A stretch of 60,428 nucleotides of DNA, filler included, from Stramenopiles sp. TOSAG23-6 (taxonomy: Eukaryota): assembly GCA_900128565.1 (NCBI GenBank). It is 4 parts of 4 records of this genome, joined end to end, with 100 filler letters (N's around TTAATTAATTAA, not from the genome) between each part and the next. Parts side by side here need not be neighbours in the genome. Positions count along the whole stretch, not along the records: positions 30,290 to 45,325 come from LT636130.1; 3 more parts are not named here. The stretch is one strand, 5' to 3'. The notes beneath the pieces were generated by a model, which was not told the DNA's origin, did not search any database, and saw nothing but the letters and a program-made list of their open reading frames with translations. Below are positions 1-60,428 of the stretch, piece after piece (position 1 is the first letter of the stretch; each line of letters starts with the position of its first letter). Made by a program: the position numbers and the translations under genes.

Positions 1-87
1 AATATTTCAAAAAAAAAAAACTTAAATTTGTTAGGTACAAAATTTCGTACGAAAACAAAAAATCAAACATTGGAAGTGAAAACGAAC
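1..87 (-). mobile_element. Introner-like intron, partial (donor GTTCGT)
   Basis: Core TTTTCGTACGAAATTTTGTACCTAAC and GAAATATT on the minus strand. Confidence 0.8.
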
Positions 88-618
88 ACGATAAGGACTA
101 AGCTGTCGGTGGTGGTGTTTGTGTATCCATGGATAGAGCTTCGGAATGTGTAAAGTACGATGAAAAGGCACATAAACTAAATCATACATTCCATATAATA
201 CAATACATTGTACAAATGATGCAAATATTACAGGTAAGGTAGGTAATATTTTCCATGAAATTCTTTCTCCGCCACTAAGACCCAGTGGAGAAAAACTAGA
301 GCCACGAAAGTACCTCAAAGTATGCAATACGTAAAAAACTGTTATCACACAGCGATTCACTGTGACAAAGACATGGTCGTACCAATTCAATCTATCATCT
401 GTTAATAAGCGACCCTGTGGTTTAAGCTTTGAAAATCTAAACACAGTGTGCCATATAAACTCGCTCGTAACTAAAACATCCAGAAATTTAAAACCCAGAA
501 ACACAACAACGCTGAGGGCAACTGGCAGTACATCAGATGGGATAGGAGAGATATCGTCAAAATGAGAGACGCTTAGTGCTAATCCGCCTTGTAAAATGAG
601 ATGATCCAACATCTGCAT
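88..618 (-). CDS. Fatty acid hydroxylase/sterol desaturase family protein, exon 1 (continues beyond window start)
   Basis: His boxes HRTLH and HKHHH with hydrophobic segments; frame runs into an intron at 87. Confidence 0.8.
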
Positions 619-858
619 ATTTCAATTTCAAATACCAAAGGCCACAACACACAAGAAAAAGATGAGTTTCTCAAACTGTTCAAACTATAGAGTAGAGTTG
701 GAGTCACTGGAGTGACTGGACGTCACGTCGTGCAGAATCAATCACTCATTTAAATTAATAAATTAATAAATTCGAGCAGCTGCGCACGAATGCCGCACGA
801 ATCGAAATATCTAATTATACAACTCGCTCTCTGAATCTGAAAAACCATTTTTACGAAG

Positions 859-3672
859 ATGAAGTGGATGTCGCGAATTGTTAGCGACGCAAGTGCATGC
901 AAGATGAAGTGGATGTCGCGAATTATTTTCATGGCTTTGTTTTTGCAAAATCACGCAAATGGGTACAAAATCAACTGTAAAGGAAGCAAAGTAAGGCTAA
1001 GCGCTGGATGTTATGTGCCATATGATATACCATTCGGTGACAATAGTCATATCAGAACAAACATGTCGCTCTCAACGCAAGAAGAGTGCAGGGATTGGTG
1101 TGAGATCGCATGGTCGCAAGGACCCGGAAACCTCGACGAGGCTATATGGGAAACGCATTGTTGTGTATGGACTGGAAGTTCTAGATGCAAATTCTATGTA
1201 GGTGGTTACATTCGTCTGCTAGATAATGGGGGGGCAGACGCAGTCGCTTGCCAAAGGGACCTTGATGAGGACGGCACTGTAGATAATATCGATACCGATG
1301 ACGATGGTGACTCAAAATTAGATACTGACGAGCTTGCAAATATTGTCAAGGTATTTTATCTAGATAGTGATTGGGGAAAGAAATGTACAAAGCATGAGGA
1401 TTGTGTTAATAGATGTTATAATGGTAATGGAGACAATTGCAGTGGGAACTCTGCTGAATGTGCCTGTGGCTCACATCGAGGAACAACGATTATAACGGGA
1501 GAATTTAATGGATTATTACCAAATACTGAATATACTATGACATTTGAACCATTGATGAGCGACATGGAACATGGAAACAGTAAGGAAAAAGTTTCATATA
1601 TTAAAATTAACGGAGTAGAACAAACTGGCGGTGTTGGTTGTAAGCCTTCAAGTATAGTTAGAGATTATGATTGCTTTTTCAGGTCATGTCACAAAGGGAC
1701 AATCAATAACGGAACAGCATTTGATCCATTTCCCGCAGTGTCTGACGCAAATGGGAAAATAACCATTGAAGTCGAATTTAATCAGACAGGTTGGGACTGC
1801 GATTGTAACAAAAATACTAACGAATGTTTGCCAAATGGCACTAATTATTACTACAAGAAATTAACGTTTCCCAATGATCAAATTATTGTAGAAGCACCTG
1901 TTAACTATACTTCAATCGAAGCAGCAATTCGTGTGACCGCCATGCTGAAAACAACGAACCCAAAATATGGAGTATCACCTGTGACTCATTCAAGAAAAGT
2001 AGCAACAAAGGATGATAATGTGTGCGATGCGGGTACAGAATTCTATGGCCCAAAATGTGAGGCTTGTACATGCAATGGAAGTGCTTGTTCTGGTGGGGTA
2101 TCTGGTGATGGTAGCTGTTCATGTCCACCTTTGGGAACATACACAGCTGAATGCACTCCCTGTATAGCAGTACCAGGCTGTACACCTGGAAAGACAATGT
2201 GTACTAATAATACAGATGAAACATGTACTGAATGTATTGATGTGAACCATACAGGTGATAAATGTGATTGTAAAAAAGGTTATTATGCAAATGGAAATGC
2301 TTGTGTCCTATGTACAACTATAAAAGATTGTGAAGATGGGTCTACATTGTGTACTAATTCAAACAACCAAACATGTTCAAAGTGTCGTTTCGGTGATGTG
2401 TCTACAACAACATCTAATTGTCTTGCCGTTGCTGGTTATTATAAAGATGCAAATAGTATTAAAAAGTGTCCTTTAGGCACATACAAAGCAGGCGATGGCG
2501 ATGCTCAAGCATTGTGCCTTAACTGTGCAAGTAATTATGTCACTCTTAGTGAAGGTTCTACATCTAGTGCGCATTGTAAAGCTGCATCTGGATACTATGT
2601 GGCTAATAATGGTCAAGTCACTGCTTGTGCTGCTGATACGTATAAAACGGGAGTTGGTAATGACCTCGCAGATTGTGTAAACTGTCCTTTAAATACTAGC
2701 ACAAAAAATACGGGTTCCACTGCAAGCGCTGATTGTGTACCAAATGCGGGTTATTATAAAGATAACACTGGTAAAATAAAGCAATGCGCTACTATAACCA
2801 ATTGTGCGAATGGTAAAACTACTTGCATGTCTGCAATTGATCAATTGTGTAGCGAATGTGCTAGTGTAACAGTAGGGACGTTAATCCTCACAAACGGGCG
2901 GTGCGAGATTGACACCGATAATGACGGTGAAATAGATTCTACAGATAAAGACGATGATGGTGACGGGATTGATGATGACATTGATTCAGCGCCCTTGAAA
3001 CCCGACGCTGATAATGATGGTGTTTGTGATGGCTCTGTAAGTGTAAAGAAGAAGGATGGGGCATTTATTTGTTGCGGTAAAGGCAACTATGGCATTCTTT
3101 GTGATAAGCAATGCCCAGGAAGTAATGCAAAAACTTGTAACGGCAAGGGTATGTGTAACGATGGCATCGACGGAGATGGGAAATGTACATGTGATAAGGA
3201 TTATATTGGTGTCAGCTGTCAGACAGAAGTGAAGCCTGATACAAATACAAACCATACACCAAAGATACCAGATGCACCAAAACAAGACAAAAATGATGCA
3301 AATGATAATACAAAAGACAAACCTCCTAAATTAGAAGAAGAGAAAGGAGAGAAAGGTGAGGTTGTGGAAGACAAAAGTAATGTTAGTAAGGATTCCAATA
3401 ACTTGTTAATGATTATTTTGGTTACTGCAGGTGTGTTATTATTAATAGCATTAGCGCTCTACTACCGCTTAATTAGAGGTATTAGAAAGCCAGGTGTTGT
3501 AGGTGGAGGACATCGAGCCACCAGTCGGTTTGCGATTTTTTTTGGACGATCAAGAAAGTCCAAAGAAGATAGCATACAAGATGTGGAAAATGGCAACGAT
3601 GCCGGTGCAATGGCTGTAGCCCAACCTGTAGACTTTCTTGGCACAACAAGTAATACAAGTGCTGCTTTATAA
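859..3672 (+). CDS. Large Cys-rich type I membrane protein (EGF/laminin-like and Cys-rich repeats, DxDxDG TSP3-like Ca-binding motifs)
   Basis: 937-aa ORF with signal-like N-terminus (start may be 904), CxxGYY repeats, DTDDDGD motifs and a TM segment near the C-terminus. Confidence 0.75.
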   Translation: MKWMSRIVSDASACKMKWMSRIIFMALFLQNHANGYKINCKGSKVRLSAGCYVPYDIPFGDNSHIRTNMSLSTQEECRDWCEIAWSQGPGNLDEAIWETHCCVWTGSSRCKFYVGGYIRLLDNGGADAVACQRDLDEDGTVDNIDTDDDGDSKLDTDELANIVKVFYLDSDWGKKCTKHEDCVNRCYNGNGDNCSGNSAECACGSHRGTTIITGEFNGLLPNTEYTMTFEPLMSDMEHGNSKEKVSYIKINGVEQTGGVGCKPSSIVRDYDCFFRSCHKGTINNGTAFDPFPAVSDANGKITIEVEFNQTGWDCDCNKNTNECLPNGTNYYYKKLTFPNDQIIVEAPVNYTSIEAAIRVTAMLKTTNPKYGVSPVTHSRKVATKDDNVCDAGTEFYGPKCEACTCNGSACSGGVSGDGSCSCPPLGTYTAECTPCIAVPGCTPGKTMCTNNTDETCTECIDVNHTGDKCDCKKGYYANGNACVLCTTIKDCEDGSTLCTNSNNQTCSKCRFGDVSTTTSNCLAVAGYYKDANSIKKCPLGTYKAGDGDAQALCLNCASNYVTLSEGSTSSAHCKAASGYYVANNGQVTACAADTYKTGVGNDLADCVNCPLNTSTKNTGSTASADCVPNAGYYKDNTGKIKQCATITNCANGKTTCMSAIDQLCSECASVTVGTLILTNGRCEIDTDNDGEIDSTDKDDDGDGIDDDIDSAPLKPDADNDGVCDGSVSVKKKDGAFICCGKGNYGILCDKQCPGSNAKTCNGKGMCNDGIDGDGKCTCDKDYIGVSCQTEVKPDTNTNHTPKIPDAPKQDKNDANDNTKDKPPKLEEEKGEKGEVVEDKSNVSKDSNNLLMIILVTAGVLLLIALALYYRLIRGIRKPGVVGGGHRATSRFAIFFGRSRKSKEDSIQDVENGNDAGAMAVAQPVDFLGTTSNTSAAL

Positions 3673-3914
3673 TAAAAGATATCTCTCTTACGCGTTTTTG
3701 ATGACATTTGTTCGAGATCTGATCGTCTCTCGTCGTGGTCAAAAAAAAAAAAAAAANTTTTTGACCAAAATACTGTAGTAGATTTCGTGTTCTGTTCCGG
3801 CCAAGTACTGCGCTTGGACACACGTCCACCGTTGTATAAATTTTATAGAACACATTGTTGATCGACAACTTTTACCTGTTTCAGTACACATTGCCCTAAT
3901 CCAAGCTTATCAAC

Positions 3915-4367
3915 ATGTCATTCATCCGTTCTTCCAGAAGCCTTGCAGCCGGTATTACCCAACAGTTTCGAAGTCGTACACTTATTACCCGTAGTTTTTG
4001 TTCTCATGACGATTTCAAACCGCAGCGCAAAGCTCCAGTACTAGATGACGTTGCTTCTGTGAATACGTTTATCAAATCTGCAACGAAGGAAAACAAAGTT
4101 ATGGTATTCATGAAAGGAACTCCTGAACAACCGCAATGTGGTTTTAGTGGGCAAGTTGTCCGTATTCTACACGCTGAGGGTCAAGAATTTGCAAGCGCTA
4201 ACGTTTTAGAAGATCCGGCACTGAGAGAAGGTGTTAAAAAATATTCTGATTGGCCAACTGTACCACAGGTCTATATAAATGGGGAGTTCGTTGGTGGTTG
4301 TGATATTATGACGCAACTTTACAAGAGTGGGGAACTTGAAGAAATGCTTGCTGGTGAAAGTAAATAA
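3915..4367 (+). CDS. GRX5: Mitochondrial monothiol glutaredoxin (Grx5)
   Basis: [30 protein letters not shown], mitochondrial-type presequence. Confidence 0.95.
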
Positions 4368-4584
4368 ATGCATATTTGTAGTCTATATTTTTACTACAAC
4401 ATGAAAACCCTAACCCTAGGAGAAAGTAAATAAATGCATATTTCAAATACGTGTCAAATGACAGTCCGATAATTTTGCTATCTAGTAGACACTAATCACT
4501 AATAAATATAACATTGTAACAAACTCTTCTTCGAAGAATCTTCATTGTGTTTTCTTTTTATTCTTCAAGGTAAGAAATAAAAAG

Positions 4585-5959
4585 ATGCTCACTTCACTTA
4601 TTTTTCTTACACTTGTTGCGGCTGCATACTCTTACAATGCATGCAACCTCGATGGTCCGTATGAGACACTTTATCAACGTTTCGAGTGCTTCAAGACTAC
4701 GTTTAATAAAGTGTATAATGCTGAAGAAGAAGACCGCGCCCGTGCAGCCTTCGCTTTAAGCGATAACTTTATCAATAAAGTTAACTCCAGAGGATTAAGT
4801 TACAATCTTGCCCATAATGAATTCTCAGATATGTTAAATTCGGATTTCCTTTCCACCTACACCGGTGGTTACGTACAAAAAGGCCTACGCTATAAAACAG
4901 AGCCCTTCGTTGCAGGATATGGTAGTCCTGTTGATGAGTTGGATTGGGTTTCCAGAGGAGCTGTCACTCCTGTAAAGAACCAGGGTACTTGTGGTAGTTG
5001 TTGGACATTTGCTACTACTGGCTCGTAATTCGTATACATTATAACCAAAATCAATTATACTCAAATGATCTCATTGTTTCTTTACTTGAAATAAGTTGCT
5101 ATATTGTTCATATTATATCATCGAAGGTGCTCTATTTCGGGAAACTGGAAAACTTGAAAGTTTATCTGAGCAAATGATTGTTGACTGTGACTCTTCGGAT
5201 GGATGTCATGTATTTAAATTTCCTGAAATGAATCCTTTGTGTATTTGTCTCTCTTTCCACATTGTAATCCTAATTTTATCATAATATATTCGACATTTTT
5301 ATACATTATAGGGAGGTACATACCAACAAGCTTTTTCGTATATTCAAAGAAATGGGCTTTGTAAAGAAAGTGATGACCAATATTTGGGTAGAGATGAAAC
5401 TTGTAAGCATCAGTGTCGTCCAGAAGTTGTGCTTAAGTCGTGGACAAATGTTCCTAGTATGGACGAAGAATCCCTTAAAGTAGCTGTCTCTCATGCTCCC
5501 GTTGCTGTAGCTATTCAGGCAAATACTTATGCTTTTCAACATTACTACTCTGGTGTTTTTCGCGGTGATTGTGGTACACAACTCGATCATGCAGTTCTTA
5601 TTGTTGGGTATGGTACACTTAACGGTGTTGATTACTGGAAAGTAAAGAATTCGTGGGGAACTTCTTGGGGAGATGATGGTTATATCCTTATTGAACGTGG
5701 TACAAATAAGTGCGGTATTGCAATGGATCCTTCATTCCCTACTGGAGTTTCACTTTTTAAAGGACATTTCACCCCATGTCCAACTATGCAAAAAATACCT
5801 GGATCTAGTAGCTGGTGGTCATGTGTGTTACATAGACATGTCGTTCGTGATGGAGATGCTTGTAGATGTGCTGACGGATATCAATATAAATCAAGTGAAT
5901 GCGTTCCTTGTGGTGGTCTTGACCAGTATCAAGAATTTCCTGTAAAAACAACTGCTTGA
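4585..5959 (+). CDS. Cathepsin L-like papain (C1A) protease; exons 4585-5024, 5119-5209, 5312-5959
   Basis: Signal peptide, I29-like prodomain, [28 protein letters not shown]; splicing restores TTGSIEGA and DGCHGG. Confidence 0.9.
5025..5118 (+). other. Divergent intron, GT..AT
   Basis: Restores TGSIEGA; the nearby AG gives the wrong frame; ATATTGTT lies 10 nt before the end. Confidence 0.7.
5210..5311 (+). other. Divergent intron, GT..AG
   Basis: Restores GCHGG; ACATTTTT lies 11 nt before the end. Confidence 0.85.
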
Positions 5960-6205
5960 ATGTAACAGTGAAAGAATATTATCCCCAGTATTTCTGGGGA
6001 AATAATAGTAAAAGAATCTTTCGTAACTTGTATTATTTCTTTGAAAAACGAATTTGGGCTAGAAGCCCATAACAGCGAAAGAATACGCTCCCCTGTGTTT
6101 TGTGGGAGAAGTAACCAACTTGCAATAAAAGAAAATTTCGCACCTTTCGGCTTGAGTTGTTTTTTTATAAATAATTAGATTGAACTTTATAACATTTAAA
6201 ACCTG

Positions 6206-7138
6206 CTAAAATGAGTCAAGGCCAAACACACGCCGTGCTTGTTCAAACGTCAAGAAAAATATTAAAGACCATGGGGCCATTCTCATCCAAGTAGGAAACC
6301 AACCTTTATATAGTGCCATAAACCCTTCCTGTGATACAGTTTTCTTCAGACAATCAAAAGAACTATGATATAGAACACCGCGACCGGTCTTTGGATCTGT
6401 AGGTTGATTCATTATACGTGTTTTAATAACGTCAGATGGAGCCCCTAAAGTAGCAGCAACTACACCAGATATTCCTGATGCTAAAGTATGAACAATGGCA
6501 TTGTCAGGCAAGTCTGTTTCTCGTAAAATAAACTGCTTTGAAGCGTCGTACGTAGTCAAATCACCCATTTGTACTAACGCTGCTCTCTGGCAATTTGGAA
6601 CCCAGCCTTTCCACAAACCGCGCATTCCACCTCTTCGATAGATTGATTTAAACGCGTCGATTGTACCAGAGTATCGAGGAGTTGCTAGTTTTCCATCTAG
6701 TTGTAGCTGAACTTTCACAAGATCCGTCGGGGACGCAAAAAACTGTCCCATCGCACCAGCGCACATACCAGCAAGGAGACCCTTCCACAGAGGAAACGAA
6801 CCATCTATATTTTTCCCAAAAACTTTATCACGTAAAACTTCGTATGACATTACACGAAACCCTGAGTAAATGCAATGTCTAAGACATGCTGGACTTAAGC
6901 CCCGGTATAAACGCAGCATCCCCTCTTCACGAAAAATCCCAACACCAGTGGCAAAAAAACCACGATATTTGGGTTGTGAAATTAACGCTTGTCTTCTGTT
7001 GACAACTTCACCCTGTGCTTGAAGTCGCGTTTTAATGATATCAAATGGAAATGTCGATATTTCGGCAACGCAAGCAGCAACAGAAGACAACATATACGTA
7101 GTAGCAAATCTACCCGACTTATCCTGTCCGCGAGTCAT
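6206..7138 (-). CDS. Mitochondrial carrier, UCP4/SLC25A27-like
   Basis: Three PxDxxKxR/Q motifs; PNCQRAALV; RMAPWSLIFF. Confidence 0.9.
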   Translation of the reverse strand: MTRGQDKSGRFATTYMLSSVAACVAEISTFPFDIIKTRLQAQGEVVNRRQALISQPKYRGFFATGVGIFREEGMLRLYRGLSPACLRHCIYSGFRVMSYEVLRDKVFGKNIDGSFPLWKGLLAGMCAGAMGQFFASPTDLVKVQLQLDGKLATPRYSGTIDAFKSIYRRGGMRGLWKGWVPNCQRAALVQMGDLTTYDASKQFILRETDLPDNAIVHTLASGISGVVAATLGAPSDVIKTRIMNQPTDPKTGRGVLYHSSFDCLKKTVSQEGFMALYKGWFPTWMRMAPWSLIFFLTFEQARRVFGLDSF

Positions 7139-7622
7139 ATCAAAAACACAGCGGAAAGAGAAATCGTTGAATTAGTTAATAACAGAGTGCTTAGTATTTC
7201 TTAGGTTTTGTCTAAGGTCTTCTCAATAAAGAAGCAAGGAAGGTAGATGATAATACCAGTATCAAATTCAGATTCTACGACAATCATCCAACATCCGAAG
7301 ATCTAGTAGATATGAAATCATAATGATGTCCACCCAACACTGGTAAACTGAGATAATCAGTTCAAGTTTTGTTGTTCAGCAAGACTCTTTTGGTACACTT
7401 CGACTTGTACACGTCGACCCTTCTTCAAAAAAAAAGTTGAGAGTCGAATTTCAAATTTAAATTCGAATTTTGGAATTTATTCGTCGTGTAAATTGAGACT
7501 CACACAACAATTTCCTTTAATTTTGCATTATTATTGATACACGATTAGATGATTAGATTACTCTTTATTAGATTCTCAGTCTCGATGAATAATTATCTTA
7601 TGCCGCTGTAGTGGGTAGCGTA

Positions 7623-9538
7623 ATGTTTTATTTCAGGACAAGGCACTCTCTACAAAAACTTCATCTTATTGTCATAACTTTGGTTGCATTTTCGACGCTG
7701 ACAACTGGAATCCTCGTAGATGACGCAGAAATGACATATGGTTCCTTTCAGGGTTTTCTAACTGGAGAAGAAATATGGGAATATTTAAATCGATGGCATG
7801 CACGTCATCCAAAAATTTCATTACCTCCCAAAAGTATAGGTTTGACTTTAGAAAATCGCAAAATTCCTATAATGTGTATCGGCAGTACGTGCAGTGACCA
7901 AGCAAGCAATACTCCAGTTCCAGCAGTCCTTTTAACATCTCTGATCCATTCAAGGGAGCCCATGTCACTAGCAAGTATCATTTACTTTCTGAACATCATT
8001 GAATTACAGCAAGCTTCCGGTGATCCTAAAATATTGGCATTGTTATCTTCACGACAAATATGGATTGCTCCTCTTCTAAATCCAGATGGTTATTTTTTTA
8101 ACTTGAACCGTAAAAATAATGAATTAGGCCAACGTAAAAATCGTAACTCAAAGTGTCCATCTAATGAATCGAACGGAAATGGAGACGGTCCAGGAGTAGA
8201 TCTTAATCGTAACTTTCCCGTCTGCTTTAATTTCGATAATAAAGGTTCGCGAAACAACCTTCCCTGTGTAGAAGACTATGGTATGTTTTCATTTCAATTT
8301 CGAATTTATTTTTTTTCGTACGAAATTTTGTACCTAACGATTTTAATTTTTGAAATATTTTTCATAATGAATGTGGTGCTTCAAAATTGTCGGAACTAGA
8401 AAGTCAAGCTATGGATCGTTTTATTCGGCAACACACCGCAAAGGCCCAGAGTACACTTACTGATATAACCATTGCTTTGAACTATCATTCATATGGTCGT
8501 CTTATAAATATCCCGTATATGTGCAAACATGAGGACAAAATCACCAAAGATCTTTTTCTAACAGGATCACGAAAATTTTTCCGTGATTTTTATGAAGAGA
8601 GTTTCCCCCCTTCAAAAAGATATGGTTGGAAATGGGGGACTCCGTATGATGACGGTTTGTATACTGTGAATGGTGCGATGAGCGATTGGATGTATCATGA
8701 TCACAATATTGTTGCCATGTCTCCTGAAATGGGACCAAAACTTTTGGACAATGATTGGACGAAAGAACGTGAAATTTTAGCATTTTGGCCAAAACGTGAG
8801 GAAATTCTTCCTTTAGCCAAAGAATCTCTTCAAATGAATTTCCTTTCTGCTTGGCTTGCTGGCCCATTGCCACGTGTTAAAGACGTGTCATACACCTTCA
8901 ATATAGTTGAAAAAATATGTTCTTTTGCGACATCTTTTGTCATAGAAAATACAGGCCTTTCGGCTGTTGATAATAACAATATATATAGTTGGTTACTACC
9001 TGAAGATTCTGTATTCAAAAATACCAAAACATTCCCAAAAAAAATAGTAAGTGTATTTACTGAAATATCGAGATTATCAATGTCTGCTATTATTCATGTT
9101 AGTATGAAGGTACCTTGCAGTGAAGAGGATTCAACTTCTGTACAAACCAAATACAAATCTTTAATTGCCGTAAATACAAAATCTTTGTGTGTTGTATTTC
9201 TTTCCTCTCAATCTGTCGCTATAGATATCTCAACAACTCAAACAATTCGTAGTATAGAATTGCTACGTTCTTCTCCTCAATGTTGCAAAAAATTGACGTG
9301 TATTCTAGATAAATCTAATTATTTTGATCATATAACAGAAAATAAATATTCTGCTGGTGATGTTGTTTACACTGCTGCTGGAATTAGTTTTAGTCTTCTT
9401 GTTGTACTCTTCTGTTTGACTTTGATATGCCCAAGACGGAAGAAAGAATATGTGGTGGTACGTATGTCAATGCATGACATAGCTAGTCCGTATGAAACAC
9501 AAACTATAAGAACTTCTTCAGATAGAGTATCCGCTTAA
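7623..9538 (+). CDS. M14 zinc carboxypeptidase with C-terminal TM; exons 7623-8280, 8373-9538
   Basis: HSRE, NPDG, RKNR, GVDLNRNF, HSYG motifs. Confidence 0.9.
8281..8372 (+). mobile_element. Introner-like intron, GT..AT
   Basis: Full consensus; removal restores PCVEDYxGASKLSE (a 1-nt shift of both ends gives DYCG). Confidence 0.85.
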
Positions 9539-10405
9539 ATATGTCTGGAAAATAAAACCGAAATAATAGACATCGTAATTTATCACTGGCATATATTACA
9601 ATGAATTAATTTGTACCAATTTAGACAGTAAAAGAAAAATGTTTTTTTTTTCTGAACAAATAAATAATAATGATCAAAAAGATACAAGAAAAAATATTAT
9701 TCTTCAAGATATATTTTTTCAGTATAAATTTGATACTTAATTCTACACAACAGAGAATAGAAAATAATATTTATTACGCTAAGACTATTGTGTAAAGAAA
9801 AGAAAATTCTGCTCTGGTTGAATATACATTTATGATAGGACAAAATTATTTTTAAATTGTGTACACGCGGGTGATATGTAGTACTCAGGCCCTACATTTG
9901 AGAAAAAGTTTCATACTGATTATCAGTGATTCGCTTGTGAGTTTTGTTCTTTAAAAAAAAATGTTCAGTGGATTAGTGGTACTATTATTATTATAAGGAT
10001 TTTTTATTTCACGTTCATCCAGTTGTCCCGTAACAACTCGGATTTAGATTTCAATAAAATAAAATTAAAAGAAATCCTTTATCGATAGATTAGTATCTGA
10101 AATTTTATACATCTCTTTTAAAAAGTAAAAGAAATAAAATTAAATTTCTAAAAAAAGAATTAGAAAGAGTTCGAAATACACTAATTTCCCAAATCGGAAA
10201 TCGGGTCATAAAAAAATCTGCCGTTTCACTCCGACTCGACCCAATCAATTTCGCTTTTTCCGTTACACATGTCTCGGCACTTGTTTTAGTTTTCATTACT
10301 AAACTCACATATCCTCTCTTTTATCGGAACACTCGCTCCAGAGTGTTATCAAGAAAACTGCCGTCTCCACTCCCATCGGGCCCACAAAAGGGTAAATCAA
10401 ATATC

Positions 10406-13400
10406 ATGAAGGGTGTGGGTGGTTTAATGAAAGGAATCAAGTCAGAGGTGAAGATGGGCAGGAATGGGTTGAAGAAAGTACTTTCCAAGTCCAAGCGCTT
10501 CGCCCACGGTGCCAACAACATGCTCGAGAATGTTGCTTCAAAGCGTCTTCTTGACCATAAAAAAGCACTTCATGATGCTATTCATAAAGCAGAAAAAATG
10601 ACTATTGAGCTGGGTGGGGATCCTCCTGGTGACGTTGAGAACTACATGCACGCAGAATCACAAAGTTATTTGCTACCTGACACTGTAGATGAAAATATGG
10701 TTTCTGCGACAGCTATTGCAAATGGAACTTACAAAAAGCGTAATTTCGTGCTGTATGTATGTGCTGTCTTCGTTGGTGTTTTTGTATCTGCTTCGATCGC
10801 TTTGGCTGTTTTGATCTTCGGCAAAATCGAAAAGGCTCGCGTCAAAGCGACACTTACGGCTCTCAAGGATGACGGAAGTATTGGAGAAGCTTGGCTGATA
10901 TGGACAGGTTCGAGTCTTGGATGTGCTCTCTTTGCATGCGCAATGGTTCTATGGCAACCATCGGCTGCATCTTCGGGAATTCCTGGTTTAATTTCGTTCC
11001 TTAATGGATCTATTCCGCACGCTGGTAAAAACATCTTTGGACGCGTCGCTTATTTCGACAGTTTTCACGTGTTAGCTGCGAAATATATCGGTATGTTGTT
11101 TTCAATTCCTTCTGGTCTCTGTGTTGGTCCAGAAGGTCCAATTATTCATTGCAGCGCTCTCATTGGTAAATTTTCATGTGCTTTGTATCAAAAAATTGAG
11201 CAAAAGGTGTCGCACAGTGATTCTTTCTCAATATCTCCTGATGAACTTCGAGATTTTCTTGCTGCAGGAGCTGCTGCTGGTATTACGACGGCATTTCATG
11301 CACCACTTGCTGGTGTTCTTTTTGTTGTTGAAGAAGCGGCTACATTTTTTACCGTGAGGGCCATGGAATTGACATTTTGTTCCTGTCTTATCGCTTACTG
11401 GGTATCTTTTGCTATTGATGGCTTTCCAGACGATTATGTTAAATTTCTAACTCCTAGCGGTCCAGCTTGCAGTGATTATTCTGGAGATGATGTCTTTTGT
11501 TTTCTCATTATGGCAATTATTGGAGGCTGGCTGGGTGCAGGTTTCAATGAGATTGTGGAACATTGTAACCATCTTCGAATACATCACGTCAATAAGAAAC
11601 CTGTTAGACGTGTCCTTGAAGTTGTCTTCATGGTACTTTTGACAGGTCTTTTTGCTGTTTTACTTCCTTTGGGGTTTGATTGTATTGCGACGGAGCGTGA
11701 TATACTTTTTAAAGATTCTTCAGGGTGTATGCCAGATCATTACCGGACACAGATCTCATCTGCAACAATTAACGCCAAAGTTGCGTGGGAGCTTATTGAT
11801 GGTGTCGAAATCCTGAAGTACGCTACGCAGGGAAGCGCAGATTGGAAAGTGCCAGCACAAACCGTCAAATGTTTACATCCAAATTATAAAACAATGATTG
11901 ATACTGCTTGGAAAAATTCCAGTGATATCTCGGTGGATACTTCGTCGTGTGTCACTTTGTTGGCGGGATTCAAAACAAATGCTACAGATTCAAAAGATAA
12001 GGCCAAACACGAAATCTATGTTCGCACTATTCGTTTAGAAATCGCATTTGGTTTAAAAATGGCTTATCAAAAAGGTTGCAGTAAAGAACAGTATGATAAG
12101 GCTATTAGTGATGGCTACCGCAAGCTTTCTTTCGAAGAACATGTCATGGGCATGGATTCGAAAAACGTAACCCCAACTCCAAGTCTTCGTCGCCTAGCTG
12201 CTGCTGTTGCAAATGCAAATTCTGTGAAAAACTTCTGTGAGGAAGGTTACTGGTATGCACACACAGACATAATGATTCCGCATCGTGCTGATGAATACTT
12301 TGAAGCTCCTCCAGGTGGCGAAATTGCGAAACCCGAAAATTACGTACTGCCAGATTATGGCCATCCTTACAATTGTAAAAAGAATGACTTTGCATACAAC
12401 GACATGGCTTTGCTTTGGTTAAACGGAGGATTGAAAGGTGTCAAAAATCTTTTGATGCGGGGAGTTCCACATCTAATATCAATTGAAGCTTTGCTCGTAT
12501 TTTTTGTGTGTTACTTTTTTCTGGCATCTATCACTGCAGGTATCTCTGTCCCCGGTGGGTTAGTCGTGCCTATGTTGTTGATTGGGGGCAGTTATGGTCG
12601 ATCTGTAGGGCTGTTGATGATGACTATTAAGAAGAGTTTGTGCTCGGTAGATGGTTATAAATATGATTCTATGGACGCTACGGACGGTGACACTTTCTTC
12701 TGGAGTGCTATCATGAGGTACAAGGTAAGAGATTGTCGAATGGCTGACCCTGGACTTTATGCTGTTATAGGAAGTGCAGCATTTATGGGGGGTTCTGGTC
12801 GAATTACGCTTTTTCTCGCTACAGTGCTTCTCGAATTGACAAATGACATTCGACTTGTGGCTCCTATTGGTTGTGTAACTCTTTTCTCCATGCTTGTCGG
12901 AAATCTATACAATCACGGTTTATATCATGGGCTCTTACATCTATTGGATATCCCATTTCTTGAACACGAGGGTTCGCATGTTACTCGTATCACACCCACA
13001 TCTTGGGTCATGGCAACCCCCGTAAAAACAGCTGCACCAACAATGAAGAAAGGTGATCTTGAAAAACTTTTGGATGGCAACTTTCATAATGGTTTTCCTG
13101 TGGTTGACGACAGTAATTTGCTTGTGGGTTTACTAACACGACACGATGTGAAACATTCTCTTGACTACATCAAAAATGACTGTAATGACGATGCAAATGT
13201 TGTTATTAACAGTGCGCAATTTATGGACCTCGCTCCAATTTCAGTTAAGCAACATACAAAATTGTACCGTACCCATGATATTTTTGTATCTCTTGGAATG
13301 AGACACTTATGTGTTACCGATATAAACAACAAGTTGGTTGGCATGATAACTAGAAAAGATCTTCAACCTCATCGTCTGGCAGAAGTAACCGCTCACCACA

Positions 13401-13687
13401 AGGAACATGTGTATGATGATCCTGAATATCACGCTCAACACGAAGCGAATTTGGAAATTGTAGCTAAAAATGCCAAGTATCCAGAGCAAACCAAAAAAAT
13501 CGGCGGTATTGTTAATCATGGTCGGGATCATGACCACGAGAAACGTGATGTAACTTTTGGCGATGTACCAAAAATTAGTCACGGAGACTCTGACAGCGGG
13601 GATATTGAGGGAGGGGTAGATATTCCTGCCCCTGGTGGATCATCCGCAAAGATTGTTCCATCTGATAACAAAACAAGCGAGGCTTAG
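10406..13687 (+). CDS. CLC-family chloride channel/antiporter with CBS domains
   Basis: SSGIP, GPEGP, FHAPLAGVLFVVEE, PGGLVVP motifs and a CBS pair (HNGFPVV; MRHLCV). Confidence 0.93.
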   Translation: MKGVGGLMKGIKSEVKMGRNGLKKVLSKSKRFAHGANNMLENVASKRLLDHKKALHDAIHKAEKMTIELGGDPPGDVENYMHAESQSYLLPDTVDENMVSATAIANGTYKKRNFVLYVCAVFVGVFVSASIALAVLIFGKIEKARVKATLTALKDDGSIGEAWLIWTGSSLGCALFACAMVLWQPSAASSGIPGLISFLNGSIPHAGKNIFGRVAYFDSFHVLAAKYIGMLFSIPSGLCVGPEGPIIHCSALIGKFSCALYQKIEQKVSHSDSFSISPDELRDFLAAGAAAGITTAFHAPLAGVLFVVEEAATFFTVRAMELTFCSCLIAYWVSFAIDGFPDDYVKFLTPSGPACSDYSGDDVFCFLIMAIIGGWLGAGFNEIVEHCNHLRIHHVNKKPVRRVLEVVFMVLLTGLFAVLLPLGFDCIATERDILFKDSSGCMPDHYRTQISSATINAKVAWELIDGVEILKYATQGSADWKVPAQTVKCLHPNYKTMIDTAWKNSSDISVDTSSCVTLLAGFKTNATDSKDKAKHEIYVRTIRLEIAFGLKMAYQKGCSKEQYDKAISDGYRKLSFEEHVMGMDSKNVTPTPSLRRLAAAVANANSVKNFCEEGYWYAHTDIMIPHRADEYFEAPPGGEIAKPENYVLPDYGHPYNCKKNDFAYNDMALLWLNGGLKGVKNLLMRGVPHLISIEALLVFFVCYFFLASITAGISVPGGLVVPMLLIGGSYGRSVGLLMMTIKKSLCSVDGYKYDSMDATDGDTFFWSAIMRYKVRDCRMADPGLYAVIGSAAFMGGSGRITLFLATVLLELTNDIRLVAPIGCVTLFSMLVGNLYNHGLYHGLLHLLDIPFLEHEGSHVTRITPTSWVMATPVKTAAPTMKKGDLEKLLDGNFHNGFPVVDDSNLLVGLLTRHDVKHSLDYIKNDCNDDANVVINSAQFMDLAPISVKQHTKLYRTHDIFVSLGMRHLCVTDINNKLVGMITRKDLQPHRLAEVTAHHKEHVYDDPEYHAQHEANLEIVAKNAKYPEQTKKIGGIVNHGRDHDHEKRDVTFGDVPKISHGDSDSGDIEGGVDIPAPGGSSAKIVPSDNKTSEA

Positions 13688-14062
13688 TTGAAAGAATGTT
13701 GTCCATATATATTTTGAATCTTGTCACATGTTTTTTCATGTGGTAATTATAAAGTTTCTGAATATTATGAATATTATGAAAATGATTTATGGCATTTGAT
13801 TAATTTGAATTTGAATTAAATTTGGCGTGGGATTGAACATTAGCAGCAACAACATGTTTTTGTATACTTAAAAATTCATCCTACTCCGGCATTCAATTAA
13901 TTACATTCATGATAATAAATTCGTAATTCATTTAAAATTATATTTATTTTTAATGTTGTTTTAAAATGTTGGTTTACACATTTCTATAGTATGTACTGAA
14001 ATGGTTGTAAATCTTCCAAATTTCCTTCAAATAGCGAAATTGGAGTCATTTCTGTGAACAAA

Positions 14063-15045
14063 TTAAAGGTCGTTTTGTGCTTCCTTGGATATTATGCGAA
14101 ATCCTGCAAGTTTCCACTCGGGGTGAATGAGATACGGTTCAACAAACATCACAATCTTGCTTTCTTTATCTATGAGCTCCGAAGATAAGACAACCTTGAT
14201 TTTTTTAGAAGTTGATTCATTATTGTATTTTACCCTACTTCCTGAAGGTGACATAGTATCATCTTCATGAAAGTATCTCAGTAACCTTGATGTTAATTTT
14301 AAATCAGATTTCTTCCAATTCGTTTTGATGACACTGTTCTGTGTAGGTAACGCAATACGCGCGAATAAGTCTTGCATTGAATATAATGACTTATCGTACT
14401 CTCCGAGACTTTTCAATTCCCTTGTACAACTTCGCATATTTTTCTGGTGTGATAACTTGCTTTCTAAATTCAAATAATTGAATGGTAGCTCACATGATAT
14501 TTCACCTAATTCCCTTTCCTTTTCAGATATATAATTTGATAAATTGTACTTTTTTATCGCGTCGGAGAGGACAAGGTCCATTAGCGTAAATACATACTTA
14601 CTTTTATGTGCTTCTTTGTTCTCTTTAGACAGCATATTACAAGGAAGTGTACTCAGTATACCTTGCATTGCAATTCTATGAGCTTCTTTATTGCTAGATA
14701 ATTCATTATATCGTAGCTGGCTCTCTAACTGGCTCAATATGTTACGTAAAGCTTGCTGATGTAGAATAAAGTTAGCTTCTGACATTTCCGAGCAAGGAAG
14801 TGTGCTCAATATACCTAATAATGCATTATTATGTGCTTCTCTATTTTCGTCACACAGTTCATTACATGGTAGTTGNCTCAATACATCTCGCAAAGCTTGC
14901 TGGTGTAAAATAAAATTAGCTTCTGACATTTCCGCACAAGGAAGAGTTCTCAATATACCTAACATTGCCTTTCTATGAGCTTCTCTATTTTCATTAGATA
15001 ATTCATTGCATGGTAGTTGACTCAATACACCTTGCAAAGCTTGTT
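14063..15045 (-). CDS. Hypothetical protein with 24-aa tandem repeats; 5' end lost in gap
   Basis: Repeated units of L-x-[QT]-LPC-x-E-[LM]-x(3)-N-x(3)-H. Confidence 0.6.
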
Positions 15046-15145
15046 NNNNNNNNNNNNNNNNNNNNNNNNNNNNNNNNNNNNNNNNNNNNTTAATTAATTA
15101 ANNNNNNNNNNNNNNNNNNNNNNNNNNNNNNNNNNNNNNNNNNNN
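15046..15145. other. Artificial scaffold spacer (N-TTAATTAATTAA-N)
   Basis: Six-frame-stop linker inside an N run; flanking genes unrelated and truncated. Confidence 0.9.
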
Positions 15146-15256
15146 TTTTTATTTTTTTTTTTTTTTTTTTCTAAAAAAAAATTTTTTTTTTTTTGGAAAA
15201 TTTTGTACCTAACAATTTTTTTTTTTTTACTAAAAAAATATTTTTCCAAAATATAG
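15146..15256 (+). mobile_element. Introner-like intron, 3' part, ends AG
   Basis: GTACCTAAC..ATATTTTTCCAAAATATAG. Confidence 0.75.
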
Positions 15257-15432
15257 TAGGAATGCAGAGATTTGGTGCAAGTGGAAAAGGTTCAGATGTA
15301 ATGAAACATTTTGGATTTACACCTGAAAATGTTTCTAAAACAGGTCAAAAAACAGCTAAATTTTTTGGAGGGACAAAAGCATTTGATTTAATGCATCGTG
15401 CAGAATTTTCCGTCCTTTCAGATCCCCACTAA
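15257..15432 (+). CDS. TKT: Transketolase, last exon
   Basis: GMQRFGASGKGSDVMKHFGFTPENV matches the transketolase C-terminus. Confidence 0.85.
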
Positions 15433-15683
15433 AACTTTAAAATGACGTCATTTGTTCTGTTTTTGTAAAAATATTCTACAATTCGGTAAAAAATAATTTC
15501 ATACAAGAAAACAAAATATTGTTTTCGTTTTTGTAGTAGCAACGTAAAAAATAATATTGTACTTTTGATAATAAATATAAGTTTTACATTTCTTTATATT
15601 TTTTTTTAAATAGTCAAATAGTCCATATCAATCTTGTTATCAAGGAATCAAAAAAGTTGATATAAAGAGAGATTATTAAGATA

Positions 15684-18600
15684 TTAACGTCGATAGAGTT
15701 TTGCCTCTTCTGCATCTTTAGATCGCTCTGCTTCAACTTTTTCTTTTTCAGCTTTTGTAACATCTGCCATGACATGCTTTGCTAAAGCATTCCATCGGTC
15801 AGGTGGTACATTTTGTTTTGCTAATTCTTCTTTAATATACTTTAATAAATCTTTCTTTGTCTCTACACCACCTTCCCAGCGAACGGATACCGCTTCAAAC
15901 ACTTTTCTACGATTGGAGACGTTTACATCTTTACCCATGAGGGATTTAGTCAATCTCTTTATTCCACCAGTTGTTTGTGTAAAACCTCGGATAGCTTTAT
16001 TCATTGTTGAGCGCTTGTATTTTAATAACTTGGCTCCTTCATTTCGTAAATAAAAGTATCTAAAACGACGTTGCACTAATCTTGCAGCATGTTCTAATTT
16101 AACATTATACAGATTCTTTCTTGCTAATTGACCTCTATGAATTTTCTGTACCATTAGTAAAGCACGTTCAATAGTTGGTCTTGGATGAACTTTTGTTGTA
16201 TGTCTCTTTTTCTTACCTTTTCTGTGATACCATTCAAAACATCCAGGGTTACCAAACCATCGCTTATCACAATATGTATCACCACATTCGACACATAGTC
16301 GTTTAGCTGGTAAACCACACTCAACACACACTGCACGAACAAGTTCGGATAGGGCATCTTCATCTGGTCTCTTTGGACATCGCTCTTTCTCATGATGTTC
16401 AAAACAACCAATACAAAATGATGTCTTACAGAATTCGCAGACATGAACGCCAGCATTAACTTGGCAGTCTGAGCAATGATTCTGACCATCCGCTACTGAT
16501 TCCCTGACTTTTTCGAACTGATGCTTTCTTCGTTTCCCATGCTTATGAACTTGCTTATAACACTCAACACAATAGTTGTCACCACAATCTTTGCAATATC
16601 GCTCAGCCAATAATGATTCGCATTCAACACAAACGGGTGCACCAACACGGAAGCTTCTCCATCGATGTGTTGATTTCTTACCTCGATGATATTCCTCATG
16701 ACATTCCATGCACCAGTAACGTTGTTTTTCAGGGCAAGTCGTACAAGTCCTTGTTGCAAAAGTGGCCAAACATTTCAAACATTGCAATGGTGCAGGCATT
16801 GTGTTACCAAGTGGTGTAAATGTATGATCTAACATATCAGTATTTTGATGTGCTACAGTATAACACTTGAAGCATAATGAAGTTTGACATTGATCACATA
16901 ATCGTGAAGCCTGTAACTGACCACATTCATCACAACTTCCTGCCATACGTGGAGGAAGGACTTTAGACAAATGAGGCCACATACCATATGGTCTAAAAGC
17001 TTCATTGTACGGCTGTTCCCATACTGTTTCACCCCTCACCTGATTTACATAAAAATATGCTTTATTATCACCATCCCAGAATTCTTGCCACTCAGCATGA
17101 TATTGTGCGTACAATTCCCAGTATTTCTGACGGGCAACAATGCCACGCTGTCGTTGTTGTATCATTACAGCTGCATAATAACGAGTATATATATAATTAA
17201 GCCATACAGTATTCTCTTTATGACCTCTATACATTTTTTGAAGATACGTCGCACTCTTCCACCAGCGAGTCACTGTACCACAACATTGACGCAATTTCTG
17301 ACAACCATCAAATAACTCCATAGTACGTTTTCTGGTATCTTGTAATTGTTGTTGTAATTGGGCATCAGTCAATACAATTTGTTTTTCTTTGTATTTTTTC
17401 TTTTTCTTGTCCTTTTGTGACTTTTGAGACTTTTGTGACTTTTGAGACTTTTGAGACTTTTGAGATTTAGATCGTGATCCGTCAAGATTAGTTTCTATTT
17501 TCTCTTGAATTTCTTCAGTGTTAATCAAGCCTTCTTCATCGACACTACCATCTTGCTTTTCTTCCTCTGGATTTGCGAGATGACTTGTGATTTCAAGACA
17601 TTCTAAAACTATTTCTCTCAATTTTATAACCTTCATATTCGAAAGTAATACTGAAGCTCGGTAAAGAGCACTATGTAATATTTTGATTGCACGTATTACT
17701 TTCTCGGTAGAACTCGCATATTCTTGATTTGCAAATCGAGAAGTGATCAAGTCTTGTGCAAGTTTCGGTTTATCAGTCATGCATGACATATGGTATTCTA
17801 ATGCACCTAATGAAATAGCTGGATGGGATTCTAAAACAGCTCGTACGAAACTACTGCATCGTAAATGTTGTGAAGGAAACATTTGACTATAAAGCTGTAA
17901 AGGACCACTACGATCATCTGATACAGTTGTGCAGACACAACCAGTACCACCCTCAACAAGGTCCCAACGCTCACTAGTTCTATCTGAACTTACTAAAGCC
18001 ATGCATCGAAGCTCAAGTGTAGGATCTCTCGCGACAGTAAATATTCGCTTAGCATCTTTCTTTGAATCAATACCCACCAGCATGAGTTGCTCTTCAGTCA
18101 AAGATTTCAATGTTTCAAGATCAAGTTTCCGCATTTCATGACCTAATTTCAATTTGTTTCTTACATTTCGACCAACTTTCAATATGTGAGTCATATGAGG
18201 TAAACCAATTCGAGTAAGCCACATAGAAGCAGAAATTCCTTCCATTCCAAACCCATACCAAGCATTTTGTGCAGCTAATTTTACAGCATCGGAAATAGTT
18301 TTATCTAATCCACTATTTCTGATAAGCATTAAGAAAGCCCTACGACCAGCCATTGCCCGGTATATACGCTGTAGATAAGCGGCAGCACGATCTTCTTCAT
18401 ATGTGTAATCCAAATGTGTCCAAGAAACATCACCGGTAATATAGTTCCAATAATACCACACCTGGCGCTCTTCATCCTTGACAAGTTCCCATCCATATCT
18501 ACAACACCAAGTAATTTCTGTTTTGACGGAAAATGCGCAAACATTTCTAGGCTCTTCGTTTTCACTAGAGCACCAATTATGTTGTTTCTTTCGCAAATCT

Positions 18601-21600
18601 TGCCACATTAAGCGGTATCCCTCTCCTGCTTTTCTTTCTTCAAAACGAACAAGATGTTTCTTTGTATCTTTATTAAATTTCACTACATACCCAAGACGCC
18701 AACATTCATCTAACATTTGCTCATCGTGTTTTATTTCTACCATTTNTTCTTTCGTTACAGCTGCGGTTATGCCCATGTCAATCATTTCATTAGATAAAGC
18801 CTTTATCATATTGTACACTTGGTCCGCTTGTTCAAATACTTTATCCAAACAATATATTAAAATATCTATCGAAAGATCTTCGACCATCATTCTTCTTGCT
18901 GCTTTTTCTTCACGCTTCAATGCCTCTTTTTTTGCTTTCCTTTCAGCCTCTTCTAGAGCTCTTTGTTCTTTCGCTGGAATTTTCTTTTTCGTCTTTTCCT
19001 TTTTATCTTGTTTTATATCAACACGTTTCTTTGACTTCTTATCAACATTTTTTACTTTTTTACTTTTTTTTTGCTTTTCACCTTTTTTGTTTCTTCCTTT
19101 ACCTTTCTTACCTTTGCCCTTCTTTTTTTTCTTCTCTGCGTTAGCCTCACTTTTCTTTTGATTTGTCTTAATTCGTGCAAGACGAAGTTGTTCTAATCGT
19201 TTTCTTTCTGATTCTTTCTTTTGCCAAACAATCTTTCGGTTTTCATCAATTTTCAAAAATGCACGCTTGAAAGCTTTATCAAATGCTTTACCTAGCCATC
19301 GAGCAATAAAACGCTCTGCGATAACTCTTTCTTCAACACGTGGCAAATATATCCATACCTTTCGACCTACAGCGGATCTCCCAACACGAATACGCTGTGT
19401 TCCAGGTCTACTTCCATACTTGGTTATGGTACTACTTGTACTTGTTGAACGTGTACCAGGTCTTGAAAAATTGACCCGTGTAGTACCAGGTCGTGACACG
19501 TGTGCCAGGGGAGCGGCACTTGACATAACATTTTTTACATCTTTTCTATTCGATATTCGATCAGTCCTAGTTTCAATAGTGTCGCGCGTACTCGGTCTTG
19601 ATAAAATTTCATTCATATCATGTAGTGTTGTTGGGCTTACTTCAATACGTACAAAAGAACACATTGATCTACGCCAAGCCATATCTACCCAAGCCTTTTT
19701 TTCAGCTTCAACTCTACGAAGCTCTGCTCTTGTTTTGCGAAGTTTTCGGGCACGAGAACGCCCAATAAAACCACGAATAATTCTGATTATAGTTCTAGTA
19801 TGATCATATTCTTCTACTGTGTATATGGGCCTATCCCACTGGCGAGCATTGGAAGGAGGGCTAGGTTCATGTTTCTTCCAATCTTCAAATCGGTCTTTAT
19901 ACCATTCCACAAATTCCTCAAAATCCACACTACCATCATTATTCGGATCCATTTCAGAAAAGAAAATATCTAGTTTTTCATTAAACATTTTGTTACTCAT
20001 ATTATCAGCTAAACCGAGACGTTTCATTAGCTTTCCAACTTCCCAACGATCTAATTCCCCAGAATTATCTTCGTCTAAGGCATGAAAAAGCATACGAATA
20101 TGTATTGTGAAAAAATATTTCAAAAAAAATCGTTAGGTACGAAATTTCGTATGAAAACCAAAAAAACAAAAAACCAAAAAACCAAAAAACCAAAAAAAAA
20201 ATCAAATAGAAATTCATATAAAACATACACTAAGATCTCGTCTGGATGAAAACATATTTTCACCTAGTTCTGTGTTTGCATGTTTTATTTTCACCCATGT
20301 CCAAAATGGTCCAGTATTCTCTTTGTTTTCAATATAGTATAATGTTCCCATTCTATCGTCATGTATTTTGGAAAAATATTTCAAAAAAAAAAATTAATTT
20401 CGTTAGGTACAAAATTTCGTACGAAAAAAAATTCATACAAAAAAAAAAAACTAAAACATACATATGCCTCATTCCAATGCCAACGTGTAATGAAAGAAAT
20501 TTCTTCCTGAACTTTTTCTTTTCGTATTCTATCCTGATCTTTTAACCATGCCTCGTGAACTTTATCTCGTTTTTTGTCTTCTAAATAAGCTTCCTTTGCT
20601 TCTCGATCTTTTCGCTTCTTTCCCAGCATCTTCAGGACCAATCGAGCAATTCGATTTTTTAATGCTGATATAAGTTGTTGTGCGCGTTTATCATATGCAC
20701 GAATAATCTTTATAGCTTTGCCATATTCAATGGCTGCTTTTTTCTTTTCTGGAAACCAATTTTTCATGGTAAGTCCTGGATGTGCTTCTAGCCAATCTTT
20801 TATTTCAGAAATTGATTTTGGTTTATTCATTAGTTTTGCATTTTGAAGTTGTGCAACTTCAATGCATTTATAATATGTCACGTCTTGTGGTAGATCCCAC
20901 TCTTTTCGAGGAATCCCAGCTTCAGATGCACTGCGAACACCACTATCACAAAGATCAAGTATTTGTTGACTTGCCATTCGTACAAGTTTTATGTATTTAG
21001 TTCGGCGATTATCTTCATTTTGTTCTGACACTTTTTTTTGTGGCCAGTCGATAATTTCTTTTGCCCAATTTCTAGCTTCACCTGGTTCGTTGCATCGTTC
21101 AAGTGTATATGAAATTGCTGATATAGTTACATCTTTATCACCTACTGCATTAGCAAAATTATGAGCGCGAACTTCGCCTCTTGGAAATTTTGCAAGAAAA
21201 AGAAGTTTGGCTTCATCGTATGTAGCGAATGTATACCAATTGAAACGTGCGTCCTTAGCTAAGTCATCTGCGGCTGCTTCTGCGGCAGCTTCGTTCTTTG
21301 CTAATGCCCACTCTTCTGCAGCAGTTACACCTTGAAAGAACAATAAAATTTGTTCACGGTCTTTTTCGTTTTCTATTCCTACTGTTGATAATTTTTCATC
21401 ACTAAGAGTACGTAAATCGGACACTTTGCTAACAATACGACCTATATTTTTATTCAGCAATTTTGGAAGTACATGAAGCATTCCGAGGCGGCGTAAAAAT
21501 GGGGCTAATTCTAAACCACAAAGATAGTCAAAAGGATGAAAAAGAGACTTTGTATACTTATCTAATAAAAGGAGTGTCTCTCGAACACTTTTTGTTTTAA

Positions 21601-24600
21601 GAAATAACGATTTTTTTCTTTCTGCAACAAGACCCATAAAAAAATTGAAAATCTTTCGCCCTTTAAAAGTTGACCAACCACGTTGAATTGTTTTGGCACC
21701 TTTGTCTCTTTCCATGGCATGAATTACGCGACATTTAAACAAAAACTTGCGAATGAGAGGTTGAATGACTTCTGCAGCATTTCGGCGTAACCACCATATT
21801 CTAGGAGCAACACTGGGAACAAATTGTGCAAACATATTTCTGATATATCGCCGAGCGGCTCTTTTCCGGACGAGTTGTTTAATTGCTTTTACACGATTAC
21901 GCGCAAAATAACCACGAGCAATTCTACCAATTACTTTTGATGCAAGCCACATGAGCATGATTTTCCTAGCGTACAGTCTCCTGTATCGCGTTTGAAGTTT
22001 TGTTGCTGCTTCGTGTCTTCGAATTTCTTTCATAATTGCATTGTTGTGTTGTGTAAGCCAGCGACGTTGCCGAAGTTGCTGACTACGACGACCTCTGTCC
22101 ACAAGCCAGCGATACCACCAGAATTGAACTAACCTCGCTGAATCCTTTTTTATCTGAAGAAAATTTCGTACTGATTTTTGGATATTTGTAGCGGCACGGC
22201 GCACAACAAGAAAATCCTTGAATGCTTGACCTAGACCAGTTCCTCGCCACTGACGCTGTAATTTGATAGCAGATTTCAACATTAACCTTTGTCGTATAAA
22301 GGCTCGTCGTGTTCTTCTCGCACGTATTTTACATTGAAGTTTAATCACAGTTCTAAATCGCAACATAAAATATTTCCTTCTTTTTGCAGCAATTTCCATT
22401 TCATGCTTTGAACGAAGTGCACAACATAATGTGAACTTGGACATAAACCCATTTTTTGCGTACCATATTCGTTGAATACGAAGTGCCATTTGAAACATCT
22501 TTTCTGCCAATTCACCCGTTGCGCCACGGAGTTTTTTCAATTTCTCACGAGCGACACATGCTCGCCAGCAACGTGAAATAATTGTTGCTTTTGTTTGAAG
22601 AATACCAAACCATTTAAGTTTTTTTTCTTTGCTACGCTGTAGTAAACGTTGTACAAAAAACCATCGAACATTTCGTTGGATGATTGGTACAGCTTCTCGT
22701 TTTGTTAGGAAAAATCGGTATGCAATCCAAGACTTAAATTGGCCTTGTACCAATTTGATAGCGGCGCGGAACTTAGTATACCATGTGTATTGCATCATAC
22801 ATCTTGCAGCAGCTTGTACCTTTATGAATAATCTAATAACAAGAATGCGATATTCATAAGGAGGTCTCATTCGAGCCATTGCTTGTATGCGTTTAGCCAT
22901 GCGATGCTCTAATAAAATCTGTCTCATCATTCGCATTGCTGCAATTGTTCGATAGCATGACTGAATCAAAGTAGCAGCAAGTCGTCTTTCCCATGCTCTA
23001 TGCATATCTCTATATCTTTTCCAGCAATGAAATGCTTTACTTTGTTGAGAAAATTCATACCCACCACCCATATCATGCAATACCGTCATAAACTTTTTAG
23101 TTGCTGCAATTTTTGCATACATTTTGTATCTTTCGGCCTCTTGCATTGCCTCTGCTTTCTTCTTCCATCTTAAAAAACGGACTCGGAGACCAACAAACTC
23201 CAAGTAATTCCATAGAGGAGAAAATACTTTAATATAACGACTTCTAATATAACTAACATCTCTTATATGTAGTATTAAAAACCGAAGAGGTAAAGAATCC
23301 ATGGCCTTGACAATCAGAGTTTTCTGTTGAGCTTGTAATGATAATTGGCGTTCTTGATTTCGTGCGAGAGCCCCTTCAAACCAATCCATTTGAGCACCTT
23401 GAGAAAAAGGACGTTTTTCAAGTGGTTTTTCAATTGGTTCGCACAAACGCGTGAAGCTCGAATCGATTGAAACATTTGATGTAAGTGAAGTATTCGAGTC
23501 AGTGAAAGCTGAAAATTTTGATTTTCTTGGTGAAAATAAGTGTGTTACACCAATACTTCTCGCTAGATTAGGGACTAATAAATTGTCTCTGGCAATTGAA
23601 CCACCAGAGGCCAGTGGATTACTCGTCTGAGATGAGTCTCCAATTTCTTTCATTCGTCGGATTTTTCGAAAACGATCTCGTTTGAGTCGTCGTCTATCCG
23701 CAAGAAATGCATCATGAAATGTTCTTTCATTGGCTTGAAATTTAGAGCTGTCTTGATCACGAATAGATGCAATGTCTTCATAAATACTTTGTGAATCTGT
23801 ATGCATTTCTATCGGTGGAAGTTGATTACTTCTATGTGATATATTCTTATCGTCACCATTGCCACGTTTTCCTAAGGATGATCGCGTAGCTGAAGCAGCA
23901 GCTGCAATGGCTGTGACAGAGACATGAGAAGATTGACTTTTTGCACGCCTCGATGATTTAGATCGAAACATACGATCCAAACCTCGATGTGTACCTGGTC
24001 TTGAATGTAAAGGACTGTGTAAACCCTTATGAATTATACTTGTATTTGGATCAATATCAGAGGACTGGTACATATTTGAATCTGAATGCCAACTAGAATG
24101 GGCTCGTATGGAATCCATATCAACGCTATGTACATCATCCATTGCGTGCTTTGTCGAATGTGATCGTACTGATTGTACAGAATAAATAGATCTATTGGTA
24201 TGTGTTCTTTGACTATGTAAAGCATTTCTTATATTTTCAAAGTCAATACTTTTTGTACTATTTGGAGAAGACAATCTTAATGATGTATTATCATGCGTTT
24301 TAGGCCTTAATATGCTACTTCCATGTGTTTTCGGTCTTAAAGTAACACTAGAATGTATTTCATCCAGTAAACTAATACGCCCATCTTTACGTCTTGGCAT
24401 ATCATCAGCCAACAAACTTCTTAAAGGGTGATATCCTTCTTCATGTGGCTGTAACGCTGCCAAACTTTCAGGCTGACGGTGTGGCCAGACTCCAGTTGAA
24501 CTTCCAGCAGGTTTTACTTGCCGAATTAATTTACCCCCTTTACCTCGACGATTTCTCGGCGATGGGTATAAATCTTGCTCCATTCTTTGTACAGCTTGTT

Positions 24601-24784
24601 GTACTGCCGTTGGCCCACCGATAACATCATTTGATGCTGGTAATGGAAACCAAGTTAATGGAATTTCATATCCAATTTTGTCTGGATCCCATGGACTTCC
24701 CTTGACTAAAGACTGTTGATCATTATGCAGAATTCCAGACATTCCGAGTGCTCTTTCTATCGGAATTTTCTTGATGATATGCAA
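15684..24784 (-). CDS. Giant (~2950 aa) multi-IQ, SAM-like, WW, EF-hand and B-box zinc-finger protein; exons ~24784-20462, 20360-20229, 20099-15684
   Basis: Many IQxxxR motifs, an EF-hand pair (DEDNSGELD, DPNNDGSVD), WW domains (YYWNYITGDVSW; FYVNQVRGETVW), repeated CxxC..H B-boxes; the two ORFs join in frame through a 132-nt exon. Confidence 0.8.
20100..20228 (-). mobile_element. Introner-like intron, GT..AT
   Basis: Consensus present; frame restored. Confidence 0.85.
20361..20461 (-). mobile_element. Introner-like intron, GT..AT (AT duplicated)
   Basis: Consensus present; frame restored. Confidence 0.85.
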
Positions 24785-26397
24785 CTTGATTCGTCTTTGA
24801 TCTCCACCTCGATGGGGCTAGATCTACTATAGGATTGGAATGAACAAATTTCTTAACTTGGGGAGGTAAAGCTGCTAATCGCGTCGGCTTTGAAAATCGT
24901 CCAATACGATGACTAATATTCTTGTGATTGACTAAATGTAACCAAGGATGTAAATTTACTTTTCGGAAAGAATGTTGTGCTTGTTGTTCTTTTTTAAACT
25001 TTTCTGAATGCTTAACGCGTTTCATTGAAGGCAATAAAGAGCCAACTGAATCGCGAGACCTGACAGAGCTTGCAGATGTAGGTCGAATATCTTCATCATC
25101 ACCATTATCTGAATCATAATCGTACTTGTTTTCAAACCAAGATTGTTTAACTTCATCGGTACTTTTTAATTCAGAAGCAATAATATCTGTTACAATTTTC
25201 CCTGACATTTCATTTTGTGTTTTATGAAGAACCAACGAACGGTCTATTGTTCCTTCATCTGTTGGACCTTTATCGTTTACAACTGGAGTTTCGTTTTCAT
25301 ATATTGTGAAACATATTAAAAAAAAATCGTTAGGTACGAAATTTTTTTACGAAAAAAAAAAAAAACTAAATTTAAAATTTAGATGAAAAATTGAAAAAAC
25401 ATTAAACATACCGATGCAATTATATTTGATTTCCATGCTACTTTGACTTTAGAATGAAATTTTGCATTTTGCCTTTCTAGAGATCTAAATTTTTCTCTTT
25501 TCTTTTGTATTTTATTTGAAGTGAGGCAAGATGTCAAATTCAATTATTATTTTAGATATTGTAACTAGTGTAGTTTGTTTTGAGTTGTATGAAAAACAAA
25601 GTAAAGAAAATTTCAAAATATATTTCAAAAAATATTTCAAAAAATTTAAATAATTTTTTGTAAGTACAAAATTGCTTATGAAAAAAATATATATGATGAC
25701 GTACATTTTCAAATATTTCACTTTTTTCAGATGGATCTATTCGTAGTGGAGGTTTTGGTTGTATTTTATCATTTTTACTTTTATTTGTTTTGCGCAGTTC
25801 TCTCGCGGATGCTTTGGCTGCTTTTACGATTGGTGACATTTCATTTTTGGAGGATTTCTTTCCTATATGATGATGAGTCTGTGAAAAGTATACTATTTTT
25901 TTATCTCCATTTGAACGACGACGTAATTGGAATAATTCACTAATTGAATTTGGTATGTTTACACCTGAAATTTCATTACCTGTTGGATTCACATCCATAT
26001 GTAATAGTTTTTTATCATAATGTACACGATCTGCACTTCCTAATATAGATGAAAGTGCAAAACATGCGTTGAGATATACTTTATGATCGTCCTGAGATTT
26101 TTGTTCAGAGACAACCCTCATGAGATTTGTCAATAACGGCACGGCAGAGGTCCGGTTTCTTATCCTCTCTCTCATATATTTACTTTTCCCTGACAATCTA
26201 CTAAGTGCCCGTGCAGCTAAACCACGAATCCACAAAACTTCACCACTATCAAGTGCTGAAAAAATGCTATTAAGATCATTTTCGTTAATATGGGGCGGGC
26301 CATCTTCACTTCCAATATCAGCTAACCAATGGCGAAACTTTCTTCCCCTTCCTGAGGGAGCTTCTGAGACAGGACGAGAACGAATCATCTGTTTCAT
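24723..26397 (-). CDS. ARM-like hypothetical protein with two introns and an apparent frameshift; possibly the 5' part of the IQ gene
   Basis: ARM-like helices (AARALSRLS, NACFALSSI); frame break near 25545; overlaps the IQ ORF in another frame. Confidence 0.45.
25299..25411 (-). mobile_element. Introner-like intron, GT..AT
   Basis: Consensus present; joins IIAS to ENETP in frame. Confidence 0.75.
25584..25704 (-). mobile_element. Degenerate introner-like intron, GT..AC (3' end uncertain)
   Basis: GTACGT donor, TTTTGTACTTAC core, duplicated TTTTGAAATAT block. Confidence 0.55.
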
Positions 26398-26729
26398 TTC
26401 TGCTATTTATATTGTCCTATACTATCATTTATACTGTATATTAAGTAATTGCATCATTGCTAGATATGTAGTAATGATTACAATGACCTTTGATGATTTA
26501 ATTGTATACTATTGGTCGTTTTGTGCAAGCCCTGACACAATGTTTAGCTTACGGTTACATATTTTTTGCAATTGTTACCCGGTACCCTGTTCAAAATTGT
26601 TCTTTTTACGTTCTTTAATACAATTAAAAAAATATTGACGATGCTGTGGTGAAAATATTTTACCTAAAAATGCCTTATTCACAGTTTGTCATACATTCAT
26701 TTTTATTTTTTAACACATGCAGCTTAAAA

Positions 26730-28052
26730 TTAAGCCCCATCATCACCACCTGAATCACTGCTTCCATTTAAAGAACTTTTAGAAACATCGAGTTCCTCAT
26801 ATAAACTATATGGTTCCTCACTCAATTCCTCACTTGAATCATCATTGGAATAAATCCCAAGATCGAACCTATTTCTCTCCGCCGCTTTTTGGCATACACG
26901 ACAGAAACGATAATCAGTATCACCTTTAGCCGTTCCTGTACTCAACTCATCGACTTCATCTATACTACAACAGCATTGAAATTTTCCACGATCACCTTCA
27001 GGCCCATCGAAGTCGATTCCTATTCCGTTTGTCCCGTAATGTCCACGCTCACTCACCATATGTATAATATCTTCCTTGGTCAAACCGAAAACTTTTGATG
27101 CGACTTCAACAAAGTCAGAACGACCCGGAGGACGAGGGAGTGTACCATCATTTCTAATTGACTCAAGTACCTTCTCATTCTTAAATATCGATCCGTTGTG
27201 ATATTCTAATATAGAAATATCATCACATTCAAAATTTTCCCTTTTATCAGGATGAATCCAAATGACCTTACCAGCGAAAACCTCAAGTTGTTTTGAAGTG
27301 CACTGACGAAGAATCCTTCTGATGAACTTTTCATGAAACTCCATAAAAAATCGAGAAAGATCCACCGCCAGAAAGTAGGACTCTGGAATCCAGAAGTCAA
27401 GCGACCTGTGCAAGGAACCCAGCCAAATAACACGAGCAATTTGTGGTTGTTTTCCAAACAGAAAACTTGCCATGGTAGGAGAGTGCATACAATCAAAAAA
27501 ATATTTAATATAATCGCTTTTTCTTTCACCAAATACCTCAAAACCACTAGTTGGAGAGAGTAAAAAAGATTTAGAAGGCAGTTGGCTTAACACTGAAGCC
27601 ATCAAAGTTATCCTCTCGTCTCTTTGTGCACTTGTCAATGAACGATCTTCAACACCGCGCAAATTAGGCGCTGAAAACTCAAAGGCAGTAGGGTCTACCC
27701 TAACGGCATCCGACACAACTCGAAAATCAGATTGCAAGGATTCTGGCCCATGCTGAAGTGTTAATCTTGGTCGCAGTTTTAAACAACATTCCAACACTTC
27801 TTTGGACTCAGCAACCCCAGTAGGAAAAGAATAAAGAATCCTATCGCTAAATCGTCTCGTTACCTTTTCATAAGGTATCGTCCTACACAATCGTGCTACT
27901 CCTAAAAGTGCCCCATATTCTTCTTCACTGAGCTCCTTCTTTGTAACAGTTTTTGACGTTTCGGATGGCTCACTTCTTGATGCCATTGCAGCGTGACTGG
28001 GATTCATGAAAAGTAGCGCTCCTACAAATATAAAATGAAATGCATTCATCAT
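26730..28052 (-). CDS. Hypothetical protein with signal peptide (DUF4116-like segment)
   Basis: 440-aa intronless ORF; LQHGPESLQSDFRVVSDAV resembles DUF4116 repeats. Confidence 0.55.
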   Translation of the reverse strand: MMNAFHFIFVGALLFMNPSHAAMASRSEPSETSKTVTKKELSEEEYGALLGVARLCRTIPYEKVTRRFSDRILYSFPTGVAESKEVLECCLKLRPRLTLQHGPESLQSDFRVVSDAVRVDPTAFEFSAPNLRGVEDRSLTSAQRDERITLMASVLSQLPSKSFLLSPTSGFEVFGERKSDYIKYFFDCMHSPTMASFLFGKQPQIARVIWLGSLHRSLDFWIPESYFLAVDLSRFFMEFHEKFIRRILRQCTSKQLEVFAGKVIWIHPDKRENFECDDISILEYHNGSIFKNEKVLESIRNDGTLPRPPGRSDFVEVASKVFGLTKEDIIHMVSERGHYGTNGIGIDFDGPEGDRGKFQCCCSIDEVDELSTGTAKGDTDYRFCRVCQKAAERNRFDLGIYSNDDSSEELSEEPYSLYEELDVSKSSLNGSSDSGGDDGA

Positions 28053-28349
28053 ATGGATATCGATTCCTACTAGAAAAATAATTTATCCTTCTCGCATGGT
28101 ATCGATAGGTCCTACTAGGGATATACACACGCACACATGACAATGACATATATCACATATCCCAATTTCGGAATTTAAATATTTTTGATCGCCAATCGCG
28201 ATTTTTTGCGTATTTCGTGTTATTTAACATAAAAAAAAATAAAAAAATGGCGTTTATTACCGTTTTAAAACTACTACTACAAGGTACTAGACTATATAGC
28301 GTATCTTTTATCATTTGCATTACACAGGGAACCAGAATATAGATTTAAA

Positions 28350-28916
28350 ATGACATTCCAACCACCATTCATGCTACACGCAGATCTTGCAGCGGCACTT
28401 ATTTTAACTCATCATATATTTGTACAGTTGCTGATCGAAATAGTATTTCGTCAAGGGTTTCGAAAGATTTCCCCTGCCGAGTTTCAGAAGTTGAAACAAG
28501 GGAAATATTATAAACGATTCATCGCAGCATGGGAAAATGAAGGCAATAATGCGGCCGTGCTTGTTTCATGTCTCGCTTATCTCTCTCTTAAAGGACTTCC
28601 TTCTCCCTGGTGCTCTACCCTGGCTTTCTCTGGACAAGTATCTTACTTTTGGTTACGTGCGATTTTTGGAGATGCAGGGGATGGGGGCTTTCATCCTCCT
28701 ATTTATATTCCTGGTTCTTTGATGCGTTTCTTCGCGTTAGTCGCAATTGCACACACGATGTATTTTGACTCACCGCAAATTACCTTAAAGCCAATTTATA
28801 TAAGCGATATTGGACAGCAAATGAGTTATTGTACGTGTACCTTTTGGACCTGGCTGGCGGGCACATACCACGAGCCACCGCCAGAACTGTTAAATGAATT
28901 GCCAGATAGTGAGTAA
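28350..28916 (+). CDS. Small multi-pass membrane protein (possibly MAPEG-like)
   Basis: 188-aa ORF with about 4 hydrophobic helices. Confidence 0.55.
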   Translation: MTFQPPFMLHADLAAALILTHHIFVQLLIEIVFRQGFRKISPAEFQKLKQGKYYKRFIAAWENEGNNAAVLVSCLAYLSLKGLPSPWCSTLAFSGQVSYFWLRAIFGDAGDGGFHPPIYIPGSLMRFFALVAIAHTMYFDSPQITLKPIYISDIGQQMSYCTCTFWTWLAGTYHEPPPELLNELPDSE

Positions 28917-28972
28917 TATGTCAGAGGCTATATTTTCTTCAATATATTTGTATATAAAACAATAATTTATTT

Positions 28973-30189
28973 TTACATCATAATACAGGCTTTACTCGCA
29001 ATTTTACTCTTCAATATCAATTCTCTATTTTTGCGTTCTTCAATAAAAGCTTTGTTTCCATCATTTTTTGTTTCAATGACATTTTCAGAATCAGCTTCCT
29101 CGTTAGCATTAGGAAAACTTTCTAAAGTTCCACCTTCAAATTCCGAAATTCTAACATCCCGACTCGGCGATTTCAATGATGACAAAAGAAATTGGGCGGC
29201 ATTTTCGTCACCATCAGCAACAACAACCGTCAACCGTACATCTTCACTATTTTTCTTCATCTTCCTCAAGAAAAATTCAGTAGCACTTGCTTTTGCTTTA
29301 TCTATAAAATTTGCTTCATTATCATCAACACTATCAATGTTTTCCAAATCTGTTTCAGATTTTTCCAGTAAACCGTATAATTCTGTTTCAGCTTCTTTTA
29401 TTCGTCGATCACTTTCCATTTTTTGCTGTTTTGCAGCTTCTGCTAACCTTCTCCTTCTATATCTTGCTTCTGCAGATGTACCAGACTTTAATTCTAAAGG
29501 AGGTAGCTTGCGTTCACTTCTTCTGCTATCCACATTAATATTTTCTAAACTATTCTTTGTCGACCCCTTTNNNNNNNNNNNNNNNNNNNNNNNNNNNNNN
29601 NNNNNNNNNNNNNNNNNNNNNNNNNNNNNNNNNNNNNNNNNNNNNNNNNNNNNNNNNNNNNNNNNNNNNNNNNNNNNNNNNNNNNNNNNNNNNNNNNNNN
29701 NNNNNNNNNNNNNNNNCAAGACTCTGCACCACGTGATAAAAGGATTCGAACAATAGGAACACTCCCAGAGAAGCAAGCAGCATGTAGAGGAGTATTTAAT
29801 GCTGTATTTTTTTTACAAAGTCCATGGGCCGTTGTGAATAAAAGTATACATTGAGTAGCAAAAAGATGACCTTTAAAACATGCTGCATGGAGAGGAGTAT
29901 TTCCGGCTGTATTTACATTATCCAACATGCCCAAAACTACCGTTTTTTGAGCAGGGCGAAGTGTATATAAAGTGACATCGGATCCATCCAATTGAATTTG
30001 AGCAGGTGTCACTTTTAATTTTTTTGTTGCAGATGGAGCAGCAGCAGAAATTGCAGTAGCAAGAAGTAATTTAATAATTCGAGTATGACCTCTAAAACTA
30101 CCACAATGAAGAGGACTATTTCCCTTTAAATTGCGTTTGTTTAAATCAACTCCAGCTTTGATAATTAGGGCGGCAACATCAGTATGTCC
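28973..30189 (-). CDS. Ankyrin-repeat protein with C-terminal CaaX (CIMM); 5' truncated, internal N gap
   Basis: GNTPLHAAC, NTPLHAAC and GNSPLH repeats; ends KACIMM-stop. Confidence 0.75.
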
Positions 30190-30289
30190 NNNNNNNNNNN
30201 NNNNNNNNNNNNNNNNNNNNNNNNNNNNNNNNNTTAATTAATTAANNNNNNNNNNNNNNNNNNNNNNNNNNNNNNNNNNNNNNNNNNNN
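30190..30289. other. Artificial scaffold spacer
   Basis: N-TTAATTAATTAA-N. Confidence 0.9.
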
Positions 30290-30344
30290 TACAAAATTTC
30301 GTACGAAAAAAAAAATAAATTTGAAATTCATAATGAAAACGTAC
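30290..30344 (-). mobile_element. Introner-like intron, 5' part
   Basis: GTACGT donor and core; truncated by gap. Confidence 0.75.
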
Positions 30345-31141
30345 TCTTTGTTGTTGTATTTGGTATACTATCAAACTGTCTATGACAAATATAAACAGCA
30401 CTAGCGCCCCCCACAGAGAAAATTTCTCTTGAAATGTCAATGGATGACGGTCCAGCGCCTAATACAACAATTCGTTTACCTTTATGTATTTTGGAAAAAT
30501 ATTTCAAAAAAAATCTAAAAAAATTGTTAGGTACAAATTTTCGTATGAAAAATAAATTCGAAATTGAAAAAAAAAATAAAACATACATATTCTTTAGGTG
30601 TGTCATATGCAATTGAGTGCTTTACAGTAAAGGTGCAAGTATCTCTTCCAGGGATTGACGGTTCGTAGGGCACTTGAAAGTGACCATTCGCAATAACAAT
30701 TGCGTCAAACACCTCAGTGTTCTCCTCTCCTTCTTGTGACTTTGTTTTAACTCTCCAACAAGTTGAGTCGTTTGGACAACTCTCTTTTCGTGCAGTGCTA
30801 ACATTGGTTACACGTGTACCAAGTGAGATACACGACAATAAGGAATGTGTTTTTGCGTAAGATTTAAGGTAGTTAGCAACGATGTTGTGACCAACGAAAC
30901 TTTTTGTACACTCTGGAAAAGGACTCCCCATGAAAGCCATTATCTCCTTTGGCAGATTCGTCTGTAAATTTTGATACATTGCTTGACCAGCAGAAGAGCC
31001 GTGGTTCCATACTCCACCTACACTTTGCTCTGCTTCGAAACACTTTACACAAACTCCTGCTTCACGAAGACGTCGTACAGCAGAAAGGCCTGCAGCTCCC
31101 GCGCCAATGACTGCCACATTTGTAGAGGTGATCTTTTTCAT
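30345..31141 (-). CDS. Flavin-containing monooxygenase, 3' truncated; exons 31141-30587, 30483-30345
   Basis: GAGAAG, GGVW, IANGHF, HSIAY; splicing gives PKEY|KGKRIVVLGAGPS. Confidence 0.9.
30484..30586 (-). mobile_element. Introner-like intron, GT..AT (AT duplicated)
   Basis: Restores the context of the NADPH-binding motif. Confidence 0.9.
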
Positions 31142-31376
31142 AGTATGATAAAAATATCGTTGAAAAGAAGAACAATCTGATTGTCCAGAGTGTGGCCAAC
31201 ACAATTCTTGTTTTGACTCGAGAGAGAGAAAAAACGTATCAACCGTTAACCGTTGAATTTGTTGAAACTTCATCAGTGCCGCGTGATATACAAGCAAGTA
31301 GTTTTGTAGGAGAGACAATGCTACATTTAACGAGACAATAAAGTTTTACTCATAGTTTGTAACAAATATAGACGCA

Positions 31377-34300
31377 ATGGGTAATGAATTCTCCTCCAAA
31401 GAAGAAGCGCTGAGAGATGCTATCATAGACTCGTCACATCCAAGAACACATTTTACTGAAATTGAGGCGCGGAAACTTTTGTTTCGGTTTAACCAGCTGC
31501 GCAAGACTAAAGTTGATGTAAAAACAGGAATAATGACACAAAAACCAAGTCATCCTAATTCAAAGGAAAAGAATAAATTAAGACTTTTCTCAAAGAAGAA
31601 AAAAAAGCTGGAAAAAGACGAAGAGGGAAAGATTGATGTTTCAGACTTGACTAAACTTTCACTAAAAAACATCAAAGTCAGTGTTTTCCATACAATGCCT
31701 GAGTTAGCTACAAATCCATTTGCGCAATTCTTATTAGATGCATATGCATCAAAATTAGGCAACTTAGAGAGTATATCACCACAATTAGATATTAGATTAG
31801 ATTTACCATTAGAAGCAACGGTAACTGTGTCAAAATTAACAAAAAAATGTTGCCCTGATCTTCTTGGTAGGGCTATTTTACTTCTGTCTTTACCAGAAGA
31901 GATAAGTGAAAAAAAAGGAGGTGCTGTTAGTTGGTCATTGCAAAGAGCTAGGATTTTGCCTGGAATGATTTTGGTAATGATCAATGATATTGATATTAGT
32001 GAACTCGAGCACGTTGATGCTTTAGAAATTCTTGTAGAAGCTAGTGAAGATTTGAAAAGAATTCAAAGACAGCGAAATTCGGGTATTACTGAAGGTTTGG
32101 GAGACTCTCGACACGTTTCTACCGAAGGTAAAACGAAAACCGATGTTCATTATATAAAACTTGTCTTTAGACCGGCTCGAAAGCATTATGATTTAGTTTG
32201 GGACAATGCAGAACCATCCACAGAAGAGAAGCAGCTCATAGACTCCATTGCTGTAGTACAAATCCCACCATGTCAGATAGAAATAGGTGCCGACCTCATT
32301 CCTGGCGAGGGTGACATAGGTGCCACAGTCCGTGATATTATTGCATTGCCTGGAGGTCGACCCTCTCCGCTAAAGAAATTTCGTGAAGTAGAGAAGGGTA
32401 TGCATGTCTTTCAGATGAATGGTCAAGATTTATCCACAAAAAGTTATGATGCAATTATGAAGAAACTTAAAGATCCAAATAATTGTAAAGATGGAAGGAC
32501 AATAATTTTCAGGGATATGCCAAAGGAAGAAAGTGAAAGTGAGAGTGAAAGTGAAAATGAATTTGATAGAGTTGCGAGAAAAGAAAAAGAAGAATTAGAA
32601 GAAAAAGAAAGGCGTCGTCAGGAGGAGATAGAAGAAGAAGAAAATATGGGCAAGAAAAAGAAAAAGAAGAAAAAAAAAGTTAAAAAGCCAAAGGAATTGA
32701 CCGAGAAGCAAAAGAAGAAAAAGAAAATCAAAGAAGAAAAGGCGGAAGCAAAACGATGGAAAAATTTAAAGCCTGCGGAAAAACGCGCAGAAAAGGAAGC
32801 AGCAAAAAAGCTTGAAGATAAAAAGGCAATACAAAAGCGAAATAAGGAAAAAATAAAGCGTTCACACAGGAATAAAGTCATACTCTTACTTCCACACGGT
32901 CCTATCGGGGCTCGTTGGGAGGCTAACGATGCTGGTAACGCAGCAGTTCTTGAGGAATACATATTACCTGAAGATGAACCAACTAGCGAAGAAGATATCG
33001 AGGAAACAAATATAGAAGGGAAAAAGAGTGAGAAAGATGAAGAAGAAAGTGAGAAGAATTTAGTCGAAGATGCAAAAACAGAAGAAGATGCAAAAACAGA
33101 AGAAGATGCAAAAACAGAAGAAGATGGAAAACCAGAAGAAGATGGAAAAGAAAAGAAGAAGAAGAAGAAAAAGAAAAAGGAAAAGAAGAAAAAGGCGAAG
33201 AAGAAATCCAAAAAAGAGCTCAAAGAAGAAGCTCGAATAGAAGCTCTTAAGAAAAAGCGAGCTAAGCGCAAGAAAAGGGAAAAGGCAGAGCGCAAGGAAG
33301 CTCGTCGACTACGTCGTTTAGAACCAAAAATATCAAATCTAGAAAATATAGCAAATGGGTCAATCGATATCGGTTGGACTTTACAATACATAAATTATAA
33401 ATCAGTCGTCGAAACACCCTTTTCCACTGTAATGGAAATGCTCGACGAGTTAGAAGAATGTTCAAAAACATTGATTTTTCATCCTTCTTTAGTAAAGAGG
33501 CATCCTCACATGACCAAGATATATTATGCACATATAAGTGAAGGACGTGCCGAGAGTGGTGCGGGGCCTCCAGAAGTCACTATTAATTTGCCAAAAGGAG
33601 AGCATGGCTTAAATCTTCGAGCAAACTTTGATGGATTGGCAGCAGTCGTGGAGAGTGTAAACAGTAAAACTTGTCAGCTGTCGGCAGAAGAACAAAGTAA
33701 AATTATACATTATACGATTTCAGAATTTATATGTGGAAATGTTCGTTTAGACTGTACACAAATGCTTTTTAGTGAAGTTCTTGGTGTAATAAATCTCAAT
33801 AGTGGTGAATTTCGAACTCTTAAACTAGAAAATTTAACTCATGGGTTGAAACTACCTGGAATCGACCCTGAAGTACTCGCAGATAGATGGACAGATGACG
33901 AGAAAGCCATAGGAAAGTTATTTCAAATTTTAGATACTAAAAATGAAGGTGTAATTAGAAGACGAGCAGCGGCTAAACTTATGATACAGCTTGGTTGTTC
34001 CAAAGATGATGTGGAGATGCTAATGATTCCTTTTGCAGAAAATAAAGAGCAATTAATGAATATGGGCGATTTTCAGGAACACATGTCAAAGATGACAGAA
34101 TATAATATGAAACATCCATCAGAACTATTTGAAATGTTACAAAGTCGCATTGATGGAAATGTTGATACATTGAACTTTGAGCAGTTTACAAATTTCTTAT
34201 CTACTTTTCACAGTCTAGCAAGCCCACAAGAGAAATTTAACATGTTCTTTTGGCTTCTAGACTATGATGACTCGGGTTCTGTTCAACCAGATGATTTGTT

Positions 34301-34538
34301 TGTGTTTATCAAACGAATTATGGGAGTTGGTTGTATGAGCGATAATCAAGTAGAGCATGTTGTTTCTGAATTTGAAAAGGCAGTAGTTAAATTGGGTTTG
34401 GCTAAATATCCCGATAAAGTGTCCTTACGAAAATCCGAGTTGGCTCAAACTGGATTAATTGATATAGAGAAAGATCTTGCTCGAAGAATGACTTTAGGAT
34501 CATTTGTAGCTAAAAAGTCCAAAGCCAAAGAAGCGTAA
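31377..34538 (+). CDS. Calcineurin B/CIB-like EF-hand protein with a large insert (PDZ-like units and Lys/Glu low complexity)
   Basis: MGNE start, PELATNPF, LNFEQF..EKFNMFFWLLDYDDSG. Confidence 0.7.
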   Translation: MGNEFSSKEEALRDAIIDSSHPRTHFTEIEARKLLFRFNQLRKTKVDVKTGIMTQKPSHPNSKEKNKLRLFSKKKKKLEKDEEGKIDVSDLTKLSLKNIKVSVFHTMPELATNPFAQFLLDAYASKLGNLESISPQLDIRLDLPLEATVTVSKLTKKCCPDLLGRAILLLSLPEEISEKKGGAVSWSLQRARILPGMILVMINDIDISELEHVDALEILVEASEDLKRIQRQRNSGITEGLGDSRHVSTEGKTKTDVHYIKLVFRPARKHYDLVWDNAEPSTEEKQLIDSIAVVQIPPCQIEIGADLIPGEGDIGATVRDIIALPGGRPSPLKKFREVEKGMHVFQMNGQDLSTKSYDAIMKKLKDPNNCKDGRTIIFRDMPKEESESESESENEFDRVARKEKEELEEKERRRQEEIEEEENMGKKKKKKKKKVKKPKELTEKQKKKKKIKEEKAEAKRWKNLKPAEKRAEKEAAKKLEDKKAIQKRNKEKIKRSHRNKVILLLPHGPIGARWEANDAGNAAVLEEYILPEDEPTSEEDIEETNIEGKKSEKDEEESEKNLVEDAKTEEDAKTEEDAKTEEDGKPEEDGKEKKKKKKKKKEKKKKAKKKSKKELKEEARIEALKKKRAKRKKREKAERKEARRLRRLEPKISNLENIANGSIDIGWTLQYINYKSVVETPFSTVMEMLDELEECSKTLIFHPSLVKRHPHMTKIYYAHISEGRAESGAGPPEVTINLPKGEHGLNLRANFDGLAAVVESVNSKTCQLSAEEQSKIIHYTISEFICGNVRLDCTQMLFSEVLGVINLNSGEFRTLKLENLTHGLKLPGIDPEVLADRWTDDEKAIGKLFQILDTKNEGVIRRRAAAKLMIQLGCSKDDVEMLMIPFAENKEQLMNMGDFQEHMSKMTEYNMKHPSELFEMLQSRIDGNVDTLNFEQFTNFLSTFHSLASPQEKFNMFFWLLDYDDSGSVQPDDLFVFIKRIMGVGCMSDNQVEHVVSEFEKAVVKLGLAKYPDKVSLRKSELAQTGLIDIEKDLARRMTLGSFVAKKSKAKEA

Positions 34539-34722
34539 GAGTAAAAATATACAAATGCGTACGGTTAAGTAAAAGATGGAGAATATACAATACAATGATA
34601 GTAAACCAAAGAATACGATTTAATATTTATCGAATGGTTGGAGGACTTCAAGATCTCAAACGCAACAAAATATTTACCATTTACTTTATAATAAATAAAA
34701 AGTGACAGTACATCAATCATAT

Positions 34723-37700
34723 TTATAGTTTATTTACAGGAGGTACACCTAACAAATGCAAACCAGTTTGAAGTGTAACTAATGTATCTCTGCACAACGC
34801 TAATCTAAAATCTTGCCGGGAATGATTAATGATTCGTTCATTGCTATAAAAACTATGAAATAAAGTAGCTAAACGAAACAAATAATTGCACAGTAAATGT
34901 GGGGTTAGTTCAGCGACAACTGCATCAATCACTTCAGGAAACTGCGATATAGCGAGAGCAACTTGCCTTTCTCGCATATTTAGATGATCGACAGATTTCG
35001 TGTCATTGGTTGTTGTATCGAAGAAGTTGGATACGTCGCCACTGTGTTCACTACGGGCAAATATGGAATTTATTCTTGCACATGCATACAATAATGATAC
35101 TGACGTGTTTCCTTTACTCTCCATCATCCGCGTTACATCCGCTGCATAATCACTTTGTCGATGATGAGATAATTCAAAGTAACGTAAAGCGCCTTGCATT
35201 AATGCATCTGCTGATTCCATAACAAGTTGGTTCGAATTGCATTCATTCATGTCATCCTTCTGAATTGACCGTTCTACAGTGTCTAAAGCAACAGAATGAA
35301 CTTCAGACAAAAGCGACGAGAGAGTAGGTACATTTCCATCTCTAGAACTCAATGTATTTTGGAAAAATATTTCAAAAAATATTTCGTTAGGTACAAAATT
35401 TCGTACGAAAAAAAAATTCAAATTTTCAAAAAAAATAAACATACATTTTCGATCATCTTTCCCTTTAACAAGACCGAACGAAACATGTTCTAATGAAGGA
35501 AGACCAAATTTGTTTGGTGAAGCTTCTAACCAACCAGCTAGCTTAGCAACATGAAATAAATTTGAAAAGTGCTTTTTTTGACTAGAATCGACAACGTATA
35601 TGTATTTTGGAAAAATATTTCAAAAACAAAAACTAAAATTTGTTAGGTACAAAATTTCGGAACNAAAAAAAAATCNAANTTNAAAAAAAAAGAAAACGGA
35701 CATGATTCTATCGTATGCAGTTTGGTTGATTAGAGTATTGTTATTAGGAATGCTTGTACGGTCGATTTCACTGCCTAAACCTAAACGGTACGAATTGTGA
35801 AAAAATATTTAAAGAAAAAAAACGTTAGGTACGAAATTTCGTATGAAAAAAAAATTAAATTGAAATTCATATAAAAAATACACCTTAAAGCAGCTAGATC
35901 AGTTGTTGCATATAGATGAGTAGTATCACTCTTTTCAATTATCATTGGTGGCTGTTCTTCATCTTTTCTACCCTCAGTACTATTTTTACAATCTTTATTA
36001 TTCATTTTCCGGTGTTTTTTTTTTCTTCTATTATTATCTAATTTATTTGTTTCATTTGCAAAATAATCTCCAGCAATTACTAGAGCGGCATCCTGATAAG
36101 ATAACAAACCAGAAGTATTCAAATCAGCAATCATCTCAGAGATTAATGGAGCATAAACAGATTCACCCAGTTCCTCCGCAACAACATGTATTTTGGAAAA
36201 ATATTTCAAAAAAAAATCGTTAGGTATAAAATTTCATACGAAAAATAAATTCGAAATTGAAAAAAAATAAAACATACATCTAGTCTACTAAAAATATCAT
36301 GAAATCCTTTACGACTTGCAGTACACAACTGTAACCATGAGTGTCGGATACTTCCTACTCTATTGTCATCGTATTTTGAGCTGTTTTGAAGAGCGCGGAG
36401 AACTTTGGAAACTTTTTCCTTAAATATGGGATCATTATCCGCACGTGTATTTTGGAAAAATATTTCAAAAAAAAATCGTTAGGTACAAAATTTCGTATGA
36501 AAAAAAAAATTCGAATTTGAAAAAAAAATAAAACATATGTTCTTTTGATGCAGTATAAAAGGAACTCAATTCGGCTGGAGTAGGTAAAATTGTTTCTGTC
36601 TCAGTCATTTGATTTTTCATGAATAAAGGTTGCCTATCTTCAGGAAGATCATGAATAAACGCAACTACCATTGCAATTGGAGTACCCCAGTCACCAACAT
36701 GACTTACCCGAGTGACTTTATTCCCGGAAAACTCTAGAATTCGTGCAAGTGTATCACCAATGACAGATGACCGTAAGTGCCCGACGTGCAATTCTTTACT
36801 CATATTGGGTGATGCAAAATCTAGTAAAATATTTTTAGAGTTTTGGTCAATCGGTTCAACAACTTTTTGTTTCAAAGACATTTCCGGATTCCTAATTTTC
36901 AAAAGCATTGCAATTGCTTCATCTTTTTCTTTTTTCACCTCATCACTAATATCCAATGATCGTAATTGCTTTAACTTACTTTTTATTTTATTTACCTTCT
37001 CGACATTTTCATGCTCATACGGGCAATGTCGACACTCAGAACCACAACAAGTACCACGATTTTTATGAAAGAAACTTGTCAACACTTGAAAACCAGTCAT
37101 TGGATCTATATACGAACTTTCTTTACTATTACACGCATTTTCGTGCAATAATTGAATTTCTGGGGACAGCAAAGCTTTCTTTTGTGTTCTAGTCGTGTCA
37201 GGTACTCTGGGTCTGGTAGGAATCATTTTACTTACATTATTCGAACTCCATAATGAGAAAGAAACTTTCGATTTATATGAAAGCAACCATGGATCATCTA
37301 TGTATATATTAATAAATCCAGGCCCAGAGACTTCTACCTTTGATATACACGGATCCGCACATTGTCTTATGTTTGTAGCGAGTTCATTTGCTATGTCCTG
37401 AGGTCGACGTTTTTCTAATGAAGCTAATCCAAGAGCAGTGTTGCACTGATAATCCGCATCAGTATTTCCATTTGCAAGTGATACTCTAGAGGCATGAATA
37501 TCAGTATCAGCAGAACTAACACGTCGTAACACACCAACTCCACCCGGAGAAGATGAATTGAGTGCTTGTTTGACTATAGAGCGGAGGTGTGACAGGATAG
37601 ACGTTGGAAGTTGTATTGATTTGCAACTACTTGAGCTTTCCGTTTTGATGCACCTACGCTGACGAAATAAAATATGCTTTACCCTAATTCGACTAACATG

Positions 37701-37724
37701 AGACAACGAACTACTCAGAAACAT
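34723..37724 (-). CDS. RARS: Arginyl-tRNA synthetase (organellar-type N-terminus); exons 37724-36539, 36444-36278, 36185-35882, 35789-35702, 35599-35445, 35351-34723
   Basis: SPNMSKELHVGHLRS (HIGH), HVGDWG, GES-Y, YATTDLAALRYR, IYVVD..QKKHF, KLSSRDG, YACARI, DALR domain. Confidence 0.93.
35352..35444 (-). mobile_element. Introner-like intron, GT..AT (AT duplicated)
   Basis: Restores KLSSRDG. Confidence 0.9.
35600..35701 (-). mobile_element. Introner-like intron, GT..AT (AT duplicated)
   Basis: Restores DRIIYVVD. Confidence 0.9.
35790..35881 (-). mobile_element. Introner-like intron, GT..GT (GT duplicated)
   Basis: Restores DLAALRYRL. Confidence 0.9.
36186..36277 (-). mobile_element. Introner-like intron, GT..AT (AT duplicated)
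   Basis: Restores RLDV..GESVY. Confidence 0.9.
36445..36538 (-). mobile_element. Introner-like intron, AT..AC (AC duplicated)
   Basis: ATATGT donor; restores SKERADND. Confidence 0.85.
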
Positions 37725-38032
37725 TCTAGTCAATGCTACAATGCTTTGCGAAATAGAATACTAATAGCGACGATGCCGACCTAGCTACTTCTAGCAGTGC
37801 AGGTGTACTCTTACGTGTAGGTTAGTAAAATTAGCTAGGCTAGTCGTAGTACTAGTTTCTGTTGTGACACAAACACGCGTGATGATTGCAACAAGTCAGT
37901 TCGAAACTCTTCTTCCTCTAGAAGTACTGCATATAGGTACTACTAGCTAATAGTTATAGATTATCGCTACTATATTTTGACCCCCTTGGACTACTTACAT
38001 TCATTCAATATAGATACAGGTGTTGCATAGTT

Positions 38033-39263
38033 ATGAGAATATTTGCCCGTTCTAATTTGGTTTGGCTCTTCCGTTGTTCACGTCAAAATAGGTGCAAACC
38101 TCGTATGTTACTATCCAGTAATGTTCGAATGATTTCTTCTACTGCAAGTGTTTTGCTCCGATCGAGCAAGGGTGAGGATGGATTCGGTCGTTTGGCACCG
38201 TTATTAGATGGCGTTAAGAAAGACCCCAAACCGGAAGATCTTGGATCTGCTGTAAGTGACTTTCCAAAAGTACTTGAAGAAGTTGCTGCGCAAGGTCGAG
38301 CAAAAATGGATGCCTTTAAGTTTAGTCTTGAAGCACTTAAAGTAATGAAAGAGCAGGATGATATTGACGACGATACTTTGGAATACTGTGCTGCCATTGC
38401 AGGCAGTGCAACAGCTGGGCGATGGTATGAATTTTGTGGTGGTGAGAATGGTGAAAATGATGGCTTATTGGATCTTATGATGACTCATGACGGTATAATG
38501 CCAGATGCTTTTACGGCTTCGTGTGCAATTGAGGCACACTATCGTGGTGGCGAAGCTTCATTGGGTTTGGACTTATTTTGGGATATTCTTTCTTTTGAAG
38601 CACCTGCAGAAGATCAATTCGGCTATAAAAATATTCTGAAGAAGTTTGAAACACAATTAAAGTTCTCTGCATCCGAAGAAGAAAAAATGCGAATAGAAAA
38701 AAAAACGAGTGTAGACAATCAACAATTATTGAAAAAAACAGTGTTGTTAGATCTGGAAAGTGCAAAAAATCTATTGAAATATCACAATCCTGAACATATA
38801 TGCGTATACAATTCTGCGATTAATAGCTGTAGTGCATTGCAGAATATTTCAGATGATGAAAGGGCGTCAAATGTATTAGATATCTTAAAGGAAATGTTTC
38901 GAAATGGTGTTCGCCCAAACGAACAAACGAATGTACCTAACCCTAACCCTAATCATGAATTTCAAATTTATTTTTTTTGTACCAATTTTCGTACCTAACA
39001 AAAATATCAAGTTTTTGAAATATTTTTTCACAATATATCTATCGTTGAAGAATTGTTTTGAATCAAAATCAGACAATAATGTAAGCCAAGTAGAAGCTGA
39101 GGCATTGCTTTCAAATATCGTTGATGTTCATTTAGATGCTGTCGATATGGTCTCAAATATGGAATCAAATAGGGAATATTATGAAACGAAAGAAGAAATT
39201 AATAAATCCGAAGACGAAAGGATCTCTCCCCGCTGGTGGCATTCGCTCTACAAATCATCCTAA
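38033..39263 (+). CDS. PPR-like protein, likely mitochondrial; exons 38033-38932, 39039-39263
   Basis: GIMPDAFT; VYNSAINSC..LKEMFRNGVRPNEQT PPR-like motifs. Confidence 0.7.
38933..39038 (+). mobile_element. Introner-like intron, GT..AT, with (CCCTAA)n at its 5' end
   Basis: Core consensus present; frame restored. Confidence 0.75.
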
Positions 39264-39348
39264 AAATATAATTAGTTGTATAAATCATCCTAAAAATATC
39301 GTTGTATAAATCATCCTAAAAATAGTATATTTCTTTACTTTGTAAAAA

Positions 39349-40212
39349 TTAATTCCCCGAAACTTTTTCTTTTTTCTTTTTCCGTGTTCTTCTTCTATTT
39401 TTCTTTTTCTTAGCCCCATGAACAATTATCTTTGCTTTTTTACTTTTTCTCATACTTAAAGGGTTTGGTTCTTTTGGTCCTTTTCGTTTCTTTCTGCTGG
39501 GATGAATTGTTTTTGTAGAGGGTATTCCTCCTGGTTGCCCATTTTCTATACAATCAGTGACGTCAATATCATTCCTATGTTGCGGTAATGTTAGGCCATC
39601 TCGTGAATCTCCTAATAATGTATTACCTCTTTGCTGTAGTTTTCTCTCTTTCGCAGCTTCGGCGAGAGAAGACTGTAAAAGGCGGCGTTCATCTCTTGTT
39701 GGTGCAGACTTTTTGATTTCAATTTGTTCCTGTTGAGACTTACTAGCTTTGCTGGGCTGTTCTAAAACCAAAACTGCTCTATTCAGATATATTATAGGTG
39801 TACCTGGAATGTTGCGTAAAATGGAACGCAATTCAGGGTCTTGTGTGCATATTATATATTTACCACGGTTTGAACCCGAGAGTAGTTGAGAAAAACCATC
39901 AACAACATCAACAGTGTTCTTATTAGCACCTAGTTTGAGACGTAACAACTCTTTTGCAAGTTTGAGAGCCTCTGCAACAGGAGCACCATTAGCTTCTAAT
40001 TTTTTTAATTCAGTGATAACAAACGGGGCAGTGAAGAGTTTGACTTCAGCCATAAGAAGCTTCTTTAGCACAACTTCAAGGTCGACGTTATTCTTGGCAC
40101 ACGCGTGAAGAAAACTACCATCAACAATTACTTTATAGGGAGTGTGAAGACCATATGACAACGCAAAGAACCTAAGAATTTTTCGAATTTGTTTCTGACG
40201 GATAACTTTCAT
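39349..40212 (-). CDS. UTP23: rRNA-processing PIN-domain protein Utp23
   Basis: PYKVIVDGSF, TQDPELR..PGTP, KGPKEPNPLS, basic tail. Confidence 0.9.
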   Translation of the reverse strand: MKVIRQKQIRKILRFFALSYGLHTPYKVIVDGSFLHACAKNNVDLEVVLKKLLMAEVKLFTAPFVITELKKLEANGAPVAEALKLAKELLRLKLGANKNTVDVVDGFSQLLSGSNRGKYIICTQDPELRSILRNIPGTPIIYLNRAVLVLEQPSKASKSQQEQIEIKKSAPTRDERRLLQSSLAEAAKERKLQQRGNTLLGDSRDGLTLPQHRNDIDVTDCIENGQPGGIPSTKTIHPSRKKRKGPKEPNPLSMRKSKKAKIIVHGAKKKKNRRRTRKKKKEKVSGN

Positions 40213-40478
40213 GGTTTAGTTTGAGCTCTAATTGTTTGAAGTGATACAAATCAATGAACAATTAGTACTTTTGTTAAAAAAATAGCTCTTTCAGGTAGGG
40301 CTCTGGAAAGCCTAAGCTAGTTTTTGACTGAAACTGCTGACTATCATGTTTTATTTTTGGCCATTACCGGGTAATGTTTACTGGTCAACATCGAGGTTTG
40401 AAAGGTTTGAAAGACACAGCATAGAATATAATTTAATCTTCATTTCTCGAGAAATATATACTATTCGTTTTGTGCGAA

Positions 40479-42594
40479 ATGGATATTTTTACGTTATCGC
40501 TTACTATAATTAAGTCTATTCCTAGGCGTTGTAATGAGCAGGTCTTTGTTTTCACAAACAAACGAGTTCCAGAGTCCATCAGAAAGGTAGCCTGGATGTA
40601 TCGCTTTGGTTACGTATTGACTCTTGTTCTTCTCACATGGTTAGTATTTGAGGTACCACACTCAAATCTTTGGGATACTAATAGAAATGACTTGCGGTGG
40701 TTTATCTTATTTATATCACTTTCACCTATCTCATACTTTTCTGTTCAAGCATCAGACCCAGGGTTTCTTTCTGCAGATATTCTCTCTGCAGTAGGGTTAC
40801 TTCCTGGTAGTGGCGAAAACGAGCGACTAGTATCAAATGATACTGGTATTGCGAATATTAAGATGAATCAATCTCAAGGTCAAGAAGTAGCAGATTCCAA
40901 GTTCGTTGATATTGAAATGGTCGGCTCAGCTATTGATGCGAGTAATCTAGAAACCAAAACAACAAAAGACGGTAAAAGAATTGAAATCGAGGACAATATT
41001 TCTTCAAAAAAACGCAGACTTGAAGCACTTAAAATGAAAAGAAATTTAATAGAAGAGAAAAAGAGTATTGTTGATCAAGAGATTCGAGACATTGGTAATG
41101 AAGAAATATATAGTAAAAGAAGCAGAAATAAGAATAGATCAGTAAAGCCTTGGAGACAAACTGTCTCAGAGAATACTTGTACGTTTTTACAATTTGAATT
41201 TTTACCAATATTTTTTTCATAGTAAATTTTGTACCTAACAATTTTTTACAAAAAAAAATATTTGTTTTCACACTACTTGGGACTCCAGCACAGATAGCGA
41301 TGACGGACTTGGTTCAGATATTGAGGAAGCTCTTAGTAGACAAGGTTTAGATAAACTTTTAGTGTGTACTAAAAATATTAAAAATACTAAAAACGAAGAA
41401 AAAAATTCCTCGATGTGTCAACCCGTTACCGGGTTCCAACCCCACAGAAATACTAAAAATGAAGAAAAAAATTCCTCGATGTGTCAAGGAAACAATCGTT
41501 TGGCGAATAATGATAAATTTCTCCGAAAAGTTAAGATAGGTCGTAAAAAAAAACATAGAATTGAAATGCCATTGCTTCGAGCACGTTGGTGTTATCATAG
41601 CGAACGATTAGTAGCAAAGTATGACCATGTAGGTTCTCATACTGAATTTCAAATTGTTTTTTCGTACGAAATTTTGTACCTAACAAATTTTAGTTTTTTT
41701 TTTTTAAATATTTTTTCATAGTGCATCATTGCTTTGTTTTAGGGACAACTATTGGAGGTCGAAATCATTTTCGATTTTGGTTGTTTCTATTTATTCATTT
41801 GATAACAGTAATGTATGCAATTATTTTAATTAATAGTGGATTTCGAGAAAATGTACTTGGCCAAAGTTTGTTTTCATCATTCATTTTCATTTTTTTTACT
41901 ATGAAAATTTTGTACCTAACGAATTTAAAAAAAAAAGAAAAATATCTTTTCACAATACAAGTTGGTTAAGTACAAACGGTCTTGCCCTTACAGCTTTAAT
42001 AATCATATCATTATTCTTTCTTCCAATTTGTGGACTTTTTGTCTTTCATTCTTTTCTTGCACTGACAAATTCCACGACATATGAAATAAGTCGAGGATGT
42101 TCATCAAAGAGAATTCGTAGGAGACGTGCTAGAGATTTTCGAAAACGAAGGCGTAAAGTCGGTTTAGATGACGGATATCTTCAGGATGATACATACACTA
42201 GTAGAAAAGATAAATTCCATTTCCAACCCTGTGACTTGCCGTACTCAAAAGGTCCCATTACAAATTGTCGTTTGTTTTGTTGTTTCAACCAATGTAGTGG
42301 AGATCCAGTAACTACACAAGCGCATTTAGCTGCATGTATGTTTTATTTTTTTTTCAATTTCGATTTTTTTTATAGTGCATTTTGTACCTAATAATTTTTT
42401 TTAGATTTTTTTTTGAAATATTTTTCCAAAATACATACAAACGACTTAAATTAATGAAGACTACGGGTCAATCATCTGTGAATGTTTCTATTGAATGGTT
42501 GCCTCATATATGGACTGCCCCGATACCATTTGACCGTGATACTGATGATATTTCAAGTAATTTATGGGAGAATAAATATTGGCGTTGTTGTTAA
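40479..42594 (+). CDS. DHHC palmitoyltransferase; exons 40479-41178, 41279-41628, 41727-41865, 41961-42335, 42437-42594
   Basis: SDPG; splicing restores KYDHHCFVLGTTIG..N; NSTTYE motif; start codon uncertain. Confidence 0.9.
41179..41278 (+). mobile_element. Introner-like intron, GT..TT (TT duplicated)
   Basis: Consensus present; frame restored. Confidence 0.8.
41629..41726 (+). mobile_element. Introner-like intron, GT..AT, inside the DH|HC motif
   Basis: Removal restores the catalytic DHHC. Confidence 0.93.
41866..41960 (+). mobile_element. Introner-like intron, GT..AA (AA duplicated)
   Basis: Consensus present; frame restored. Confidence 0.85.
42336..42436 (+). mobile_element. Introner-like intron, GT..AT (AT duplicated)
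   Basis: Consensus present; frame restored. Confidence 0.85.
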
Positions 42595-42788
42595 TGTGTT
42601 TTGAAATAAATTGATATATTCGTTTCATGAAAAACATCTAAACATTTAAAACGTAAAAAAAATAACAACAAGTAGCAATCTTTATATTCATTTTTTTAAA
42701 TAAATAGTATACTTTCGTGCAACAAAAATGAAAAATAAAAACAACTTTACATCATTTTAAATCAAATAATATTAAGATATCTATTACT

Positions 42789-45325
42789 TTAAAACTTTTC
42801 TAGTTGAGTAGTTACATCATCGGTAGGTAGAGACAACGATTCAGTGCACCAAAGAGCTTGTGCGGCACGACAGACTCATGTATTAAGAAAAATATTTTAA
42901 ATTTTAAATTCGTTAGATACGAAATTTTTATGGAAAACAAAATCTCGAAATTAAAATGAAAATGTACTGTCTGTACCATTATCAACAACACCACCAACTT
43001 CAGGAGTAAACCTAAATGGGGAATTACTACATTGTATTGAATTCATTGCACGGTCACTCATCGGGGTAGTGAGAGTAGTTTGATGAACTTTTAAAGGGGT
43101 CTGCGGAGGCAAATGAGATACATAATTACAATCAATCGAAGAAACCGGAAATTTACCAATATTTTGATCGAGAAATACATTACTTGTATTTCCAATGGAT
43201 TTCGGGTCGTTATTGTTTTGATTTAGATTAGCATTAACATTCATGTTCATATTCATCATTAAATGCATATTCATTTGCATATTATTCAAATCAATACCAG
43301 AAAAATCAGATCCGGCGACTGCGGCTGCGATGGAATCCAAACGATCGGGTTTATTGGGACTTTTAAATGGACTTAATAATTTCTCAAATCCAAGCAAGTT
43401 ATCCATCGTAAGCATTGGCATTTTAATGGGAGATATATTTGTGGTAGTATTATTGTTGTTCATAAAATCTGATGGTAATAGCTGATTTGGATTTAACTTT
43501 TGCATTTTATGTGGAGATTTCCAAGGACTTTCACAAGGAAGTTTACGTTTGTTTCCATGTCCTAAAACTACACTATGGGCGGCAATACAAGCATTAGCTG
43601 CAAAGGAAAGCCAATCAATATAAGGTGTACATGACTGAGGCGAAATGTTGTCAATATGTGTGCTTGCCGATGCCATTTCAACAAGCTGATCTAAGAGAGT
43701 TGCCAGAGTAGATTCAAGAAGTGTCACTGAATTTGGCACAAGATTATGAAGAGCGACAAAGCAAGCCACAACATTTGGATTCACTCGAACAGAAGTAGTA
43801 TTTTTTGTATTCTTTGTCTGGGGAATAAATTCAATATCCGATGAATGAATGGTAATGCGTGCTGATCGTATGCATTCTGTATTTAGTTTTGTATTTTTTT
43901 CCATAATATTGATATAAAGTGAAAATAAAGTTTGACCTCGACGATAAAATTCACTTGCTAGAATATCCATCCATGGTTTAGATTCACTTGTTGAGGTTTC
44001 GCTGGGCTTATTTTGTGATATATTTGAAAATTCTTTAATAGATTTATAACCGTAACCATTGATAGCAAGGTCGAGACGATGTCGAGTCATTCGCAATGCA
44101 TTCGCTAGTTCAGCTTCTTCAGCATCTGATGGTACAACTTTCGACGATTTCGACACCTGGTATGATTTAAGCCACGATAATAAAAGTTTCTCGCTCTGGC
44201 TAGCAATTTTAGGCAGCGTGTTTGTTGTACTTTCCTCAAATGACGCATTCAAAGTAGTCCAAGAACAAAATGCACCTGTTATACGTGACGGTCTAAAATC
44301 TTCTTCGTTTCCACCACCTACACCATTTCTAATAGTTTTGCTAATATTATTTGTAAGAGAAGCAAGCCAATTGCCACCACTGTGTTGACCCAAACCGTCA
44401 ATACGTGGAGCCATTAGAGGATGACCGGTGTTGATAGGGGAAATACACGAAAGATGAGATAATTGTGGATCAATTTGATATGGCTTCGGTGGCGGTGTAA
44501 CAAGTGTTTTTTTACTATCGAATTGTTTCGAACCAGGAACACTAAAGAATAAGGGTAAAGTTCCATTCAAAGACGTTTGTTGCGCATTTATGTTCTCAGT
44601 AAATAAAGGATTCATAGCCATTGGTATTATGGTCTGTTTTCGTGCAATTTCAGCCGGGGGTTCTGAATCTTTTCCATTCATCAGAACTTTACCTAAAAAC
44701 TCAGAAAGAGAACGGGGACCATTATTCATGACAACTTTCCCCTTGTTAGCATCTACCACGGCATCAGCAGGATCTGTTCCATTTTGGGCAGTAGATTCAT
44801 TAAATCTTTTGTTAGTGTTTACAACAGCCGAATAAGCCTTTTTGCTTTTTTTAGCCTTAGGTTTAGGTGGTTTTACCTTTGCGACATTATTTCTCGAGGG
44901 TACTAAAAGACCGAGGGAAATTGCTTCATCATATAGTGGCCTCCAAAGGCGTTTCCTTGCATTTGTAAACCAATTATTAAGCTGCTTAATTGTAATCGAT
45001 GCCTCTGCACGGAGTTCAGCTTTTTGATTATCAGTTGGGTATGGAGATTCGAAATGCTTCGCATCAAGCATCCATTTTTTTAGCACTCGAACAGCTGATG
45101 CTGGGAGCCGAGGATTTTTTCGCCGGCTAGTAGTGGCAGCAGTTGGTTGGTTTCCACCAGAATTTAATTGCTTTTGAACATTTTTGATTTTCTTCTTCGT
45201 CTTTGCACTCTTCGCTTTTGTCACGTATTGTGAAAAAATATTTCAAAAAAAATTCGTTAGGTACGAAATTTCGTATGAAACCAAAAAAAAAAAAATTAAA
45301 TTAGAAATTCATATAAAACATACAT
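42789..45325 (-). CDS. TALE-class (KN) homeobox protein; exons 45325-45324, 45222-42968, 42877-42789
   Basis: LKKWM..SPYPT..QLNNWFTNARKR. Confidence 0.88.
42878..42967 (-). mobile_element. Introner-like intron, GT..AT
   Basis: Core CGTATCTAAC; an open terminal exon follows. Confidence 0.75.
45223..45323 (-). mobile_element. Introner-like intron, GT..GT, splitting an AT|G codon
   Basis: Consensus present; splicing creates an ATG in frame with the ORF. Confidence 0.75.
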
Positions 45326-45425
45326 NNNNNNNNNNNNNNNNNNNNNNNNNNNNNNNNNNNNNNNNNNNNTTAATTAATTAANNNNNNNNNNNNNNNNNNN
45401 NNNNNNNNNNNNNNNNNNNNNNNNN
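45326..45425. other. Artificial scaffold spacer
   Basis: N-TTAATTAATTAA-N. Confidence 0.9.
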
Positions 45426-45801
45426 TTGAACTTGTATAATAAATTGCGCAAGTATTTGTAGTATTACCAAAAGGTTTTACCCAATATTGAAGCGAACACG
45501 AGCTGGCTCTAAAGTGTTCTTTGAGTGTTCTTTAATTAATCGATCCGCGATTACTATGACACGAAAAAACCTGTTTTGGACGAATGAAAATATTGTTGTT
45601 TATTTAGTAATGAAATCTCAAATCATGAAAATACTTTTGAAGTAGTCATATGTCATCATCAATATTGTTACTACACTTTGTTCGCTGCTTCATTTCTTTG
45701 AAAGTAGCTTCAAGCTTAATCTTGTCAATATCAGTCAGTCGCTGTACACAGAAATTTATATAGTATATTTATTATCATGATCTGTTGAATGTTTTCCAAA
45801 A

Positions 45802-48624
45802 ATGCCTGCTTCTTCTGATAATTTACGCAACATAACATCCGTACATACTTTCCAAGAAGTTCATTGGTCTGGGATTGCATTTGTTGCTTTCACTGATGCT
45901 GTTATTTTTTATGTTGTAGTGTTATCCTTCATCTGTCAACGTTGGTTTCTTTCCTGTAGTCGTCAGAATCGTAAATCGCGTTCATGTACTTTAAATTCTT
46001 TAGTGGATATAAAAAATTTTGTTTTGATGCCGTTGAACGATATTTCTGCCATCTGTGGTGGTAATGTAGCTCTGTATCTTCGATTTGAAATTGAGATAAT
46101 GAAATTGCTACTATTTCTTTCAGTTCTCTGCTGCGGAATTATCCTTCCTTATAACGTTTATATATCAAGATTATTTAGCCCAAACGAGAGTAGTTCACAA
46201 TCCTACATCTTTTCCAAGACAACTGTAGAAACTATACGTATGTTTTATTTTTTTTCAAATTCATTTTTTTTTCGTACGAAATTTTGTACCTAACAAATCT
46301 TAGTTTTTTTTTTTGAAATATTTTTCCAAAATACACCAATAGCATCATCTTCTCTTTGGCTTCACGTTCTTTTTAGCTACATTTTTACCGTAGTTTTATT
46401 TTATTTTTATATTCGTAATTTTCATCCGAATGCTTCTCCAAGAGAACCACTCGAAGCTCGTACAGTATTTGTTAAGAGTGGAATCCCACGAAATATGTAT
46501 GTTTTACTTTTTTGTTTTGTTTTGGTAAAAAAAAAATCGAATTTATTTTTTTCATAGGAAATGTTGTACCTAACATTTTTTTTTTGAAATATTTTTCCAA
46601 AAAACAGTACTGATAGTGATATTGTACAAGGTTTCTTACGAATTGCACTAGTTGAGTTTTATACATACAAGGAAGAGGTTTGTAATAATAGTACTATTGA
46701 TGATATTAATACAAATAATAATACTCATAATATATTTGATTCTCAACTTGAAAATGTAGTGCTTATTCTAGATTTATCTCGTTTAGATGTTTTAGAACAA
46801 GAAAAATCGCAATTATTAAATCAATTAGACAGAAGTCATTTAATTCGTATATTGGAAAAAGAGAATCAAATTCATCCTTTTAGTTCTATTACAAATAATC
46901 AAACGAATTCTGTAGAGGATGGCAATTATAACTCTAACCATAATGATATTTCTCAAAACCCTAACCCTAACCAAAAGAACCAAAAGAACCAAAAGAACCA
47001 AAAGAACCAAAAGAACCAAAAGAATAGTCAATATAATGATGATATATCTCAAAACCCTAACCCTAACCAAATAATACAAGATGCTCATGAACATTCTCTA
47101 CCCTGTTGTTGGGTATTTGGGTTTGAATCGTCGAATGATATTTCTGATGCTTTAGTAGAGCTCCAAGTCAAAAATATACGTGAAGAACAAGCATGTATTA
47201 TCTATAATACTCCATTATATGGAACTGGGAAAGGATTTATAACTTTTGAAACTCAAATCGCAGCTTTGCGTTTCGTATCCAATTTCAAAACATTTTCACA
47301 ATTTGTTAAAAATCATAAAAGTGAAATTGTAGCAAAATGTCATCAACATAGAGATATTTTTACTACTACTACATGTATGTTTTGTTTTTTTTCAATTTTT
47401 TGTCTATTTTTTTTTCAATTTCGAATTTATTTTTTTTTTTTGAAAATTTTGTACCTAACAATTTTTTTTAGATTTTTTTTGAAATATTTTTATGCCTACA
47501 TCTACTACTACTTGTGAAAATATTATTGATTCTCTAATAGACAACAATTCAATAAAAAATGAAACAATAAAAGTATCATCATCAAAGAGTATTATGATTG
47601 ATTCTCTGATAGACAGTTGTGGATCTACATGGAGAGGCATTTCATTAGCTCCAAGGATCAATGATTTAGATTGGCGTAGATTACGGATTCCTACCGTACG
47701 ACGCGTATGTTTTATTTTATTTTATTTTTTTATTTTTTTTTAAATATTTTAAAAATTATTATTTTTTTTTTTTTTTTATACCCTCAAATCATATCTAACA
47801 AAAAATAAAAAATATATTTTTCACAATATCGTTTATACGATTATTATGTATCAATATATGTATTGTTGCTATGTTATTTCTCTGTACAACGCCTACAGCT
47901 GTGTTATCTAGATTGTATGTTGTATTATTTTTTTATTTTGGTAAAAAAAAAAATCGAATTTATTTTTTTCATAGTAAATTTTGTACCTAACAAATTTTTT
48001 TTTTTTTTGAAATATTTTTACAAAATACAAACGTTCACAAAATATTAATGTAATGAGTTACTGGTCAGATGTTATACAATATATTTCTCATTTAGGAAAT
48101 TCATTGGGTGGATTTGGATTGAATAAGGATATGATCTATTCATATACACCTGGTCTTTTATTGTTGATAATTAATGGTGTTTTAGCATATGTTTTGTATG
48201 TGGTTGGGCGTTATGTATGTTTTATTTTTTTTTCAATTTTTTTTTTGTATTTTTTTTTTATAAAAATTTTGTACCTAACAAATCTTAATTTTTTTTTGTT
48301 GAAATATTTTTCCAAAATACATATAGAACCCTGGTTAACATTTTCTGGTTCAGAAAAGTCAATTATGAGAATGACTTTTGCATTTTATATTTTTAATTCT
48401 CTTCTTTTGCCATCATTATCATTAGCATCCGTCGCAGACTTATTAGCAGTTGAAAGAATGCACAATGTTGGTTGTTCACAAAAAGATCCTTTAGGTATGA
48501 GGCATATGGATTATGACATTCATAAGAAGCATACATCTTTCCATCATAATGAATATATACCAATTGGAACACACATGTCCGTTTTCAAATTTTCAATTTT
48601 TCAAATTTTCAAATTTTCAAATTT

Positions 48625-48655
<31 letters not shown>

Positions 48656-49094
48656 ATTACTATAAAAAAATTGTACCTAACAAAAAAATTCTGAAAAAAA
48701 AAAATATTGTTTCACAAAACATATCGGATGAAGGAAAACATTTCTTAAATAATGGTACACATAGATTAATGTGTGAATATTCCATGTTTGGTAATATGTT
48801 TTTACGTGGTGTACGTTTGCAATTTCAAAATTTTAATTTTTTTTTCGTACGAAATTTTGTACCTAACAAAAAAAAAGTTTTTTTTTTGAAATATTTTTTC
48901 ACAATACGTTCAGGAGCATATTTTGTAATATATGTACTACACCGAGCTCATCTTACAAATGCGATAGGCCTTTTACGACTTCCAGAACGAATCCTATTTT
49001 GGTTTCATCGTGGTTCAGCTATTACTAAAAAGGAGAAACAAAACGCTCGTGAAAATTGGCCATTTGAATGTGGTCAACATTATTCAATGTTATT
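45802..49094 (+). CDS. OSCA/TMEM63 (CSC1-like) channel with 9 exons; normal C-terminus not found
   Basis: ALYLRF..IILPYN, LWLHV, RTVFV, GFITF, LAP..DLDW, LCTTP, SGAYFVIYV, FECGQHY. Confidence 0.85.
46238..46336 (+). mobile_element. Introner-like intron, GT..AC (AC duplicated)
   Basis: Consensus present; frame restored. Confidence 0.85.
46497..46607 (+). mobile_element. Introner-like intron, GT..AG
   Basis: Consensus with a canonical acceptor at the same position. Confidence 0.85.
47375..47501 (+). mobile_element. Introner-like intron, GT..AT (AT duplicated)
   Basis: Consensus present; frame restored. Confidence 0.85.
47705..47831 (+). mobile_element. Degenerate introner-like intron, GT..CG
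   Basis: ATCTAAC branch; frame into LCTTP restored. Confidence 0.7.
47915..48030 (+). mobile_element. Introner-like intron, GT..AA
   Basis: Consensus present; frame restored. Confidence 0.8.
48215..48322 (+). mobile_element. Introner-like intron, GT..AT (AT duplicated)
   Basis: Consensus present; frame preserved. Confidence 0.85.
48577..48722 (+). mobile_element. Introner-like intron, GT..AT (AT duplicated), with internal (TTTTCAAA)n
   Basis: Consensus present; frame restored. Confidence 0.8.
48811..48909 (+). mobile_element. Introner-like intron, GT..GT (GT duplicated)
   Basis: Restores LRGSGAYFV. Confidence 0.85.
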
Positions 49095-49119
49095 GGACGT
49101 TTTATTTTTTTTTTGTATG

Positions 49120-49154
<35 letters not shown>

Positions 49155-49186
49155 TTTTTTTCCCAAAATTTTTTTTTTTTTTTTTT

Positions 49187-49221
<35 letters not shown>

Positions 49222-49285
49222 TACCAAATTTTGTACCTAATAGAATTTTTTTTTTTTTTTTGAAAATATTTTTTTTACAATACAT
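49095..49285 (+). mobile_element. Double-length, T-rich introner-like segment (possible chimera of two copies)
   Basis: GGACGT-like donor, long poly-T, GTACCTAAT..ACAT end. Confidence 0.5.
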
Positions 49286-49532
49286 GCTACACCCAACAAA
49301 ATGGAAAAAATCCATGTGTGAGAAATACAATACCATACAATGTATCAATTGTTCAGCAATAGATGAGAAGAAAACCTTTTTAAAATGTAGTGCTTGTACA
49401 GTCTCTGTGTTTTGTAGTAGAAAATGCCAGAAAGAGGCGTGGAAAGAGCACAAAAAGATTTGTGCTAAATTGAAAGAAAAAGCTTCATTTGACATTGGAA
49501 AGAAGTATAGAGACGACTTGTTCTATGATTAA
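49286..49532 (+). CDS. MYND zinc-finger terminal exon
   Basis: CINC..CSAC..FCSRKCQKEAWKEHKKIC. Confidence 0.85.
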
Positions 49533-49664
49533 AAAAATAAACATTGGAAAGAAGTATAGAGACGACTTGTTCTATGATTAAAAATAGTAAAGATGGTTGT
49601 TTTTTATTGATATTTTCTTACTTGTTTACCTCTTACAAATGTTGTTTTGCTATTAAGGTTAGGG

Positions 49665-52358
49665 TTACACATCCGTTGTTGCGTACGGTGCAGATGTAAT
49701 GACTGGTGATGATTTCATCTGATTACTATCTGAATTACTTTCATTCAGTATTTTTGTTGTTTTTTGTTGTTGCGCAATGGTAAAAACACAATCTTCTTCC
49801 AAAGTTATTCCCAACAGAACGTTTCGTATTAACTCCAACTCTTTCATAATTTCTTTTATACGTGTCTCATCTCTACTTATCGTAGATTTTAATTCCACAT
49901 CTAAAACATCCAAAAGTTTATCCATGTAATTTTAGACAAATATTTCAAAAAAAATCATAAAAAATTTGTTAGGTACAAAATTTTTTACCAAAAAAAAAAA
50001 TGTAGACAAATTTTGAAATTTTGAAAAAAAATGAAAATGTACATATATGCACCAAGGCGAAGATTGCGAGCTTTAGAAGCGTTCAAAGTAGCAATTGATG
50101 CAGCATTATGACTCATCGTTGATGACGTCATCGATGAATTGCCTTTATCAAGAACAACCGTGGCAGATGCGACATGTTGAAAATTAAATGGTTTAGAAAT
50201 TTCATTTTGTTTTGTGTGTTTTGATTGTTTTGTGTGTTTTGGTTTCCCATTATATACACTATACGATTTGATTTCGTCTTGTTTATTTTGTTTATTTTGT
50301 TTATTTTGTTTATTTTGTTTATTTTGATGTTTTGATAGATTTCTAGGGTTAGGGTTACCATTTATTTTTGTTGATGTTTCTCCTAAATTTTTCACAGTTT
50401 CAGTGACGGATTTTTTCATTGACATAAATGCATCACTCATCCATGCACCTGTGTTGACTAATGACGAATCAACACCATTTACATTACTTTTATTACTTTT
50501 ATGACTTTTATGTCCAGAATTTTTCATTATAGTAGTAGGGTTAGGGGTTGTTGATGTTTCAGATGAATTAGGGTTAGGGTTTTCAGATGAGTTTGGTTGT
50601 ATCCAATCTAAATGTTTCGATTGATTTAATTTCTGTTTGGGACGTAAAACACTGAGAGATTTTCCTGATTGAATTAGTGTATACATGTAATGTGAAAAAA
50701 AATATTTTTTTTTTTTTTTTTTATTTTTTTTTGTTAGGTACGAAATTTCCTATTAAAAAAAAAAATTGATAAAAAATTGATAAAAAATTGAAAATGTAAA
50801 ACGTAGTGACAATTTACATTTGTTGAGCTTGGCTTGTAAATTTTGTGACATCTTCAACAGGTGGATATTTCATTAAACGCTTCAAAGCGTATGCATAATC
50901 TCTCTCTAATAAGAAATCTCTGACATGTAAAAGCCTACAGGTATGAAAAATATGTTGTAGAATTAGGGTTAGGGTTAGAGTGTACAAAAGAAAAAATCAA
51001 ATTGTTAATTTGTTGATTAGGGTTAGGGTTACACACATTGCAACGGAAACTAATTCTATAGATTTATCTAACGAGGAACCATTTGAACGCATGGCAAATA
51101 ACTTATCCCAAAGTGATAAAACATCTTCAATATGAAATTCTCGCCCAAACATTAAACGAGCCCATTTCATCATATATTGTGAAAAAATATTTTTAAATTT
51201 TTTTAAAATTTTTTTTAAAAATCATTAGGTACGAAATTTCGTACGAAAAAAAAAATAAATTCGAAATTGGTAAAAAAATAAAACAAACACATATAACTGT
51301 GGTTCTATACCGAGTTTCAAAAGACGTTTGAATAACTCTTCATCTATTTCTTTTAACCATTTATGTTGTACTCGGAGACAAAGACCAAGAATTGGTGAAA
51401 AAGATTCATAATTTGTGGTTGAGTTACTATTTTTTGACGTTGAAGAAGAGTGACTTGACATATCCCGAGTAGCTCCAAGTCTTTTTTCTCGTTTTAAGTT
51501 TTGAAGAACTTTTTTTCTTTCTGTTTCAGATTGTACACGAAATAAAGGTTTTAAATCTTTCATGATTTCGTCAAATAACCAAAATGCATCCACTTCCACA
51601 TTATTAGAGTCGAGTATAGACTCAATCAGTGTCAATATTTCCTCCCTACAAAAATTGTCGTTGTCATTATTTGTACTCTTATTTTGATTCCTTTTTTTTT
51701 CACTACAGCTACTAGACAATGTTGTTTTATCACACTCTAGGGTATATATAATAGGAGCAAGGATCTCATGCATGCCTTGTCTATACGATGTGTCTTCATG
51801 TATCTTACACCATACAAATAAAATGTTTAACATCATTTTTCGTAATGGTTCAGATTCAAAATAATTGCCACAGCCTGTAGGATATAACCGACCAAGATCT
51901 TTGTTAATTTCTTCAACTAATTCTTTTCCTTCATAGAATTTTTGCCATGGGCTTTCTGTCTCAAGTGATAGAGGATTACACATGGCCAAATCAGCATTAT
52001 TCATTCCGATTTTGGTCGGATCAGGCATATGCTTTTCCTTATAACGAGAATACTCCTCGCGTTTTTGGTCAAGATGGACAACCCAGGAACTTCTTGGCAT
52101 ATCACGGGGTATATATCCTAGAAAAACTTTCCAGCAGATAGACCGTATTTTCCCTTTGCACAACGTACCATTCATTGTAGCATCGTACAAGGACTTGAAT
52201 TTTCCAACACTGTCCAGCGAAGCAGAAGGAGAATCTGGAAAACATAAAGAAGAAAAATCTGCTTGCACATCAACGGACGACCGCAAAGCAAATGAGGGCC
52301 TACGTCCACTATCAACATTTCCCTCCCGAGTATATACAATACCTTCAGAATTATTCAT
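49665..52358 (-). CDS. TBC1D5-like Rab-GAP; exons 52358-51289, 51171-51037, 50934-50818, 50684-50043, 49923-49665
   Basis: RSICWKVFLG, NPLS..W, KDLGRLYP, YRQGMHEILAP, WARLMFGREF, AMLLHVR. Confidence 0.88.
49924..50042 (-). mobile_element. Introner-like intron, GT..AT (AT duplicated)
   Basis: Core present; frame restored. Confidence 0.8.
50685..50817 (-). mobile_element. Introner-like intron, GT..AT (AT duplicated)
   Basis: Removes an in-frame stop; core present. Confidence 0.8.
50935..51036 (-). other. Intron, GT..AG, built partly of (CCCTAA)n
   Basis: Restores VAMLLHV; ATATTTTT lies 11 nt before the end. Confidence 0.85.
51172..51288 (-). mobile_element. Introner-like intron, GT..AT
   Basis: Restores EPQLYxMKWARL. 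Confidence 0.85.
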
Positions 52359-52913
52359 AATGACGTCAATTCGAAGAAATCTCACGGCTTCTGCTGTCCA
52401 GTGTGAAAATAAACTTTTAATTTGATCAGATCTTGGATTTTATAGTAGTCCTTCCAGTGTGGCCACCACGAAGCTACTCTGGCCATTCAAAATGCCAGTC
52501 AAGTCAAAAAAAGAAATTTCTAACCCTAACCCTCGCTAACTAAGGCAGTTATTTACTCTTTTTTTTAGTGAGACATAATAATTTTAATAATTATGCACTT
52601 TTTTGAAGACTGACAAACAAATGCTACCATCAAGTTCCAAATACCAACAAAGAATGTATGTAAAAGAGAAAGCAAAGAAGCGTCATCGGGAAGGAATTTT
52701 TGTACCATTTTTTCGTACTTCAATATGTACGTAGGTACAATTTTTTTGGTACAAATTCCCTTAGTGAGTAGACTACAAAGAGGATTTGTCAAATATGTCA
52801 ATAATGACTCCCAGAGTTGATACAACTGATGCAAAAATAAGTAATATATTATTTAATTTGGTAGTTTATTTGGAAAAGTCTTCACACTGCAATTTCTATT
52901 ACCAGCAGTGGTA

Positions 52914-53291
52914 CTAATGACCGTCACCATCAAACCAACCATCTGGTCCGACAGGGTAACCAATTAAAGCACGCTTTCCAAGAACTTCACCTACGTGAAA
53001 TAATAAGTAGCACTCAACTGCAAGGAGCGCACCAGCCCCAACTGTAGCTACAGGAATATCACCAACGTTGGACAACTGTTTACCAAGTTCAGCAAACTCT
53101 TTCTTAGCCTGAGCAGTACGCTGGGACATTGTCGCAATACGCATATACGCCAACCTAAAACGAGCAGACCAAAGATCATGTCTAGCTTCATGCATAAGCT
53201 GCTGGTTCACCTTCCAAGACTTGCTCAAAGCAAACTGCGGACTCCGCATAAATTTGAACAAATTCGGGTACGCTCTTGCGAGTGCCGACAT
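52914..53291 (-). CDS. Mitochondrial ATP synthase subunit g-like
   Basis: C-terminal E..LFHVGEVLGKRALIGY motif. Confidence 0.8.
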   Translation of the reverse strand: MSALARAYPNLFKFMRSPQFALSKSWKVNQQLMHEARHDLWSARFRLAYMRIATMSQRTAQAKKEFAELGKQLSNVGDIPVATVGAGALLAVECYLLFHVGEVLGKRALIGYPVGPDGWFDGDGH

Positions 53292-53601
53292 CGTTAAATA
53301 GTAATGAAAGTATGTATTGCTTATTGTGTGCGCAGAGAGGTCGGCCAATGTGACATGAATTGTGATCTCGACTCGCGTCCAAAATATTTTATAGTACTAG
53401 GGTTAGGGTTTGGGTTTTTTTCAGCTTGAACACGAAAAAAGGAGATTTGAGAGACAAGATGAAAAAAGTATTAAAAAAAATGTATATTTTAAAACTCTTG
53501 TGTTTATTTTTCAATTGTTTTTTTCAAGATTGTTTTAAACATGAATGTGAATATTGTGAAGCAATTTCTGTTTACTTTTCAACGTCATTGAATCAAAGAC
53601 C

Positions 53602-54129
53602 TCAATTTTCAGAAGCAGCAACAGGTGGATTTGCAGCTTCAATTTCTTTCCAACCCTTAGCGTCGGAAAAGTTAGTGCTATCTTTGTTGAACTCTCCTTC
53701 GCCTTCTTTGGAATAATATCGCTTGGCATCAACAGCTTTCTTGTTCATTGGAAACCCCGGAATAGGCATAGGCGGTTTCTTTGACGTATTCTCCCGCATT
53801 CTTGATTGAACGTACCACATTTGCCCACCCATTTTGTACTTTACCAATATATCCACTTCAGTATTATCGACATTCCACAATTCCGGGTCTACTGAACTAG
53901 GCTCTTCACTTCCGTTTGCATTGCGCTCAATTTCTGATCGGTCAATTTCATCAGACGCAGTTGTTGCAGCAGGTTTGGAATCTTCTGCCGGTTTTACTTC
54001 CCCGACGCCGACAGCAGCAGGAGCTTTATTGTCTGACACCCACTGATCCACCTCTTCTTGCGTTTTACCAGCTGCCAATGCTGCCTCGACACTTTCATAT
54101 GGAGCTTCTATGCTTGCGGCTGCACCCAT
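53602..54129 (-). CDS. Hypothetical protein with MGxxxS myristoylation motif
   Basis: 175-aa ORF starting MGAAAS. Confidence 0.65.
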   Translation of the reverse strand: MGAAASIEAPYESVEAALAAGKTQEEVDQWVSDNKAPAAVGVGEVKPAEDSKPAATTASDEIDRSEIERNANGSEEPSSVDPELWNVDNTEVDILVKYKMGGQMWYVQSRMRENTSKKPPMPIPGFPMNKKAVDAKRYYSKEGEGEFNKDSTNFSDAKGWKEIEAANPPVAASEN

Positions 54130-54409
54130 TCTTGTTATATTTTACTTGTAGTTTCGATCTTGTTATACGGTATCTTTTGTAAAGGTAATTACGATGACTA
54201 GGACTGACTGTGTACAAAACTCGGTCAGAAGATCTAGGTTTTTAGCTAGGGTTAGGGGTTTTATTTATTTTTTTTGAGCTGAACTCAAACAAACTGCTGA
54301 AAGAAAGAAGGTAAGTTGTAGTACTTGTGCGTGATGATGTGTGTGTGAAAGAAGAAGAAGATTCAATATAATCCTGGAGACTTTGAAGTGTAAGTAATTG
54401 TGCCCGTCG

Positions 54410-55591
54410 ATGAGTATGTATTCTCAGAGTTGTTTAAGTCTAAATGAATGGGGCAGCAGCGTTCCCATTGCAGTAAGTTTGTTTCTAGTTGCATTGTATA
54501 GTAAAGCAAAGCGACGCGAAATAGAAGAAGAATACAATGGTCAAAATGAAGTTGCTCCTGGGGAGTTTTCTACTTTTTTCACGTCTGAACGCCTGAATAA
54601 TATTCGTCATACCATTACAATGACAATACCTTTAGTATTAGTATGTATTGCTTTGTTTATGGGCAGCAATGAATCTTTTTTGAGTTTTTTTCTTCCGGGA
54701 AATGAAATATCGGTACTGTATGTGGCACCAAAACTTCAGTGGCTATTAACGTTTTCACTTATATTATGGCAAGCAAAATGTGCCGAGAGTGCATTATTAC
54801 GCATCCGCCGTCTACTCATATCTACGAATGAGTATGGAGAAAACGTTATTTCTCTTGGAAACTTGGTTAATCTTAAAGACTTATCCGTGTCGTGGGGCGT
54901 CATGAGACGTGTCGGTCTCTGCTGGTTAGCTTGTTCGTCAAGTGCGTGTCCTTTAGTGTTATGGATTTTGCCATCTGTTTTACTCGACCAGTTTGTTGGC
55001 TCGCATCTCACATATTTTGTAGAATGGATTGTAGGCCCTAGTCTAGCAGATAATGAGATTTTATTTGGGATTTTGATTCCTTTTGTGGATAGGTGTCTGG
55101 CTCTTCCAGTTCTCCTAAAGTGGCTTCAGATCACCTTTGCATTGACTACAAATTCTTTAGGATCTTTCTCATTCTTAACCTGTCTTTGTGCTGCTGCAAA
55201 TTTAGTTCACAATGCTCACATAATGTGGGTAGATGTCGATGATATCTTTGTTACAATTGCTAGGATCAAAAATGGAGATGTCTATATTGATGATGATGAA
55301 AACTCTTCTAAAAGTGATGATCACGAAAGTTATAATGATAATGAATTTTATGAGGAAACATATACAAATAATGATCGAAATGAATCAAATATATATGATA
55401 CCAATGAATCGTATATCCATAGTGAAATGAATGAAATGCAAAATGGTTTACATCAAAGAAGTACAAGGTACAACACTCGAAGTCAATCTGCCAAAAAACA
55501 ACAATATCAAGAGGAAGATAGTTTTCATCAATCTCGATTTGCTCGTGATCGAATGTATAGCCGAAATGATATACATTCAGGATATTATTAG
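54410..55591 (+). CDS. Hypothetical multi-pass membrane protein with acidic tail
   Basis: ~393-aa ORF with several hydrophobic segments. Confidence 0.6.
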   Translation: MSMYSQSCLSLNEWGSSVPIAVSLFLVALYSKAKRREIEEEYNGQNEVAPGEFSTFFTSERLNNIRHTITMTIPLVLVCIALFMGSNESFLSFFLPGNEISVLYVAPKLQWLLTFSLILWQAKCAESALLRIRRLLISTNEYGENVISLGNLVNLKDLSVSWGVMRRVGLCWLACSSSACPLVLWILPSVLLDQFVGSHLTYFVEWIVGPSLADNEILFGILIPFVDRCLALPVLLKWLQITFALTTNSLGSFSFLTCLCAAANLVHNAHIMWVDVDDIFVTIARIKNGDVYIDDDENSSKSDDHESYNDNEFYEETYTNNDRNESNIYDTNESYIHSEMNEMQNGLHQRSTRYNTRSQSAKKQQYQEEDSFHQSRFARDRMYSRNDIHSGYY

Positions 55592-55821
55592 ACGTTCCTT
55601 TAGTAGAATAAAACTGAGTTTTATGTTCTGTTTGACTGTTGTTGTTAGGTAATTAGGTGAGAGGAATGATGAAATCCTACGTTTCAAAATAGGGTAAAGA
55701 TGATTTTTGTAAAAAGTAATAAAACTACGTTTCAAAATAGGGTAAAGATGACTTTTGTAAAAAGTAATAAAACTAGAAAGAGCTATTTTTCAAGATTTTT
55801 AATACTATTGTGTAACATGAT

Positions 55822-56784
55822 TTATACATTTGTCTTTTCTGGTGAATCCTGTACACATGCATTTTTAATTATTTTTTCAAAATGTTTTCGACCAAGCTGG
55901 ATGTTCAATTGTGTAGCAGCAGGGTATACAGACCCATCTGACATGATTAGCATTATTGTTGTATCAGCAGTGAAGGAATCCACAAATGCAGTAAATGATG
56001 AATTATTTACAATCATTGCCTCAAAATTAGCCTTTGTTTTGCTACAAGCGAGTTTAAATTGTTTAATAATATTTGATATTTTTTCAAATCGACAGCGATC
56101 CCCATGAGGCTTCAAAGTCGCTTTGGCAATAACTAAATACGTTGCCCTTTCAAACAAAACAGCTTCATCCGCCTCACAAATATTACATAAGCGACGTAAA
56201 TGAGATTCAACAAGCTTAATATTTGGGACTAAACTGTACACTATTGTAGACCAAGCACGATACAATGACTCATCCCATATAGACGTCTTAAAATATGTGA
56301 CGTCAAAACCTTTTGAGTACTGCATCACCACTTCTTTTCTTTGCTTGAAAATATCATCTCTTGTTTTTTCGGGAATAAGATCCATTTTGTGAATCAATAC
56401 AAATACTTTGCTATCATTTGACTGGTCCTTTAAAGCTTCTAAGCACTTGACGTAAATCTGAATGGAGTTTAGGAGGCCATCTTCTTCTTGTACGTCGTGA
56501 CTCATCACGTTGACATCAAAAACATAAATGAGAACCTTCACGTTTCCAAACACCAAACGACGCTGACCAAATAAAAAATTCTGTAGATAGCGTTTTTGGC
56601 CACCACAGTCCCATAGATTTAGACGCATACCACCCATAAATTGAACAGTATTGTGGTCAATCTCCAAAGTGGGTCCCATGCGAGAAGTATCCCGTGCTAA
56701 GTAGTTTGCAAAAATAATAGACCTCATTGACGTCTTACCAGAACCACTTTTCCCCATAAGGAGTACCTTTTCGCGACCCGCCAT
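55822..56784 (-). CDS. RRAGA: Rag A/B (Gtr1) GTPase
   Basis: KVLLMGKSGSGKTSMRSIIF, LWDCGGQ, HKMD, TSIWDE, RFEKISNIIKQFKL. Confidence 0.96.
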   Translation of the reverse strand: MAGREKVLLMGKSGSGKTSMRSIIFANYLARDTSRMGPTLEIDHNTVQFMGGMRLNLWDCGGQKRYLQNFLFGQRRLVFGNVKVLIYVFDVNVMSHDVQEEDGLLNSIQIYVKCLEALKDQSNDSKVFVLIHKMDLIPEKTRDDIFKQRKEVVMQYSKGFDVTYFKTSIWDESLYRAWSTIVYSLVPNIKLVESHLRRLCNICEADEAVLFERATYLVIAKATLKPHGDRCRFEKISNIIKQFKLACSKTKANFEAMIVNNSSFTAFVDSFTADTTIMLIMSDGSVYPAATQLNIQLGRKHFEKIIKNACVQDSPEKTNV

Positions 56785-57149
56785 ACTAGTACTGATGTGA
56801 AAACCTAACTTTGTTTTTGTTTAGACAAGTGGAAAAGAAAATGTAGAGATTCTAAATAATACGTCTATTTAGTACAGAGCCAGAAAGGAAAGGTGTTTTG
56901 TTTGACATTTGTTTGGGTTTGTGTTCAATTATTTCAATCGAGATTTTTGCGCAAAACTGTCTTTTGTTTTTGACTTTTTGACAACCTGAAGCATCACAAA
57001 AATCAGAAGACAACAACAACAACAACAACGAGTAGTCTTCATATTCATAAGAGTAATAATATCATTAGCTATGCAATTGTTATTGAATTAATCAATCACC
57101 AATAATATCAATAAATCAAGGATTCATATTTTTTGTATAGATCTGTGTC

Positions 57150-58885
57150 ATGAGTCATCAATCATCGACGCCGCCACAAACGGTAAACCCTCCAGATCCG
57201 CTTACTTTACGTGTCATGCGTCTGTACAATCCTTCTGTAATACCTCAACTTCCAGCTCTCAGTTTAGGATCTGGAGGAGGAAACCTGACACCCGGTCGAT
57301 TAGCACTAAGTTCTATGTTAATGTTGCCTGATTCCTTTGGAGATATTTATGTCGGTCAAAGCTTTAGTAGCTACATTGCTTTATGGAATCAGTCTGAGTA
57401 TGATATTCCCACTGTAAGTTTGACAGCTGAACTTGTGACTGAGAGTGGAAATGTACCTCTTGTTGACAACAGAAATACACATTCAAAGGCAAAATCATCA
57501 TTAAATGAAGTGTCAAATCCTTCTGCAGTGTTACAAAGGGGGAAATACTTGTCAATGATTGTAAAACAGCTTCTTAGCGTTCCTGGCCTTCACACTCTTA
57601 ATGTTCACGTTACTTATTTAGATCCAAGATTAAATGGAATGCCTCGAAGTTTTCGTAAATTCTTCCGTTTCAAAGTGATTAATCCACTCCAGGTTAAATT
57701 AAAGGATGTTTTGGTTGTGCAGTCTAGAAATTCTAGCAATAACAGTAGTACTAGAAGCCATGAGTTGTCAACACAGGCGATAAGTTGGTTATTTTTTTTC
57801 AAAATATATATATTTGTTTTATACGAAATTTCATACCTAACAAATTTTTTTTTAAATATTTCCTGAAAATACATGTCAGACGATAAGTTGGTTAGTTCAG
57901 GCTCAACTCACAAATATTTCAACTGCTCCAATTCTTCTCGAAACAGTTTTGTTCTGCCCAACGACTGATTATTCTTCAAAAGAATTACATTCAAATGACT
58001 CAAAAAGTCTACAAAAAAAACAAAACATTGAAAAAAAAAATCCTTCTTTTGCTCATCGCGAAAATTGGGCTTCCATACGTAGCAAATACAATTTTCAAGG
58101 TTGTCTTTTGCAACCAAATAATGTACAACAATATATATTTCGTGTATCTTGTAATTATCCTACACTTCAACCTGATACATTTAATAGTAAACTTGGATTT
58201 ATCGATATTCACTGGCGGTCTCTTACTGGAGATAGTGTACGTTTTTTTTTTTTTTTGAATGTTTTGCCTACAAAATTTTTTCATACGAAATTTCGTACCT
58301 AACATTTTTTTTTTAATTTTTTTTCGATATTTTTGTATACAATATGGACGTGTCAACACTCATCCAGTAATGGTACAACCACCCAAGATATTTGATAATC
58401 TCTCCAACAAACCAACAGAAACATCTAGACTAAGTGTTACACTTCATCTCAGTAAATATTTCAATGATCGAAATGAAATGAAAAGAATTAAAAATGATGA
58501 GAAAATTTTCGTTGGTAAATCGTTTCCGCTTTTTGTACGAATCAAAAATAACTCGGATAAAATAGCAAATCTTCAAATTGTAGCGAAACAGACGTCAACT
58601 ATGGGTAGTCCAGTATTGACTGACTTTCTAGTATTAGGTAAGTCCAAGCGAAAATTGCCATCGATTTCTCCAGGAAAGATGGATGAGTTTGTTATAGAAC
58701 TTCTTCCATTAGCTGCAGGTTTGCATAGAATTAAAGGAATTGTTGTAGTTGACACAGAGACTGGAATTGAGTATACTCCAGAGCGCGTTGAGGGTGTTTT
58801 GGAGAAAACGCAAATACCATTACACGATGATGATGCTACTACACTTTTGGTATTTAAACGCGAGGAGCTGTCTCCAACAGAGTAA
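57150..58885 (+). CDS. TRAPPC13: TRAPP complex subunit 13 (Trs65-like); exons 57150-57783, 57875-58236, 58346-58885
   Basis: LTLRVMRL, LPDSFGDIYVGQSF, FRKFFRFKV.NP, LG.IDI.WRS..GD.GR. Confidence 0.88.
57784..57874 (+). mobile_element. Introner-like intron, GT..AT
   Basis: Core ATACGAAATTTCATACCTAAC; frame restored. Confidence 0.7.
58237..58345 (+). mobile_element. Introner-like intron, GT..AT
   Basis: Restores GDSGRV. Confidence 0.85.
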
Positions 58886-59485
58886 GAAATACAATAAAAA
58901 ATGATAAAAACAAGTGTTACCTTTATACTTTTTATTTTCATTAATGAACTATTTTTGACTTCATTTTTTGGTGTATATGATCCGATATAAAACATACCAT
59001 GTTGATATAGACTATGAATAGTAGAATATTACCTCTCGTTGGGGATGTCAACCTCTTATCTGTCTGTAAAGTTTATATGAATATGTCAAAATGCCTTGAA
59101 AAAAACCAGACAAAAATGATTCCAAGAAGTATCTATTAAACCAGTGATTCACTCTAACTGCTTTTTTTTCATTCTCTTTCTTTTCTTTTTTACCCATTTT
59201 ATATATCTAAAGGCGAGTGTTTATAAAACGTACAGAGATATACTTAATACAGCAAAAGTTTGCGTACAATGAAAAAGGTTGAATATATAATAATATCGAT
59301 AATACCGTAACTAAAAGTCTTGTCGTTGTTCGCGACTCGCGAGAATCTCGGGGTATATTTTTTGACCCGGAAGAATTTTTTTGCATAGTACCCGGTAATA
59401 ACAAAAAAAAGAAATTTAAATTTATATCCATTTAAAAATTTTTGTTTTAGTTTTTACTTTGACTTTCAAATTATTGTTTACAGTT

Positions 59486-60362
59486 TCATAGTGATGTTCT
59501 CTGATAAGGGCATCTACATATAGGACACAATAAAAGTTCATATATGTTGAATCGTTCAAATGCTTTAATGCAATCCATATGAAAAACATGTGAACAACTT
59601 AGAATACATTGTTGCTTAGGGTTAGGGTTAGGGTTAGGGTTATTTATCTCTATAGTCCTCTCGTCACAATTAAACTCATTCATGCATATAGGACATTCTG
59701 TATCATTTCGATCTTTTGCTTTTTTCTTGACTTTATTCCATTGTACACCGCAACATAATCCAACAGACTGTGAACTACTAGGGTTAGGGTTATTATCTAC
59801 ACTGGGTTGTGAAGATGTACTAGGGTTAGGGTTTCTTCGTGAAGAATTTCCAAAAATAACACGAGATAAAGCTAAACCTCGATCTACTTCTTGAAACAAT
59901 GATTCAATAGAATTATCCTGTAATTGTCTCATAGTATTTAAGCGTGTTGTATTATTTTGTAATGACGATATAAAAAATTTACGTCGCAATTTCGAATTTC
60001 CACCTCCAGATTTATAAAGTGTTTCTAATTTTGATCTATACAAATATCTCGCGTGTGCTCCTCTCCATAGTGTAGCAATACGTGTCGCACATGTATTGTG
60101 AAAATATATTGTGGGAAAAATCTAAAAAAAATTGTTAGGTACAGAATTTTTTTACCAAAAAAAAAAAATATTTGAAATGTATCATTAGGGTTAGGGTTAC
60201 AAACATCGTCGTCTATGTCTTTTGGCACCTTCAGTACATAGTTTCTTTTGATATAAGCTGTGGCGACAAATTGGACATTTTCGGTCTTTACTCTGAACAA
60301 ATCTTTCAAAGGATGCTAAGCAATTTCGATGGAAAACATGTGAACAACTTAGAATGACTTGT
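59486..60362 (-). CDS. RNF32-like RING-IQ-RING protein, 3' part; exons 60362-60205, 60090-59486
   Basis: LSCSHVFH..CPICR twice, flanking an IQ-like motif ATRIATLWRG. Confidence 0.85.
59616..59642 (-). repeat. Interstitial telomere-like (TTAGGG)4 within CDS, encoding NPNPNPNP
   Basis: Read directly from the sequence. Confidence 0.9.
60091..60204 (-). mobile_element. Introner-like intron, GT..AT (AT duplicated), with (CCCTAA)n
   Basis: Joins RING1 to the IQ motif in frame. Confidence 0.85.
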
Positions 60363-60428
60363 TCGTATTGTGAAAAAATATTTCAAAAAAAATCTAAAAA
60401 AAATTGTTAGGTACAAAATTTCGTACGA
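60363..60428 (-). mobile_element. Introner-like intron, 3' part, ends GA
   Basis: Consensus core and 3' motif present. Confidence 0.75.

Follow-up and report, generated by a model that had tools for sequence, protein, structure and literature searches.

Spliceosomes are thought to need an acceptor AG for the second catalytic step. U12-type (AT-AC) introns, which carry a 5′ RTATCCTT motif and a branch motif (TCCTTAAC) ~10–15 nt from the 3′ end, tolerate non-AG 3′ ends, their 3′ site being set by the distance from an upstream element. Several families of repeated introns have been described as well. Introners, known from Micromonas, Aureococcus, Chrysochromulina, Symbiodinium and others, are near-identical short introns in sense orientation, with target-site duplications and GY-AG boundaries; the Chrysochromulina element contributes the 5′ site and recruits the 3′ site (PMC9860276, PMC11282704). 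Fritillaria borealis has MITE-derived introns with target duplications, non-GT/AG ends and a modified major spliceosome, and their commonest ends are AG-AC and AG-AT, i.e. the 5′ end is non-canonical too (PMC11282704). Diverged U2AF paralogues were proposed as readers of the non-canonical 3′ signals in this animal (10.1101/2025.08.15.670264, PMC11282704).

In Amoebophrya (Syndiniales), repeated introns show direct repeats of 3–5 nt across their boundaries and no fixed terminal dinucleotides, the introners form hairpins from inverted repeats of 8–20 nt, and U1 was reportedly not detected (PMC7789003). Nonconventional introns of euglenids likewise have non-canonical ends, duplication-like junction repeats and a likely transposon origin (PMC11282704, PMC12501133); they have no polypyrimidine tract and depend on pairing between positions +4 to +6 and −8 to −6 (PMC11282704). 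Pairing of the intron ends was proposed for both the euglenid nonconventional introns and the Amoebophrya introners.

Results

An abundant family of sense-oriented introns

The window, i.e. the whole 60,428-nucleotide stretch of DNA that was analysed, is a gene-dense eukaryotic fragment, and the source label of its best protein match suggests an affinity with MAST-3-type marine stramenopiles. Within 60 kb it holds ~37 copies of one intron sequence of 90–190 nt, all sense-oriented and with block identities of 86–94% to the family consensus, a multiplicity characteristic of introners. Insertions are strongly clustered, with nine in a single gene at 45781–49529. The family layout comprises GTATGTTTT, TTTTGTACCTAAC, a U-run, GAAATATTTTT, and then YCAMAATAC plus 2 nt. 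Both ends could be placed in 31 of the ~37 copies, to which all counts on cuts refer; long ORFs on the same strand flank each of the 31 on both sides. All cuts were placed with reading frames and homology instead of RNA data. Removal at the family-aligned donor and 3′ end restored the frame in 30/31 copies, as is expected of introners in sense orientation, and the remaining copy was in frame one base further. Apart from the copies introduced below, the following share the same layout and were assessed by frame tests:

20100–20228, minus strand: family copy representative of those that follow, with donor, box, last four bases and frame test recorded
20361–20461, 25299–25411, 30484–30586, 38933–39038, 41629–41726: family copies
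41866–41960, 42336–42436, 42878–42967, 46238–46336, 47375–47501: family copies
47915–48030, 48215–48322, 48577–48722, 48811–48909, 49095–49285: family copies
49924–50042, 51172–51288, 57784–57874, 60091–60204: family copies

Near 25630 lies an odd family copy, and the frame changes near 24770. At 28909 there is a candidate non-family intron (GTGAGT...ATACAG), around which several frames are open and no Pfam match was found.

Searching viral and metagenome contigs with two family-specific patterns returned one viral locus and four metagenome loci, then zero; these five loci, none of which had family features, were set aside as chance matches. Seven seawater/plankton metatranscriptome runs contained at most 0.20 of the sampled words and support no conclusion on expression or habitat. 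In the main texts searched, no report of introners or non-canonical introns in MAST lineages was found. The words 'intron' and 'splice' have zero occurrences in one MAST-3 paper, and 'intron' occurs in the methods only of another.

Donor and branch site of the family are conventional in appearance. G at +1 and T at +2 are each present in 30/31 copies, and the donor consensus is GTATGT, as in U1-type sites; the dominant non-GT 5′ ends described for Fritillaria are thus absent from this family. The motif TACCTAAC is 89–100% conserved, lies 31–53 nt from the cut and is followed by U-runs, in the arrangement of a U2-type branch site with its pyrimidine tract. Judged by its sequence, TACCTAAC would be a near-perfect U2-type branch site and the candidate branch point.

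Inferred cuts rarely fall at an AG

The last two bases of the 31 introns are AT (22), GT (3), AC (2), AA (2), TT (1) and AG (1), so that the 3′ AG of canonical U2-type GT-AG introns is present in a single copy. Moreover, 11/31 copies carry an AG between branch site and cut that is not the frame-preserving site. Six non-AG junctions were fixed by gapless alignment to homologues. In all, seven junctions aligned gaplessly to homologues, two in a cathepsin-L-like gene and five, against 18 homologues, in the gene for arginyl-tRNA synthetase (ArgRS); the latter are given here with a slash marking each junction:

35352–35444, minus strand: consensus copy, GTATGT...GAAATATTTTTCCAAAATACAT, box at 35363–35373 ending 11 nt before the cut, ends AT; junction DDRK/LSSRDGN
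35600–35701, minus strand: GTCCGT...ATACAT, box +11; YDRI/IYVVDSSQ, gapless against 18 homologues
35790–35881, minus strand: GTATTT...CACAATTCGT, ends GT; TDLAALR/YRL, gapless
36186–36277, minus strand: GTATGT...ATACAT, box +11; FSRLD/VVAEELGES, gapless
36445–36538, minus strand: ATATGT...ATACAC, with A at +1, ends AC; ASKE/RADND, gapless

The last of these is the sole copy among the 31 without G at +1, and the upstream exon of 35790–35881 ends in gt just as the intron does. The three closest homologues read RKLSSR at the junction of 35352–35444, where the public ArgRS gene model uses a shifted GT..AG pair and reads RKCISR; the same model reads through 35790–35881. As this model runs into introns or takes shifted pairs, predicted proteomes of the lineage are likely damaged wherever the family sits. 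Splicing of ArgRS and of a cathepsin-L-like gene at the inferred positions restored the motifs RKLSSR, DLAALRYR, DRIIYVVD, TGSIEGA and GCHGG. Among transcript-derived proteins, none was identical to spliced ArgRS or cathepsin; matches were the public gene model and homologues of at most 65% identity.

In four of the 31 copies, there was no in-frame, stop-free GT/GC-AG alternative within the range tested. The other 27 have a chance in-frame GT/GC-AG pair nearby, usually involving a downstream AG that would delete codons, so that frames alone do not exclude such pairs outside ArgRS and cathepsin.

A well-kept box precedes the cut at near-constant distance

The motif RATATTTTT occurred 55 times on both strands of the window, as compared to 8.8 expected and a maximum of 18 in 100 shuffles. 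Twenty-six of these closely precede an inferred 3′ cut on the sense strand, by 10 nt (3), 11 nt (21), 12 nt (1) or 13 nt (1); the others fall outside listed introns (19), antisense to an intron (7) or elsewhere inside introns (3). Spacing was measured from the best ungapped GAAATATTTTT match in the 31 copies, with ties broken towards 11. That the box ends about 11 nt before the cut in most copies, as a sequence-only reading of this DNA had stated, was borne out: the distance was 11 nt in 23/31 copies, 10 nt in four, 12 nt in two and 13 nt in two, and the standard deviation on the inferred cuts came to 0.67 nt. The distance from the branch A to the cut ranged from 31 to 53 nt, and hence branch-to-end spacing does vary with U-run length, again as claimed. 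The 3′ edge of the pyrimidine run lies 9 nt from the cut in 23/31 copies (SD 1.24); as an alternative ruler, this edge was discarded, being no better than the box-based measure and sensitive to substitutions.

Within the 3′ end of the family intron, the ATATTTTT box is the part that is kept best. Its decay is slow relative to most positions of the intron: the box is 89–99% conserved, on par with the branch block (67–99%, mostly 89–99%), as compared to 57–93% for the 5′ splice site, 45–93% for the terminal 11 nt, 35–77% for an internal CGTACG and 32–73% for the positions after the branch site, all per-column figures that are confounded by subfamily structure. Where the tail retains only 4–7/10 matches, the box keeps 8–11/11. 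Persistence of the box had also been asserted for four diverged introns, and it was found in each of them:

5025–5118, plus strand: intron 1 of the cathepsin-L-like gene, diverged, GTAATT...TATTATAT, ends AT, without TACCTAAC; box ATATTGTT at 5101–5108, +10
5210–5311, plus strand: intron 2 of the cathepsin-L-like gene, diverged, GTATTT...ATTATAG, ends AG; box ACATTTTT at 5293–5300, +11
50935–51036, minus strand: intron of a TBC/RabGAP gene, GTGTGT...GTAG, ends CATACCTGTAG (AG); ATATTTTT ends 11 nt before the cut, with the 11-mer at 9/11 and a shuffled-intron P of 0.003
58237–58345, plus strand: intron of a TRAPPC13 gene, a family copy with a decayed tail, GTACGT...ATAT, tail GTATACAATAT, ends AT; box GATATTTTT +11 (TCGATATTTTT at 58324–58334), with different terminal bases

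The spliced translation across 5025–5118, whose best match to the branch block is only 8/13, is gapless against 12 homologues, and so is the junction DGCH/GG at 5210–5311. For 50935–51036, seven donors were tried, and apart from the non-GT 51033 the frame stayed open with 51036 alone (...VSVAM/LLHVRDFLLERDY); the frame beyond is a plausible candidate for a TBC-like continuation. CCCTAA repeats occur at the 5′ end of this intron and near its branch region. The TRAPPC13 intron gave 178 versus 15 downstream codons in the frame test, and its flanking exons match the middle and C-terminal domains of TRAPPC13. In the three non-family introns, which are all that were available and had been chosen post hoc in the sequence-only reading, a box-like 11-mer ends 9–13 nt before the cut with identities of 8/11, 8/11 and 9/11 and shuffled-intron P values of 0.057, 0.051 and 0.003.

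The inferred cut follows the end of the intron

Placing the cut 11 nt after the box gave the same position as aligning the intron tail to the family in 21 copies. Where the two differ (10 copies), the tail-aligned end was in frame in nine and box+11 in one (47705–47832); since tail ends were placed by eye once the frame marks had been seen, and the matrix reproducing these ends was itself derived from them, this 9-to-1 result is not fully blind. The differences go back to the U-run at the end of the box, whose length varies (5–8 U), or to the insertion of single bases in the tail, and in every length-variant copy the cut stays at the very 3′ end. Length variants and unusual copies include:

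8281–8372, plus strand: copy in an M14 carboxypeptidase gene, U-run one base shorter, box to cut 10 nt (GAAATATTTTTCATAATGAAT)
41179–41278, plus strand: DHHC-type gene copy whose run is longer (ATATTTGTTTTC), 13 nt from box to cut, ends CTT
50685–50817, minus strand: TBC gene copy with ATA followed by 8 U, 13 nt from box to cut; QAQQM/YTLIQ open
46497–46607, plus strand: sole AG-ending copy of the 31, CCAAAAAACAG, with its G exactly at the family cut position
47705–47832, plus strand: sole copy with box+11 in frame and the tail-aligned end out of frame, TTTTTCACAATATCGT

At 8281–8372 the tail-aligned end was in frame and box+11 out of frame (387 vs 28 downstream codons), and the exons match carboxypeptidases; matches to solved structures are too remote to fix the junction residue. 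The donor of 50685–50817 (GTAAAT) sits 11 nt upstream of the family-aligned position, and 47705–47832 has a run one U shorter and a tail one base longer. It is the last few intron bases that the cut goes with, not a fixed count from the box, and the idea of a ruler is only partly supported: the proposal that the box, and not an AG, positions the cut holds for the AG, which is not the determinant (1/31 ends in AG), and fails for the box, as the count from it does not set the cut.

The last bases of the introns resemble a target duplication

The terminal 2–6 nt of the intron match the end of the exon before it, in what looks like a duplication of the target. At least 2 nt are repeated in this way in 20/31 copies, as compared to a mean of 11.4 and a maximum of 18 in 5000 permutations, in line with what defines introners. 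Of the nine copies with an end other than AT, six agree with their flank (AC, AC, GT, GT, AA, TT), and in 41179–41278 the repeat of the upstream exon's end extends to 5 nt (TACTT). In AT-flanked copies, GT..AT, TG..CA and AT..AC all yield the same mRNA, which leaves up to 2 nt of ambiguity in the boundary. Given this duplication-like terminus, the spacing between box and cut would be mostly inherited from a mobile introner; indeed, common descent from one mobile element predicts the constant spacing.

Discussion

We favour the reading, at a probability of roughly 55%, that the box is the conserved core of the 3′ module of a mobile introner, with inherited spacing to the cut, and that it is probably functional without being a precise ruler. 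A small mobile intron, always in sense orientation, would have inserted into nearly every gene of the fragment. With it would have come the 5′ splice site (GTATGT), the extended branch site (TTTTGTACCTAAC), the U-run and a ~21-nt 3′ module that would consist of (G)AAATATTTTT, then YCAMAATAC and 2 nt, with the box at its core. Its removal, presumably spliceosomal, would take one copy of a short target duplication, usually of 2 nt and most often AT, so that the intron would end in ...AAUAC+NN and the 3′ consensus would be A-Y-A-U, not Y-A-G. The near-constant 11 nt would be inherited from the element, and gain or loss of bases in the U-run or tail would leave the cut at the extreme 3′ end. Because the box is kept like the branch site and survives in copies whose tail and 5′ half have decayed, it is probably a working part of an AG-independent 3′ recognition, most likely, we infer, as the downstream edge of a pyrimidine-tract platform read by a U2AF-like factor. 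More tentatively, the module (U-run, GAAAUAUUUUU and a 9–10-nt A-rich tail) might itself specify an AG-less 3′ site that is read by a diverged U2AF-like factor or snRNA. If so, any dinucleotide supplied by the target could serve as acceptor, letting one introner colonise almost every gene, and the box would be a new obligatory splicing signal equal in rank to the branch site.

The tightness of the box spacing, set against the 31–53 nt between branch site and cut, would also be expected if a protein or snRNA bound to (A/G)AUAUUUUU placed the second catalytic step ~11 nt downstream regardless of which bases stand at the cut. Such a ruler fits the variable terminal dinucleotide, the box outlasting the tail in decayed copies and recurring in three non-family introns, and copy 47705–47832, where a shorter U-run is offset by a longer tail and the 11 nt are kept; in addition, all four AG-ending introns (one, at 15206, without a frame check) have G at the family cut position. 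However, box+11 was out of frame in nine of the ten discordant copies, six of which (8281–8372, 25299–25411, 41179–41278, 47375–47501, 49924–50042 and 42878–42967, the last having the weakest frame) combine a clear family-type GT donor with a strong frame downstream. As descent explains the spacing equally well and an Rfam search of the window at gathering thresholds returned zero matches, and thus no partner RNA for the box, we consider a strict ruler unlikely. That the box has no role in splicing, being conserved through the youth of the copies or a need in mobilisation while other features set the cut, is a doubtful though somewhat more serious option. Many copies are indeed near-identical across the 3′ module (e.g. 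nine with an identical 21-mer score of 29.0 bits), and both the target-duplication signature and the clustering of insertions would suit such an account. Yet the same copies are far more diverged elsewhere, namely in CGTACG and after the branch site, the box-like element persists in three introns otherwise devoid of the consensus, and the box lies outside any inverted terminal repeat, the 5′ end and the reverse complement of the 3′ end sharing only GTAT...TTTCAA.

Two further accounts locate the determinant in other parts of the intron. Pairing of the 5′ GUAU with AUAC at −6 to −3 could juxtapose the splice sites and fix the cut 2 nt past the helix. Across 34 introns, G1 can pair with −3 in 32 and U2 with −4 in 31, pair 4/−6 shows two both-sided changes (GTAA with TTAC in 50685–50817, GTAA with TTAT in cathepsin intron 1), and minimum-free-energy folds of consensus copies close with a 4-bp end helix. 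Against this, pair 3/−5 is broken in 9/34 and pair 4/−6 in 15/34, a pyrimidine at −3 is an ordinary feature of YAG sites too, and folds are weak (z ≤ −1.9 in 4/30 copies, many near 0, mostly no better than shuffles). The 5′ GUAUGU must, besides, pair with U1 and U6, and we regard end pairing as improbable. Least probable of all, to a degree that makes it a far-fetched reading, is a branch point in or next to the box, with the short fixed branch-to-3′ distance of U12-type introns and boundaries shifted by 2 nt to AT..AC. AT-flanked copies can be read as /ATGTATG...AATAC/, the sole A+1 copy (36445–36538) ends in C, and U12-type 3′ sites depend on distance and tolerate different terminal bases. 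Assignment to the U12-type class was nevertheless rejected: the donor is GTATGT and not RTATCCTT, positions 5–6 being GT (84% and 100%) instead of CC, and TCCTTAAC is missing within ~10–15 nt of the 3′ end, the only branch-like motif being the conserved, near-perfect U2-type TACCTAAC 31–53 nt away. The shifted reading also creates a stop in 8281–8372 (gac taa) and would start other copies with the dinucleotide AC, GT, AA or TT.

An introner core, our preferred reading, places the family among systems from which it differs in defined ways. Like introners, it consists of many near-identical short sense introns with duplications, where the element brings some splice signals and the duplication others; unlike in GY-AG introners, the duplicated 3′ bases are usually AT and not AG in 30/31 copies, which implies AG-independent use of the 3′ site. 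With U12-type introns it shares the tolerance of non-AG ends and a 3′ site near-fixed relative to an upstream element, whereas their defining 5′ motif, branch motif and short branch-to-3′ distance are all lacking. As in Amoebophrya, the introns form a repeated family with direct repeats at the boundaries and a variable terminal dinucleotide, but here end complementarity is limited to 2–4 bp, folds are weak and the donor is strongly U1-type. Unlike the euglenid introns, they possess a GT donor and a branch site followed by a U-run, and pairing of the ends is kept in part only, two of the pairs often being broken. The resemblance to Fritillaria borealis lies in the transposon-like character, the target duplications and the non-GT/AG ends; in contrast to that animal, the present host is a protist whose introns have a textbook GTATGT and branch site and depart at the 3′ end only.

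The known large-scale exceptions to the AG rule (Fritillaria, Amoebophrya, euglenids) have abnormal 5′ ends as well, or are without U1 or a pyrimidine tract. In the present family, donor and branch site are textbook and the acceptor alone is free, which isolates the question of how an AG-less 3′ site is chosen, and the conserved box at near-fixed distance offers a concrete, mutable candidate signal. We class these introns as a variant form of the non-canonical, transposon-derived introns described in Fritillaria and Amoebophrya.

A family of small, probably mobile introns in AT-rich, gene-dense sequence

The window is AT-rich (GC 26-41% across 2-kb windows), with long ORFs dense on both strands, and genes for a CLC channel, a TALE homeobox protein, arginyl-tRNA synthetase (ArgRS), a TBC/RabGAP protein, TRAPPC13, a DHHC protein, a mitochondrial carrier, a flavin monooxygenase, a cathepsin-L-like protease and an M14 carboxypeptidase were recognised. 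Repeat finding and a motif scan of the window revealed one intron-sized family on both strands, with the consensus GTATGTTTT(A)T-run ... CAATTTCGAATTT ... T-run CGTACGAAATTTTGTACCTAAC ... T-run GAAATATTTTT (CC or TC)A(A or C)AATAC + 2 nt; an 8-nt-period "repeat" (D1) from the repeat finding was discarded as an artefact of N runs. About 37 copies were collected, 35 chosen by eye among 55 branch-motif matches and two from the repeat table. Both ends lie in readable sequence in 31 of them, the rest running into N gaps or window edges, and a copy near 25630 was kept out of the 31 for its ambiguous 3′ end. All statistics come from this single 60-kb window and from copies related to each other. No additional copies were found in public contig collections. 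Features referred to by position are:

34726-37760, minus strand: ArgRS gene (protein P0001)
5025-5118 and 5210-5311: two cathepsin introns
50935-51036, minus strand: TBC intron
57784-57874, plus strand, and 58237-58345: TRAPPC13 introns
45781-49529, plus strand: gene with nine family introns within 3.7 kb, internal T-runs of up to 32 nt and a C-terminal MYND finger as sole recognised domain
28909-28988, plus strand: possible non-family intron, GTGAGT...CATAATACAG, 80 nt
near 24770, minus strand: frame change between two long ORFs of one large gene
15046-15145, 30190-30289 and 45326-45425: gaps, each 44 N + TTAATTAATTAA + 44 N, adjoining a family intron or long T-run

The assembly was probably broken by the repeat family.

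Placement of the cuts by reading frame and homology

For each of the 31 copies, the donor was taken from the family alignment, the upstream phase from the longest open frame that reaches that donor, and candidate 3′ positions were judged by whether they led into the longest frame on the downstream side. The position directly following ...AATAC+NN, hereafter the tail-aligned end, was in frame in 30 of 31 copies, the sole exception being 47705-47832, where the in-frame position lies one base beyond it. As frames give the cut only modulo 3, homologues were compared. With five introns removed, the ArgRS protein reads through, and none of the five junctions shows a gap in the alignment with 18 homologues:

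ArgRS junctions in the homologue alignment
SKE|RADND
SRLD|VVAEELGES
DLAALR|YRL
YDRI|IYVVD
DDRK|LSSRDGN

The reading RKLSSR is that of the three closest ArgRS homologues. Likewise, removal of the two cathepsin introns yields TTGS|IEGA and DGCH|GG, gapless against 12 homologues; homology thus fixes six non-AG junctions in these two genes. In the TBC gene, the frame is open only with the donor at 51036 (or a non-GT donor at 51033). In four more copies, no alternative GT/GC-AG pair is both in frame and free of stops. Since the other 27 offer chance alternatives of this kind, usually a downstream AG that deletes codons, exact cuts outside ArgRS and cathepsin are inferred from the family alignment. 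An AG does occur between branch site and cut in 11 of 31 copies, mostly 11-14 nt past the branch A, and is not frame-preserving. By terminal dinucleotide, 22 copies end in AT, three in GT, two each in AC and AA, and one each in TT and AG.

Among proteins, the ArgRS ORF is best matched by a public gene model whose exons are identical and whose source label suggests a MAST-3-type marine stramenopile. This model runs into one family intron (RCIFYMNFNLIFFSYEIS) and uses shifted GT..AG pairs at others, reading for example RKCISR where RKLSSR is expected. Predicted proteomes of this lineage are therefore probably damaged at family introns. The model also omits a 124-codon in-frame stretch called DUF5522 by Pfam.

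The box is strongly conserved at a near-constant distance from the cut

The sequence-only reading had proposed that a 3′ box lies about 11 nt before the cut in most copies, diverged introns included. RATATTTTT occurs 55 times in the window against 8.8 expected, and 26 of these occurrences lie on the sense strand 10-13 nt upstream of an inferred cut (11 nt in 21 cases). Measured from the best match to GAAATATTTTT, 23 of 31 copies have a spacing of 11 nt from box end to inferred cut, four have 10 nt, and two each have 12 and 13 nt (SD 0.67), compared with 31-53 nt from branch A to cut. The four diverged introns named in that reading, 5025-5118 (+10), 5210-5311, 50935-51036 and 58237-58345 (each +11), bear out its coordinates, boxes and spacings. 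A MAFFT alignment of the 31 copies gave the following conservation:

Conservation by intron region
Box AAATATTTTT: 89-99%
Branch block AAATTTTGTACCTAAC: 67-99%, mostly 89-99%
First six intron bases: 57-93%
Last eleven bases: 45-93%
Internal CGTACG: 35-77%
Stretch past branch site: 32-86%

The box keeps 8-11 of 11 matches even where the tail retains just 4-7 of 10 consensus bases. With the spacing clustered and the box decaying more slowly than most other positions, the observation survives. A box-like 11-mer is also present 9-13 nt before the cut in three non-family introns (shuffled-intron P = 0.057, 0.051 and 0.003, the introns having been chosen post hoc). From its differential conservation, the box likely takes part in AG-independent 3′ site recognition.

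The inferred cut follows the intron end rather than a count from the box

The same reading took the box as a possible ruler for acceptor choice that dispenses with AG. AG is indeed not what marks these acceptors, 30 of 31 inferred ends being other than AG, but the ruler as a nucleotide-precise count fails. The position 11 nt past the box end (box+11) coincides with the tail-aligned end in 21 of 31 copies. In the other ten the two differ by 1-2 nt and a single position is in frame: the tail-aligned end in nine and box+11 in one, with the tail alignment set by eye while frame marks were visible, and with an atypical donor or ambiguous box in three of the nine (49095-49285, 50685-50817 and 60091-60204). 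The discordance stems from the box-ending U-run, which varies from 5 to 8 U (e.g. 8281-8372, 25299-25411, 41179-41278, 49095-49285, 50685-50817), or from a one-base insertion in the tail (as in 49924-50042 and 47705-47832); in every length variant the cut remains at the 3′ terminus. A count from the 3′ edge of the pyrimidine run, which is 9 nt in 23 of 31 copies, does no better. Precise counting from the box is therefore contradicted by the frames; a looser arrangement, a bound factor plus local choice of the cut, may apply.

Alternatively, pairing of the 5′ GUAU with AUAC at -6 to -3 might set the cut. The first pair is kept in 32 and the second in 31 of 34 introns, but 9 introns have lost the third and 15 the fourth, both-sided changes number only two, and folding energies resemble those of shuffles in most copies (z ≤ -1.9 in 4 of 30). 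A pyrimidine at -3 is also an ordinary feature of YAG acceptors. U12-type splicing was rejected: U12-type donors have CC at +5/+6 and a branch motif nearer the 3′ end, and here CC is absent and the sole branch-like motif lies 31-53 nt from the cut. One copy, 36445-36538 (minus strand), is the only one with A at +1 (ATATGT) and ends in C (ATACAC), A1/C-1 being the classic combination of AT-AC introns; no second instance was seen, and C is the terminal base in 2 of the 31 copies.

AG-ending introns with G at the exact family cut position
46497-46607
Cathepsin intron 2
TBC intron
Partial copy at 15206 (provisional placement)

As all four AG-ending introns seen have their G exactly there, an AG seems still acceptable, or even favoured, once it has arisen.

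Other motifs were noted as well. The family consensus CGTACGAAATTT(T/C)GTAC just 5′ of the branch site (e.g. 36218-36240, minus strand) is a near-perfect palindrome; the 6-bp hairpin into which it folds reaches up to the branch motif, its T/C variant facing G (G-U or G-C). Telomere-like CCCTAACCCTAA repeats, which include the branch-site core CTAAC, stand just past the donor (GTnnnTAACCCTAACCCTAAT) in three introns:

38933-38955, plus strand
60180-60204, minus strand
51010-51036, minus strand (TBC intron, with a second stretch near the branch region, about 50965-50985, minus strand)

Similar AACCCTAACCCTAG or GGGTTAGGGTTAG motifs occur in gene-upstream regions near 52500, 53400 and 54130 (minus strand).

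Intron ends resemble target duplications

Of the 31 copies, 20 finish with 2-6 nt identical to the end of the upstream exon, whereas 5000 permutations gave a mean of 11.4 such copies and at most 18. Among the nine copies that end otherwise than in AT, six agree with their flank (AC, AC, GT, GT, AA, TT), the TT as part of a 5-nt repeat. The ends thus look like target duplications, and in AT-flanked copies GT..AT, TG..CA and AT..AC would yield identical mRNA. We kept GT as the 5′ end because 30 of 31 copies have G1 and 30 of 31 have T2, and because the shifted reading produces assorted 5′ dinucleotides in other copies and a stop codon in 8281-8372. The TRAPPC13 intron 57784-57874 is flanked by a direct repeat of ~14 nt, cgataaGTTGGTTA (57776-57800, 57875-57900), which could reflect either a long target duplication or slippage of the boundary; a second cut, 12 nt downstream, is likewise in frame.

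On the most likely account, a mobile introner carries a 3′ module of which the box forms the conserved core. This element would bring donor, branch site, U-run and 3′ module, and splicing would remove it with one copy of the short target duplication, so that the acceptor consensus becomes A-Y-A-U and not Y-A-G. The 11-nt spacing would be inherited from the element; the box would probably be the end of a pyrimidine platform for a U2AF-like factor, and the terminal few bases, not a count from the box, would set the exact phosphodiester.

Comparison with known systems

In the literature searched, including passages of MAST-3 genome papers, whose supplements may hold intron tables, neither introners nor non-canonical introns were mentioned for MAST lineages. 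From the parts of the reports consulted, introners of many aquatic protists have target duplications, carry one splice site, co-opt the other and keep GY-AG boundaries (PMC11282704, PMC9860276). Among transposon-derived introns, those of Fritillaria have AG-AC and AG-AT ends (PMC11282704), diverged U2AF paralogues having been proposed for a comparable problem (10.1101/2025.08.15.670264); those of Amoebophrya have variable ends and long inverted repeats, with U1 not detected (PMC7789003); and those of euglenids rely on end pairing without a pyrimidine tract (PMC11282704). In contrast to these systems, as far as these sources describe them, the donor and branch site of the present family are textbook while its acceptor is free.

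What the first reader, a model, noticed from the sequence alone, without database searches (positions are those of the whole stretch)
34723..36538. Large family of introns with non-AG 3' splice sites (about 40 copies across the window; five in ArgRS alone)
Seen in sequence: a mostly 90-146 nt element, GTAYGT-(T-rich)-TTCGTACGAAATTTTGTACCTAAC-(T-rich)-TTGAAATATTTTTCCAAAATAC-NN, recurs in all four scaffold pieces. It is always sense to the host gene and always inside coding sequence. Excising it restores diagnostic motifs: ArgRS DLAALRYRL, DRIIYVVD and KLSSRDG; the DH|HC catalytic motif; FMO EY|KGKRIVVLGAG; TBC WARLMFGREF. Of 38 visible 3' ends only 4 are AG; the rest are 23 AT, 3 AC, 3 GT, 2 AA, 1 TT, 1 CG and 1 GA. 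Established: GTAYGT and CTAAC are U2-type donor and branch signals, and U2 acceptors are almost always YAG. Inference: this lineage splices most of its introns without an AG, implying a modified 3' splice-site recognition system.
Basis: partly seen in the sequence, partly recalled or inferred. Interest (0 to 1): 0.96.

Follow-up and report, generated by a model that had tools for sequence, protein, structure and literature searches.

The report
Transposon-born introns lacking AG ends
A marine protist's genes are peppered with copies of one small mobile element that must be cut out as an intron, yet almost none ends in the near-universal AG, because the intron's last two letters are the duplicated target site.

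Summary
One ~90-146 nt element occurs 37 times in the window. It is always sense to flanking open frames, and five copies sit in the arginyl-tRNA synthetase (ArgRS) gene.

- **Excision rule:** removing each copy from its GT to 2 nt past its ..ATAC end restores the frame. This gives gap-free alignment with homologues at all 5 ArgRS junctions.
- **3' ends:** of 32 copies with both ends resolved, they read AT 23, GT 3, AC 2, AA 2, TT 1, AG 1.
- **New point, target-site duplication:** those last two letters repeat the two exon letters before the GT in 16 of 23 copies (p about 3e-5). They are therefore a 2-bp target-site duplication, and the family is an "introner" whose 3' splice site falls on the duplicated target.
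- **AT-AC reading:** shifting both borders 2 nt upstream puts stop codons in 2 of 8 informative cases. The GT..NN parse gives none.
- **Non-family introns:** one older intron outside the family is also GT..AT, and one is GT..AG.
- **Published models:** the ArgRS and papain gene models are wrong at the non-AG junctions.
- **RNA evidence:** direct RNA proof is missing. The metatranscriptome contigs were ambiguous.

Verdict: a new variant of known non-canonical introners, inferred from sequence rather than shown in RNA.

The parts
36445..36538 (-). ArgRS intron 1, family copy; starts ATATGT, ends ..ATAC+AC; flanking dinucleotide AC/AC
36186..36277 (-). ArgRS intron 2, family copy, GT..AT, flanks AT/AT
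35790..35881 (-). ArgRS intron 3, family copy, GTATTT..TTC+GT, flanks GT/GT
35600..35701 (-). ArgRS intron 4, family copy (holds 4 single N), GTCCGT..AT, flanks AT/AT
35352..35444 (-). ArgRS intron 5, family copy, GT..AT, flanks AT/AT
34723..35351 (-). ArgRS exon 6 (last, with stop)
35445..35599 (-). ArgRS exon 5
35702..35789 (-). ArgRS exon 4
35882..36185 (-). ArgRS exon 3
36278..36444 (-). ArgRS exon 2
36539..37724 (-). ArgRS exon 1 (upstream limit taken from the tblastn match of the published model; start codon not set by me)
8281..8372 (+). family intron in M14 carboxypeptidase gene, GT..AT, flanks TG/AT; 3' motif degenerate
20100..20228 (-). family intron (EF-hand/B-box gene), GT..AT, flanks GT/AT
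20361..20461 (-). family intron, GT..AT, flanks AT/AT
25299..25411 (-). family intron, GT..AT, flanks CG/AT
25620..25704 (-). degenerate family intron, GTACGT..AT (no AC before the AT)
30484..30586 (-). family intron in flavin monooxygenase gene, GT..AT, flanks AT/AT
38933..39038 (+). family intron with CCCTAA-type repeats near its 5' end, GT..AT, flanks AT/AT
41179..41278 (+). family intron (DHHC gene region), GT..TT, flanks TT/TT
41629..41726 (+). family intron splitting DH|HC, GT..AT, flanks AT/AT
41866..41960 (+). family intron, GTTTGT..AA, flanks AA/AA
42336..42436 (+). family intron, GT..AT, flanks AT/AT
42878..42967 (-). family intron (homeobox gene), GTACAT..AT, flanks CA/AT
45223..45323 (-). 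family intron next to an assembly gap, GT..GT; upstream frame not testable
46238..46336 (+). family intron, GT..AC, flanks AC/AC
46497..46607 (+). family intron ending in AG at the same +2 position, flanks AT/AG
47375..47501 (+). family intron, GT..AT, flanks AT/AT
47705..47829 (+). degenerate family intron, GT..AT (a second GT 9 nt upstream is equally in frame)
47915..48030 (+). family intron, GT..AA, flanks TT/AA
48215..48322 (+). family intron, GT..AT, flanks AT/AT
48577..48722 (+). family intron with internal tandem repeats, GTCCGT..AT, flanks AT/AT
48811..48909 (+). family intron, GTACGT..GT, flanks GT/GT
49924..50042 (-). family intron, GTACAT..AT, flanks AT/AT
50685..50817 (-). degenerate family intron, GTAAAT..AT, flanks AT/AT
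51174..51290 (-). family intron in TBC/RabGAP gene, ends AT; two equally open parses 2 nt apart
57784..57874 (+). family intron in TRAPPC13 gene, GTTGGT..AT; its 5' border lies in a ~15-nt direct repeat of downstream exon sequence
58237..58345 (+). degenerate family intron in TRAPPC13 gene, GTACGT..AT; upstream frame ambiguous (127 vs 113 codons)
60091..60204 (-). family intron with CCCTAA-type repeats near its 5' end, GTTTGT..AT, flanks AT/AT
15187..15256 (+). family copy whose 5' end lies in an assembly gap; ends ..ATAT+AG
49215..49285 (+). family copy with very long T runs; 5' border not resolved
2..87 (-). family copy cut by the window start (3' end missing)
30290..30344 (-). family copy cut by an assembly gap (3' end missing)
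60365..60428 (-). family copy cut by the window end (5' end missing)
5025..5118 (+). papain-family protease gene, intron 1: not detected by the family profile, GT..AT, no flanking duplication
5210..5311 (+). papain-family protease gene, intron 2: canonical GT..AG with CCTAAT branch-like motif

Best explanation
**What the element is.** It is a short non-autonomous mobile element that becomes an intron when it lands in a gene in the sense direction, that is, an 'introner'.

**What it carries.** It carries a yeast-like 5' splice site (GTAYGT). It also carries a branch site (..ACCTAAC) 31-45 nt from its 3' end, T-rich filler, and a conserved 3' end (..CAMAATAC).

**How the non-AG end arises.** Insertion duplicates 2 bp of target, mostly AT. 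The pre-mRNA is then cut before the element's G and after the downstream copy of the duplicated pair. Element plus one duplicate are removed, so the original coding sequence is restored to the letter. The intron's last two letters are therefore whatever the target was: AT in about 7 of 10 copies, AG only by accident.

**What this implies.** The major (U2-type) spliceosome of this marine stramenopile must place the second cut without reading an AG. It probably does so relative to the conserved ..AAUAC end and the branch site.

**Shown here:**
- the family, its orientation and the duplication;
- exact restoration of frames and of homology;
- the GT..NN parse as the only parse that keeps all genes open.

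**Inferred, not shown:** removal happens in RNA, it is done by the spliceosome, and the element moved as DNA.
For: **Family.** There are 31 core hits against 0.12 expected and 35 nhmmer hits. All copies are sense to the flanking open frames.

**Frame test.** With borders chosen only by motif, 22 of 25 usable copies join the best upstream and downstream frames at exactly +2 after ..ATAC. Chance is 1 in 3. A 26th copy borders an assembly gap, so its upstream frame is untestable.

**Homology.**
- ArgRS spliced by this rule gives 564 codons with no stop. All 5 junctions are gap-free against 5 homologues.
- In M14, the Pfam profile runs 3-151 then 151-284 across the intron.

**Target duplication.** The two letters before the GT equal the last two intron letters in 16 of 23 copies, against 8.1 expected (p=3.5e-5). 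Six of these matches are not AT (AC x2, GT x2, TT, AA), against 0.83 expected (p=2.5e-5).

**Test between parses.** In 8 introns whose two flanks differ, the GT..NN parse gives 0 stops. Shifting both borders by 1 nt gives stops in 2, and shifting by 2 nt gives stops in 2.

**Retention is not viable.** 29 of 32 copies would shift the frame or add stops if kept.

**AG is skipped.** 7 of 23 copies have an AG 10-18 nt after the branch motif that would break the frame if used.

**Phases.** The phase counts are 13:12:7, so there is no sign that exon context is needed.

**Older introns.** A non-family intron in the papain gene is also GT..AT, and its neighbour is GT..AG. Both are gap-free against 8 homologues.

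**Independent DNA.** Contigs of a second, independent DNA data set (X3) run from unique exons into the elements. The elements are therefore not an assembly artefact of one data set.
Against: **No junction read.** No RNA read or contig was seen to join two exons.

**RNA contig ends.** Four ends of RNA-library contigs lie at exon-element borders:
- one leaves the genome sequence exactly at a predicted donor (35882, with 6 further letters I could not see);
- one stops 1 nt short of a donor (38931);
- two run into introns (36191, 4-6 nt in; 42348, 13 nt in). These two molecules were unspliced there, or the library holds DNA.

**Database search.** Proteins spanning the junctions were sought and not found. 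Only an unspliced open frame and the published models came up.

**Weak selection signal.** Differences between the window and other genotypes are 10 synonymous to 17 non-synonymous. That is only weak evidence of purifying selection.

**Duplication not universal.** 7 of 23 copies lack the matching flanks. The terminal inverted repeat is only 4 nt (GTAT/ATAC) and shows no covariation. No transposase or autonomous copy is in the window.

**Circular cases.** For four copies the +0 border was chosen because it is in frame, so those four are not independent tests.
Confidence: 0.68

Rival explanations
1. The introns are really AT-AC introns. Both borders lie 2 nt upstream, so the intron starts with the upstream copy of the duplicated pair (mostly AT) and ends right after the conserved ..ATAC. 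The A-first/C-last pairing known from AT-AC introns would then apply (recalled knowledge).
For: Wherever the two flanks match (16 of 23), this parse gives the same mRNA and cannot be told apart. It puts the cut directly after the strongly conserved AC, which is present in 22 of 23 copies at that position. The single copy that begins with A (36445-36538) ends in C under the main parse. This shows that the A/C logic may matter here.
Against: Where the flanks differ, this parse gives in-frame stops in 2 of 8 introns (8281-8372 and 42878-42967). The GT..NN parse gives none. It would place the 5' cut 2 nt away from the conserved GTAYGT. It would also make the first two intron letters variable (GT, CG, CA, TT, AA, TG). 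The branch motif lies 31-45 nt from the end and the 5' site is GTATGT rather than RTATCCTT. The introns are therefore not U12-like either.
Confidence: 0.1
2. The splicing is as in the best explanation, but the family spread through RNA, either by reverse splicing of excised introns or by capture during repair of staggered breaks. It is then not a cut-and-paste DNA transposon, and the flanking match reflects a preferred site or repair of a 2-nt overhang.
For: All 37 copies are in transcribed sense orientation inside coding sequence. The inverted termini are only 4 nt, with no covariation. No transposase is in the window. One copy (57784-57874) sits in a ~15-nt direct repeat, as break repair would give.
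Against: Six non-AT matching flanks against 0.83 expected are what a target duplication gives, not reverse splicing. The window is 87.5% long open frames. Few intergenic or surviving antisense copies are therefore expected anyway. Sense-only survival follows from selection alone.
Confidence: 0.12
3. The elements are not removed from RNA by the spliceosome at all. Either the genes are dead, or the elements are cut out of DNA in the working nucleus, or an endonuclease that reads a fold removes them. The last is what has been proposed for hairpin-bounded introns of Amoebophrya and euglenids.
For: Two RNA-library contigs run into introns. No spliced product was found in the protein collections. 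The dN/dS-like signal is weak.
Against: At least 15 unrelated genes keep long open exons (up to 1452 codons) that are joined in frame only by exact removal. Strict sense orientation, a conserved GTAYGT and a conserved CTAAC point to the spliceosome. No consensus fold was found: -0.4 kcal/mol. The terminal helix shows no covariation, 0.099 against 0.098 in shuffles. Bulk environmental DNA (X3) also carries the elements.
Confidence: 0.08

Closest known systems
[quoted passage not shown] Also dinoflagellate introner-like elements (bioRxiv 10.1101/2020.10.14.339549, passages read).
   Same: A multi-copy short element in many unrelated genes, with a target duplication. One splice site lies in the element and the other on the duplicated target. 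Removal of the element plus one duplicate leaves the mRNA unchanged.
   Different: In those families the duplicated target is 3-8 bp and must supply a canonical AG (or GY). Here it is 2 bp, mostly AT, and supplies AG in only 1 of 32 copies. The recruited site is therefore not a canonical splice site.
Non-canonical introner elements of the parasitic dinoflagellate Amoebophrya (PMC7789003, passages read)
   Same: A marine protist with repeated introns, short direct repeats overlapping the exon/intron borders, a majority of non-GT-AG introns, and gene finders that fail on them.
   Different: The Amoebophrya elements have 8-20 nt inverted repeats forming hairpins, 3-5 nt direct repeats and no conserved terminal dinucleotide at either end. 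Here the 5' GT and the branch motif are conserved. The inverted termini are only 4 nt, and no fold is supported.
Non-canonical introns of the tunicate Fritillaria borealis (PMC13326754, abstract and introduction read)
   Same: A U2-type spliceosome is held to remove non-AG introns on a genome scale. That system shows such a shift is biologically possible and names U2AF as the place to look.
   Different: It is an animal, and fewer than 10% of its introns are GT/AG, with non-GT 5' ends as well. Duplicated U2AF subunits have been shown experimentally there. Here only the 3' end departs, and the machinery is unseen.
AT-AC introns of the major and minor spliceosomes (recalled, no call)
   Same: They are non-AG 3' ends handled by a spliceosome. 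The one copy here that starts with A ends with C.
   Different: The 5' site here is GTATGT rather than ATATCC/ATAAGT, and the branch-to-end distance is 31-45 nt. The shifted AT-AC parse fails in 2 of 8 informative introns.

Membership tests
Introner (transposon-derived spliceosomal intron family) | Many sequence-similar introns at unrelated positions in unrelated genes | tested here: met
   37 copies lie in at least 15 genes, including ArgRS, M14, FMO, DHHC, TBC, TRAPPC13 and a homeobox gene. Pairwise identity reaches 87%, with a median of 60%.
Introner (transposon-derived spliceosomal intron family) | Transposon hallmarks: target-site duplication and/or terminal inverted repeats | tested here: met
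   There is a 2-bp duplication: 16 of 23 flanks match against 8.1 expected, and 6 non-AT matches against 0.83 expected. The inverted termini are only GTAT/ATAC and show no covariation.
Introner (transposon-derived spliceosomal intron family) | Removed from the transcript by splicing | tested here: inconclusive
   Frames and homology require exact removal. The RNA contigs gave one end consistent with splicing, one stopping at a donor and two running into introns.
Introner (transposon-derived spliceosomal intron family) | Recent mobility: presence/absence between genotypes, or an autonomous partner | not testable with these tools
   No genome is held. Only 15 of 675 joints were printed. No transposase domain is in the window.
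Canonical U2-type GT-AG intron | 5' GT with a U1/U6-complementary hexamer, plus a branch motif | tested here: met
   In the 23 copies, G is at +1 in 22, T at +2 in 23 and G at +5 in 20. CTAAC or CTAAT lies 31-45 nt from the end.
Canonical U2-type GT-AG intron | 3' terminal YAG, the first one downstream of the branch | tested here: not met
   Only 1 of 32 copies ends in AG. 7 of 23 copies hold an upstream AG that cannot be the site used.
U12-type (minor) intron | 5' RTATCCTT, and TCCTTAAC within about 10-20 nt of the 3' end (features recalled) | tested here: not met
   The 5' consensus is GTATGTTTT. The branch motif is ACCTAAC, 31-45 nt from the end. No minor snRNA could be sought.
Hairpin-bounded non-canonical introns (Amoebophrya introners, euglenid non-conventional introns) | Extended complementarity between the intron ends that brings the borders together | tested here: not met
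   The consensus fold is -0.4 kcal/mol with no terminal helix predicted. A named 6-pair terminal helix scores no better than shuffles.
DNA-level eliminated sequences (ciliate-type) | Excision from DNA, independent of gene orientation | tested here: not met
   Orientation is strictly sense. The elements are present in two independent DNA data sets. Element-free DNA was not specifically excluded.

The most novel reading that the evidence does not exclude
In this uncultured marine stramenopile, the major spliceosome no longer reads the last two letters of the intron. It sets the second cut relative to the branch site and an intronic ..AAUAC signal, 2 nt further on. Any insertion of this 2-bp-duplicating element into a sense strand is then spliced out cleanly. 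That tolerance let the element colonise nearly every gene, at about one copy per 1.6 kb here. The habit predates the current family, because a degenerate non-family intron is also GT..AT. If so, this is a natural system in which 3' splice-site choice is uncoupled from AG while the 5' site and branch stay textbook.
Probability: 0.45. Interest if true: 0.9.

Novelty: new variant of a known kind. Interest (0 to 1): 0.78.

Why it matters
**AG at intron ends.** An AG at the intron end is among the most constant signals in eukaryotic genes. Known genome-scale exceptions (Fritillaria, Amoebophrya, euglenids) also scramble the 5' end or rely on hairpins.

**What is different here.** Only the 3' end departs, and the reason is visible: it is the footprint of a mobile element. 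The lineage therefore looks like a clean natural test of how the second splicing step finds its site. It would also test whether a relaxed 3' site is what lets introners flood a genome.

**Practical consequences.**
- The public ArgRS model for this assembly carries intron-encoded residues and lacks conserved motifs.
- The papain model loses 11 conserved residues at the GT..AT intron, while the GT..AG intron beside it is modelled correctly.
- Functional inventories drawn from such models would undercount genes.

**Prior reports.** No paper in the held library links MAST-3/Nanomonadea with introners or non-canonical introns (searches; passages). Supplements were not seen.

Tried and rejected
- **RNA proof.** The element is so repetitive that 675 joints were found and only 15 printed, all of them cross-copy joins. 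No exon-exon joint could be read. The depth figures in element bins are sums over all copies, so I did not use them as copy number or as a splicing ratio.
- **Protein collections.** A search with ArgRS exon 5 among shorter proteins found nothing. A whole-library search with papain exon 1 found only a 147-aa unspliced open frame, plus the published model through its cluster.
- **Metagenome contig scan.** A scan with ArgRS exon 6 found only 29-33% identical relatives (loci L001-L003, not used further). No empty sites or spliced copies came of it.
- **Rfam.** No hit in the window, so no snRNA could be inspected.
- **Whole genome.** None is held, so U2AF, Prp8, Slu7, Prp18, snRNAs and an autonomous element could not be sought.
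- **RNA fold hypotheses.** A terminal hairpin or a bulge-helix-bulge was considered. Neither is supported.
- **Synonymous vs non-synonymous differences to other genotypes.** 10 against 17 among 27 coding differences. This is too few and too weak to use.
- **Simple 3' rules.** Rules such as 'first AC' or 'first TAC after the branch' were considered by eye. I dropped them because subfamily copies with ..CACAATAC, or with an early TTTTAC, break them.
- **Other non-family introns.** At 24723-24817 the sequence does not look like an intron and may be a frameshift. 53396-53602 and 26406-26730 look intergenic.
- **The p16-Arc match at 14063-15097.** It lies in a repeat protein and told nothing.
- **Tool problems.** One paper search failed on a term that was too long and was not repeated.
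Full report
**What is there**

Region 34723-36538 lies on the minus strand of an arginyl-tRNA synthetase (ArgRS) gene. Five AT-rich inserts of 92-102 nt interrupt it, and all five share one sequence plan.

- The 18-nt core around the branch-like motif, with up to 3 mismatches, occurs 31 times in the window against 0.12 expected.
- The 3' motif occurs 17 times against 0.06 expected.
- A profile built from 10 well-formed copies finds 35 copies. Two more degenerate copies came from pattern scans, giving 37.
- The window is several contigs joined by N-linkers. It is 26-41% G+C, and 87.5% of it lies in stop-free frames of 80 codons or more.
- A protein search labels the ArgRS as an annotated coding sequence of a marine stramenopile group 3 (MAST-3) assembly. 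Its nearest named relative is an oomycete.
- No whole genome is held for the window.

**Orientation and exact removal**

In 33 of 35 profile hits the long open frames flank the element on its own strand. The other two became clear once their borders were set. No antisense copy was seen.

I fixed the 5' border at the best GTAYGT-like hexamer and the element's 3' end at the best ..CAMAATAC match, without looking at frames. I then asked which 3' offset joins the best upstream frame to the best downstream frame.

- Of the 26 copies evaluated, one borders an assembly gap, so its upstream frame cannot be tested. That leaves 25 usable copies.
- In 22 of the 25 the answer is +2 after the C. Chance would give one third.
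- Four further copies lack the AC and are in frame at +0. They also end in AT, but that border was chosen by frame and is not an independent test.

Homology supports the same rule:

- ArgRS spliced by this rule is 564 codons without a stop. It aligns with five homologues without a gap at any of the five junctions.
- Pfam profile coordinates run on across the M14 carboxypeptidase intron, 3-151 then 151-284.
- If the inserts were kept, 29 of 32 would shift the frame or bring in stop codons.

**The 3' ends**

For the 32 copies with both ends in the window, the last two letters are AT 23, GT 3, AC 2, AA 2, TT 1, AG 1. A copy whose 5' end lies in a gap ends in AG.

- The branch-like CTAAC (or CTAAT) lies 31-45 nt from the end, with a median of 40.
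- 7 of 23 copies hold an AG 10-18 nt after it. Using that AG would destroy the frame.
- Splice phases are 13:12:7.

**Where the odd ends come from**

The two exon letters before the GT equal the last two intron letters in 16 of 23 copies.

- Shuffling the partners gives 8.1 matches (p=3.5e-5).
- Six matches are not AT (AC twice, GT twice, TT, AA), against 0.83 expected (p=2.5e-5).

This is the signature of a 2-bp target-site duplication. The element itself runs from GTAT.. to ..ATAC. What is removed is the element plus one copy of the duplicated pair, so the original coding sequence is restored. That is the logic described for introners, which carry one splice site and take the other from the duplicated target (passages read). 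The difference is that here the recruited pair is not AG.

**Which border is real?**

A matching duplication means the mRNA alone cannot say whether the intron is GT..AT or, shifted 2 nt, AT..AC. The shifted version would be a familiar kind of intron. Eight introns have flanks that differ and are therefore informative:

- The GT..NN parse leaves all eight open.
- The 1-nt shift puts stops in two.
- The 2-nt shift puts stops in two: the M14 intron and the homeobox-gene intron.

The 5' hexamer is GTATGT-like rather than the minor-spliceosome type. The branch-to-end distance is also too long for minor introns (the minor-intron features are recalled). I therefore hold that the 5' cut is at the G and that the 3' cut truly follows a non-AG pair.

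The one copy that begins with A (36445-36538) ends in C. That fits the first-base/last-base pairing known from AT-AC introns (recalled). With two C-ending copies among 23, this is only a hint.

**Introns outside the family**

A papain-type protease gene (4489-5959, plus strand) has two introns that the family profile does not detect.

- Intron 5025-5118 is GT..AT with no flanking duplication.
- Intron 5210-5311 is GT..AG.

The middle exon matches Pfam profile positions 35-67, between 3-33 and 68-219. Both junctions are gap-free against eight homologues. So AT ends are not confined to young copies, and AG is still used.

**Structure**

The copies have no supported common fold; the consensus energy is -0.4 kcal/mol. 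A terminal helix made of the duplicated pair plus GTAT/ATAC can form in 82% of cells. It shows no covariation beyond shuffles: 0.099 against 0.098, with 209 of 500 shuffles as high. A hairpin-guided mechanism like the one proposed for Amoebophrya introners is therefore not supported.

**RNA evidence**

RNA evidence is weak and mixed. Two seawater RNA-library runs from one sample hold parts of the stretch. Their contigs cover exons at depth 2-5. Four contig ends lie at exon-element borders:

- One leaves the genome sequence exactly at the predicted donor of ArgRS intron 3 (35882, with 6 more letters that I could not see).
- One stops 1 nt before a donor (38931).
- One runs 4-6 nt into ArgRS intron 2 (36191).
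- One runs 13 nt into the intron at 42336.

DNA contigs of two data sets run 22-58 nt into the elements at the same kind of border. This could mean that spliced and unspliced molecules coexist in the RNA. It is one sample and four ends, so it proves nothing.

Searches of the protein collections found no junction-spanning product. Differences to other genotypes are 10 synonymous to 17 non-synonymous, and none is a stop.

**Consequence for annotation**

The public ArgRS model (629 aa) is wrong at all five element introns. It reads into one intron and skips conserved segments. The public papain model handles the GT..AG intron correctly. At the GT..AT intron it drops 11 conserved residues next to the catalytic cysteine.

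**Known or new?**

Introners, and non-canonical introns on a genome scale, are both known:

- Amoebophrya: PMC7789003, passages read.
- Fritillaria: PMC13326754, abstract and introduction read.
- Dinoflagellate and other introners: two bioRxiv papers, passages read.

I did not find this combination described: textbook 5' site and branch, a 2-bp duplication, and a 3' end that is whatever the target was.

- No paper in the held library links MAST-3/Nanomonadea with introners or non-canonical introns.
- Three genome papers on MAST lineages contain no such statement in their main text.

I rate this a new variant of a known kind.

**What remains open**

- Direct proof of splicing and of the exact borders.
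- How the 3' site is chosen.
- Whether the splicing factors are altered.
- Whether the element moves as DNA.
- How general the pattern is outside this 60-kb window.

Noticed in passing
38933-38960 (+), 60180-60204 (-), about 53400-53415 (-): Telomere-like CCCTAA repeats (AACCCTAACCCTA) sit just inside the 5' end of two family introns. They also occur in the short spacer upstream of the ATP synthase subunit g gene. They resemble a telo-box-type promoter or intron motif (the resemblance is recalled).
   Followed up: no
57770-57900 (+): The TRAPPC13 intron at 57784-57874 has its 5' border inside a ~15-nt direct repeat of sequence that recurs 6 nt into the next exon. This copy seems to have arisen with a longer duplication, which adds about four residues to the protein.
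   Followed up: partly
24723-24817 (-): Two long open frames of what looks like one large gene overlap here in different frames. There is no AT-rich insert and no family copy. This could be a frameshift in the single-cell assembly or a real gene border.
   Followed up: partly
28914-28919 (+): Open frames 28269-28916 and 28917-29756 are in the same frame and separated by a single stop codon. No Pfam family matches either of them.
   Followed up: no
48600-48660, 20170-20215, 49100-49230: Some copies carry internal short tandem repeats (an 8-nt TTTTCAAA-type unit, a TTTTTTGG-type unit) or T runs of more than 25 nt. Copy length is therefore variable, and homopolymer lengths in the assembly may be unreliable.
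   Followed up: no
runs X1 and X3: About 13,000 contig records of the likely source run, and about 10,000 of an independent seawater DNA run, were laid on this 9.6-kb stretch, nearly all on its ten elements. This hints at thousands of copies genome-wide. The tool warns that such figures are not copy numbers.
   Followed up: no
14063-15097 (-): A 344-codon open frame made of ~120-nt tandem protein repeats. It gives a weak partial Pfam match to p16-Arc, which is probably spurious.
   Followed up: partly
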